Of a stretch of 64,000 bases of DNA, positions 1-64,000 are shown piece after piece. The notes under the pieces are model-generated. The model ran no database searches and was not told the DNA's origin. It worked only from the letters and a program-made list of their open reading frames with translations. Source of the stretch: Heterodontus francisci. Taxonomy: Eukaryota. Numbering within the stretch: position 1 is the stretch's first letter; each line of letters starts with the position of its first letter. The translations under genes were made by a program, and so were the position numbers. The stretch covers positions 61,152,591-61,216,590 of the forward strand of contig NC_090391.1 of NCBI RefSeq assembly GCF_036365525.1, given 5' to 3'.

Positions 1-2355
1 ACTCGGGAAGGGGACATACTGGACCTGGTGTTGGGGAATGAGCCCGGCCAGGTTGTTGACATTTCAGTAGGGGACTACTTTGGGAATAGTGATCACAATT
101 CCGTAAGTTTTAGAATACTCATGGACAAAGACGAGAGTGGTCCTAAAGGAAGAGTGCAAAATTGGGGTTTGGCCAACTATACCAAAATTCGACAGGAGCT
201 GGGGAATGTAGATTGGGAGCAGCTGTTTGTAGGCAAATCCACATTTGATATGTGGGAGGCCTTTAAAGAGAGGTTGATTAGCGTGCAGGAGAGACATGTT
301 CCTGTGAAAATGAGGGGTAGAAATGGCAAGATTAGGGAACCATGGATGACAGGTGAAATTGTGAGACTAGCAAAGATGAAAAAGGAAACATACATAAGGT
401 CTAGGCGGCTGAAGAAAGACGAAGCTTTGAAAGAATATCGGGATTGTCGGCGCAATCTGAAACGAGGAATTAAGTGGGCTAAAAGGGGTCATGAAATATC
501 TTTAGCAAACAGGGCTCAGGAAAACCCCAAAGCCTTTTATTCATATATAAGGAGCAAGAGGGTAACTAGAGAAAGGATTGGCCCACTCAAGGACAAAGGA
601 GGAAAGTTATGCGTGGAGTCAGAGAAAATGGGTGAGATTCTAAATGAGTACTTTGCATCGATATTCACCGAGGAGAGGGACATGACGGATGTTGAGGTTA
701 GGGACAGATGTTTGATTACTCTAGGTCAAGTCGGCATAAGGAGGGAGGAAGTGTTGGGTATTCGAAAAGGTATCAAGGTGGACAAGTCCCCAGGTCCGGA
801 TGGGATCTATCCCACGTTTATGTGGGAAGCGAGAGAGGAAATAGTTGGGGCCTTAACAGATATCTTTGCAACATACTTAAGCACGGGTGAGATTCCGGAA
901 GACTGGAGAATTGCTAATGTTGTCCCCCTGTTTAAGAAGGGTAGCAGGGATAATCCAGGTAATTATAGACAGGTGAGCCTGACGTCAGTGGTAGGGAAGC
1001 TGCTGGAGAAGATACTGAGGGATAGGATCTCTTCCCATCTGGAAGAAAATGGGCTTATCAGTGAAAGGCAACATGGTTTTGTGCAGGGAAGGTCATGTCT
1101 TACCAACTTAATAGAATTCTTTGAGGAAGTGACAAAGTTGATTGATGAGGGAAGGGCTGTAGATGTCATATACATGGACTTCAGTAAGGCGTTTGATAAG
1201 GTTCCCCATGGTAGGCTGATGGAGAAAGTGAAGGTGCATGGGGTCCAAGGTGTACTAGCTAGATGGATAAAGAACTGGCTGGGCAACAGGAGACAGAGGG
1301 TAGCAGTGGAAGGGAGTTTCTCAAAATGGAGACGTGTGACCAGTTGTGTTCCACAGGGATCCGTGCTGGGACCACTGTTGTTTGTGATATACAGAAATGA
1401 TTTGGAGGAAAGTATAGATGGTCTGATTAGCAAGTTTGCAGCCGACACTAAGATTGCTGGAGCAGCAGATAGTGAAGGGGACTGTCATAGAATACAGCAG
1501 AATATAGATAGACTGGAGAGTTGGGCAGAGAAATGGCAGATGGAGTTCAATCAGGGCAAATGCGAGGTGATGCATTTTGGAAGATCCAATTCAAGAGTGA
1601 ACTATACAGTAAATGGAAAAGTCCTGGGGTAAATTGATGTACAGAGAGATTTGGGTGTTCAGGTCCATTGTTCCCTGAAGGTGGCAACGCAGGTCAATAG
1701 AGTGGTCAAGAAGGCATACGGCATGCTTTCCTTCATCGGACGGGGTATTGAGTACAAGAGTTGGCAGGTCATGTTACAGTTGTATAGGACTTTGGTTCGG
1801 CCACATTTGGAATACTGCGTGCAGTTCTGGTCGCCACATTACCAAAAGGATGTGGATGCTTTGGAGAGTGTGCAGAGGAGGTTCACCAGGATGTTTCCTG
1901 GTATGGGGGGCGCTAGCTATGAAGAGAGGTTGATTAGATTAGGATTATTTTCATTAGAAAGACGGAGGCTGAGGGAGGACCTGATTGAGGTGTACAAAAT
2001 CATGAGAGGTGTAGACAGGATGGATAGCAAGAAGCTTTTTCCCAGAGTGGGGGATTCAATTACAAGGGGACACGAGTTCAAAGTGAAAGGGGAAAAGTTT
2101 AGGGGGGAAATGCTTGGAAAGTTCTTTATGCAGAGGGTGGTGGGTGCATGGAATACATTGCCAGCGGAGGTGGTAGACGCGGGCACGATAGCGTCTTTTA
2201 AGATGTATCTGGACAGATACATGAATGGGCAGGAAGTAAAGAGATACAGACCCTTCGAAAATAGGCGCCAGGTTTAGATCGAGGATTTGGAGCGGCGTAG
2301 GCTTGGAGGGCCGAAGGGCCTGTTCCTGTGCTGTAATGTTCTTTGTTCTTTGTTC
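1..2355 (+). mobile_element. CR1-clade LINE, ORF2 (endonuclease C-terminus and RT) plus 3' UTR; runs off the left window edge
   Basis: ORFs 28-1632 and 1651-2277 are in the same frame, separated by one TAA (1630-1632). Motifs SDHN, KSPGPDG, DFSKAFDKVPH, VPQGSVLGP, FAAD(FADD), RPHLEYC. Ends in a GGCC-GAAG-GGCC stem-loop and (GTTCTTT)n tail. Confidence 0.95.
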
Positions 2356-2409
2356 AGTGGGCCGAAGGGCCTTTTTCTGTGCTGTATCTCTTAACTAAAA
2401 TAAATAGAA

Positions 2410-3043
2410 CTGGTTGATAATGTGTTTAGGATGGCAAATGGGGTACTTGCCTTCGTTAGCTGAGGCAAAGAATATGAGAGCAGATAAGTTATGATGGAGC
2501 TGTACAAAACGCTAGTTGGGCCACAGCTGGAGTACTGTGTACAGTTCTGGGAACCACACTGTAGGAAGGGTGTCATTTCCCTGGAGAGGATGCACAGGAG
2601 ATTCACCAGGAAGTTGTCTGGGCTGGAGCATTTCCGTGATGAAGCAAGACTGGGGTTGTTTTCCTTCATACAGAGAAGGCTGAGGTGGGACTTCATTGAG
2701 GTGTACAAAATTATGAGCGGCATTGATAGGTTACATAAAAAGATTTTTTTTCCATTAGCGGAGGTGTCTATAACAGGGGGCATAGACTTAAGGTAAGGGA
2801 CAGGAGGTTTAGAGGGGATTTATTTTTTACTCATAAGGTTCTTGGAATCTGGAATGCACTGCCGGAAGCGCTGGTCGAGGCAGGCACCCGAACCAAATTT
2901 AAGAAGTATTTAGATGAGCACGTGAAACGTCATAGCATACCACGCTGCGGGCAGAGTGATGGAAAATGGGATTAGAATAGTTAGGTGTTTGATGGCCAGC
3001 ACAGACACCATGGGCTGTCGGGCCTGCTTCTGTGATGTATAAC
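2410..3043 (+). mobile_element. Older CR1 3' fragment
   Basis: ORF 2491-2796 LYKTLVGPQLEYCVQFW...; degenerate 3' stem-loop. Confidence 0.85.
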
Positions 3044-3277
3044 TAGATTAGATTTTTAGATTAGAGATACAGCACTGAAACAGGCCCTTCGGCCCACCGA
3101 GTCTGTGCCAAACATCAAGCACCCATTTATACTAATCCTACACTAATCCCATATTCCTACCAAACATCCCCACCTGTCCCTATATTTCCCTACCACCTAC
3201 CTACACTAGTCACAATTTATAATGGCCAATTTACCTATCAACCTGCAAGTCTTTTGGCTTGTTGGAGGAAACCGGAG
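3044..3277 (-). mobile_element. HE1-like V-SINE, 5'-truncated
   Basis: Matches the 3' two-thirds of the full copies at 33084 and 40279; (AATCT)n tail and CR1-type stem-loop. Confidence 0.85.
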
Positions 3278-3279
3278 AA

Positions 3280-3585
3280 AATCCTTTCCTCTCCAAATCC
3301 CTTCAGCATATATTGCCTCCCAAATCCATGTGCGCATCCTTCTGACAATAACATATTTGTATCTCTTGATTCAGCTTTCTATTCCTGCCACAATACTCAA
3401 AACTTCGCAAACAAAGTGATACATCACACCTTCTGCGACAGTTACTGTGGTGCACAATCTCTGCACAAGACCTCCTCGGTCTCTCTGCATTATTTGACAT
3501 GTTCACATACAACTCTCCTTCTATGTCTCTGATCTGTTCTCCAGACAACCGGTCTGGCCTGCATGCGGTGCTACTCTTATGTGCT
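3280..3585 (+). mobile_element. Degraded L2-clade LINE RT fragment; appears to continue at about 7040-7770
   Basis: Decayed resemblance to L2 RT coding sequence (QSGFR..HST..L.KV, DLSAAFDT); split by the CR1 at 3590-7040. Confidence 0.5.
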
Positions 3586-4015
3586 GTCTAATAGTAACAT
3601 AGAAACATGGAAAATAGGAACAGGATTAGGCAATTCAGCCATTCGAGGCGGCTCCGCCATTCATTATTACCATGACTGATCATCCAACTCAGTAATCTGT
3701 TCCCGAGTTTCGGCCCATACCCTTTGATTCCTTTAGACCCAAGAGCTATGTCCAACTCCTTCTGGAAAACATACAATGTCTGGGCATCAACTGATTTCTG
3801 TGGTAGCGTATTCCACAGGTTCACCACTATGTGGGTGAAGAAATGTCTCCTCATCTCAGTCCTGAAAGGTTTACCCTGTATCCATAGACTATGACAACTG
3901 GTTCTGGATTCCCCGACCATCAGGAACATCCTTCCTGCATCTACCCTGTCAAGTCCTGTTAGAATGTTATAGGTTGCTATGACATCCCACGTCCTCTTCT
4001 GAATTCCAGCGAATT

Positions 4016-4155
4016 TAAAGAACAAAGAACAAAGAACAGTACATCACAGGAACAGGCCATTCGGCGCCGATCTTGATGCCTTTCTAAACTAAAATCTTCT
4101 GCACTTCTGGGGTCCGTATCCCTCTATTCCCATCCAATTCATGTATTTGTCAAGA
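4016..4155 (-). mobile_element. Short CR1 3'-end fragment nested in the CR1 above
   Basis: (AAAGAAC)n tail and 3' UTR similar to those at 51490 and 59843. Confidence 0.8.
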
Positions 4156-4205
4156 TAATATAATATAATATAATATAATATAATATAATATAATATAATA
4201 TAATA
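4156..4205. repeat. (TAATA)10 microsatellite
   Basis: Perfect pentanucleotide run read directly. Confidence 0.97.
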
Positions 4206-7200
4206 TTAACCAAATCAATCTCTCCTCATACGTCAGTCTCGCCACCCCGGGAATCAGTCTGGTAAACCTTTGCTGCACTCCCTATACAGCAAGAACATCC
4301 TTCCTCAGATAAGGAGACCAAAACTGCACACAATTTTCCAGGTGTGGCCTCACCAAGGCCCTGTATATTTGCAGCAAGATATCCCTGCTCCTGTACTCGA
4401 ATCCTCTCGCTATGAAGGCCAACATACCATTTGCCTTTTTACTGCCTGTTGGACCTGCATGCTTACCTTCAGCGTCTGGTGCACGAGAACACCCAGGTCT
4501 CACTGAATATTCCCCTCTCTCAGTTTATTGCCGTTCAGATAATAATCTGCTTTCCTGTTTTTGCTACCAAAGTGGATAACCTTACATTTATCCACATTAT
4601 ATTGCATCTGCGATGCATTTTCCCACTCACTCAACCGGTCCAAATCGTCCTGAAGCCTTTCTGTATCCTCCTCACAACTCATCCTCCCACCCAGTTTTGT
4701 ATCATCTGCAAATTTGGAGATATTACATTTAGCTCCCTCATTGAAATCATTAATAGATAATGTGAATATCTGGGGTCCTCGCACCGCACCCTGCGGTACC
4801 CCACTGGTCACTGCCTGCCATTTGGAAAAAGATCCATTTACTCCTACACTTTGTTTCCCGTCTGCCAACCAATTTTCTATCCATCGCAATACACTACCCC
4901 CAGTCCCATGCACTTTAATTTTATATGCCAATCTCTTTTGTGGGACTTTCTCGAAAGCCTTCGGAAAGTCCAAATAAACCACATCCACTGGCTCCCCCTC
5001 ATCAACTCTGCTAGTTACATCCTCGAAGAATTCTAGTAGATTTGTGAAGCATGATTTCCTTTTCGCAAATTCATGCTGACTCTGCCCGATTCTCCCACTG
5101 TTCTCGAAGTGCTCTGCCATAAAATCTTTGATAATGGACTCTCGAATTTTCCTTACTACCGATGTCAGGCTGACTGCTTTATAACTCCCTCCTGTCTCTC
5201 GACCTCCTTTTTTAAATAGTGGGGTTACATTAGCTACCCTCCAATCTGTAGGAACTGTTCCAGAGTCTATGGAATCTTGGAAGATGACCACCAATGCATC
5301 CACTTTTTCTAGGGCCACTTCCTTATGTTCTCTGGGATGCATACCATCAGGCCCTGGGGATTTATCGGCCTTCAATTCCATCAATTTCACCAACACCATT
5401 TCTCTACGAATACTGATTTCCTTCAGATTCTCCCTCTCACTGAGCCCTGTGTTCCCCAACATTACTGATATGATATCTATATCTTCCTTTGTGAAGACAG
5501 AATCAAATTATGCATTTAGTTGGTCATCCATTTCTTTGTTCCCCATAATAAATCCCCCTGTTTCTGACTGTAAGGCACCTACATTTGTCTTGACGAATCT
5601 TTTTCTCTTCACATACCGATAGAAACTTTTACAGTCAGTTTTCATGTTCCCTGCATGGTTGCTCCCGAACTCTATTTTCCCCTTCTTCATCAATCCCATG
5701 GTTCTTATTTGTTGTATTATAACTGCTCCCAATCCTCAGGTCTGTTGTTTTTTTTTTCTTGCAAATTTATATGCCTCTTCCTTGGATTTAATACTATCTC
5801 TAATTTCCATTGTAAGCCATAGTTTGGCTACCTTTCCGGTTTTACTTTTCGCCAGAAAGGGATGACCAATTGTTGCAGCTCATCCATGCGCTCTTTAAAT
5901 GTTTGCCACTGCCTATCCACCGTCATCCGTTGAAGTAACGTTTCCCAATCCGTCATAGCTAACTTGCGGCTCATACCTTCGTAGTTTCCTTGACTGAGAT
6001 TCAGGACCCGAGTCTCAGAATCAACTACGTCACTCTCCATCTTGATGAAGCATTCTATCACATTATGGTCGCTCATCTAGGAGTCTCGCACCACCAGATT
6101 GTCAATTATTCCACTCTCATCACACAATACCCAGTCTAGGATGGCCTGTTCTCTAGTTGGTTCCTCAACGTATTGGTTCAGAAAACCATCCCGTATACAC
6201 TCCAAGAATTCCTTCTCTACTGTATTGTGACTGATTTGATTTGCCCAATCTATATGCAGATTAAGGTAACCCATAATTGCAGAATCAGTTCCTTTATCAC
6301 ATGCGTCTCTAATTTCCTGTTGAATCCCATTGCCAACATTACAGCTACAAAGTGGGGGGTCTATGGACAACACGCACTCACTTTCTTTGCCCCTTTGTGT
6401 TTCTCAGCTCTACTCATGCAGATTCCACATCGTCAGAGCTAATATCTTTCCCCACTATTGCATTAATTTCCTCTTTAACCAGCAATGCAACTCCAGCATC
6501 GTTTGCTTTTTGCTTGTCCTTCTTAAATGCTAAATACCTCTGGGTGTTCATTTCCCATCCCTGATCACCTTGCAGCCATGTCTCCGTAATCTCGACTATA
6601 TCAGACCCGTTGACATCTATTTGCAAGATTAATTCATCCACTTCATTGCAAATGCTCCGTGCGTTAATGCACAAAGCCTTAAGGCTTGACATTTTAGCAT
6701 TACGTGTCCCTTTCCCACTATTTTTCACTGCGGACCTGTTTGCTTCTGGCCCTTGATTTCTGTGCCAATCATTTTTCTTATTCCCCTGACTGTCGTTTGT
6801 ATTTGACTTTGATGCCCCCTCATCTGACTCTTTGGAAAGGTTCGCATCCCACTGCCATTTTAGTTTAAACCCTCCCCCAACCACTCTCGCAAATACTCCC
6901 ACGAGGACATTAGTCCCGATCCTGGCCAGGTGTAACCCTTCCAGTTTGTACTGCCCCACCTCCCTCATAATCGGTCCCAATATACCAGGAATCTAAAACC
7001 CTCCCCCTCACACCATCTCTTCAGCCACGTATTCATCCGGTCTCACCTTTTTCCTTGGAGCCTCCAACGATCTATTCTAACCTTCTTGCTCTTCTTTCCT
7101 ATCGCCATGCTGCCAGATGAAGATATTATCAGAATACTAGGATCAGCTTCCACATGTACACTGACCACACTTATTTCGAACTCTCCATTACCTTACACTG

Positions 7201-7782
7201 TCACTGGTTTTCAGGTTGCTTGAATGACGCGCAGAATTTGTGATTCACGGTTTCCTCCAGTTAAACACTGGAAGGACAGGAGTCACCGTCTTCGAGGCCA
7301 CAACACAATCTCTGTACCTTCCATTCTCTGCTACTACTCCCTGGCCTTTGTCTCAGCTGGTCCCATAATGTTTGCAACTTTGACTTACCGGTCGATCCCA
7401 CGATGAGCATCAGGAACTCCTATTCTCTCACCACAAAGACCACCTACTTCCATAACGTCAGTGTTCTCTATTCACTACGCAGACCGTGTGAGGTTGAAAC
7501 TCTCAGCCATGCTCTTGTCATCTGGAGACTTATTTTATCCAATGGCCCCCAGGTCAATATTCCATTTACAAGATTAACAAACCTCAGCTCCACTAAAACT
7601 CTGCTCCTCACGTCTTATCCCATTCAAGCTCCTCCAATCCAACAAACATGTTCTTGTTGAACTTCACCTGGTTCTAGGCCTTCAAAACCTCGAATTTTGA
7701 GTTCTGATCCTTGCTTTGGTAGTCAATAACATTCTCCAGTCCAACTAAAGACCGCCCTCCAATCAGTAACATCCATGTTAAT

Positions 7783-8142
7783 AAAAGGAAAATACTGCGG
7801 ATGCTGGAAATCTGAAACAAAAACAAGAAATGCTGGAATCACTCAGCAGGTCTGGCAGCATCTGTGGAAAGAGAAGCAGAGTTAACGTTTCGGGTCAGTG
7901 ACCCTTCTTCGGAACTGATAAATATTAGAAAAGTCACAGATTATAAACAAGTGAGGTGGGGGTGGGGCAAGAGATAACAGAAGAGAAGGAGCATGATTGG
8001 ACCAGGCCACATAGCTGACCAAATGTTCAAGGAACAAAGGTAAACAATATGTTAATGGCGTGTTGAAAGACAAAGCATTAGTGCAGATTAGGTATGAATA
8101 CACTGAATATTGAACAGCAGCAAGTGCAAACCTGAAGAACAT
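7783..8142 (-). mobile_element. Penelope-like element 3' terminal fragment with 16-bp TSD
   Basis: Reverse complement of about 22690-23053; TSD TAACATCCATGTTAAT at 7767-7782 and 8143-8158. Confidence 0.9.
7880..7916 (-). ncRNA. Minimal type-I hammerhead ribozyme motif (Penelope-associated)
   Basis: AGUU-CCGAAGA-A-GGGUC(ACU)GACCC-GAAA-CGUU-AACU, identical to 22918-22954. Confidence 0.65.
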
Positions 8143-8289
8143 TAACATCCATGTTAATGTTCATTTGCCCTACAATCGTGGTAATGACTTCAATGTTATT
8201 GTTTTACTATTAATCTTTGCATGGAACTTATTCCATGATAAACCAGTAGCGTTAAACTCTCTGGCCTTGCTGTGCTACTCTGTTGTCTG

Positions 8290-9300
8290 TAGACATATCA
8301 CTACAGTGCTTTGTTGCCTCGACTTTTCTCTGCAGAATTACTTATCTCCCTTCATATGAATCTTTTCCCACCATTTTACTTCAAAGTCCTTCCTGGATCC
8401 CTAGTTATATGATTCACCATATGATGAATCCTATGGTCCCACCCTGGTTTAACTGGAGCCCATACCAATGGAACAGCTCCCTCTTTGCCCAGCAATGGTG
8501 CCAGTACCCCATGAATGGAAGCTCATCCTTTGAGCCAACCATATAATCATCTAACCTTCTTGACCCTGTGCCAATTGGTCCGTTTCTCGGATAACAATCT
8601 GATCGGAGAGTATTATCTATGAGATTCTGCATTTGAATTTGGACACTAACTCCTCAAACTCTATCTGCAGAGCATCATTCCTCTTTCTGCAGAAGATATT
8701 TTTTCCTATTTGGACCATGACAACTGGATCCTCCACCTTACTTTCTAATTTCATCTCCAGCTGGCATTGGGAAGGTCTCGAACTTTAGGAACTCCAGGTC
8801 GTGGCTGCAGATAAAAGTAACTATTTCCTGATTATACTGCCCGCTGTCTTTGCCACATTCCATTTTAGTGCCCCACTTGAATGTCATCCGGCACCATGGA
8901 GTTTTGGTCACTTTGCCCATTCACTCTGCAGTCCTTGTACTCATCCACACTGGTAACAAGTACCTCATGCCTGTTGGTCAAAATCAAGGACCAAGGCTCC
9001 TCCATCATTAAATGTTGGACCCACATAGCTGTCTGATTCACAGTTACATCCTCGTTTCCATGACCATTGACTGACTCAGATGTTCAACTTAACCAAAGGT
9101 GTGTGACTGCCTCCTGGAACAATGTGTCCTGCGAACTCTCCCCGTTTCTGAGGGCGCACATTGAATGCAGCTCGGACTCTACCTCAACAACTCGGAGACA
9201 ATGTTGCAGACACTTACCCCAGATCTGCCTGTCCAGCATCTCAATACTCTCCACAAGCTCCCACCTGTTGCAGTGACAGAACCTCGTCTGCTCTACAATG
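8290..9300 (-). mobile_element. Highly degraded CR1 ORF1 (esterase-type) fragment
   Basis: ORF 8414-8632 FMGYWH..W...ELFHWYGLQLNQGGT resembles the CR1 ORF1 DGLHL region; 9084-9308 has a Cys-rich N-terminus and coiled coil. Confidence 0.65.
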
Positions 9301-9337
9301 TCTGTCAAACCTTATTTATTCATTTACTGAGTTAACT

Positions 9338-9771
9338 TGTGAAAGGGAGTTCAGTCACCCTCCGATTCCACAATAGACCACACAAGACTCAAGTTCTTTA
9401 TTCACCGGTTTATTGCATGCATATGGAGGAGAGACCGTACCCATACAAACACCCCGAGTGGTTACAAAGCATCATTTTTATACCATTTTACCGATAACAG
9501 TTTGTTTGAATTTACCAATCAATCGGTTACACTTCGTACTCTCTTTTCTGTATCCAATTGTGTCTACCTGTACATAGCTAGGTTACCCTATTACATTCTA
9601 AGCAGGTATACATGATATTTTCCAATCATGAGAAAGACATGTACACATGAAACTTAGAGAGTTGTCTGGTTTTTGTCACTCTTGACAGCATCAGGTCTTC
9701 TCCTTTGTTCAAACTAAGGTATGTACACATTAAACATAGTTGACCCTTGCCTGGTTCAAATCACTGTAACA
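9338..9771 (-). mobile_element. Probable retroviral-type LTR (upstream boundary uncertain)
   Basis: On the minus strand, in order: CCAAT boxes (9622, 9554, 9515), TATAAAA (9482-9476), two AATAAA (9414-9409, 9402-9397), ending ...TTTCACA at 9338. Possible start TGTTACA at 9771. Confidence 0.6.
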
Positions 9772-10144
9772 GCTCGTGGTTCATCAGGCCTTCTCCTGTG
9801 TTCACTGTCCCAGTCATTTTTCTGCTCCAACAGCGCTTGCCACCGCTGCCCCCACCCCCCGCCGCCACTTTTGGCCCTTGACCTGCCCAAGTTGGCTAAG
9901 CACCAGCGTTGAGAGTTCCTCCATTTGCCCTCAGGTGGCCAGTCGTTCAGACGTCTGGAGGAATCCTAAACTGCCAAACTATGTAGATTAGCTTTTCCTC
10001 TTATCCCCATATCCCTTCCCCTTGTGTGCATGGCTGATACCGGAGCATATCCTCAAAATGCCATTTTATACCCTTTTAGGGATCGCCGCTGGTAGTGACA
10101 CAGACCATACCAACTGTGCCAAACGAAAAATGGCCATTACCATT

Positions 10145-10146
<2 letters not shown>

Positions 10147-10178
<32 letters not shown>
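10147..10178. repeat. (AT)16 microsatellite flanking the RTE 3' end
   Basis: Read directly. Confidence 0.97.
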
Positions 10179-10180
<2 letters not shown>

Positions 10181-11064
10181 TTTTCTTTTTTTTTCTTCTT
10201 TGGGCCTCCTTATCTCGAGAGACAATGGATACGCGCCTGGAGGTGGTCAGTGGTTTGTGAAGCAGCGCCTGGAGTGGCTATAAAGGCCAATTCTGGAGTG
10301 ACAGGCTCTTCCACAGGTGCTGCAGAGAAATTTGTTTGTTGGGGCTGTTGCACAGTTGGCTCTCCCCTTGCGCCTCTGTCTTTTTTCCTGCCAACTACTA
10401 AGTCTCTTCGACTCGCCACAATTTAGCCCTGTCTTTATGGCTGCCCGCCAGCTCTGGCGAATGCTGGCAACTGACTCCCACGACTTGTGATCAATGTCAC
10501 ATGATTTCATGTCGCGTTTGCAGACGTCTTTATAACGGAGACATGGACGGCCGGTGGGTCTGATACCAGTGGCGAGCTCGCTGTACAATGTGTCTTTGGG
10601 GATCCTGCCATCTTCCATGCGGCTCACATGGCCAAGCCATCTCAAGCGCCGCTGACTCAGTAGTGTGTATAAGCTGGGGATGTTGGCCGCTTCAAGGACT
10701 TCTGTGTTGGAGATATAGTCCTGCCACCTGATGCCAAGTATTCTCCGAAGGCAGCGAAGATGGAATGAATTGAGACGTCGCTCTTGGCTGGCATACGTTG
10801 TCCAGGCCTCGCTGCCGTAGAGCAAGGTACTGAGGACACAGGCCTGATACACTCGGACTTTTGTGTTCCGTGTCAGTGCGCCATTTTCCCACACTCTCTT
10901 GGCCAGTCTGAACATAGCAGTGGAAGCCTTACCCATGCGCTTGTTGATTTCTGCATCTAGAGACAGGTTACTGGTGATAGTTGCGCCTAGGTAGGTGAAC
11001 TCTTGAACCACTTCCAGAGCGTGGTCGCCAATATTGATGGATGGAGCATTTCTGACATCCTGCC

Positions 11065-11067
<3 letters not shown>
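10179..11067 (-). mobile_element. Young 5'-truncated RTE-clade LINE
   Basis: Uninterrupted ORF 10247-11068: FTYLG, LLYGSEAW, RRLRWLGHV.RM...RIPK, GRP, C-terminal CSTC..H..H; A-rich tail. Confidence 0.93.

Positions 11068-11095
<28 letters not shown>
11068..11095. repeat. (AT)14 microsatellite flanking the RTE 5' end
   Basis: Read directly. Confidence 0.97.
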
Positions 11096-11099
<4 letters not shown>

Positions 11100-11498
11100 C
11101 ATTCATGAGATGTGGGCGTCACTGGCCAGGCTAGCTTTTATTGCCCATCCCTAATTGCCCTAGAGAAAGTGGTGGTGAGCTGAGTGGCTTGCGAGGCCAT
11201 TTTAGAGGGCATGTAAGAGTCAACCACATTGCTGTGGGTCTCGAGTCACATGTAGGCCAGACCAGGTAAGGACAGCAGATTTGCTTCCCTAAAGGGCATT
11301 ACTGAACCAGATGGGTTTTTACAACAATCGGCAATGGTTTCATGGCCATAATTGGAATAGCTTTTTAATTCCAGATTTATTAATTGAATTCAAATTCCAC
11401 CTTCTGTTGTGGTGGGATTCGAACCCATGTCCCCAGAGCAATACCCTGGGTGTCTGGGTTATTAGTCCAGTGACAATACCACTACGCCACTGCCTCCC
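11096..11498 (-). mobile_element. Full-length tRNA-derived SINE (second family, distinct from HE1)
   Basis: Minus strand starts GGGAGGCAGTGGCGTAGTGG (A box) ... GGTTCGAATCCC (B box) and ends ...CACATCTCATGAATGAAT. Degraded relatives at 23205 and 62230. Confidence 0.85.
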
Positions 11499-11589
11499 AA
11501 TGCCACCAATTTGTCAGTCGCCATGCGGCAGAGTAATTTCTGGCCCACCTCGCCAACTGTGTGGCTGATCTGTTGGCCAGGACTATGTG

Positions 11590-11856
11590 GATGCGCCCCC
11601 GTGTGATTTGTTCTTTCCAAGCCTGGTTTATGTTTTGCACATATGATACACTGCTGGCAGTATCTCGCTGCTTCCCTGCCCATCCTTCGCCACCTCCAAC
11701 TCCGGCTCATAAGGTCCACCATATGATTTCACCCGGTATGTTACGCCCCATGGTAGATTTCTAACAATATACGCCTGATACCCTGGGGACCTATAACCCT
11801 TCCTTCCTTTCGCCAAATTCCGTCCTCATCTCTCTCTGCTCCCCATCCTTCCCACT
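11590..11856 (-). pseudogene. Retroviral-type (ERV-like) integrase N-terminal HHCC zinc-finger remnant
   Basis: Translates as WEGWGAERDEDGIWRKEGRVIGPQGIRRILLEIYHGA*HTG*NHMVDLMSRSWRWRRMGREAARYCQQCIICAKHKPG, with two in-frame stops. Confidence 0.75.
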
Positions 11857-12088
11857 ACAATATGCACTGATGCAACGCACCAAAGCTCCTTAGACAGCAC
11901 CTTCCAAACCCTCGACCTCTACCAACTACAAGGACAAGGGCGGCAAATGCATGGGAACACCACCACCTGCAAATTCCCCTCCAACTTACACACCATCCTG
12001 ACATGGAACTATATCGCCCTTCCTTCACCGTCGCTGGGTCAAAATCCTGGAACTCCCTTCCTAACAGCACTGTGGGTGCACATACCTC
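11857..12088 (+). mobile_element. CR1/L2-group LINE 3' fragment
   Basis: Ends in ...SFTVAGSKSWNSLPNS, the typical WNxLP ORF2 C-terminus. Confidence 0.65.
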
Positions 12089-12099
12089 TTGGGCTGCAT

Positions 12100-13110
12100 T
12101 ATCTCATGGCAGTCATCCTTGTGCTTTTATCCCTCCTCCGTCTTCTACCACTGCCCATCCTGTCCGTGGGACCCCGTCTATCAATCTGCGGGATCTGTCC
12201 ATATAGAGGGTCATATCTGCCATTCAGAAGTCACGACAGCCATCTCAATTATCTGCATCAATCTGGTGTTGACAGCAAAGCTCATTTCACGTTCACAGCG
12301 GTCATCTCAAAATTTGCCAAGCCAAAAGCCATTCTAATCGGCCTCAAATATTGATCGACTGTCAGCCAATCGAGCCTCTTAGAACAGTAATGTTGATGCT
12401 GAACTTGTGCAATTCACAGTTGATCAATGTCTTCTCACGTACATTGTCTGTTGACTGTACTTCATTATGCATGGCAGGACATATGGTCCAGAATTTCCAG
12501 CTTCCAAGCTGCAAGATGTTCACCTTTCGTTTCATGGGTGGCCATTTACCGTCTGTTGTCAGCATAGGATCCCTAATCATCACGTATGCAAAAAGGAGGG
12601 CAAAAAATTGACTGGTCAGTAACTTATTGGCTGAGGTCTGCCCAGCTTTTGGCAGGCCGTGACTGAGCAATAGAATGGCCTGATTATTCACACCTTCGGA
12701 GACAATTCCTGGTGACCATCAATTACTCCAGTTGAGCTGAGCTTCTACCCAGTAAACTGCTCCCTCCTGTGTTGGTCCCCTCACTTGTCAAAGTAAATAT
12801 GAGGCTCACTCACCATTTTTAAATGTGAAGTGCCTTCTATATTTTCTTCTGGCTGCATTTCCTGGGCAACGTTTGGAGGCACCAACATCCGCGCCATCGA
12901 CAACTCCCTCTGGAGGTTATAGACTAAATCCAGTGGAAGGGCAAGAACCCCCTACGACTGGAGTGCAATCAGTTACAGGAATTGCATGAAGGTCCATGCG
13001 AAAAGGAAGCACTGCCACCAATAGTTCTCTGATGCAGTGTATTTGAATGTCCCGAGCCACGCCACAGGAAAATGAGCACTCTTTGACACTTAGCTAGGGC
13101 CTGTTTGATG
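12100..13110 (-). mobile_element. Degraded RTE LINE 5' UTR and endonuclease N-terminus
   Basis: ORF 12362-12691 LQLGSWKFWTIC...REKTLINCEL is a decayed ASWNVRT motif; homologous to 58830-59660. Confidence 0.65.
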
Positions 13111-13620
13111 TTCAGCAGAGCGTTTACACGCTGGAGGGGGGGGGGGGGCATTAGACCGCATTTCTGCCGCCCAAGGTTCCGCTGAGATTGCCTGCAGTAC
13201 AGCCTAGGGCCGGAGGGTGCCAAGTTCCTGTGTGTGATGGCAAAGACGCACTGATGTTGAGGCGCTATACTGAAAGAGATACTGACGGATTTTTCCCCCT
13301 TTTCGCAGTCAGCCTGCCAGTGAAGTGGATCATTCATACCTGTGCTGGCTCGCCAAAGGATCAATTTCCCAAGTGCCACTCCCATGCCTTCTCCACGTAA
13401 CCCGTAAAATTCTTACTTTTCAGATAATTATACAATTCCCTCTTGAATGCTTGAATTGAAACTAGCTCCACCAAAATCTCACGCAGCGAATTCCAGAACC
13501 TAACTACTTGTTGCTGGCAAACCTTTTTGCATGTCACCATTGCTTCATTCGCCAATTACCTTAAATCTGTGCGCACTCGATTTTCACCCATCAGCTCTGT
13601 CCAGAACCCTCATGATTTTT

Positions 13621-14670
13621 TTAGAACATTACAGCGCAGTACAGGCCCTTCGGTCCTCGATGTTGCGCCGACCTGTGAAACCATCTGACCTACACTATTC
13701 CATTTTCATCCATATGTCTATCCAATGACCACTTAAATGGCCTTAAAGTTGGAGAGTCTACTACTGTTGCAAGTAGGGCGTTCCACGCCCCTACTACTCT
13801 CTGAGTAAAGAAACTACCCCGAACATCTATCCCATATCTATCACCCCTCAACTTAAAGCTATGTCCCCTCGTGCTTGCCATCACCATCCGAGGAAAAGGA
13901 CTCTCACTATCCACCCTATCTAACCCTCTGATTATCTTATATGTCTCTATTAAGTCACCTCTCCTCCTCCTTCTCTCCAACGAAAACAACCACAAGTCCC
14001 TCAGCCTTTCCTCGTAAGACCTTCCCTCCATACCAGGCAACATCCTAGTAAATCTCCTCTGCACCCTTTCCAAAGCTTCCACATCCTTCCTATAATGCGG
14101 TGACCAGAACTGCATCTAATACCCCAGGTGCGGTCTCACCAGAGTTTTGTACAGCTGCAGCATGGCCGCGTGGCTCCGAAACTCGATCCCCCTACCAATA
14201 AAAGCTAACACACCATATGCCTTCTTAACAGCCCTATTAACCTGGGTAGCAACTTTCAGGAATTTATGTACCTGGACACCAAGATCTCTCTGATCATCTA
14301 CACTACCAATAATCTTCCCATTAGCCCAGTACTCTGCATTCCTGTTATTCCTTCCAAAGTGAATCACCTCACACTTTTCCGCATTAAACTCCATTTGCCA
14401 TCTCTCAGCCCAGCTCTGCAGCCTATCTATGTCCCTCTGTACCCTACAACATCCTTCGGCACTATCCACAACTCCACCGACCTTCGTGTCATCCGCAAAT
14501 TTACTAACCCACCCTTCTACACCCTCTTCCAGGTCATTTATAAAAATGACAAACAGCAGTGGCCCCAAAACAGATCCTTGCGGTACACCACTCGTAACTA
14601 AACTCCAGGATGAACATTTGCCATCAACCACCACCCTCTGTCTTCTTTCAGCTAGTCAATGTCTGATCCG
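13621..14670 (-). mobile_element. 5'-truncated CR1 (same subfamily as 18478 and 52575)
   Basis: ORFs 14116-14634 (VPQGSVLGP, FADD) and 13690-14115 are in frame, separated by one stop. Confidence 0.93.
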
Positions 14671-14694
14671 AAGCTCTCAATCACCTTCACCAGG

Positions 14695-15180
14695 TGATTC
14701 ACCAGGATGTTACTTGGGTTGGAGCATTTCAGCTATGAAGAGAGACGAGATAGGCTCGGGTTGTTTTCCTGAGAGCAGAGAGGGCTGAGGGGGGAACTGA
14801 TTGAGATATACAATATTATGAGGAGCATAGACAGGGTAGATAAGGAGAAACATTTTCCCTGAGCAGAGATGTCACTAACCAGGGGGCATAGATTTAATTT
14901 AAGTGGAAAGATGTTTCGAGCGGATTTGAGGAAATCAGATTTCACCTAGTTGGTGGTTGGAAACTGAAACACAATGCCTGTTGGGGTGGTAGAGGCAGGA
15001 ACCCTCAAAACATTTAAGAAGTGTTTAGATGAGCACTTGAAACGTCATAACGTACAATGCGATGGACCAAGCGCTGCAAAATGGGATTAGAGGAGTTAAG
15101 TGCTAGATGGCCATAATGCGAAGATTGGGCCTAAAGGCCTGTTCTGTATAACTGTATGACTCGATGTCTCTATGAGTCTA
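14695..15180 (+). mobile_element. Older CR1 3' fragment
   Basis: Decayed LGLFS.E.R.LRG.LIE.Y.I region with a degenerate 3' stem-loop. Confidence 0.75.
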
Positions 15181-16109
15181 ACCCTCCCTAACTCTGTACG
15201 CTCATCTCGCCCCATAAATTCGTCCCTCCTTTTGTAACCTCCTCCATTCCCTGCAACCCTCACTATCTCTGTGATATCCACCAACCCTACCATATTCCAT
15301 AACCCTAGAATGTCCTCCAGTGCTACAGCTCGTCCTCTGTAAACTACACCATCCTTGTCAAGACGCCTATCTTAATAGCATCATCAAGCTCCTACATGCA
15401 TGTCGGATATATGCACTCTTGCAAATTGAAAATCGTGCTTCCCGGATTCCCATTTCTCCACCAGCGATGGACGTGCATTCACGACTGACATACTACACTT
15501 TAGAATGCCCTCTTAACATTTCTTCACCTATATTCCCTGTAATTATCTGTCTGAGTATGCAGGCGATTTAAAAAAAAGTATATTCGTTTCAAATTTTCTG
15601 TGCTCCCATGCACACACATTGATTTAAAGGAGATGACCTGTTGCCTGTATGTGGAATTTCCATTGCTGCACTGCCATCCAGCCAAGAGAGAACATTGCCC
15701 CCTTCAGGGCGCTCATGAAGACCGATCTCTTGGACATGGCTTTTGCGCACCTCTACTAATATCTCCTTATGGATCAGTGTCAAACGATTGCCTGATTAAT
15801 GCCCCTGAGAAACACCTTACAATGATTTTGCCAATGTTCATCGGCGCTATAGGTATGTAAATTACTTATTATAAGCAAGCAGCTTGTTGCAATGGTTTGA
15901 ATGGTGTGAGGGATCTTTCAAATATCATCGAAACTGTGGCATGGCATCTACATTCTGGAAGATATGAGGGAAGAAAGAGTTTTTTCTCACATTTGCAGCC
16001 CTCTGCTGGCAAAGTAACTTATGGGCCATACGAATTCTGCACTTCCTCAACTGATTCAATGTACAGTGTAGAAACATTCAGTGTAGCCATACTCTGTGGC
16101 TGGATGAAA

Positions 16110-16462
16110 AAAAAGGAAAGGCAAGCTTTTTATACAGAGCTTTTCATAACAGCAATGCTTCCCAATGTACTTCACAGACAATGAAGGAACTGCCAGAGTG
16201 TTTTCACGCCGAGAAACAGTGTTTGCAGAGCAAGGGCCTAACAAGAGCAATGCGAGAACTGACCAGACTTCATCTGCATTTTTTTATGAGCATGGGTAAC
16301 TTAGAAATATTAGGCCTCAGGACACCGGGGAGAAGTCATTCTCTATTCCTGTTTCATAGTGGCCGTGGTATTTTTTGCATCCACTTGAGATGGAAGATGG
16401 ATCCTCAGTTTCACGTCTCATCCATACAAATGCCCATCCAACAATACAGCGCTCCCTCCATA
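16110..16462 (-). mobile_element. Degraded Deu-domain SINE (SacSINE1/AmnSINE1-like)
   Basis: GGACACCGGGGAGAA...ATAGTGGCCGTGG...CATCCAC.TGAGA...CGTCTCATCC resembles the reverse-complemented Deu domain as recalled; not aligned computationally. Confidence 0.6.
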
Positions 16463-17699
16463 CAAGAGCAACTTTAATTTATATGTCGGCTGAGTAAAAT
16501 GGCACCAGCCGCTTCACAGGGGCTTATCAAAATGAAGTATAACACTGAAGCAAGTAATGCAATCAAAGATCAGATGAATAAAAGCATGGTCAAAGAGGTT
16601 TTAAGCAGTGTCTTAAATGAGGAAAACTCGGTAGTGAGGGGGAGAGGTATAGGGAGGGTTCTCCATAGGTTGAGACCTAGGCAACAGAAGGTGCAACAAA
16701 GGTGGTATGATTTCAATCAGGGATGAACAACGGACAGAATTAGTAGAGTGCAAAGACCTTGGAGCGTTGTGGGTTTGGAGGAGATTACAGAGATATGCAG
16801 AGGTGGGCACATGGGTTGTTTTGGAATAAAAGATGGTGATTATACAATTAAGAGGTTGTTTGATAGAAAGCCAATGTCGATCAGCGAGGTCAGTTGGGAT
16901 AGAATTGCTGCGAGTTATGCCACGAGTAGTGTGTAGACTGCCTCAGCATTATGGAGAAGAGAATGTGGGAGACGTGGCATGACTGCTTGTCAAAACAATT
17001 ATAACCAATTTGGAGGAACATTTAATTTTAAGCCATTAGAGATAAAAAGGAACCTACAAATCTGGAACCATAAACCAGCGAAATCGTGAAATAATTGGCG
17101 AGTTCATTGTGGTGCTTAAGATGGTGTATATTTTTAGAGCGTGCTCTATAAGATAGATTTGTATTTGGATTGATAAACGAATGAATTCAGTCACAATCAA
17201 TCTCCACAAATAAGGTTACGTTTGATCTAGCTTGCACGATTTTTTTCTCCCATGAAAATGGCCTTACGGAATTCAATAGAATATTATCCTATGTTATCCA
17301 GTAAATATGCTGTCCTCTTTCATGAGGATACTAGCAACTCTAAAATGGAATATCGGATTAAAAGACAACAGCTGATATAGGTTTATTGACTTATCATCTC
17401 TGGAAGGGAAAGCATACAGCACAAGCAAGTCAGTGTAGATTTTTTTTAACTACCAAAAGATACACCACATTGCAATTGCTTGCCAAGCAAACTCTTCAAG
17501 TGAATACAGAATGCCTTAGCAGAGAACAATGAGGATTGTGCGAAATATATGCCACTAGTAATAGCTTCAATTGCAGAAACCATGGTCAAAATGTGTTGAT
17601 AAATTAACGTGCATTGATAATGCTGCAGATTGCACTTTTACAACTGGAGCTATTTATGAGAGCAGATTCATTGTCAAACCTCTTACACAGTCCAGTTGA

Positions 17700-19940
17700 A
17701 ATCCTACTCTGGTGAGGTGTTAGAAACGTGTGGATTAATGAAATGCAACGTCCGTCATGAGGGCACGTCCCTCATGTTACTCACATTTTGGAGAAATATG
17801 TCAACAAATCAACTTCTTTGTACGCTGACATTTGACTGGACGTTGAGACGACCAGGAGCTTAACCAGCTATTGAATAGCTGCAGAAACATTTCTGAGAAT
17901 TGCACTGAAGGCATAATTGGTGTGAAAGCCCACATCTGAATTGGGCTCGGTACAAAACTAATATATTGCAAGCTTAGGCCGGTACCTTATGCATTCAAAA
18001 TCCAGATGGAAGAGGAAATAAAGAAGCGAGAGAGGCAGACGGTGATTGATCAGCCTCAATTCTATCAGCACCTATGTCGGACGAAACAACAAGACTACGT
18101 GAGCACTGTAAAGTCACAATCAGCCAGGCAGCAGATGATGAAGATTATCCACGATGGACCTCTCATAATTTGTACGTTTAGTAAGTGGGTTCCAAGCTAT
18201 TCAGGCACTTGGATTTGTCCCATGCTCATGCACAGCTCAATATAGATTGAGATAGTCAGCAGTATCTCACTATAATGGCATACATGGAGTTATTCCCCTG
18301 TACATAGCTGGCCTATGGTCTGACGATTTCTCCAATAATCTTCCAAGGGACAATGGATAAGATTTGTCAAGGAGTGCCTCATTGCTGTGCAATCAGGATG
18401 ATGTGCTCATCATGACCACAACAGAAGATGATAAACTTCAAGAGCTGGTTGGAGTGTTACAAAGGTCCGATGACCTTTAGTTCAGTTACGAGTGGTGTTG
18501 CGCAAGGATCTGTTTTGGGGCCACTGCTGTTTGTCATTTTTATAAATGACCTGGATGAAGGTGTAGTAGGGTGGGTTAGTAAATTTGCGGATGACACGAA
18601 GGTCGGTGGAGTTGTGGATAGTGCCGAAGGATGTTGTAGGTTACAGAGGGACATAGATAGGCTGCAGAGCAGGGCTGAGAGATGGCAAATGGAGTTTAAT
18701 GCGGAAATTTGTGAGGTGATTCACTTTGGAAGGAATAACAGGAATGCAGAGTACTGGGCTAATGGGAAGATTCTTGGTAGTGTAGATGAGCAGAGAGAAC
18801 TTGATGTCCAGGTACATAAATCCCTGAAAGTTGCCACCCAGGTTAATAGGGCTGTTAAGAAGGCATATGGAGTGTTAGCTTTCATTCGTAGGGGGATCGA
18901 GTTTCGGAGCCACGAGGTCATGCTGCAGCTGCACAGAACTCGGGTGCGGCCGCACCTTGAGTATTGCATGCAGTTCTGGTCACCACATTATAGGAAGGAT
19001 GTGGAAGCTTTGGAGAGGGTGTAGAGGAGATTTACTAGGATGTTGTCTGGTATGGAGGAAAGGTCTTACGAGGAAAGGCTGAGGGACTTGAGGTTGTTTT
19101 AGTTAGAGAGAAGGTGGAGGAGAGGTGACTTAATAGAGACATATAAGATAATCAGAGGGTTAGATAGGGTGGATATTGAGAGTCTTTTTCCTCGGATGGT
19201 GATGGCAAACACGAGGAGACATAGCTTTAAGTTGAGGGGTGATAGATATAGGACAGATGTCAAAGGTAGTTTCTTTACTCAGAGAGTAGTAGGGGCGTGG
19301 AACGCCCTGCCTGCAACAGTAGTAGACTCGCCAACTTTAAGGGCATTTAAGTGGTCATTGGATAGACATATGGATCAAAATGGAATAGTGTAGGTCAGAT
19401 GGTTTCACAGGTCGGCGCAACATCGAGGGCCGAAGGGCCTGTACTGCGCTGTAATGTTCTATGTTCTGTGTTCTATCACAATGTGAATTTGAAAAATAGA
19501 AAGGTTGCTTTCACGCCATTTGAGTTTGAATACATTGGATTGAAAATCAGAAGAAGCTAAGGGCTGCGCTCAATGCCCTAAAGCCAAACAATGTCCCTGG
19601 TTGTGGAATATTTCTAGCCATGGTCCAATTCTACTCGTTATCTCGACCTCAGCCTTCAACAGTGTGAGCTCCACTACACGATACGGTCGAGAAAATTGTG
19701 AAATTTGCGATTTTAGGAATGACAACAAAATGATTATGAAGCACGAGAAGGAAGATTTACTCTCAATTCCTCAGTCCTTCAGTAAGAGAAAAAGCATGGC
19801 CTAAATCTAGCATGTGATGCTTCGAACTATGGAGCTAGAACAGTGATCAGTCATGTAGTAGATGATCATCAAGAGAAGTACAGAGCATTCGCATTATGTA
19901 TGCCAAACGACAGTGAACGTTACTAGGTGCAGATAGAAGT
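17700..19940 (+). mobile_element. Degraded Ty3/Gypsy pol (RT and RNase H), split by a CR1
   Basis: Decayed motifs CKxRPVPYA, LDLSHA, LAYG...SP.IFQGTMD, DDVLI, then LACDASNYG..VISHV and QIE. Confidence 0.7.
18478..19476 (+). mobile_element. 5'-truncated CR1 inserted in the Gypsy RT
   Basis: ORFs 18428-19024 and 19169-19393; stem-loop and (GTTCTAT)n tail. Confidence 0.92.
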
Positions 19941-20466
19941 GAAAGCAGCTGATGGCAGGGCCACCAGTGGTGCAGTGATTAAGATTAGGGATACTAAAGT
20001 GACCAGAATTAGTGGAGCACAGAGATCCTCTAAGGTGGTAGGGACTGGAAGAGGTTTCAGAGATTGAAATGATTTTAGGGACTGGAGGATGTGACAGAGA
20101 GTGGAGGGGATCGAGGGTCTGGAGGAGTTTAAAGAGTTGGTAAGGGTTATAGAGACTGGACGGGGTCACAGAGATAAGGAAGGACGTACTGCTGCAGAGA
20201 TTACAAAGATATGAGCGAGGCCATACCTGAATTTAAGAAGAAGAATAAACATTTAAAATCCAAGTGTTGCTTGCCATTGGTGCCAGGGTAGCTCAGCGAA
20301 CACAAGGAGGATGGGTGAACGCGACTCAGTGTGAATGAATGCACGTGCAGCAGGGCTTTGAATGATCTCAAGTTTACAGAGGTGAGAATGTGTGAGGCTG
20401 GCCAGGAATATGTTAGAATAGTCAAGTCAAGAGGAAACAATGGCATTTTTGGTAGTTTCACCAGTA

Positions 20467-21072
20467 TACATAGAAAATAGGAGCAGAAGTATGTCATTCG
20501 TCCCTTCGGGCCAGCTCTGCCACTCATAAAAGATCATGGCTGATCATCTAATTCAGTATCCTGTTCCCGTGTTTTCCCCATATCCCTTGATTTCGTTGGC
20601 ATTAAGAGGTATGTCTATCCCCTTCCTGAATAGATATAATGTATATGCCCTCCACTGCCTTCTGTGGTAGAGAATTCCACAGGTTCACCACCGTTTGATT
20701 GAAGAAATTTCTCCTCAAATCGATTCTCAATGGCGTGCCCGGTATCCTGAGACTGTGAACCTTGGTTACGGACTCCCCAGCCATCGGGACCATTCTCCCT
20801 GCATCCAGCCTGTCTAGTCCTGTTCGAATGTTATGAGTTTCTATGAGATCCCCTCTCCTTCTTCTAATCTCTGGTGCATATAGGCCTAGTTGACCCAATC
20901 TCTCCTCATATGTCAATCCTGCCATTCCAGGAATTCGCTGAGTAAATCTTCTTTGCGCTCCCTCAATGGCAAGCACTTCAGATAAGGAGAACAAAACTGC
21001 ACACAATCCTCCAGATGTAGTCTCACCAAGGCCCTGTATAACTGCAATAACACATCATTGCTCCTGTACTCA
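20467..21072 (-). mobile_element. CR1 3' fragment inserted in an old L2
   Basis: ORF 20602-21006 (QRRFT..IPG...YEERL..LGL, WNSLP); absent from the paralogous block near 61550. Confidence 0.85.
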
Positions 21073-21546
21073 AAGCTGTGTCAATGGTGAAGTGGAACAA
21101 TGATAGAAAGGTTGACGTTGGTGGCTTGACTGATGGTTTGGATATGTTGTCAGACCTTGGTCTTAAGAACACATTTAAGACCAAAGTTTGAACAATCTGG
21201 TTCATCCTCAGCCTTAGCCAAGATGAAGAATCAACCAAAGGATAAATCCTTTGGGGAGAACAGAGAAAACGGTACAGGAGCATGAAAAGAGGCAATTATA
21301 AGTGACAGCCCAGCTATGGCTATATAAATAAGAATAAGTGCAAGTGCCCCTATGTGGATGGCAGTGGAGCTTCTTCAGAATGTGATGGTGTGGTCAACAG
21401 TGCCACAGGCCGCAGAGAAGTCGAGAAGGGCGAGAGGGTTCAGTTTTTATTCCACAGTCTGTACGATAAGATGTCTTTTGTAACTTTGATAAGAGAAGTG
21501 TTATAATTTTGGTCGGGATCGAGACCAAGACGATAAAAGTTCGAAC

Positions 21547-22551
21547 ATGCAGTTGCGGGACCCTTCTCTCACCATTACATGGTCCATCTCTGACACTTCC
21601 CTTCCCTTCCTCGACTTCTCTGTCTCCATCTCTGGGGATAGGTTGTCTACCAATATCCATTATAAGCCCACTGACTCCCACAGCTACCTCGACTACACTT
21701 CTTCACACCCTACCTCCTGTAAGGACTCCATTCCATTCTCCCAGTTTCTCCGTCTCCGACGCATCTGCTCTGATGATGCTACCTTCCATGACGGTGCTTC
21801 TGATATGACCTCCTTTTTCCTCAACCGAGGATTTCCCCCCACTGTGGTTGACAGGGCCCTCAACCGTGTCCGACCCATTCCCCGCACCTCTACCCTCAAC
21901 CCTTCCCCTCCCTCCCAGAACCGTGACAGGGTTCCCCTTGTCCTCACTTTTCATCCCACCAGCCTCCATATCCAAAGGATCATCCTCCGCCATTTTCGCC
22001 ACCTCCAGCGTGATGCCACTACCAGTCGCATCTTCCCCTCCCTTCCCCTGTCAGCATTCCGAAGGGATCGTTCCCTCCGCGACACCCTGGTCCACTCCTC
22101 CATTACCCCCACCACCTCGTCCCCGTCCCAGGGCACCTTCCCTTGCAATCGCAGGAGGTGTAATACCTGCCCATTTACCTCCTCTCTCCTCACTATCCCA
22201 GGCCCCAAACACTCCTTTCAGGTGAAGCAGCGATTTACTTGTACTTCTTTCAATGTAGTATACTGTATTCGCTGCTCACAGTGTGGTCTCCTCTACATTG
22301 GGGAGACCAAGCGCAGACTGGGTGACCGCTTTGCGGAACATCTCCGCTCAGTCCGCAAGCAGGATCCTGAGCTTCCGGTTGCTTGCCATTTCAACACTCC
22401 CCCCTGCTCTCATGCTCACATCTCTGTCCTGGGATTGCTGCAGTGTTCCAGTGAACATCAACGCAAGCTCGAGGAACAGCATCTCATCTACCGATTAGGC
22501 ACACTACAGCCTGCCGGACTGAACATTGAGTTCAATAATTTCAGAGCATGA
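21547..22551 (+). CDS. Penelope RT C-terminus/thumb, Cys linker and GIY-YIG endonuclease (334 aa; ATG comes from the TSD)
   Basis: PFLD, IHYKPT, CNRRRCNTC, NVVYCIRC..C..LYIGET.R.L..RF.EH, E..LI..L.T..P.GLN; no stops. Expression is unknown. Confidence 0.6.
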   Translation: MQLRDPSLTITWSISDTSLPFLDFSVSISGDRLSTNIHYKPTDSHSYLDYTSSHPTSCKDSIPFSQFLRLRRICSDDATFHDGASDMTSFFLNRGFPPTVVDRALNRVRPIPRTSTLNPSPPSQNRDRVPLVLTFHPTSLHIQRIILRHFRHLQRDATTSRIFPSLPLSAFRRDRSLRDTLVHSSITPTTSSPSQGTFPCNRRRCNTCPFTSSLLTIPGPKHSFQVKQRFTCTSFNVVYCIRCSQCGLLYIGETKRRLGDRFAEHLRSVRKQDPELPVACHFNTPPCSHAHISVLGLLQCSSEHQRKLEEQHLIYRLGTLQPAGLNIEFNNFRA

Positions 22552-23055
22552 CAGCCCCCCACTTTACTTTCATTTTTAGTCATTTTTAGTTATTTTTTCT
22601 TCCTTTTTTTGCATTCCTTTATACATTTTTTGCATTTATTTCATTTCATCTTAGTTTGTTCAGTTTGCTTACCCACTGTTTTTTTCAGGTTGTTTTTCTT
22701 CAGGTTTGCACTTGCTGATGTTCTATATTCAGTATATTCACACCTAATCTGTACTAATGCTTTGTCTTTCAAAACACCATTAACATATTGTTTGCCTTTG
22801 CTCCATGACCTTTTGGTCAGCTATGTGGCCTGGTCCAATCTGCACCTTCTCCTTTGTTATCTCTTGCCCAACCCCCACCTCACTTGTTTATAATCTGTGA
22901 CTTTTCTAATATTTGTCAGTTCCGAAGAAGGGTCACTGACCCGAAACGTTAACTCTGCTTCTCTTTCCACAGATGCTGCCAGACCTGCTGAGTGAATCCA
23001 GCATTTCTTGTTTTTGTTTCAGATTTCCAGCATCCGCAGTATTTTGCTTTTATTT
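21561..23055 (+). mobile_element. 5'-truncated Penelope-like element with 14-bp TSD
   Basis: TSD ATGCAGTTGCGGGA at 21547-21560 and 23056-23069; contains the RT-thumb/GIY-YIG ORF and a 3' terminal repeat. Confidence 0.93.
22918..22954 (+). ncRNA. Minimal type-I hammerhead ribozyme motif
   Basis: Stem I AGUU/AACU, core CCGAAGA (U4C variant) plus an extra A, stem II GGGUC/GACCC, GAAA, palindromic ACGU stem III; predicted cleavage after GUU at 22950. Confidence 0.7.
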
Positions 23056-23204
23056 ATGCAGTTGCGGGATACTGAAGCACGGATTTTAGCGGTGGCAGCA
23101 CGTTCCAGGACTTTGGATAGGATAGGGAGGTTGGATTTGAGACAGTAACTTGAAAGGACGGAGGTACCAAGTATGTTTTTTTTCTAATGAGGAAAAGGGT
23201 GTTA

Positions 23205-23398
23205 ACCACAATGGCCAGATGTGTTTTTGCAACAAATGGCAAATGTTTCATGGTCACCATGAGGCAAATGTTTAATTCTAGATTTTTTAGTTGAATTGAA
23301 ATGTAACCGTCTACCGTGGTGGGATTCGAACTCATGTTCTAAGTCCATCAACCTGGGTTCTGGATGACTACACCAGTGACAACATTGTCATGCCACTG
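23205..23398 (-). mobile_element. Degraded tRNA-SINE of the 11096-11498 family
   Basis: GTGGTGGGATTCGAAC B-box region and CATGGTCACCAT segment match that family. Confidence 0.65.
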
Positions 23399-23982
23399 TT
23401 TCGATCTCAACCCTGTCCTTTCCTGCACTGAGCCTCTACCACTCGTTCGAGTCCAGTCCCGGCTCCCCACCAGTGTTTTCGGGTGGGCTTGTCCAGGTGC
23501 AAATCCCCCGAAACTACCATATGACTCATGGGGAGTGTGCACGTGTCGGAGAGGGAGAGAGATGGCTCTGACTGTTCGGGAGTTGTTTTGGAGATCGAAT
23601 TTTCTCTCAAATAAAAAAAAGTAAGAATTAATTGGCACGAGTTTTCAAACAGCTGCATCATTTTTCTTTTTAGTTATAGATTTTGATTTTCTGAGCTTGT
23701 GTGAGGAGCTGAGAATAAATTGTGCAGGTGCAGAGGCATTGGCTGCTGTGCCCTCTCCTGTCCTGAAAGGGGCGCTCTAACCCAACACCTCGACCTTTGC
23801 ATCATGTGCACAAAATTTCACTTTGTGCCTGCCATGCTGCTGCCGTGTGGCACGTATGACCATCCATAAACCAACTCTCCCATTGCACGTCCAATCAACT
23901 AGCTGAAGGTCAACTCTTTCCAGTTCCAGAAACGTATTGCATTCATAGGCTGGAAACACCGAGAGGTTCCATTGGGCCGCTC

Positions 23983-24893
23983 TCAGTTGGTTTGTGTATA
24001 CATTAATTGGGCTATTGATGTAACCAGATGTTTCATTGCACTCTTGACTTGCTCTCTGAACTTTGACTGAGTCACACCATAAATGAAGGTATTTGTGCAG
24101 CAACTTAAATTCATCAACATCAAGCCGACTCTTTCAAGTATGAATTCAGAATTATTGTAATTCCTGGGAGTTGTTCTTGCAATGTTGTAGTATAAGAATT
24201 CTATAACATACACCAGCCACAGAAGTATGAAGCTTCCAGATATGCTGAAGAGCAAAATCACAGACCTCCTTCTGCTCTCCATTTCAGGGTCACTGCGATT
24301 CTCTCCGCTGATCTGAAACCTCAATCCCATCCGGACTCTACTGGCCACGATAATGTGTCTGACAGTCAGAGCATTGAGCAAAAGAATTAAAACGAATGGG
24401 AGTAACGGTGTTGAAACCGCATCAAACCAATCAAATGCCACCCATCCTGGCTCAGTATAATAGTTTGGATTTGTATAACAATCCCATGGTACATTGTTGA
24501 TTACCTCTCCAGATACATATATAAAGTAGGAAGGAACATTTTTGAAACAGAGCAGAGTGCACGTTGTTGTTAGAATCACAGCTGCAGTTTTCTCAGTGCA
24601 GTATTTTGTTTTCAGCTTCCGACAACAAATAGCTACAAATCGATCAAAGGAGAATGTGACAGTGAACCAGACAGAACATTCTTTTGCCGCAAATCTGAAG
24701 ACAGCAATAACACTACAAACAGGGGTGATGTACAGGAAAGATCTGCGGAAATAATAATAACCAATTCGCCACAGTATGATGTCATTGATAATAAACAATA
24801 GATCCGCTATTGCCATGGCCACCAGGTAGCGAGTCGTGCAGGTGGAGAGGCCGCACTTTCTCCTTGACAGGATCATAATCGCCAGTAAATTAA
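23983..24893 (-). CDS. Exon 2 of a GPR139/GPR142-like class A orphan GPCR
   Basis: Acceptor ...TTTCCCTTACAG at 24894, then (V)NLLAIMILSRRKCGLS..TRYLVAMAIADLL, TPVC, SFDRFVAIC, TPLLPF, SGSFILLW, CTNTFIY; TGA at 23985-23983. Seven hydrophobic helices together with exon 1. Confidence 0.93.
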
Positions 24894-26519
24894 CTGTAAG
24901 GGAAAGAAATAAGTTGAGAATAGAAACGTAACTGAGCAAATATTCTCCATGTCTGACCCCTACAATAAGGGCAGGACCTTCGATCAAAGTAACTGGTGGA
25001 GGGGGGTGTGGGAGTTGAGGTTGGGTCAGGGAATACAATTTTGGAGATCTCAACCCTGTCCGCAACCACCTCCGACAGACTGAGGTCCGGGTTTAACAGA
25101 TTGATGACAGGATATGGACAGAAAATCTCTTGCAGGAAGTTGTTCAGAAAGTTAAACATTTTAATGAGGTTCAAAGTCTCTGATTAATCTGCTTACAGGT
25201 TTATCGCTTGTCGTCCAGTTGTTCCCGGTCGACCACACGTTCCATAACGGAAACACCCAGGATTGACACATCCTGGACACATCCGCCGGGCTCAGACATC
25301 AGGCCGCAGCCCCTGGGTTCAAATACCGCCAAGCCAGGATCAGTGGTTCCTTGGAATAGAGAGCCCTCTGGATTTGGATCAGCCAGCATTACACCCGCAG
25401 AGGATTTGGGACCTCTCCTTGAATTGGAACCCACCGGGATCAGAGTCGCCTCATAGGATTGGAATGCCGTTACAGTATGGGACACCTTTCCCAGGATCAG
25501 TCAAATACGGCGTCCCCCTTCGAGATTGGGAACCCCACAAATTAGGTTGCACCATCATGTGTTTAATCAGACGCTCACGATTCAGAGAACACTCCATGAT
25601 AGGGGACCCCTTCCCTTTTGAGGAGCAGACACTCTTATGATCCTCGCCAGACTCTGACCACACTCAAGAATATGAGGCACCTGGCTCAGACCCATCCCCT
25701 GACACTTACATTCCGAGTAAGTCTAGCTCCAGCATATGAGACAATTCTACTGGGTTAGTAATCCCGACACGCACACTCTACTCTACTATTACGGTAATCG
25801 AACCACAGTCCAGTATGGGAGATCTTTCCCAGGAAGTGGGGAACAACATCCCAGCGGTCAGAGTTGTCCCCACTCTTTTCCCCTGTTGCCATTGGGATTG
25901 GACGTCACCTATATCAGTCAGCCCCTTACCCGGAGTTCATGGTTAGGAACACATTGGTCCTGAGGTCTGCTCAATCAGAAAATGAGCATGCAATTAATCT
26001 GGCATAAGGGCGGGGTAACTGACAGGATAAAACAGGAATTCTGTGAAGTTAAACTGCTGAAACTCCTACGAGTGTTTTCATTCCCAGAACACAGTTGTCG
26101 AGGAAGAGAGGATTTTCACGAATGAAACTAAACGAAACAATTCCAAATAGGGCCCTCAGCAGAATAAGATCGATGGAAACTTGCCGATCAATGGTCTCAA
26201 GTTATCTGTCCAGAAAGATCGCATTCTCTTTGAGTTTAAGGAACAGATTGTTTATTACTGGATCTTGGGCAAGTGAGGAAAGACTGGCAGGTTCAGAAAT
26301 GTAACTGGACTTCTGGATGACATTCCCAGCTCAGAAGCACGTTACGTCTGCTGAGGGCATTCGGGACAGAAGCAATCAGTGGATGACAATCTACTGTCTG
26401 AAGACGGGAGAGAGATCTCTGAGGGGGCGGGGGGTGGGGGGGGGGGTGGGGAACTAAACTGGTATATCATACGCAATACAGAAATATTTAAAACATTTAA
26501 TGAAGCAAATGGTGAGATA

Positions 26520-26930
26520 TCTGATGAAGTAATCTAAAGCAGGAAAAAACATCTTGCTCAGATGCATTGTGACCACACAGTAAAAGAAATACAGGGAAGA
26601 GACAGCAGAGGCACGATTATCTGTTCATTAATAATCAGCAAAAGGGGAATGATGTCAGAGAACTGACAGATAGCTACTGTGTTGCTGGTATTTAAAAAGG
26701 CTGGATAGATCAAATCCATGAAATGTAGAGCAGTTAGCATCACGTTACTGGTAGGAATGTTAATGAAATTCGTATTCATAAAATAATTGAAAAATGACGT
26801 GAAACTCATAATATAATAGAGCAGCCAGCACGTATTCCAAAATAAAGGTCATAATTGAACAATCATATTGAATTATTTGCATAATTATCAGAAAGAGCAG
26901 ATAAAACTAATTCAGTGGATGTAATATGCT
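26520..26930 (+). mobile_element. Very degraded CR1 RT fragment
   Basis: Residual resemblance to the EDW..ANV..FKK..Y.PVSLTS and SQH.F region. Confidence 0.5.
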
Positions 26931-27429
26931 GTGGAATCTGCTTGTGCACAGTGCAACCACTGTGTTTTCCACAGAAAGGCATAGGGGTGAAGAGTAGAAT
27001 TCAAAGTCAATAATTCTCCATTGACGTGTCGCTTAAATTAACGTTTACCGTTATCTGCATAACCTGATAGATAATGTTTAATGAATTTGCTTTCCTCTAA
27101 ATTTTCCTCTAAACAGTGGAGTCGTGGACTCCACTCGAGTCTTGTTCAGACGGCGACCAGCAACACCAATAGCAATGCTCAGCTCCCAATGGAGGAAAAT
27201 GCGTCCCTGGCTAAGAGGCAACATTAATCGGATGGACCAGCAGGGCGGCGAGGGACGGCCTTTCTTCGCCAGGTGGCGGATTGAAAGCCAGGATCCCGAC
27301 ACAGGCCGGAGCGGGTTTCCTAGGTCCGAAACTTCTGGATAGCGACCATGAGCACTGCGTCAGCCTGGAGGGCCTGGAGGGCCTGGAGGACGCTGACATC
27401 GAGGAGGCCATCCTCGCACCACCTTAACC

Positions 27430-29790
27430 CCTCATGCACGCCCACTCCCTGTTGTGCATCAAAGTTAGACTTAAACCAAAGAAGCTACATCACTCCAAGC
27501 AGAAGGGCCGCCCGAGCATCAACAGAATTACTCATCCACTGCTGTTCCCTAAGTTTCTAAATTCACTTGAAAAAGAACTTCAAAACACTGCTGCAGGGGA
27601 TGCAGAGACGAAGTGGGCCCATATCAGAGACACCATCTATGACTCTGCAATGACCACCTTTGGCAAACGTGACATGCTAAATGGAGACTGGTTTCACTCT
27701 CACTTTGAAGAGCTGGAGCATGTCATAGCCAATAAGCGCACAGCACTGTTGAACTACAAGGAAGCCCCCAGCGAGTTAACATCTGTAACACTTAAAGTAG
27801 CCAGAGATGCTGTACAAAGAACAGCCAGGCGCTGTGCAATTGACAACTGGCGGCAGTCGTATTCAGCTGCCTCCGACAGCGGAAACATCAGAGGAATGTA
27901 TGATGGCATTAAGAGAGCTTTTGGGCCAACCATCAAGAAGATCGCCCACCCCTCACCAGCCGCTCCCACCCCCGCCACCCTCAAGTCTAAATCAGGGGAA
28001 ACAATCACTGACCAACGTAAACAAATGGACCGCTGGGTGGAGCACTACCTAGAACTGTACTCCATGGAAAATGTTGTCACTGATACTGCGCTCAATGCAG
28101 CCCAGTCCCTGTCAGTCATGATTGAGCTGGAAGAACAGCCAACACAATCGGAACTCAGAGATGCCATTGATTCTCTAGCAAGTGCAAAACCCCCGGAAAG
28201 AAAGGCATTGCCCCTGAAATAATCAAGAGTGCCAAGCCTACAATGCTCTCAGCACTCCATGACCTGCTTTGTCTGTGCTGGGATGAGGGAGCAGTACCAT
28301 AGGACATTCACGATGCCAATAAGAACAAGGTGGCCGTGATGATTGCAAAAACTACCGTGGAATCTGCCTGCTCAGCATCGTGGGGGAAGTTTTAAACCGA
28401 CTCCAGAAGCTGTCTGAGCATGTCTGAGCACCCTAAGGCACAGTGCGGCTTTCGAGCAGCGAGATCCACCATTGACATGCTGTTCTCCCTTCACCTTCTA
28501 TGTGCAAACTTCCGTGAACAACAGATGCCCATCTACATTGCGTTCATAGACCTTACCAAAGCCTTCGACCTCCTCAGAAGACATGGTCTCTTCAGGCTAC
28601 TAGCAAAGATCAGATGTCGACCAAAGCAACCATGACAATATCCTCATTCCACATCATTCCATGACAATATGAAAGGCACAGTTCAGCATAGTGGTGCCTC
28701 ATCAGACCCTTTTCCTATCCTGAGTGGTGTAAAACAGAGCTGTGTTCTCGCAACTACACTGTTTGGGAGCTTCTTCTCACTGCTGGTCTCACGTGTGTTG
28801 AAGTCTTCGGAAGAAGGAACTTTCCTCCACATAAGATCAGATGGCAGGTTGTTCAACCTTGCCCGTCTTAGAGCGAAGACCAAAGTATGGAAAGTCCTCA
28901 TCAGGGAACTCCTCTTTGCTGACAATGCTGCATGAACATCCCACACAGAATAGTTTCTGCAGAGACTCATCGACAGGTTGCAGCTTCCTGCAACGAATTC
29001 GGCCTAACCATCAACCTCAAGAAAACAAATATCATTGGACAGATTGTCCAAAATGCTCCATCAATCAATATTGGCGACCACGCTGTGGAGGTGGTTCAAG
29101 AGTTCACCTACCTAGGCTCAACTATCGCCAGTAAGCTATCTCTCGAAGCCGATATCAACAAGCACATGGGAAAGGTATCCACTGCGATGTCCAGACTGGC
29201 CAAGAGGGTGTGGGAAAATGGCGCACTGACACAGAACACTGAAGTCCGAGTGTTTGAAGCCTGTGTCGTCAGGACCTTGCTCGAAGGCAGCGAGGCCTGG
29301 AAAACCTATGTCAGCCAGGAGCGGTGTCTCAACTCATTCCACCTTCGCTATCTGGGGAGAATCCTTGGCATCAGATAGCAGGACTGTATCTCCAACGCAA
29401 AAGTCCTCGAGGCGGCCAACATCCCCAGCATATAAACCCTACTGAGCCAGCAGCACTTGCGATGGCTGGGCCATGTGAGCCGCATGGTAGATGACAGGAT
29501 CCCCAAGGACGCACTCGTCACTGCTATTAGACCCACCGGCCGTCCATGTCTCTGCTTTAAAGACCTCTGCAAACTCGACATGATGTCCTGTGACATTGAC
29601 CACAAGTCGTGGCAGGCAGGTGCCAGTGATCGCCAGAGCTGCTGGACAGCCATAAAAGCGGGGTTAAAGAGATGCAAGTCAAAGAGAATTAGCAGTAGGC
29701 AGGAACAAAAATGCAGAAGTGCAAGGTGAAAGCCAACTGTGTAACAGCTCCGGCAACCAGCCCCTGTGGAAGACTCTGTCACTCTGGAAT
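27430..29790 (+). mobile_element. Older RTE LINE (fragmented ORF) in the GPCR intron, antisense to the gene
   Basis: QCGFR..RSTIDM, AFIDLTKAFD, GVKQ.CVLA, LLFAD, FTYLGS, RWLGHVSRM; similar to 10179-11067. Confidence 0.92.
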
Positions 29791-29999
29791 TGACCTCTAG
29801 ACGCTTACTCATTTGAGTCATTTGAGTCATTTGGGCCAAAGTAAATACTGTAATTTTCCCACGTCCCTCGATAAGGGAGCTTATCGCAGATTCATACTCA
29901 ATGTTGCAGCTACCGGAGTGAATGCACAAGCAGCAAAATGGGCAGCAAGCTAGCAAATAAAAAAATTAAGCTCGGGGATCGGGGTTAACAATATTTCCT

Positions 30000-30540
30000 C
30001 AGATTAACGGCAGGTGGAAAGTGGTGTTGCACATGGATCAGCAATAGGAAAGCTATTTTCACCATTTATATCATCGATATGGGCAAGGAAATAAAAAGCA
30101 GAATTTCCAAATATGCAGCCAAATCCAATTGAGAGGACAGAGGTACAGACGAAGGGCGCAACAATATACCTGATTACATTAATCATAATTAATAAAGTTG
30201 TGCAATGGTATTTAAATGGAAAAATAAGTTCAGTGTGAGCTGTTGAATTTTGTTCGGACGAATACGCGTCCAAAATACTCCTTGGAAAATAACAGTCTGA
30301 CTAGATGGAAGGGAAAAGAGATTCAATTGTGCAGATTCACAAATCATTTAACCAAGCAAAACTCGGCACAGGACCATAAAGATGCAAATAATGGACTGGA
30401 GTTCATTTCTAGAGGAATGGAATTCTTAAATACCAAAGAGCTGATCTGAAACTAATATAGAAACTTATTATTACAAAGCGCAGAGTACTGAGTACAGTCC
30501 TGCTCACCATGTTGCAAAAAGGGATATCGATAAATTAAAC
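30000..30540 (+). mobile_element. Degraded CR1 RT fragment
   Basis: Decayed SGVPQGS.LG and ISKFADD region. Confidence 0.55.
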
Positions 30541-30593
30541 ACAGTTCAATTATTTTAACCATTGATAAAAGCAATGACAGAAGTGCACTACTT

Positions 30594-31110
30594 GGGCTGG
30601 ATTTAAGAGTCTGATGGCGACTTCTGTGGGATATTCAAAAACTGGGGGGCAGCAATCTCCCGTGTGCTGGCTTATTTAAATAGCTGTGGAGGCCCGCCCC
30701 GAATCACATTGAGGGGGCGGACTTTCTGGCACCGAACTGGCATCAGCTGCTTGTGTGCAGACGCTGGCAGCATTTTAAAGGGAAGCCTGCCCTGCCGTCT
30801 TATTTTAATTTTTAAAGATACACCCCACACTCAACAGAAAAATTCTCAAATACATTTCAAACGCCCTTTCGCACACCCCAACAACAATTAGGTTAAATTT
30901 TTGCTCTTTCCCCAAAGCATTTGCCTTTTACATGTGACCTCCAACCCCTCCTCACACCACAACCCCTCACTCCAAGACAGCACAAAGTAAAAATTTCACC
31001 TCTTCCCACCATCTCCCATGCACATTACAGTTACTTGACCCTTCTCTCCGCACTGAATATCTTAACCGTTCCCCCCTCCAGACAAGTGTCACGCCGGCTT
31101 TCCCTGGATG
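30594..31110. mobile_element. Possible non-autonomous DNA transposon (MITE-like) fragment
   Basis: Begins GGGCTGGATTT; GC-rich with the inverted pair CCCGCCCC...GGGGGCGG. No second TIR was found. Confidence 0.3.
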
Positions 31111-31129
31111 GAGTACTAAATGTGTAGGA

Positions 31130-32760
31130 GTGTCAGCCACAACACCAAAGATCGTGACTTCCAAAAGGCATTTGACAAAGTGTCACTCAACAGACCTTTG
31201 AGCAAAGCTCTCGCCCATGGACTAAAGAGGAGAGTAGCAACATGGAGACAGTATTGCCTGAGCGACAGGAAATAGAGAATATGATGTTGCCTAGTCTGGA
31301 GGGCTTGAGTGAAAAAGAGAGATTGGAGAGGCTGGGTCTGTTTTCCCTGGAGCGAAGGAGACTGATAGGGGACATGATAGAGGTATATAAAATTATGAAA
31401 GGCATAGCTAGGGTAGATAGCCAGTGTCTGTTTCCCATGGTAGAGGCGAATAAAACTAATGGGCATAGATTTAAGTTGAGAGGGAGGAGGTTTAAAGGGG
31501 TTTAAAGGGGTAAATTTTTCACACAAAGAATAATGGGTATCTGTAATGATCTGCTGAGGATGTGGTGGAGGTAGGGACAGTAGCGACATTTAAGAGGCAT
31601 CTGGACAGCTACTTGAATGAGCAAGGCATAGAGGGATATTGAATTAATGCAGGCAGGTGGGATTAGCATAGATAGTCATTATGTTTGCCATGGATGCAGT
31701 GGGCTGAAGGGCCTGTTTCTATGCTGTACGACTCTATGACCCTATAATAGTGGTTATTGCAAGTTTTTTTTTAAAGGTTAGAGGTTGGTTTCATAATGAA
31801 GTTCCCTGTGGGTCGACTTTAGGCACTTGCACTTCATCATACATATTAGTGCTCTAGACCTTGTTGTACAGGCATCATCTCAAAATTTGACAATAATACC
31901 ATATTTGGAAACACGATTAACTGTGATGAGGCAAGGATAGACCTCCAAAAGCACCTAGACAGGCTGACGGAATTGGCGAACAATTGGCAGATACAATTTA
32001 ATGCAGAGAAGTATGAAGTGAATCATTTTGCTAGGACGAAAGCAGAAACTCAATATAAATTAAAGGGCACAATGGTAAACATGATCCAGGAGCAGGGCGA
32101 CCTGCTGAGTGTATAAGTGCATTATTCATTGAAAGTGGTCGGACTGATTTCGACAACGATTACTAAAGCATACAGTGTCCTAGGCTCTCTTCTTAGAGAC
32201 AGAGAGTACAAAAGCAAGGAAGATATATTAAACTTGAATAGAACATTGGTTCGGCCTCAACTTGAGTACTGCTCCTGGTCTGTGGCCCCAAACATTATGA
32301 AAGTTTTGACGACATTAGAGAACATGCAGCAAAAGTTCTCGAGAAGGGTCCCAGAGATGATGAACTTCAGTTACTGTTAACCGGGGATTTGATAGAGGTA
32401 TTCAAAATCATTGGAGGTGTGGACACAGGAGATACAGATAATCTTTTCTCATTGGTGGAGGGATGGATGTCAAGAGACTACAGATTTAAGATAATTGCAA
32501 AAGGAAGCAATGACGACATTAGGAAACGTTTTTTTTATGCGGTTAGTTGTTTGGGATCTTGAATGGACGGCTTGACAGTGTTGTGGAGGTAGGGTCAACT
32601 GAGGCATGCAAGAAGAAATTGGATTGTTAAAGGCAAAACAGAAGTATGTTCGGGGCTACGAAGGTAATGCAATGGAATGCCAGGAGATACATTGCTCCTT
32701 TAGGGCACAACATAGGCACGATCGGCTGAACGGTCTCGTTATGTGTTGTAACAATGCTGT
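31130..32760 (+). mobile_element. Cluster of degraded CR1 fragments
   Basis: DFQKAFDKV; ORFs 31242-31505 and 32117-32380 (VRPQLEYC); (GACTCTAT)n tail at about 31730. Confidence 0.75.
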
Positions 32761-33083
32761 AATCCTGTTTATTTTTGTTAAAGAAAGCTCATGCTGCAAA
32801 AGATTTGAATACTTAAGAGTGCTGTCCTGCTGTTTAGCTGACAGTAAATTGTAAATATCCGTTTCTGCTTTGGCATTTCATTTGGACACGGAACGACATC
32901 AATGCATTTCAATTTAAACATTTATTACCAAGCATCAGCAAAAAACTTTGCAATCTGTCGCATTCTTAAAACACATGAGGCAGCTTCACGGAACGGAGAA
33001 AGCAGTCACTTGAAACAATGGTTTCAAATAGAAGCACATTCAATAATTGTAATCAGTAACAAAAAGAATTCAGCAGTAATATA

Positions 33084-33436
33084 TAGATTAGATTAGAGAT
33101 ACAGCACTGAAACAGGCCCTTCAGCCCACCGAGTCTGTGCCGACCATCAACCACCCATTTATACTAATCCTACACCAATCCCATATTCCTACCAAACATC
33201 CCCACCTGTCCCTATATTTCCCTACCACCTACCTATACTAGTGACAATTTATAATGGCCAATTTACCTATCAACCTGCAAGTCTTTTGGCTTGTGGGAGG
33301 AAACCGGAGCACCCGGAGAAAACCCACGCAGACACAGAGAGAACTTGCAAACTCCACACAGGCAGTCCCCAGAATCGAACCCGGGTCCCTGGAGCTGTGA
33401 GGCTGTAGTGCTAACCACTGCGCCACTGTGCCGCCC
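33084..33436 (-). mobile_element. Full-length HE1-like V-SINE
   Basis: GGGCGGCACAGTGGCGCAGTGG (A box), GGTTCGATTC (B box), V-domain GTGTGGAGTTTGCAAGTTCTC...GGTTTCCTCCCAC, CR1-type stem-loop and (AATCT)n tail. Confidence 0.92.
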
Positions 33437-33454
33437 AATACATTCTTAGTAATA

Positions 33455-33700
33455 CATGGCACTGGGAATAGGTATTCCACTCCCGTTAGTGACCCACGCT
33501 CAATAAAATTCTACTGTGACAGTATTCACAGTAATACAAGGCAAATGGGGACAGCTGTTCCATTCCAGTTAGTAACCCATACTCAGTACAATTCTACAGT
33601 GATAGATTCACCTAGTAATACATAGTTCTGGGGTCACGTATTCCATTCCAGTCAGTGACCTATTCTCAACCCAATTCTACAGTGAGTGATACTCCCACTC
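33455..33700. repeat. Degenerate 83-bp tandem repeat, about 3 units
   Basis: TTCCA(C/T)TCC(C/A)GT(T/C)AGT(G/A)ACC at about 33475, 33558 and 33641, each followed by AATTCTAC(A/T)GTGA. Confidence 0.75.
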
Positions 33701-34002
33701 ATGCCTTCACTCAGAGACTTACATTCGCTGCGTTTCAATGCAGCAGTGCACAATCTTTCACAAATTGTATTAACTTCACAAGTCATACATCTGATTAGTT
33801 ACTAACAGAGGTTTATTATCAGCGAAGTCAATAGAATAAAAACGCAGCAAGAATTCAAAATATTTGACATAAGGAAATGACATTTTTTATCGCGTGTCTG
33901 TATAGTTGTGCCCACCAGATCACCGTGCATTATTATCAGTCACAGCGTAACACCAGGATCCATCTCCCACACAGATATACACATCAGGTTATAGTCACTT
34001 AC

Positions 34003-34069
34003 CAGGAACACCAATGACGGCAAGGGTCATGTCATATATTTTCACGATACTGTCAACTGGTTGGTGCAT
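34003..34069 (-). CDS. Exon 1 of the GPR139-like GPCR (MHQPVDSIVKIYDMTLAVIGVP, phase 1)
   Basis: ATG with A at -3; 67 nt ending CCTG|GTAAGT. Splicing to 24893 restores GVPVN in TM1; total 978 nt = 325 aa plus stop. Confidence 0.9.
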
Positions 34070-34156
34070 TCTCTGTGTGAAGTGATATGTGCCTTCACGC
34101 TGTTCAATATGTCACTGTATTAAACTCTCCGAGGCAATACCTTCTCAGAGTCTTTA

Positions 34157-34163
34157 ATTTATA
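34157..34163 (-). promoter_or_regulatory. Candidate TATA box of the GPCR gene
   Basis: TATAAAT about 90 nt upstream of the exon 1 ATG. Confidence 0.6.
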
Positions 34164-34584
34164 CCCTCTGGGATATTCCTGGAAACATTGTGGTTGCAAC
34201 ATCTTTCAAACTTTTTTTAATTTGAGCTAATAGATTACGACATCAAGTTCGATCCATGTCATCATAGAATATATTTGGTTCTGGGATAGACATAGGAAAC
34301 GCCAAAGACTGGACAATGTTCGTTACATTAAATGATCAGGAAAAAATATCAGCAGTCTCCCAGCAATCTGGTCGTTGTTTAAACATGATCAATGCCATCT
34401 CTAGACTATATATTATTTGAGTGTTGGTCTTCACTCAACTATGACCTTTCAATAATAAAATTCCAAATGTTTAGATGTCTCTGTCTTCGGGTTAATCTGT
34501 TGCACTGTGTGATGTGGCTGCTCTATTTAACGGTGAGCAGGCAGTTACATGACCTAAATAGGTTATTTGTGACTATGAAGTGCA

Positions 34585-35002
34585 GGATTCAACTAAAACA
34601 GCATCAGCAACTAATTCAACACCGCAGACTGATATACATTGTTATGGAATGCAGAACCTCAAACTACTACAATGCTTGAAACCAACAGAATAACTCTATT
34701 AATACAGACCCGCCAGCCGATGCAGCCTGGGAGCCCCAACATATACTATTTCTCCAACCGATTCTCACTCTCAAAACGATAAAAGCCAACTGATATTGAT
34801 CCTCCAAATCCTACCAACTCCCCACCAGAAGCAACACTTCCATCAGAATCATTCCCTCCAACTAATACACACATTCAAGCTGAGGCAGACACTTCAAGTG
34901 AAACGGCATCTTAATATAACATAACAACTCAACATTATAGTTTGTCTGAAACTAATGCAGTCCTCAAACTAAAACCTCATCTGAAATTAATACAATTAAA
35001 CC
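34585..35002 (+). repeat. Decayed 18-bp-period repeat (CAAACTAATACA-like), resuming at 36404-36535
   Basis: Recurring (C/G)AAACTAA(T/C)(A/G)CA-like words; reads as Pro/Thr/Asn/Ser-rich hexapeptides with stops and frameshifts. Confidence 0.5.
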
Positions 35003-35827
35003 TGTTCTGACTACAGCGGGAGCACTGCACTGTTAAGTCAATCTCATCGCTCCAAAGGTCACAGCAACTTGCTTTAAGCTTTCTGAATCAAATAGGCAGC
35101 AAAATTGAACACTCTGGTATCCCCCCGAATGAAGCAGACCGAACCAGGTATCTTTGGGCAATAACAAATTAAGTATTTATTTAAGTAAACTAAAATCTTA
35201 AACGCCACTAAGATAACCATTTGTCTAAAGACCTCACACCTATCTATTTAAAAATCTAACCTCCACATTCGCATATACATATTCAAACTAACAATCATTC
35301 AATTTTTACATAGCTGATCGTTGAGCATAAGATAAAAACGAATGTCTTTATAAGTTATGTTCCTGATGAACGGCGTCTTCCAATGCAAAAACAGTCAACG
35401 TTTGCTTGATGGGTTCACAGTGGTATAATGCAAAATAAAACCCTTCAAAGAGAGGAATTCAACAGTTCAGCTGTTGTAGCATTAAATTTCCCTTCAGTGA
35501 TGTACACAGAAAATACTGATAATTTGTTAATAAAGAAAGTCTTTCCTTATTTTCTTAGGGAATTAATTTGGCTTACAGCTTTATGGAATAATGAGAGAAG
35601 AATAACACAACTTCTTCAGTTCAAATCGCCTCAGAACTCTCTTTGCTGAAAATGCAAAATTGAATCACGTGACCTTCCTCTCCCGCTGCTTCGTTTTGGC
35701 AACGACAATGCAACTGGCAGTCTGAGTCTCCAGAACTTTCTGTCTTAAAGGTGCAATGATCTTCATACAGTCTTAAAGGCATATACAATATTTCTGAGGA
35801 GAAAAAGAAATAAACAAGACCGTGGCA
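35003..35827. mobile_element. Possible solo LTR
   Basis: TG...CA ends, CACGTG box, AATAAA near the right end; interrupts the 18-bp repeat. No clean TSD. Confidence 0.3.
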
Positions 35828-35829
35828 AT

Positions 35830-36403
35830 AAAGCTTCTCTCACTGAAGCAACAACTGGAGTATTGCTTCCAGTTCTGGATACCACACTTCAGGATGAAAG
35901 TGAGGGACCTTAAGGGCGTCCGGAGGAGATTTCCCCGACTTGTTCCAGGGATGGATTATTTTGTTACAGCATACAAATTTGGATAGGTCCTCATTGGAAC
36001 AAAGGAGATCGATGCGTGATTTAATGGAATAATACAAGATTTCAATTGGCTAAGATAAGTTAAACAAGGAGAACCTGTTTCCCTTAACTAATGGTGTAAG
36101 GAACTGGGCCAAAGATTGAACGCGTTGGGCAAGAGATGCAGGGGGAATTTGAGGAAGCATTTTTTCTTATGCAGCCGGTGGTAATGACGTGGGTTTTGCT
36201 GCCCACAAGAATGGTGGAAGCGGATACAATTAATGCCTTAAAGAGAAAGTTGGGTGATCACTTCAGAAAAAGATATTGCAGCAGTACAGTGATCGAGTGG
36301 GGGTGTGAGACTGAATGAATAGCTCCATGGAGAGCCGGCATGGAATCGATGGGCCGCATGGTCTCAGTCTGCGCTGTAAAAAGACTCCATGACTCCATGA
36401 CTT
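35830..36403 (+). mobile_element. Degraded CR1 3' fragment
   Basis: QLEYC.QFW.PH region and (GACTCCAT)n tail. Confidence 0.7.
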
Positions 36404-36669
36404 TATAACTAATACAGACGTTGAAACAAATATACTACTTCCATTTAATGCAGTATCTCAAGCAAGCACCTCAAACTAACACAAAACCTAAAAGTAATAC
36501 TGCTGCTCAAACTAATACAGTACACAAACTCGTGCAGCTGGAAATTGTAGAATCAATGCACTTTACGGCACATAAGTAGGCCATTCGCCCTATTTCATCT
36601 GTGCCAACCAACAAAGGGTAACTTAATCTTATCGTACTTCCCAGTACTTAATCTGTCCTCTGACAGTTT

Positions 36670-38760
36670 GCTACCAGGATGGTTGGCGGATGAGTGCACC
36701 CTCGGCCACTCTGCTGCTAGCGGTGTTGTGGGTACCTGTGATTCAGAGCCACCATCCGCCTCCGTCCCAAGACAAGTGAGCAGCCCAGGGAAGTCAGTTC
36801 ATCCTGTCTCTGGAAATACAGCCAGATACGAGACCAAAGCTTTCCCCACTAGCGCCCACAGGCTCAGAAAAACGGTGAACAATTCAATTCAGTTCATATT
36901 ATGGAAATAGAGCTTTCTGTTGGGCATATCCCAGATGGCTAGAATGGGTGACTGTCATAGGTACCGCCAAATTCCAGGACACTTGACCCAGCGGCATACA
37001 GTGTATTTTCTCCTGGTGGGACCACAGCCTTCTGCAGCACAGGCCGGTGCTCCCCTCCTCAGGCATTGCCAAATTTACAGTGGCTTCACTCCTGACTCCG
37101 TCCATACGGATAGCAAGCTGCAAGCCTAGGTTCGAGGTCCTGATGCTTCTGATGGTGGAGACAACCTTAGGTTACGCAACAGCAGATGGCCCCTGCAGCC
37201 CAAGGCCCTCTTCAGAGGAGGCACGCCTCCTCCTCTTAATCAGCGAAGGTTGCGGAGTGACAGAGACTTCCATCTCACTGGAGATTTCAGCTTCTTTCTC
37301 CACCCCCTACTGCCCAAAATCCTTCAACATCAACTCAGCGTGGGGCACGTGGGTTCCCCTGAGAATGCCCAGGGCAGAGCTCAGGCTCACGTTGTTTTCC
37401 CTGTCCGGACAGCGTGCATTCATGTGTTTTATTTTGCACCATCCCTTCCTTCCACACAGGCCGTCCCCCCACCCCTGCAGAATCCATGCAATCAATGGCA
37501 TTTGAAGCAGCCTGAGCCGTGACTGTTGCAGGTGGAGGGCAGGGGGAGCAGCGCCAAACCTGTCTGATGAAGTGTAGCTGGCAGCCCAGTATTTAGGAAA
37601 ACATACAGCTGGCAGCAGAAGAGGCAGACGAGTTATAGTCTGGTCTCCTCAAACCCGAGATGGACTGGAGTGATGCCCGACCTCTCCTCTCTGAGATGGT
37701 GCAGGTGGTGGAGAAGGGTGGGACTTTAGCTGACAGAAACCACTGCTCCTGATTCCCAGAGTGTCCACTGGCAGAAAGGTCCCGACCAAAGAGATCCTCC
37801 TGGTCAAGGCCTGGGACAAAGCCCACTCGCCCTTCACGAGAAACAGCGTCGTTCCATATATTTTAGAGGCTGTGACAATGTCCGAGGGACCAACAACCTC
37901 AGCCATTGTCTTTACACAAGCCTCAGCAGTCATAGTTGGGTAGGCATAATTCTGCACTCCATGCTCTGCTGTTTGATGCCTGACTAGTAACAAGGCTGTA
38001 AGAGTGGCTGCAGCAGCCATTGCAGAATAGGAGGGCCACCAAGGGACAGGTCAGAGAAGCCATAGGGCAAAAGAGTGTCACACACACACACACACACACT
38101 TTGCTGAAAAAGTGAATTAAAACGAATAATTATGTATTATAATTGAAATACATGGAGGGTTATGGCAAGCGGGGTGGAGGGGGCGTGTCTGAGGGAGAGG
38201 ATGGCCAAGCGGAATCAATATTTGCAGCTATAATAATGGAGAGCAGTCCGTTCACTGGTCTTCGAACTGTAGGGGTTGGGGATGTCTTTCGCCAAACAGC
38301 TGAAGTTGTGCAGTCACACTCCTATGCTGAAGTTATGAGACAGAAAAAGAAGAGCCTTCCCCACCCCCACCCCACCGCCACCACCACCCGCCCCCCCTCA
38401 CCCCGGCAGCTCTAGCTGTCCCTGATCAGCGGAAGGAGCTGCCGATTTATGGTGACAAACAACACCATAAACCCCGATTGAAACAGACAGCCCCACCCGA
38501 GGTATTTTGACTCGTCCTCCTCCCTCAACAATCTAGAATAACATTGACTCAAAACTCCAAAAAAACATCACAAAAGTTCTTTCAGGTCTTGTGTCTTCCT
38601 GTTGCCTCCCTTCAGTGACAAAAAAATGGAAAACCTTCCCTTCAGTCTCAGTCGCTGTCTCTCCCTCCCTGCTGCACTTGCAAACAGCTCACAGTCTGCA
38701 GTCAGCCAAACATTGTTGATTCTCACTGTTCCTGAGCAGCTCCAAGCAAGTAGCAGCGGG
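36670..38760 (-). mobile_element. Tx1/L1-clade LINE 5' UTR and decayed ORF1
   Basis: ORF 37649-38020 HGVQNY..P.MT.EACVK.MAEVVGPS.IV.ASK.YG..LF...GTFLPV resembles Tx1 ORF1; (CA)n at about 38079-38099. Confidence 0.7.
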
Positions 38761-38769
38761 CACAGTGTG

Positions 38770-38932
38770 ATAGATGTCCAGGGGGTGTTTTATGGCGACT
38801 TTATAGAGGGAGATTTACTCAGTATCTAACCCGTGCTGTACCCTCCCTGGGAGTGTTTGATGTGGACAATACAATGGGTACATTACTCTGTAGCTAACAC
38901 CATTTTTTTCCTTTTTATTGTCGAGGGAGCTT
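38770..38932 (+). repeat. ~67-bp minisatellite (GAGGGAGCTTTACTCTGTATCTAACCCGTGCTGTACC..GGGAGTGTTTGATGGGACAGT-like), left part
   Basis: Units at about 38808 and 38876; the same motif family recurs at 50261-50370 and 50690-51030. Confidence 0.7.
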
Positions 38933-40278
38933 TTTTCTTTATTTAACCCCATTTTTGTTATGATGGGCTTCATAACTCAGTTCCTTTTTATATTTCTGTT
39001 GTGGGGGCTTTTCTTCCTCAGGCCCAGTTTGAATGCATTTTACAAAGCAGTTTTATTAAAATCGCATAACTAACAGAAAACTCAAAGTAAAATGCCATTT
39101 TTGGCATCGATGATGCACTCCAGCCCCTGTGGTACCCCTATATCTTGCAAGGCATTAACCGAACTAGCGGACATCATATGCTCCTTCTCCAGGGACACCC
39201 GCACGTGAATGTAACCTCGAAAGAGGGGCAGTCAATCAGGGCCTATGGACCCCGAGCCGCCTGCAGCCTGGACCTGCGAATTGCCATCTTGGGCTGGCCC
39301 AGGAGCAGACCGACGGCGAGATACTCTTCCCGGCCCACCCCACCCCTTCTCCCCACTCCGCACTGGCTGCAAATGATCAGGAGCTTGGGGCTGAAGTGCA
39401 ACCAAAACGTGAGCAGCCACCCTTTCAAATACCCAAAGAGGGGCTGCAACGTCGCACACTCTGCATATACATGGAACACAGACTTGTCCAGGCTGCAGAA
39501 ATTGCAGGCTCCCGGGAATCCATGAACCGACTTAAAAGTCTATTCCACGGGCTGCCCTGTCTACGATGTAAAGGGGAAGGACTCCCACGCAAACACCTCC
39601 ACTGGGATTTCCCTTCACTGCCAGTTGGCAACACAAACCGTCATGGTGTATCCAGGTGAAAGACGAGGGCGAGCAAGTGGGGAGTGTGAAGGAGCAGCCC
39701 GTACTAGAAACCCCTCTCTGTTCTGTGGATTGGCAGGGAGGGCATTTCCGAGAGGCAGGTCAGGTTATGTGGAACTGAAGCCCAAGCAGTGTTTCTGAGC
39801 CTGGGTCCACTGAACAGTTCCAGCTGAGCGGGATTCAGCTTGGCCGGGCGTACTCCAAACTCCTGTGCCCTCTGGTCACCCACAGTGAGGGACACCCCAG
39901 CAGCATCGGCTATTCGTCTGCTCATCTTTACATCCCGAGAGCCAATTGCCTGGCCAGCCAAGACACTCTCCTGCACCAACTGGGAGCGCCTTTATTGTTG
40001 GCGACCATGTTCCAGAATCTAAATAGATCATGGTCAAAGACGGGTAGCTCCCTCAGAGAGGCGCGGATCACGTTCTCGACGGGAAGCTGAGTGTCGTCTT
40101 GAAGGCAGTGCCCCTGCGCACACACTCTGGAAGTATGCTCGACATACAAGTATCTCTGCACGGTCTAAAGGCAGACAGTTGCAACCTGGGTGCGTACGCA
40201 CACCAGCAACTGGCCAACCTCCACAATTGGGAGACTCAGGACCTTAGCAGAGTCCCAGTGTTTCTTCTTGCCCCAGAA

Positions 40279-40637
40279 GGCAGCACAGTGGCGCAGTGGT
40301 TAGCACCGCAGCCTCACAGCTTCAGGGACCCGGGTTCGATTCCGGGTACTGCCTGTGTGGAGTTTGCAAGTTCTCCCTGTGTCTGCGTGGGCTTTCTCCG
40401 GGTGCTCCGGTTTCCTCCCACAAGCCAAAAGACTTGCAGGTTGATAGGTAAATTGGCCATTATAAATTGTCCCTAGTATAGGTAGGTGGTAGGGAAATAT
40501 AGGGACAGGTGGGGATGTTTGTTGGGAATATGGGATTAGTGTAGGATTAGTATAAAATGGGTGGTTGATGTTCTGCACAGACTCGGTGGGACGAAGGGCC
40601 TGTTTCAGTGCTGTATCTCTAATCTAATCTAATCTAA
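40279..40637 (+). mobile_element. Full-length HE1-like V-SINE inserted in the Tx1
   Basis: Near-identical to the reverse complement of 33084-33436. Confidence 0.92.
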
Positions 40638-43600
40638 GAAATCGACGATACACTTCCAAATCTTGGTGACAACTGCAGGGAGCGGGGCCAAAGTGACCAA
40701 CCGGTACGACAGCTTCGAGAACACCAGCTACTAATTGACCAGCGATCGGCCCCTGTAGGAAAGCACTCCGACCAGTCCTGGCCCAAGCCCGAGCCGAGTG
40801 GTGACTTTCACCACCAACACATGCCAGTTTGCCGGCCAAGCTTCCTCAGTGGGGTTCAGGTGGACTCCTAGATAGAGGAGATTGGTGGTGCTACACATGA
40901 AGGTGCTAACTTCCCTGGCAGGGACTCTACTTGCCACTGACCCACCAGGAGTCCAGAGCATTTCTCCCAATTGATCCTCATGGAGGACGCAGCAGAAAAG
41001 GTCAGCTGGCACTTGCGCATCCTCCGCAAGTAAACGGGACCTTTGTCCGTGAGGTTCATGTCTTCAGTGTAATCCGAGAGGATGACCTGCATGCCAATCC
41101 CACGCAGACCCAGACTCGCCAACCTCCTGTAATGCAGGCACAGGAATGGCTCCATGCAAATGGCATACAATTGGCTGGACATGGGCCATCCCTGAAGCAC
41201 GCTCTCCCAAATCGAAGGGGCGCCGTCAAGAATCCGTTAACTTTGACAAGAGACTCGAAGTCCGAATGCACGTGAGTCCTGAAAAGGTATTCGTGATCCA
41301 CCCTGTCGAATGCCTTCTCCTGATCGAGGGAGAGAAAGGCGACTGACAGACCAGTCCTCTGGAAAAGTAGGATCAGCTCCCGGACCACATGGATGTTATA
41401 CTGTATGGACTGGCCCGGGACCTTATGGGAGTGGTCGGGGTGAATAATGTTGGCCAGCTCGGAGGCCAGGCAGGTCGACACAGGAGTATAGAGCGGGCAA
41501 AGATCTCACAATGCGTGCTGAGGCTGAAGACTGGATGCCAGTTATTAAGCAGGCGGAATCATCCCTCTTCAGCACCCGTGACATGAAGGCCCTTCGCCAG
41601 GAGAGACACGAACGCTATGTTGCCAACCTGGTGCCATGGTTCAGCATATCTCATCTGTGCTGCAAAGGAACTTGGAGTGGGAGGGAAAGTGTCCAGTTGC
41701 CGTGGTCCACGATGGTACCAAGCATATAGTAGAACGAGGATAGAGGTTCTGCTGAGGAAATATGAGCAGCTGGGGCGAAATTGAAAAAATAACAACTAAA
41801 AAGTATTACTCTCCAGATTACATCCTGAGCCACGAGCTAATTGGCACAGGGCCAATAAGATCAAAGAGGTAAATGCGTGGCTCAAAGATTGGCTTGGGAG
41901 AAATGGGTTCGAATTCATGGGGCATTGGCACCAGCACTGGGGAAAGAAGGAACTCTTCTGATGGGATGGGCTCCATATGAATCATGCCGGGACCATAGTC
42001 CTGGCGAAGCGCGCAACTAGGGCTGTAGATGGGGCTTTAAACTAAATAGTGGGGTGCGGGAGGCGGGTGCAGTTGCATGGAAAATTAGGAAGTCAAGTTA
42101 AAGGAGATGGTAGGAGTGCAGGTTATTGATGAGGCTTTGTATCTGAATGCACGAAGCATTCGGAATAAAATTAATGAGTCAACAGAGCAAATAGAGACGA
42201 ATGCTTATGATTTAGTGGCGATTACTGAGACGTGGTTGCAGGGAAACCAGGTTTAGGAATTGAATCTCCAAGGGTACTCAATATTGTGGAAGAATAGGCA
42301 GGAAGGAAAAGGAGGTGGTGTAGCTTTATTCGTAAAGGAAGAGATCAGTGCTGTAGTGAGAAATGATATGAGCACTGGAGTTCAAGACGTAGAATCAGTC
42401 TGGGTAGAAATAAGAAGTAGCACGAGAAAGAAGTCCATGGCGGACGTAATCTATAATTCCAGAAATAGTAGTTCTGCACTGGAGACAAGTATAAACCAGG
42501 AAATATTTGGGCTTGCAAGAATGGTAAGCCAATAATCATGGGTGATTTTAGTATGCAAATAGACTGAATTAATTAAATTGGCAAGGGTAACCTCGAGGGA
42601 GAGTTCATTGAATGTATTGTCGATTATATTTGAGCAATATATTGTGGAATCAACCAGGGAGCAGACCATTCTCGCTTTTGTATTATGTAATGTGATGGGT
42701 TTAATTAATGATCACATTGTTAAGGATCCTCCAGGGAAGAGTGATCATAGCGTGCTAGAATTTCAAACTGAGTTTGAGGGCGAGAAACTGGAGGCCCACA
42801 CCAGCGATTTGGAGTTAAGCAAAGGTAATTACATAGGCATGAGGACAGATTTTGCCCCAGTGGACTGGCCAGGAAGACTAAAAGGTAGGACAGCTGATGA
42901 GCAGTGGCAGATGTTTATGGAGATATTCAATTCCTCCCACCGATAATATACTCCAGAGAGGAGGAAATATGTTAAGATGGGGGAAAACATCCATGGATAA
43001 GCAAGCAAGTTAAGGATAACATAATGACAAAAACTAAGGCATACCATATTGCAAAGGCCAGAGGCAGGCTGGGAGATTGGTATATTTTTAAAGATCAATA
43101 AAGAGTTACAAAAAAAGCAATAAAATGTGCTGAGGTAAATTATGGAAGAATACGAGCGCAGAATATAAAAATGTCCCCAGGGCCTGATGGCTTGCATCCT
43201 AGGGTGGTAAAGGAAGTGGCAGTGGAGATAGTGGATCCATTGGTTATAATATTCCAAAATTCCCTGGATGCAGGGAAGGTTCCAGTGGATCGGAAAAATG
43301 CTAATATAACGCCTTTATTTAAAAAGGGAGGGAGGCAGAAAGTAGGAAACTATAGACCAGTTAGATTAATATCTGCCGTTGGGAAATTGTGAGAATCCAT
43401 CATTAAGGAAGTAGTAACAGGACATTTAGAAAGTCAAAAAGCAATCCATAGAATCAACATGGTTTTATGAAGGGTAAATCATGTTTGACCAATTTGTTAG
43501 AGTTCCTCGAAAATGTAACAAGTAAAGTCCATAATGGGGACCTGTAGATCTAGTATATCTGGACTTCCAGAAGGGAGTTGATAAGATGTCGCATAAAAGG

Positions 43601-44201
43601 TTAATACACAATGGAAGGGTTTACATGGTGTTGGGGGCAATTTATTAGCTTGGGTAGAGGATTGGCTAACCAACAGAAAACAGACAGCCGGGATAAATGT
43701 GTACTTTTTTGGTTGGTAAGGTCTGACGAGAGGGGTGCCACAGGTTTAGGTCATCGGGCCCCAACTATTTACAATCTATATTAATGACTTGGATGCAGGG
43801 ATAGAAGGTACGATAGTCAAATTTGCAGATGACACTAAAATAGGTAGGATCGTAAGCTGCAATAAATAAATTTTAAAAATACAAATGGATATGGATATGT
43901 TATGTGAATTGGGCCAAAATTTGGCAGATGGAGTTTAACGTGTATCAGTGTGAGGCTATCCATTTTGGTCAGAAGAATAGAAAGGCAAATTATTATGTAA
44001 ATGGGGAGAAACGTCAGAGTGCTTCGGTGGATCTGGGTGTCCTCGTGCAAGAATAGCAGAAAACCAGTCTGCAGGTGCAGCAGGTAATGAGGAAGGCAAA
44101 TACAATGTTGACATTTATTGATAAATGAATAGAGTGTAAAAATAGGGATGTGTTGCTGCAACTATACAAGGCATTAGTGAAACCGCACCTGGAGCATTGC
44201 A

Positions 44202-44433
44202 ACAAAAACAAGAAATGCTTGATTCACTCAGCAGGTCTGGCAGCATCTGTGGAAAGAGAAGCAGAGTTAACGTTTCGGGTCAGTGACCCTTCTTCGGAGT
44301 TCCGAAGAAGGGTCACTGACCCGAAACGTTAACTCTGCTTCTCTTTCCACAGATGCTGCCAGACCTGCTGAGTGAATCCAGCATTTCTTGTTTTTGTTTC
44401 AGATTTCCAGCATCCGCAGTATTTTGCTTTTAT
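44202..44433. mobile_element. Palindromic Penelope terminal insertion with 14-bp TSD
   Basis: Arms 44201-44298 and 44301-44398 are reverse complements with one mismatch; TSD CCTGGAGCATTGCA at 44188-44201 and 44434-44447. Confidence 0.93.
44298..44334 (+). ncRNA. Minimal hammerhead motif in the right arm of the palindrome
   Basis: Same 37-mer as 22918-22954. The mirror copy (44265-44298, minus strand) lacks a full stem I. Confidence 0.6.
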
Positions 44434-44546
44434 CCTGGAGCATTGCATACAGTTTTGGTCCACTTACATGAATAGGGATGTATTTGCATTGGAGGCAGTT
44501 CAGAGGAGGTCCACTAGATTGATTCCAGAGATGTGGGGTTTGTCTT

Positions 44547-47500
44547 CACAGAATCACAGTGCAGAAGAGGCCTTTCAGACCACCGAGTCTGCACCGATGC
44601 ATTAAAGACACCTGACCTGTCTAACTATTCCCATTTGCCAGCACTTGGCACATAGCATTGCATGTTATGACGTGCCAAATGCTCATCCAGGTACTTTTTA
44701 AAGGATGTGAGGCAAACCGCCTCGACCACCCTCCCAGGCAGGGCATTCCAGACCATCACCACCCTCTGGGTAAGAAAGTTCTCCTTCGAATCCACCTTAA
44801 ACCTTCCGCCCCTCACCTGAAACGTGTGACCCCTCGTTCCTGACCCTTCAACTATGGGGAACAGCTGCTCCCTATCCACCCTGTTCATGCCCTCATAATC
44901 TTGTGCACCTCGATCAGGTCACCCCTCAGTCTTCTCTGCTCCAGCGAAAACAACCCAAGCCGATCCAACCTCTCATCATAGCTTAAATGATCCATCCCAG
45001 GCAACATCCTGGTGAATCGTCTCTGCACCCCCTCCAATGGGAAAACATCCTTCCTATAATGTGGCGACCAGAATTGCACACAGTACTCCAGCTGTGGCCT
45101 TACCAAATGTCTGTACAACTCCAACATGGCCTCCCTGCTTTTGTAATCTATGCCTCGATTGATGAAGGCAAGTGTCCCATATGCCTTTTTCACCACCCTA
45201 TTAACCTGCCCTTCTGCCTTCAGAGATCTATGGACAAGCTCGCCAAGGTCCCTTTGTGCCTCGAAACTTCCCAGTGTCATGCCATTCATTGAATACTTCC
45301 ATGTCACATTAATCCTTCCAAAGTTTATCACCTCACACTTTGAGCGTTAAATTCCATCTGCCACTGTTCTGCCCATTTGACCATCCTGTCTATATCTTCC
45401 TGTAACCTAAGACACTCCACCTCACTGTTAACCACTCGGCCAATCTTTGTGTCATCCGCGAACTTACTGATCCTACACTCCCACTTCCGCCACATAGTCA
45501 TCTATGTTGTTTATATAAATGGTAAACAATAGGGGACTCAGCACAGATCCCTGCGATACACCACTAGACACTGGCTTCCAGTCACTAAACAATTGTCTGT
45601 GTTCACTCTGTCTCCTACAGCGAAGCCAATTTTGAATCCACCTTTTCAAGTTGCCCTGTATCCCATGTGCATTTGCATTCTTGATAATTCTCCCATGTGG
45701 CACCTTGTCAAAGGCTTTTCTGAAATCCAACTACATCAACTGCACTACCCTCATCTACACACTTGGTCACATGCTCATAAATTCAATCAAATTTGTTAAG
45801 CATGACCTCCCTCTGACAAAGCCATGCTGACTATTCCTAATCAAATTTTGCCTCTCCAAGTGGAGATAGATTCTCACCTTCAGAATTTTCTCCAATAGTT
45901 TCCCTACCACTGACGTGAGACTCACTGGTTTGTGGTTCCCTGGCTTTTCCGTACAAACGTTCTTAAATATTGGGACCACATTAGCTGTTCCCCAGTCCTC
46001 TGGCACCTCCCCCGTGGCCAGAGAGGAATTAAAAATTAGGGTCAGAGCCCCTGCAATCTCCACCTTCGCCTCCCACAGCATCCTGGGACACAAATCGTCC
46101 AGACCTGGAGATTTGTCCACTTTTAAGCTATCCAATACCTCCAATACCTTGTCCCTCCCGATGACAATTTGATAATAGATACGTTCCATATCTGCATCCT
46201 CATTCCCATGGGTGAAGGCAGATGTGAAGTATTCGTTCAACACCCTCCCAATGTCCTCTGGCTCCATCCACAAATTTCCCCATTGGTCCCTAATGGGTCC
46301 TACTCTTTCCCTGGTTATCCTCTTCCCATTGATATACTTATAAAATATCTTGGGATTTTTCCTACTTTTACCAGTCAGAGCTTTCTCATATCCCCTCTTT
46401 GCTCTCATAATTGCTTTCTTAAACTCCATCCTACACTTTCTGTACTCTACTAATGCTTCCTTTGATTTGCTCTCCTTGTATTTGCTAAAAGCCTCTCTTT
46501 TCCTTCTCATTGGACCCTGAATGTTTCTGGTTATCCATGGTTCTCTGGTCTTGTTGTTCCTACCTATTATCCCAGACAGAGCATGTTGGGCCTGTACCCT
46601 CCCCCATTTCCTTTTTGAATGCCCCCCACTGCTCTTCTGTAGATTTCTCGACAGGTAACTCTTTCCAGTCTACCTTGGCCAGATCCTGCCTTATTTTAAT
46701 AAAATTCGCTCTCCTTCAATCCAAAACCATTTTTTGCAACTAGTCTATTTCTTTCTCCATAACAAGCTTCAATTGTACCATGTTGTGGTCGCTATCACCA
46801 AAATGCTCCCCCATCAACACATCAACCACCTGTCCGGCTTCATTTCCCGGAATTAGGTCCAGTACTGCAACCTCACTTGTTGCATCCTCTACATATTGTG
46901 CTAAAAAGTTCTCCTGTATACATTTTAAGAACTCCACTCCATCTCAGCCCTTAACACGATTGCTATCCCCATTAATGTTGGGAAAGTTGAAATCACCTAA
47001 TATAAATACCCTGTTATTTTTGTTATGCACCACTGCATATTGTGCACGTATTTACTCCTCAATTTCCTGCTGGCTATTGGGGGGTCTATAATAAACATCT
47101 AGCAATGTGGCTGTCCCTTTTTATTCCTAAGTTCTACCCATAAAGCTTCATTGGATGCCCCCTCCAAGATATCATCTCTCCTTACTGCAGTATCTGTCTC
47201 CTTAACTAATATTGCAATGTCCCCTCCTCTTTTACCCCTCCTCTGTCTTGCCTGAATATTCTCTATCCCGGGATATTGAGCTGCCATTCCTGCCCCTCCA
47301 TCAACCATGTCTCCGTGATGGCTACTATATCTCAATTCCACGTGTCAATCCTTACCCTTAACTCATCCGTTTTACCTACAATACTCCTGGCATTAAAGCA
47401 GAGGCCTTCCATCCTGGTCTTACTCCCCTGAAACTTACTTCCGCTGTATTCTATCTGACTTGTTTGCTTTCCTGTGTTCAGCTGTGTCCCTATTCTGTGA

Positions 47501-48642
47501 GGATTCTGCATCCCCTCCCCCTGCCAAATTAGTTTAAACTCTTCCCAACAGCACTATCAAAACCGCCAGCAAGGATGTTAGTCCCCCTCTGGTTCAGATG
47601 TAGACCGTCCGGCTTGTACATGTCTCAGCTTCCCCAGAAACGGTCCCAGTGGTCTCGGAATCTAAAACCCTCCCTCCTGCACCAACTCCGAAGCCACGCA
47701 TTCATCTGTGCCATTCTCCTATTTCTATACTCGCTAGCACGTGGCAGTGGGAGTAATCCAGAGATTACAACCCGAGAGGTCCTGCTTTTTAGTCTGCTGC
47801 CTAACTCCCTGAATTCTTGATGCAAGACCGTATCCCTCTTTCCACCTATGTCATCGGTACCAACATGTACCATGATCTCTGCCTCATCCCCCTCCCCTTT
47901 CAGGATGCCCTGCAGCCGTTCAGTGACATCCTGGACCCTTGCACCAGGGAGGCAGCACACCATCCTGGAGTCACGTTGACGGCCACAGTAGCGCCTATCT
48001 TTCCACTGAGTATAGAGTCCCCCATTACGATTGATATTCCTCTCTTTCCCCCTTCCTGTACAGACAGCCTGCTTGCGGTGACTGAAGCTTGGCTCTGTCC
48101 TCACTCCCTGGAGGAACCAGCCTCATCAGCCTCCAGGGACCCGGGTTCGATTCCGGGTACTGCCTGTGTGGAGTTTGCAAGTTCTCCCTGTGTCTGCGTG
48201 GGTTTTCTCCGGGTGCTCCGGTTTCCTCCCACAAGCCAAAAGACTTGCAGGTTGATAGGTAAATTGGCCATTATAAATTGTTACTAGTATAGGTAGGTGG
48301 TAGGGAAATATGGGGACAGGTGGGGATGTTTGGTAGGAATGTGGGATTAGTGTAGGATTAGTTTAAATGGGTGGTTGATGTTCGGCACAGACTCGGTGGG
48401 CCGAAGGGCCTGTTTCAGTGCTGTATCTCTAATCTAAAAAAATCTAATCTAAAAATGGAATACCGATTTGCAAGCGGGAACCCAGGGATCTCCTGAACTA
48501 CTGTCTGTTTCTCTTGGACTGCATGCTAGTCACCCATTCCCTTCCTTCCTCAAGTCCCTTCAGCTGCAGTGTGACCACCTCTCAGACTCGCGAATGCTCC
48601 ACAGTGTTTCCAGCCGCCGATCCAGCTCTGAAACCCGAGCTT
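44547..48642 (-). mobile_element. CR1 LINE nested in opposite orientation in the previous CR1
   Basis: ORFs 47625-48104 (VHVGTDDIG), 46740-46937 (SDHN), 45767-46510, 45473-45730, 44885-45331 and 44625-44888. Confidence 0.92.
48127..48451 (+). mobile_element. HE1-like V-SINE (A box lost) in the nested CR1 ORF1
   Basis: B box, V-domain and tail match the other copies. Confidence 0.9.
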
Positions 48643-49287
48643 TCTTATGAAGAATCGTATGAAGAGAGATTGAGCAGTTTAGGCCTTTATCTCTCTAGTG
48701 TTCAGAAGAATGAGAGGAGATCTAATTTGAGGTACATAAGATGATGGGGGGATTGACAAAGCAGATGTAGAGAGGAAGTTTGCTCTGGTGGGGCAATCTA
48801 GAACGAGAGGTCATAGTTTTAGGATAAGGGGTAGTAGATTTATAACAGATATGAGGAGAAATTACTTCTCTCAAAGGGTTGTGAGTGTGGAATTCACTAT
48901 CCCAGATTGCGGTAGGTGCCGGGATATTAAGTAAACTTAAGGAGGAAATAGACAGATTGGTAATTAGTAACGGGTTGAAGGTTTAAGAAGAGCGGGCAGG
49001 AAAGTGGAGTTGAGGCCGAGATGAGATCAGCCAAGATCGTATTGAATGGCGGAGCAGGCTCGAGGAGCTGACTTGCCATCTCCTGCTCCTAGTTCTTATG
49101 TTCTTATGAGTGAAGCATTTCCCTGGTCACCAGGCTTTCACCCAGCACCCAGGCATATCGCCCCCAAGGACATTCCAGAATGCCACGAGGAGCTCCACTG
49201 TCAGCCCGTCCAACCCCCGGGATTTTCCCCTTGAGTGCTGATGGAAGGCACCAGTCAGCACCAGCAACGTGAGCAGGGCCTCCAATC

Positions 49288-49483
49288 ATAGAACATAGAA
49301 CATTACAGCGCAGTACAGGCCCTTCAGCCCTCGATGTTGCGCCGACCTGTGAAACCATCCTACCTACACTATTCCATTTTCATCCATATGTCTATCCAAT
49401 GACCACTTCAATGCCCTTAAAGTTGGCGAGTCTACTACTGTTGCAGGCAGGGCGTTCCACGCCCCTACTACTCTCTGTGTAAA
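49288..49483 (-). mobile_element. Short CR1 3' fragment in the Tx1
   Basis: (ATAGAAC)n tail and 3' UTR match 13621 and 52575. Confidence 0.85.
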
Positions 49484-50689
49484 TCCTTCAGGACCTCCGG
49501 GATGATCTTCAGCAGGGCCTTCCACAAACCTCTGTGCACATCCTCATTGGACGTAGCTGGAGAGAAAACATGTCAGTATAGCTGCAGACCAAAAGGTCCA
49601 TTCCATCCTGATGAGTGACAGATACGTCGTCGGCCGGCAGCTCGACGAGATGTTTACAGATCCTCCGCCATTTTCCCATCAATTAGACGAGAGTGCGGCG
49701 CAGTTCAAATCTTCCAGGATCTGGATCCGTGGCCTCATGCATACGCCTTGGGACCCTGCAAGCTGCAGCTCAGCCTTCTCTCCTTATAAGTCAGCCAAAA
49801 GTACCTGTCCACGTTGGCCTGTAGAAGTTGGAACTCTAAGTCGGAAACTTCATCCTGACTCCTGTGCATCCAATCTGGCTTTCCCGCCTCTTCGCGTACT
49901 CCTGACAGAAGGCACAGATTGACTCTTGCCCACATGCAACCAGAGCGTCAAGGAGGAGAAGCGCCCTTGCTTCCTTCTCCAGTCCGCTCAGAATAGAGGG
50001 AACGAGTACTGGAATCGCTCTTCTTCCAGCATTCGGTTGTTCAAGTGCCGGTACCCCATCCCCACCCATTTGCAAAGCAGAGTGAACTCCACCCACACCA
50101 GGTGGTCCAAGTATGGCACCAACAGCAAGGAGGCCACCAAGACGCAGGAGCCGTCCACCTGCAAAATGTAGAGGCCATCGATTCGGGATCCTACTCTTCC
50201 AGAACTCCACCTGAAGACACTGGAGTCAGGATGGAGTTTCTGCCAGACCTCGAACAAGTCGAGGGAGCTTCTCCACTTTATATTTGAAAGTGTTTGTTGG
50301 GACAGTGTATATGGAGCATTCCCTTGCATCAACCAGTGGTGAACCAACCGTGGGAATGCTTATTGGAACGATCGTGTGCGGGACCATTAAATTTTAAATG
50401 GTAATTTGAATTCCCCTTCATTCACTGAAAGAATATTCTCCAATCTTTCACGTTTAAAAGAATAATATTTTACTGTACAGATGTTATACGAATCAAACTA
50501 CTACTAAACTAACACTGCAATTTTAAATAAGTTATATTTTAAAGGAAAAATCCGAACAAAATATGAAGAAGAATAATTTAAGCTCCACATCTCAACCAAA
50601 CACCCCCGACTGACTTTTACATCTGTACGAAGAGTACCCCTGTACTTTACTGTATCCTTGTCGTTTGTTTGCTTCTCCTGGGACCAGTC

Positions 50690-51030
50690 TGCAGAGTACA
50701 TGGAGCTTTATTCTGCATCAAACCCTGTGCTGTACAGTCCCTGAGAATGATTGACAGGCAGCGTGCAGAGGGAATTTTCTTTTGTGCAAACCGTGGTGAA
50801 CCTGCCAGCGAAGTTTTGATTGGGGTAGTTGAGAGGTAGCTTTACACTGTGTCTAACATCGTCCTGCACCTGCACTTGCAGTGTTTGATGGAACAGTGTG
50901 TTGGAAGTTTTGCCGTATCTGCCGCATGGCTGCAACTGCTCTGGGTGTGTTGAATGAGGTCAGTGCAGAGGCAGGCTGACTCTATAGTTTTCCAGTGCTG
51001 TATTTGCCCTGGGAACTATTTAAACTAACG
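50690..51030 (+). repeat. ~67-bp minisatellite, about 5 decayed units
   Basis: GGAGCTTT-like cores at about 50702, 50770, 50836, 50903 and 50971. Confidence 0.7.
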
Positions 51031-51489
51031 TGTGTGCTATCCCACATTCCTTACAATCCTGAGAATTGACACTGGTTGAGTTGGTCATTCCTGCTTTAAC
51101 AGAAAAGTTTCTGCTCACCCTGGGGCGTTTTTGCCTTTGACTTGAGTGCTGGGTCCATGGCCAGTTCCTTCATGGGTTGGTTCTTATTGGTGGGATTGAA
51201 CTACGTGCGGCATCAAAGCCAGTCCCCATCAACAGCCTCCTTCAACAGGCCTGAGATAACGATTGCATCCTTCTCTCCGGACATTGCCTGCAGCTGAATC
51301 AGATTGTTCGCAACTTTATCGCCCCATTTGACCCGGAAATGAATTACCGACATCATATCCGCCCCACCACTAAAACTGCCTATTTCATGCTCCATAAAAT
51401 AATCTGCCTCCATCCCTGTATGAGCTCAAATTGTGCAGAAAGCCCCACAGATCACTGAATCTATAGGACATTGAAGGCTGGGGCATCAC

Positions 51490-51985
51490 AAAGAACAAAG
51501 TACCGTACAGCACAGGAACAGGCCATTCGGCCCTCCAAGCCTGCGCCGATCTTGATGCCTGCCGAAACTAACACCTTCTGCACTTCCGGGTCCCATATCC
51601 CTCTATTCCCTTCCTATTCATATATTTGTCAAGATGTCTCTTAAACGTCGCTATCGTATCTGTTTCCACCACCTCCCCTGGCAGCAAGTTCCAGGCACTC
51701 ACCACCCTCTGTGTAAAAAACTTGCCGCGCACATCCCCATCTAAACTTTGCCCCTCGCACCTTAAACCTATCTCCCCTTGTAACTGACTCTTCCACCCTG
51801 GGATAAAGCTTCTGACTATCCACTCTGTCCATGCCGCTCATAACTTTGTAAACCGCTATCTTTTCGCCCCTCCACCTCCATCGTTCCAGTGAAAACAATC
51901 CGAGTTTTTCCAACCTCTCCTCATAGCTAATGCCCTCCAGACCAGGCAACATCCTGGTAAACCTCCTCTGTACCCTCTGCAAAAA
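51490..51985 (-). mobile_element. CR1 3' fragment
   Basis: ORF 51641-51994 QRRFTRMLPG..YEERLEKLGLFSLE. Confidence 0.88.
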
Positions 51986-54900
51986 AGACATCACCGATAG
52001 TAATGTTGTTGAATGTCAAGGGAAGATGGCTGGATGCTAAATTGATTGACCTGAAGTTATAGGGTTTATCCCCTCTCTCCTTTTCTTTGAACTTCGGGTC
52101 AAAGTGGTAACCTTCAGACTTTTTGCAGCACTCACATATCAAAGCAGAACTGGAAGAGTTTAATCAATGTCTCTGCTATTTTCACCTTGCCATCGATCAG
52201 CAGCCATCATACATCTCATACAGTCTGTTAAATGTTTTAATTTATTCTGCGACAAAATAAGGTGCATTTAATCATTGGAAAGAATTAAGCCAATATCTTT
52301 GGATCCAGGTACAAAATCCATTCTTTATCCAAAAACTCTATTCTCTTCTCAGCCAAATATGTGAGGCGAAAGCACATGGATCCGTTTGACACTGAGCTGC
52401 CTCTGATCCCAGATAATTTCCATTATCACACTATCACACTGCAGCTCAGCCCATCTGCTGCATAAACCTTCATGCCTTTATTGAATCTGGAAAATTTCGA
52501 CCTTAATGCTACCTGGAGTCAACCTCCAAGTCAGAAAGCTCAATAGATTACAAATCATCCAAAGCTCTGCTGTCAGAGAACATAGAACATGGAACATAGA
52601 ACATTACAGCGCAGTACAGGCCCTTCAGCCCTCGATGTTGCGCCGACCTGTGAAACCATCTGACCTACACTATTCCATTTTCATCCATATGTCTATACAA
52701 TGACCACTCAAATGCCCTTAAAGTTGGCGAGTTTACTACTGTTGCAGGCAGGGCGTTCCACGCCCCTACTACTCTCTGTGCAAAGAAACTACCTCTGACA
52801 TCTGTCCTATATCTATCACCCCTCAACTTAAAGCTATGTCCCCTCGTGTTTGCCATCACCAGCCGAGGAAAAAGGCTCTCACTATCCACCCTGTCCAACC
52901 CTCTGATTATCTTAGAAGTATCTATTAAGTCACCTCTTCTCCTCCTTCTCTCCAACGAAAACAACCTCACGTCCCTCAGCCTTTCCTCGTCAGACCTTCC
53001 CTCCATACCAGGCAACATCCCAGTAAATCTCCTCTACACCTTTTCCAAAGCTTCCACATCCTTCCGATAATGCGGTGACCAGAACTGCACGCAATACTCC
53101 AGGTGCGGCCGCACCAGAGTTCTGTACAGCTGCAGCATGACCTCGTGGCTCCGAACCTCGATGCCCCTACTAATAAAAGCTAACACACCATATGTCTTCT
53201 TAACAGCTCTATTAACCTGGGTGGCAACTTTCAGGGATTTATGTACCTGGACACCAAGATCTCTCTGCTCATCTACACTGCCAAGAATCCTCCCATTAGC
53301 CCAGTACTCTGCATTCCTGTTACTCCTTCCAAAGTGAATCACCTCACACTTTTCCGCATTAAACTCCATTTGCCATCTCTCAGCCCAGCTCTGCAGCCTA
53401 TCTATGTCCCTCTGTACCCTACAACATCCTTCGGCACTATCCACAACTCCACCGACCTTCGTGTCATCTGCAAATTTACTAACCCACCCTTCTACACACT
53501 CATCCAGGTCATTTATAAAAATGACAAACAGCAGTGGCCCCAAAACAGATCCTTGCGGTGCACCACTAGAAACTGTACTCCAGGATGAACATTTACCATC
53601 AACCACCACCCTCTGTCTTCTTTCAGCTAGCCAATTTCTGATCCAAAGCACTAATTCACCTTCAATCCCATACTTCTGTATTTTCTGCAATAGCCTACCG
53701 TGGGGAACTTTATCAAACGCCTTACTGAAATCCATATAGACCACATCCACGGCTTTACCCTCATCCACCTGTTTGGTCACCTTGTCAAAAAACACAATAA
53801 GGTTTGTGAGGCACGACCTACCCTTCACAAAACCGTGCTGACTATCTCTAATGAACTTATTCTTTTCAAGATGATTATAAATCCTCTCTCTTATAACCTT
53901 TTCCAACATTTTACCCACAGCCGAAGTAAGGCTCACAGTTCTATAATTACCAGGGCTGTCTCTACTCCCCTTCTTGAACAAGGGGACAACATTTGCTATC
54001 CTCCAGTCTTCCGGCACTATTCCTGTCGACAATGACGACATAAAAATCAAGGACAAAGGCTCTGCAATCTCCTCCCTGGCTTCCCAGAGAATCCGAGGAT
54101 AAATCCCATCTGGCCCAGGGGACTTATCTATTTTCACACTTTTCAAAATTGCTAACACCCCCTCCTTTTGAACCTCAATCCCATCTAGCATAGTTGTCTG
54201 TATCCCAGTATTCTCCTCGACAACATTTTCTTTCTCCACTGTAAATACTGACGAAAAATATTCATTTAACACTTCCCCTATCTCCTCCGATTCCACACAC
54301 AACTTCCCACTACTATCCTTGATTGGCCCGAACCAGTCTCTGGCCATTCTTTTATTCCTGATATACCTATAGAAAGCCTTAGGGTTTTCTTTGATCATAT
54401 CCGCCAATGATTTCTCGTGTCCTCTCCTTGCTCTTCTTATCTCTCCCTTTAGATCCTTCCTGGCTAGCTTGTAACTCTCAAGCGCCCTAACTGAGCCTTC
54501 ACGTCTCATCCTAACATAAGCCTTCTTCTTCCTCTTGACAAGCTCTTCAACTTCTTTAGTAAACCACGGCTCCCTCGCTCGACAACTTCCTACCTGCCTG
54601 ACAGGTACATACTTATCAAGGACACGCAGTAGCTGCTCCTTGAATAAGCTCCACATTTCGATTGTGCCCATCCCCTGCAGTTTCCTTCCCCATCCTACGC
54701 ATCATAAATCTTGCCGAATCGCATCATAATTTCCTTTCCCCCAACTATAATTCTTGCCCTGCTGTATCTGCCTGTCCCTGCCCATCGCTGAGGTAAACCT
54801 AACCGAATTGTGATCACTATCACCAAAGTGCTCACCAACCTCTAAATCTAACACCTGGCCGGGTTCATTACCCAGTACCAAATCCAATGTGGCATCGCCC

Positions 54901-55552
54901 CTGGTTGGCCTGTCTACATACTGTGTCAGAAAACCCTCCTGCACACACTGGACAAAAACAGACCCATCTAAAGTACTCAAACTATAGTATTTCCAGTCAA
55001 TATTTGGAAAGTTAAAGTCCCCCATAACCACTACCCTGTTACTCTCGCTCCTGTCAAGAATCATCTTTGCTATCCTTTCCTCTACATCTCTGGAACTATT
55101 TGGAGGTCTATCGAAAACTCCCAACAGGGTGACCTCTCCTCTCCTGTTTCTAACCTCGGCCCAGACTACCTCAGTAGACGAGTCCTCAAACGTCCTTTCT
55201 GCCGCTGTAATACTTTCCTTGATTAACAATGCCACCCCCACCCCCTCTTTTACCCTCTTCTCTGTTCTTCGTGAAACATCTAAATCCCGGAACCCACAAC
55301 ATCCATTCCTGTCCCTGCTCTACCCATGTCTCTGAAATGGCCACAACATCGCGATCCCAGGTACCAACCCATGCTGCAAGCTCACCCACCTTATTCCGGA
55401 TGCTCCTGGTGTTGAAGTAGACGCATTTTAAACCAAGCTCTTGCTTGCCAGTGCCCTCCTGCGTCCTTGTAACCTTATCCCTGACTTCACTACTCTCAAC
55501 ATCCTGTACACTGGAACTACAATTTAGGTTCCCATCCCCCTGCTGAATTAGT

Positions 55553-56491
55553 TTAAACCCCCCCGAAGAGCACGAACAAATCTCCCCCCCCCAGGATATT
55601 GGTATCCCTCTGGTTCAGGTGAAGACCATCCTGTTTGTAGAGGTCCCACCTACCCCAGAAAGAGCCCCAATTATCCAGGAAACCAAAACCCTCCCTCCCA
55701 CACCATCCCTGCAGCCACGTGTTCAACTCCTCTCTCTCCCTATTCCTCACTTCGCTAGCACGTGGCACGGGCAACAACCCAGAGAGAACAACTCTGTTTG
55801 TTCTTGCTCTAAGCTTCCACCCTAGCTCCCTGAATTTCTGCCTTAAATCCCCATCTGTCTTCCTACCTATGTCGTTGGTGCCTATCTGTACCACGACTTG
55901 GGGCTGCTCCCCCTCCCCCTTGAGGATCCCAAAAACACGATCCGAGACATCACGTACCCTGGCACCTGGAAGGCCACACACCAACCGTGAGTCTCTCTCG
56001 TTCCCACAAAACCTCCTATCAGTTCCCCTAACTATGGAGTCCCCAATGACAAATGCTCTGCTCCTATTTCCCCTTCCCTTCTGAGCAACAGGGACAGACT
56101 CTGCGCCAGAGACCTGTACCCCATTGCCTACCCCTGGTAAGTCGTCTCCCCCAACAGTATCCAAAACGGTATACCTGTTGTTGAGGGAAACGGCCACAGG
56201 GGATCCCTGCACTGCCTGCTGGTTCCCTCTCCTTCCCCTGACGGTAACCCATCTACCTTCTTCTTTTACCTGAGGTGTGAATGCCTCCCGATAACTCCTC
56301 TTAATAATCCCCTCCGCCTCCCGAATGATCCGATGTTCCTCCAGCTCCAGCTCCAGTTCCCTAACGCGGTCCTCGAGGAGCTGGAGCTGGGTGCACCACC
56401 CGCAGATGCAGTCAGCAGGGACACCCTTGGCGACCCTTACCTCCCACATTCTGCAGGAGGAACATTCAACTGCCTTAACCTCCGTTCCCAC
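55553..56491 (-). CDS. CR1 ORF1p: Cys-rich zinc-binding N-terminus, coiled coil, SGNH/GDSL esterase domain
   Basis: CSSC..W, C..C, LEDRVRELELELEE, VIGDSIVR, IGTNDIG, DGLHL; probable frameshift in the terminal G-run. Confidence 0.85.
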   Translation of the reverse strand: MGTEVKAVECSSCRMWEVRVAKGVPADCICGWCTQLQLLEDRVRELELELEEHRIIREAEGIIKRSYREAFTPQVKEEGRWVTVRGRRGNQQAVQGSPVAVSLNNRYTVLDTVGGDDLPGVGNGVQVSGAESVPVAQKGRGNRSRAFVIGDSIVRGTDRRFCGNERDSRLVCGLPGARVRDVSDRVFGILKGEGEQPQVVVQIGTNDIGRKTDGDLRQKFRELGWKLRARTNRVVLSGLLPVPRASEVRNREREELNTWLQGWCGREGFGFLDNWGSFWGRWDLYKQDGLHLNQRDTNILGGGDLFVLFGGV

Positions 56492-56656
56492 TATTCTAAA
56501 TTCCCAAGTTTTTAACCAATCACACGATAAAACAAGAAGAGAACTAGAAAAAGCCTTACCTTACCTACACACAACCGAGTCCTTTTTTTTGTTAAGAGGA
56601 GGAGGGTGGGTGGGAGACACTACAAGAGTAGTGTCTCGGGTTCAGAAACATCAGAA

Positions 56657-56999
56657 ACAGCCCAAATATATAGGTTTCTACTTACCCTGCAGTCCCTGCT
56701 CCACCGAAACTCCAGATGAAATTGACTTCCCAGCTGTTCACTCCTCGCTCGCAATGCCTGTGCTCCTGGAAAAGCTGCACAACGAAAAGTTAAGAGAATT
56801 TACACAGCCCAAATATATAGGTTTCTACTTACCCAGCAGTCCCTGCTCCACCGAAACTCCCGATGAAATTGACTTCCCAGCTGTTCACTCCTCGCTCGCA
56901 ATGCCTGTGCTCCTGGAAAAGCTGCACAACGAAAAGGTAAGAGCATTTACACAGCCCAAATATGTAGGTTTCTACTTACCCAGCAGTCCCTGCTCCACC
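56657..56999 (-). repeat. 147-bp tandem monomers (2.3 copies) in the CR1 5' UTR
   Basis: ACAGCCCAAATAT starts at 56657, 56804 and 56951; the units are nearly identical. Confidence 0.95.
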
Positions 57000-57350
57000 T
57001 GTGGAGTCCGTGCCCAAAATCAGACAGAACCCCTTTCACCCATCACATGCATAATCACTGACCTACTTGGGTTCCCGATCTGGCAGGAATTCAAGTTTAA
57101 CATTCTCACTCATTTTCAAAGTCCTCCATGGCATCATCGTCAATTACTCCCAATCCCTTGCCCATTACCCATGTGCCTGTAACTTCTTACGCTTTAAGTA
57201 TTCACACTCCCTCTTGAAAGTGAATTTATTTCCCTCTGTTTCTCTCTCTGTGTGCGTCCTGACTCCATAGAGACGCTGGTGCCGGCGCGAAGACGCCAAG
57301 AAGCCACAGGATGGTGCGTTACAAGCTACTGGACTCTACCAACGCGCGCC

Positions 57351-57417
57351 ATGTTGTGTTCTGTGCTGGGAAGGGCGGTTCAGCAGCTTTCATGCTCTTC
57401 CTTGAAAAGAGTACGGT
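57351..57417 (+). CDS. Candidate first coding exon of an unidentified gene (MLCSVLGRAVQQLSCSSLKRVR)
   Basis: CpG-rich context 57250-57420, GCGCGCC-ATG Kozak context, GTAAGT donor at 57418. No downstream exon was identified. Confidence 0.35.
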
Positions 57418-57679
57418 GTAAGTGTGTATTGTATTCAGTCATTTGCCACCTTTGTGTTTGAGCAGGAAACAGGCCGAGAATCAGTTAATGTCCTTGTCAT
57501 TTTCTGACTCTGAATTGTGTATGAGTGTGGCTTTGTTTGTTGTCAGATACTATCCCTGTCATATTGTGACGCTGCAATGTACGTGAATATGTGGTTAATT
57601 GAATATCTGCCCGTTTCTGTGCGTCAAGTAGAAAACAGGTCCAGCGTCAGCAACTGGCCATTTCACTACCTTACTAGAT

Positions 57680-58400
57680 GACGTGTAAAATTGTGGGATT
57701 AACTCAGTGTAAATTGGTGTCCCCATCACTGTTTGACTCTGGACTGTGTCTGAGTGTGGGATTTATCCAGTGTCAGTTACTGTCTCTTCCACTATATATT
57801 TTTGCACTGTTTGTGAAGTTGGGTTTATTCATTTATGTTACTGTCCCTGACACTGTCCCAGACCATACAGTGTGTGAGTGTGGGATTTATTCAGCGTCAG
57901 TTACAGTCGTTGTTTCTGTCTTGCTCAGTGTGTGAATGTGGGACATCGGCAGTTCCAGTGATTGTTCCAGTCACTGTCTGACTCTGGACTGTGTGTGAGT
58001 GTATTACTTACTCAGTGTCAGTTACTGTCCCTCTCACCTTTTGCCACTGTCGTGTGTGTGAGTGCGGAGTTTGTTAGATAACTAGGTGACTTTAGACCCT
58101 GAATATGAAAACATAACTGGTGTCAGTTTCTCTTCCTGTCAGTTCCTGACGCTATTGTTTTGGAGTCCAGCATTTATTTAGTGACATTTACTGTTCCTGT
58201 TGCTGTCTGACTCTTTACTGCATTTGTAGGATTTATTCAGTATTTGCTACTGTACCTGTCATTGGCGCACACTACCCGGGGCATGGAGAAGGGATTCCTT
58301 CACATTCTCTTTCTTTTGTGTAGCTGACTAGCCCATTGCCATTTACAGTCGCTGCCATTGTCCAGCACTGTACTGTATTTGAATGCCGGATTAATTTCTT
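57680..58400. repeat. Degenerate ~62-bp minisatellite
   Basis: GTGTGAGTGTGGGATTTATTCAGTGTCAGTTACTGTC-like units at about 57694, 57757, 57820, 57881, 57939, 58001 and 58063. Confidence 0.8.
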
Positions 58401-59660
58401 GCCAGTACCATCCCTGCCACAGTCTGATTCCCTACTGTGTTAGAGTGTGACGTGCTTTCAGTTTCACTACTATTCATGACTGTCTGATGGTGGACTATGT
58501 GCTCTGGAACAAGGCATGGATAGCGCAAAGTCCACGCTGAGCATACATTTATAATAGCCGCTTTCCTTTTTTTGCTCATCCTGACAACACCATGATGCTG
58601 GAAGCATGTTTGCCTTGAAACTATGTCTGATCCAACTCTTGTGTTTAATGATCCGGTGAACAGTAACTTTTGTCCTAGTAGCAGATGCTTCAGAATATTA
58701 TCTGGAGTGTCGTAAAAGTGATCATTTACTTCTACATTTGCGAACAATGTTGGTGCATAAGTTCAAATGATGGTGACCAAACCTCTATCTGATTGTAGAA
58801 CAAGATATATGAGGCATTCAGCAGTTATGGCAGGCATTTCAATTATTTGCATCAATCTGGTGTTGATAGCATGTGTATGGCGTCATCTGCAACTGTCCCA
58901 CGCCAGAAGCCAGCAGAATTTTCTTCATATTGTATCCAGCATCGCTCAATCTACTCTCTTAGAGCAGCAAGCAGTACTGTCGAAGCTGAACTTCTGCAAA
59001 ACACAGCTCATCAATAACTTCTGTTTCTAATAACTTCTAACATTGTCTGTTGACTGTAACTCTTCATACATGGCAGGACATATGGTCATGACTTTTCAGC
59101 TTCCAAGCCGGAGAATCTTCACCTTTTGTTTCATGGGCGGTCATTTACCGTCGTTGTCAGAATAGGATCCCTTAACCTCGCGCACACAACACAGAAGCAC
59201 ATTAGTTGGGGGCTGCTCAGCTTTAACAGGCTGTGAGTGCACAACAAAATGACTCGATCATTCAGACATTCGGAGACAACATGTGGTGACCTCCACTTAT
59301 GCCAACGGAGTTTGCCTTGTCACCTGAAAACTGCTACCTGCTCTGTTGGTCCCCCTGCTGGTAAAAGTAAAGATAACATACCCTCTCCATGTCCTCTCCA
59401 TTTTATTTCAGCTCCATTTCCTGGGCAGGATTTGGATGCATGGACTTTCCATTCCTCTCCATGTTCTTCCAGACATTATAGACTGAATTCAGAGAAAAAG
59501 GAGGAACCCCCTATCCGAGCCCACTCAGTTGCAGGACTTGAAGGAAGATACATGGTTAAAGCGAGTACAGCCGTCAATCGAACTCCACTGCGGTGCCTTT
59601 GAAACTCCCGTGCCACATCTGCAGGGCAATGGGCACGCTTTTGCACGTAGCTGGGGCCTC
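58400..59660 (-). mobile_element. Degraded RTE 5' UTR and endonuclease
   Basis: ORF 58391-58747 FYD......LLFTGSLNTRVG (decayed GDFNARVG); homologous to 12100-13110. Confidence 0.65.
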
Positions 59661-60490
59661 TCTCAGGGCAGGTCCACTGCACTCTGTGGTGTGACTCATC
59701 TCCTTAAACTTGGAGGTTCAGTAATTAAATTCCAAATGCTTGAGCATCTATCAGGAGTGTTCGACTGCACTCTGTGATTTGTCTGTCCTCCTTAATTGTG
59801 TACAATCAGTAATAAGTTGAAATATTCCAGGTATGATAGCGATGGTTAAGAGGCATCTTGACAAATACATGAATAGGATGGGAATAGTGGGATACGGACC
59901 CCGGAAGTGCAGAAGGTTTTAGTTCAAAAAGGAATCACGATTGGCGCAGGCTTGGAGGGCCAAATGGCCTGTTCCTGTGCTGTACTGTTCTTTATTTGTT
60001 CTCTTTGTTCTTTGACTAGTGAAAGTCGTCTCTATATAACTTTGGGAATTTTCTGTCTTCTTTAACTGTCGCCATTCATCAATTAGACTGTAAATGTTAG
60101 ACTGTCTCTCTCAGGGCTGATCTGCTGCACTCTGTTATGTGTCTGTCCACTTTGCCAGTCCATTCAGTAATTAAATTACAAATGCTGGAGCGCCTCTGCC
60201 GGGGCTGCGTTCAGCACGATTGGATGTGTGTTCCCTCTTTAACCATCTCCATTCAGGAATTACCCTCCATTAGTCGGACTGCCAACTCTGTGCTCCTCTA
60301 CATCAACTGTTGTGATCCATTTGCAAATCAATCATTCAGTAAGTAAATTCCAAATGTATGGCTATATTCTCCACTCTTTGGAGGTGGCTCTCCACTTTAA
60401 CTTTGCTCATTCAGCAATTTGTATTGCAAATTTGAGAGGATCTCTCTCATGGCTACTCCACTGCGAGCTGGGATGCTTCATTCTTCCTTA
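59660..60490. repeat. Degenerate ~88-bp tandem repeat interrupted by a CR1 tail (59843-60014)
   Basis: CATTCAGTAATTAAATTCCAAATG-like core at about 59716, 59806, 60073, 60161, 60250, 60333 and 60408. Confidence 0.7.
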
Positions 60491-60577
60491 ACCGTGGAAA
60501 TGGTACAGTCAATTCCTTACTCGTTAATTTTAAGACAAATCCTGACGTGAATTTACCATACGAGGCTTCTAAGAAAT

Positions 60578-62990
60578 AGAGCTAGAACAGTGATCAGTCA
60601 TGTATTAGATGATCATCAAGAGAAGTCCATATATTTCGCGTTATATATGTCAAACTACAGTGCAAGTAACTATGTGCAGATAGAAGAAAAGCAGTTTAAG
60701 GCACAGCCATCAATGGGGCAGTGATTACTAGCAGGGATACTCAAGAGACCAGGATTAATGCAGCATAGAGACCCTGGAGGGTGGTACGGACTGGAGGAGG
60801 TTTTAGAGAATGGAAGTGCTTTAGGCACTGGTGGATGTGACAAAGAATGGAAGCGTTGTCGGGTCTGGAGGACGTTGAAGAGATTTTAAGGGTCATAGAG
60901 GCAGGAGGGGGTCACAGAGATAAGGAATGTTATACTGCTGGAGAGATTACAGGGATCGTAGTGAGGTCATACCGGAATGTGCAACCAAGGATAACAATTT
61001 TAAAGTGACGTTTTGCTTGCCTGGGTGACCAGGTCGTTCAGCAAGAAAAAGGCAGGATGGGTTACCAGGGCAAGGTTGGCACAGTGGCGCGGTGGTTAGC
61101 ACTACAGCTCCAGTGACCCGGGTTTGGCTCAGGTTACCGCCTGTATGGGATTTGCAAGTTCTCCCTGTGACCGCGTGGGTTTCCGCCTCGTGCTCCGGTT
61201 TCCTCCCACAGCCAAAGACTTGCAATTGATAGGTAAATTGGCCATTGTAAATTGCCCCTAGTATAGGTCGGTGGTAGGAGAATTGAGGGAAGGTGGGGGT
61301 GTGGTAGGGGATATGGGATTAATGTAGGGTTAGTATAAATGGGTGGTTGATGGTCGGCAGAGACTCGGTGGGCTGAAGGGCTTGTTTCAGTCCTGTATCT
61401 CTCGATGACTTGGTGTAAGTGAGGATGCAGGCAGCAGGGTTTTGAATGTCCCCACGTTTCCAGATGATAGAATGTCTGATGCTGGCCACAAGTTTGTTGG
61501 AATAGTCAAGGCAAAAGGGAATAATGGCAGTATGATGGTTTGATCAGTAAATGAGCTGCGTCGGTGCTGAATTGGGGCAACGTTAGAGAGGTTGACGTAT
61601 TTGGTCTTAGTGGTGGTTTGGATATGTTGTCAGATCGTCGTCGTCGAAACAAATTTAAGTTTGAACATTTTGGTTTGGTATCAGTCTGCAGCCAAGATGA
61701 AGGATCGAACACAGAATAGAGCAGTGATAACAGTACAGGTACAAGAAGAGAAGCAGTAATAAGTGACATCCTAGCTATGATTCGATAAAGACGAATTTGG
61801 ATGGTAGTGGAGAGACTTTGGAAAGGATGGTGCAGTCTATAGTATCACAGGCCGCAGAGAGATCGAGTATGACAAGGGGGTTTAGTTTAAATTTGTCACA
61901 GTCAGTGATATAGGGTGTCATTTATGACGTTAATTAGAGACCTTTTGATGTTGTGCTGGGGCGAGAACCAGATGATAAGTTTTCAAACATGGTATTTCGG
62001 GAAACGTGAGCACGGATTTGAGAGTAGCAACATGTTCAGGGACTTTGGATGGGATAACAAGGCGGGAGGTAGCAAGTTTTTTTTTGAGTGGTGTGTTGAT
62101 AACGGCAGAGTTCAAGGAGTGAATGAAAGTACCTGAGGAGAGAGCACTGTTAACAGTATCAGCTACCATGGAACAGGAAGGGACGCTGCACTGTCCATCC
62201 CAACTACCGCCCAGCTGAGTGGCCACGTCTTTTATTTACATGTGGGATGTGGGCATCGCGAACCAGTCTGAAGCACGTCAGAATGTCAGATTATCTCAAG
62301 GGAATTCGGGAGCCAGGTCGCTTTCTACAACAAACGTCAATGATTTAATGGTCACCATTAGACTGGCATTTAATTCCAGATTTTTTCGATGAATTCAAAT
62401 GCAGCCTTCTGCCGCGGTCGTATTTGAATGCAAGTCGCACTGCATTAAACTGGTCTCTGGATTACTAGTCCTCTGACATTGCTACCATGCCACCTCCTTG
62501 ATACTATGTATATTCGTTAACGTGCCGAGCCTGGCCCCACTCGCTCGATCATAGTCCCGTCTCCTCACCAGAACTCCTCGGCAGTGTTTGTCTGGGTGCA
62601 AATCCCCCAACACTACCATTTGGCACAGGGGGAGTGTGGATGTGAGAGAGAGAGGAAGAGACAGATGGCTGTGATTGTTTGGAGGAATGTTTTGGAGGCA
62701 TCATCAATAAAGTGTCGCACAAATAAAACAGATGACAAAAATCAATTAACCTGAGATTTCAAACATCTGTAGCATTTTTATTTTCTGGAAAGACACGCTG
62801 GTTTTATGAATTTGAGTGAGGAGCTGAGAATAAATCGTGCAGATGGAGGTGAGGTTATAACTGCTGTTTCCCTTCTGGCCGGCAAGGGGCTCTCTGTCTC
62901 CCCACTGCCTTTTTGCATTGGGTCCTCTAAAGTTCACTTGGTGACTGCGGTGCTTCTGCTTTCTGGAGCGTATGACCACCCACAAATCAA
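60578..62990 (+). repeat. Segmental duplication, copy B (paralogous to 19830-23874)
   Basis: Same Gypsy-L2-SINE-unique sequence order; has empty sites where copy A carries the CR1 and the Penelope. Confidence 0.85.
61074..61410 (+). mobile_element. Diverged HE1-like V-SINE, specific to copy B
   Basis: A box, V-domain and stem-loop tail. Confidence 0.85.
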
Positions 62991-62994
62991 GACA

Positions 62995-64000
62995 CCCGAG
63001 ACACTACATGGGTAGTGGCTCCCACCAACCCTCCTCCTCTAACCAAAAAAAAGGACTCGGTGGTGTGCAGATAAGGTAAATCTTTTTCTATTTGTCTTTT
63101 TTTTAATCGTGTGATTGGTAAAAACTTTTCGTTCCTTTTTCATTTAACTAAATTAAGCTTAAGATTAAAAATGGCATGAGATCTCAGACCCGTGTCATGC
63201 ACCTCTTGCTCAATGTGGGAGCTCAGGGACACGGCTGATCTCCCTGACTCCTTCATGTGCAGGAAGTGTGTCCAGCTGCAGCTCTTGTTTGACCGCATGA
63301 CGGCTCTGGAGCTGTGGATGGACTCACTTTGGAGCATGCGCGATGCTGAGGAGGTCGTGGATAGCACGTTGAGCGAATTGGTCACACCGCAGATTAGGAT
63401 TGCTGAGGGAGAAAGGGAATGGGTGACCAAAAGGCAGAGAAAGAGCTGGAAGGCAGCGCAGGAGTCCCCTGCGGTCATCTCCCTCCAAAACAAGTATACC
63501 ATTTTGGATACTGTTGAGGGAGATGGCTCACCAGGGGAAGGCAGCAGTAGCCAGGTTCATGGCACCGTGGCTGGCTCTGCTGTTCAGAAGGGCGGGAAAA
63601 AGAGTGTAAGGGCTACAGTCGTAGGGGATTCGATTGTAAGGGGAGTAGACAGGCGGTTCTGTGGTCGAAAACGAGGCTCCCGAATGGTATGTTGCCTCCC
63701 AGGTGCACGGGTCAGGGATGTCTCAGATCGGCTGCAGAACATTCCAAAGGGGGAGAGTGAACAGCCAGTTGTCATTGTGCACACAGGCACCAATGATATA
63801 GGTAAAAAACGGGATGAGGTCCTACAAGCAGAGTTTAGGGAGTTAGGAGCCAAGTTAAAAAGCAGGATCTCAGAGGTAGCAATCTCAGGATTGCTACCAG
63901 TGCCACGTGATAGTCAGAGTAAAAATGAAAGAATAGTCAGGATGAATGCGTGGCTTGAGAGATGGTGCAGGAAGGAGGGGTTCAGATTTTTGGGACATTG
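62995..64000 (+). mobile_element. CR1 5' UTR and ORF1 (stop at codon 3); runs off the right window edge
   Basis: ATG GCA TGA at 63171, then DLRPVSCTSCSMWELR...C.KC, VVGDSIVR, VHTGTNDIG. Confidence 0.9.

Follow-up and report, generated by a model that had tools for sequence, protein, structure and literature searches.

The Two-Exon Receptor Gene

The analysed stretch of DNA, called the window here, comprises 64,000 nucleotides from Heterodontus francisci and carries a receptor gene of two coding exons on its reverse strand (Table 1). When the coding parts were spliced in frame, they gave 978 nt and a protein of 325 amino acids with a single terminal stop, which confirmed the intact two-exon model proposed in a preliminary description of the window. 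The first exon ends in CCTG, followed by GTAAGT, and this donor was the sole match of the consensus donor pattern in a scan of 24894-40000. A pyrimidine tract and AG were found at the acceptor end of the intron. The TATA box proposed upstream of the gene is also there.

Table 1. Features of the receptor gene (positions refer to the window).
Feature	Position	Strand	Remark
TATA box (TATAAA)	34158..34163	-	begins at 34163, 94 nt 5' of the ATG
Proximal promoter and 5' UTR	34070..34470	-	alignable among paralogues
Exon 1 CDS, type A (short N-terminus, first half of TM1)	34003..34069	-	67 nt; phase-1 GT donor
Codon 13 (Asp)	34031..34033	-	found only in this copy; the family has Tyr
Phase-1 intron, repeat-rich	24894..34002	-	9,109 nt; position and phase as in the GPR139 orthologue and a GPR210-like gene
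352-nt insertion in the intron	33086..33437	.	missing from five near-identical copies
Exon 2 CDS (rest of TM1 to TM7, helix 8)	23983..24893	-	stop 23985-23983; Pfam 7tm_1 E 2.7e-21

The paralogues were then compared with this structure. The AG acceptor lay at the identical base in 30 of the 30 best exon-2 paralogues, which is more than chance, and 18 of 20 exon-1 loci were mappable, all with a 67-nt exon (14 with a GT donor and four with a mutated donor). A homologous first exon of 22 amino acids (at least 7 identities) was detected in 46 of the 108 anchorable public relatives (of 120), and the commonest length among the best 120 public relatives was 325 amino acids (29/120). The stop-to-stop open reading frame of the window gene (369 aa) extends into the intron, and the public model of the gene (XP_067909636.1, 368 aa, Heterodontus francisci) has an unrelated N-terminus; thus, the mis-start suspected earlier for the ORF track is real. 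A reading as a single-exon gene that begins within the intron was rejected.

Repeats found at 60 other loci match 48% of the intron. The gap-free DNA surrounding the window (184 kb) contains a single exon 1 for the gene. It is one of six segmental duplicates with 98-99% nucleotide identity and common flanks, and one of the six has two stops. The window copy is a type A gene with a single first exon, and a young duplicate. Taken as a single gene, it is an ordinary family member; the finding is the family and its branch with variable first exons.

Receptor Class and Conserved Residues

The window protein scored 76.7 bits against Pfam 7tm_1 (cut-off 30.5) and is a class A (rhodopsin-like) GPCR. 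The profiles of OR, TAAR, V1R, V2R, and T2R gave no match, and PF00001 was the only domain found at E ≤ 0.01; the relatives P0153 and P0227 likewise matched only PF00001 at E ≤ 0.001. The predicted models of two other relatives (P0008 and P0152) have seven helices, helix 8, and an ECL2 hairpin. Foldseek gave TM scores of about 0.65-0.73 to class A receptors. The best matches were peptide-type class A receptors, and the neighbours included chemokine receptors. GPR139 was at rank 36 in one fold search and absent among the 50 matches listed in the other. The fold evidence did not single out GPR139 and speaks for class A only.

The DRF motif (D106-R107), the TM3/ECL2 cysteines (C82/C161), and the NTxxY motif (N290-T291-x-x-Y294), all pointed out in the preliminary description, are present in the window protein together with W248, and they were invariant in 49 of 49 relatives. 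With the generic residue numbering assigned in this analysis, the protein has N1.50, D2.50, C3.25, D-R3.50, P5.50, W6.48, N7.49, and Y7.53. These were also invariant in the 49 relatives, except N1.50 (48/49). P6.50 and P7.50 are missing.

The Asp noted earlier in TM1 is really present at position 13. As a meaningful feature it did not stand, because the residue is Tyr in the five near-identical copies and in all other mapped exon-1 loci; among the 49 relatives, position 13 was Y in 44, F in three, and H in two. Asp13 was rejected as a ligand anchor. The window copy deviates from the relatives at 28 columns conserved at 80% or more, the second highest number among 50 sequences, and at eight columns conserved at 90%, which is typical. 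The deviations include Y13D and Y311H/P312L, and on this residue pattern the window copy may be drifting.

GPR139 needs F3.33, H5.43, W6.48, and N7.38 for Trp/Phe binding, according to the accessible text of PMC5430874. In the shark-and-ray family, 3.33 was variable (R20, C10, Y5, and others), 5.43 was T28/K14, 7.38 was G47, and W6.48 was found in 49 of 49. The window copy keeps F3.33 and W6.48 only. An aromatic-amino-acid pocket like that of GPR139 was thus not borne out, since W6.48 is the one residue of the four that the whole family keeps.

Relationship to GPR139 and Other Orphan Receptors

Human GPR139 (PDB 7VUG) was the best solved-structure match by sequence, with E values of 2.9e-6 for the single sequence and 1.8e-15 for the family profile. 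Of the pair GPR139/GPR142, GPR139 was the one compared. The window gene fits the broad GPR139/GPR142-related group by its nearest characterised relative and by the common TM1 intron, which lies in phase 1 in the codon before N1.50 and is identical in the window gene, in the GPR139 orthologue of this genome (L111), and in a second relative (L112).

We estimated a tree of 48 rows, with a midpoint root only. The 24 rows from sharks, skates, and rays formed one clade (97/90), and an amphibian/sturgeon orphan was its sister group (99/99). GPR139 fell outside, with L111 on a long branch. The orthologue L111 is a separate locus on contig C24 (one match), the identity between the window protein and GPR139 is 28%, and the Trp/Phe residues are not kept. 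For these reasons, orthology to GPR139 was rejected, and no known receptor has the window gene as its single-copy orthologue. The shark-and-ray family resembles GPR139 in keeping W6.48, in the same phase-1 TM1 intron, and in having no Pro at 7.50. However, F3.33, H5.43, and N7.38 are not conserved in the family, which has an ECL2 Cys and a longer ECL2 and ICL3.

The amphibian/sturgeon orphan, annotated as 'probable GPR139' (Pleurodeles XP_069092602.1 and relatives), has a similar ICL3 motif and a short N-terminus. However, it differs in its identity of 32% and in having about one cluster per species, and no expansion of it was seen among 20 amphibian entries and one sturgeon entry. The next-closest clade consists of GPR139-related orphans of coelacanth, fishes, amphibians, and reptiles, which have the same intron position and phase (L112) but form their own clade (100/100) and have one match in this genome. 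This second GPR139 relative occurs across jawed vertebrates and lies at a separate locus here. These orphans probably correspond to GPR210A/B (Rinne et al. 2019, PMC6504862, accessible part), a name match that we infer. In distant look-alikes, Srw chemoreceptor domains were found on 17-74% of members.

Family Size and Turnover

A protein search of the genome scored at least 130 loci, each with an identity of 70% or more, and many of the 130 best loci lie on contigs C29, C28, C21, and C22. We then counted exact pattern matches in the genome. The ICL3 pattern had 1253 matches, the TM7 pattern 1280, and the TM3 20-mer 5863, and the respective control patterns had 0, 0, and 14. All 60 sampled ICL3 matches were family exons (32 intact, 28 broken), as were all 19 sampled TM3 matches (13 intact, 6 broken); both samples were non-random, drawn from the first 100 listed places, and HMM output was the basis for assessing the TM3 set. 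Only 59 of 90 loci contained the TM3 pattern, so the TM3 count underestimates the family. On the other hand, high-numbered contigs carry all but three of the 135 best type B matches (132), so haplotype duplicates may inflate the counts. On a rough reading of these patterns, the loci of the family would number a few thousand, with a majority of them intact, and the family undergoes birth-and-death turnover. The preliminary description had proposed a lineage-expanded family. This was borne out and even understated, with thousands of loci rather than a handful. The locus count is larger than the 1948 ORs given for the elephant in the accessible text of PMC11979771.

The 120 best of 2175 database relatives were all from sharks, and skates and rays appeared among the 50%-identity representatives. 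In public annotation the family is visible only as 'probable GPR139', and it is often mis-modelled because the 67-nt first exon is missed. The accessible parts of PMC11979771, PMC10116579, PMC5430874, PMC6504862, PMC12208981, PMC1885805, PMC10620051, bioRxiv 2025.02.26.637739, PMC11372145, and PMC10529500 hold no description of it, and the terms GPR139 or G-protein-coupled had no match in the accessible parts of the elasmobranch genome papers searched.

Most of these loci might be passengers of repeated segmental amplification, with a small functional core and with copy number and extra first exons that are mostly debris. The six copies with common flanks, one of them with two stops, would fit this explanation, as would repeating blocks of the family on C5. 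We consider it quite improbable, in view of the selection on exon 2 and the state of the type B exons described below.

Selection on the Second Exon

We analysed 32 non-redundant sequences of the 56 intact exon-2 sequences. The overall dN/dS was 0.43, so it was not near 1 throughout. It was 0.26 (0.20-0.32) in the cytoplasmic half and 0.64 (0.52-0.77) in the outer half, and the bootstrap intervals of the two halves did not overlap. The value of 0.26 argues against debris. Of the 40 most variable sites, 34 were in the outer half. A site model, which was our own coarse-grid implementation without gene-conversion control, gave 2dL = 53.8 with about 12% of sites at ω of about 2. The posterior exceeded 0.9 at 22 sites, 20 of which were in the outer half. 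The selected sites include residues around the ECL2 Cys as well as 3.29, 3.32, 3.33, 5.43, 7.35, 7.36, and 7.39, which are pocket-lining positions of class A receptors. Thus, the family is under purifying selection inside and under positive selection at pocket positions.

First-Exon Arrays of the Type B Branch

The exon-1 donor pattern had 4509 matches in the genome, and 3496 of them were the type B variant, against 1245 matches of the type B body pattern. A type B first exon encodes a longer N-terminus of 14-aa repeats with glycosylation sequons, followed by a variable stretch rich in aromatic residues and by one half of TM1. In a type B model (mean pLDDT 86), a short helix at residues 17-27 precedes a long TM1; by this prediction, the variable exon contributes an extracellular helix before TM1 that is rich in aromatic residues.

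Two gap-free regions contained arrays. In C21:40,957,001-41,154,100, there were seven distinct first exons and one intact body exon (7:1), and in C21:59,378,001-59,588,000, three first exons and one body exon (3:1). The first exons are on the same strand and in the same phase, upstream of one constant exon, with no body exon between them. A third region, C7:138,604,305-138,800,550, had nine first-exon units over 196 kb but lacked a body exon; it was set aside as proof because a gap of 200 N separates it from the nearest body exon, which is frameshifted. No body exon was seen downstream of any of 18 type B first-exon units in the DNA examined, mostly about 9 kb. From the layout of the arrays, it is likely that type B first exons splice to one shared body exon.

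A search at the nucleotide level gave 19 full first-exon units, 16 of which keep the ATG, an open frame, and the GT. The indels per pair were 0.33 in the first exon versus 3.99 in the adjacent intron, a 12-fold difference, at 75.5% versus 72% identity. Of the best type B bodies, 133 of 135 had no stop, in a set biased by score, and both type A and type B occur in other sharks, with type B proteins in zebra shark annotations. These observations all speak against debris. Two others would favour it: the type B body exons of many small contigs share 91-100% identity, and the dN/dS of the first exon, although it did not discriminate, gives no sign of purifying selection (about 1.05, 0.73-1.47, with 0.57, 0.24-1.3, for the TM1 half; 27 units, of which one was type-A-like and another partly broken).

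The type B layout resembles that of the PCDH alpha/gamma, UGT1, UGT2A, and GCNT2 clusters as presented in the accessible text of PMC1885805, which have tandem first exons on the same strand, in one phase, before one constant exon. Most type B first exons have a TATA-like element. However, compared with the PCDH/UGT1 clusters, the type B variable exon is very small, with about 46-90 codons, the constant exon holds most of the GPCR, many units exist per genome, and the arrangement is known here from genomic layout. The window gene, with one first exon, does not have this layout. No GPCR is among the multiple-variable-first-exon clusters named in the accessible part of PMC1885805. In the literature within reach, which excluded most subscription papers, we found no description of a variable-first-exon GPCR or of a GPR139-like expansion in cartilaginous fish. 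The type B first-exon arrays before one body exon were likewise not found in print.

Arrays of this kind raise the question of cell-identity or self-recognition tags, used in neural wiring or gamete recognition, with stochastic promoter choice as in the clustered protocadherins. The variable first exons and the aromatic-rich helix predicted from them would suit such tags, and GPR139 is a brain receptor (PMC12208981, accessible part). However, the signal of selection was seen in type A genes, in their buried pocket for small ligands, and no adhesion domain was found, so we regard this explanation as very unlikely.

Transcripts and Promoters

A 167-nt contig of run X3, which was taken as RNA by guess, aligned to exon 1 over contig bases 80-118 and to exon 2 over contig bases 114-167 (11 mismatches); thus, a paralogue is spliced at the junction of the window gene. 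Contigs of paralogues were present in all three libraries, which are unlabelled as to tissue, and one contig was unspliced. This may reflect non-sensory or leaky transcription. No listed RNA data set contained this exact exon, and no contig at least 95% identical to the window gene was found in the three same-sample runs, which has no bearing on its expression.

We examined 13 non-redundant homologous promoters of paralogues. TATAAA occurred in 11 of 13 (shuffled mean 4.25, maximum 9). An O/E-like half-site at about -114 was seen in some paralogues and is degraded in the window copy. An O/E-like site with one core mismatch was found in seven of 13 (shuffled mean 0.58) and not in the window copy. 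Homeodomain sites were not enriched in these promoters (TAATTA in five, shuffled 2.38; TAATGA in two, shuffled 3.93). Two other candidates were rejected, namely a STAT-like palindrome at -115 (3/13, shuffled maximum 4) and the Ig-type octamer (0/13). These promoter sequences are weak evidence for olfactory expression.

O/E factors also act in B cells, which was counted for another explanation, a repertoire for innate-immune or barrier recognition on leukocytes or epithelia, which would detect microbial or damage-derived peptides; formyl-peptide and Mas-related receptors are models for such peptide sensing. Pocket selection, birth-and-death turnover, and clusters also fit immune receptors, paralogue contigs are in all three unlabelled libraries, and the fold neighbours include chemokine and peptide receptors. 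However, the 13 promoters have no Ig-type octamer, and GPR139-type genes are not mentioned in the supplements of shark immune single-cell studies, as far as these were accessible and with gene labels that may differ. We consider an immune role rather unlikely.

Proposed Chemosensory Function of the Family

Our preferred explanation, with a probability of roughly 0.5, is that the window gene is an intact member of a shark-and-ray family of thousands, distinct from GPR139, which works as a chemosensory repertoire. The family has traits of a repertoire, being large and clustered, with turnover into pseudogenes and diversified pockets. The conserved cytoplasmic face would provide a common route of signalling for all members, and each would detect different ligands through its own pocket. 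GPR139 couples to Gq/Gi, and by analogy the family may do the same. Lineage and fold suggest external small peptides or amino-acid derivatives as ligands, and the receptors would be expressed in sensory cells of the nose, skin, or gill. In type B genes, first-exon arrays spliced to a shared body would provide N-terminal diversity by promoter choice.

The family is like OR, TAAR, and V1R/ORA in its class A fold, clusters, birth-and-death turnover, hypervariable pocket, and conserved cytoplasmic face. However, it belongs to another lineage, matches only Pfam 7tm_1, and has a coding intron in TM1. The accessible text of PMC11979771 reports only two OR and six OR-like genes in catshark, two to three genes per other small family, and 32 V2R; this was counted for a chemosensory role, as were the Srw domains of the distant look-alikes. 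Shark olfactory neurons are reported to be fully microvillous, with V2R/OlfC as the main family (PMC10116579, accessible part), and this was counted against a chemosensory role. The imperfect O/E-like promoter site, absent from the window copy, and the broken loci (28/60 and 6/19) were counted in the same way. The accessible catshark top-50 list for brain and olfactory tissue contains no GPCR, which is weak evidence because known V2Rs are missing from it too.

A more far-reaching proposal, which is possible but doubtful, is that this family of sharks and rays, with its thousands of members the largest vertebrate GPCR family, is a fifth and unrecognised chemosensory repertoire. Its type B genes would then be protocadherin-like cassettes of promoter plus first exon, which place different extracellular lid helices on one shared seven-helix body.

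The sense of smell of sharks is attributed to no more than a few dozen receptors, according to the accessible parts of PMC11979771 and PMC10116579. Thousands of pocket-diversified GPCRs make this paradox directly testable. Should the family prove to be immune instead, the oldest lineage of jawed vertebrates would have a large and so far unrecognised system of innate receptors. If a GPCR is assembled from variable first exons and a common body, the protocadherin/UGT1A design would reach into the GPCRs as well.

First Exons of the Family

In the type B branch, which has longer first exons, strict pattern matches to the first exon number about 3,500 in the genome, against about 1,250 for the body exon, which carries most of the receptor. 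The arrays are listed in the table below. Elsewhere, C5:200.6-206.5 Mb holds about 24 family genes belonging to a few subtypes, arranged as repeating blocks, and some of these genes have two first exons in tandem, about 5 kb apart. Four related exon-1 copies (L041-L043 and L045) share a GT-to-AT mutation of the splice donor. They form a dead sub-lineage in which duplication continued regardless.

Features with coordinates (C, contigs of the source genome)
Feature	Location	Strand	Content
Type B first-exon array	C21:40,957,001-41,154,100		one body exon
Type B first-exon array	C21:59,378,001-59,588,000		one body exon
Type B first-exon array	C7:138,604,305-138,800,550		nine units; no body exon in 196 kb
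Type B first-exon arrays, further regions	C21:1.1-2.2 Mb; C22:3.3-7.5 Mb		
Long CR1-type LINE	window 53034-56560	-	GDSL-esterase ORF1; 555-aa open RT stretch

Probable Transcript Contigs of Paralogues

An unspliced contig spanning the exon-1/intron boundary of a paralogue (aligned to window 33932-34025) was found in all three same-sample libraries X1-X3 at a depth of 23-72, and two contigs from these runs join the exon-2 acceptor to unrelated sequence. A retained intron, read-through or cryptic exons lying upstream may account for these contigs.

Surroundings of the Window Gene

About 0.9 kb downstream of the stop codon lies a 1,495-nt insertion (window 21561-23055), which contains a GIY-YIG-like ORF and is flanked by a 14-nt duplication. 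It is probably a Penelope-type element, and it is missing in all five near-identical copies of the gene. The window is filled with further LINE fragments. A divergent family exon 2 (C21:61,149,552, + strand) lies 3 kb to its left, oriented toward the window gene; no first exon for it was found within 37 kb upstream.

GPR210-Like Receptor

The single-copy GPR210-like receptor, a separate relative of the family, is annotated as a TMEM183A isoform in zebra shark and a frog (P0302, P0400), which suggests conserved linkage. Such linkage, if real, would be useful to establish orthology.
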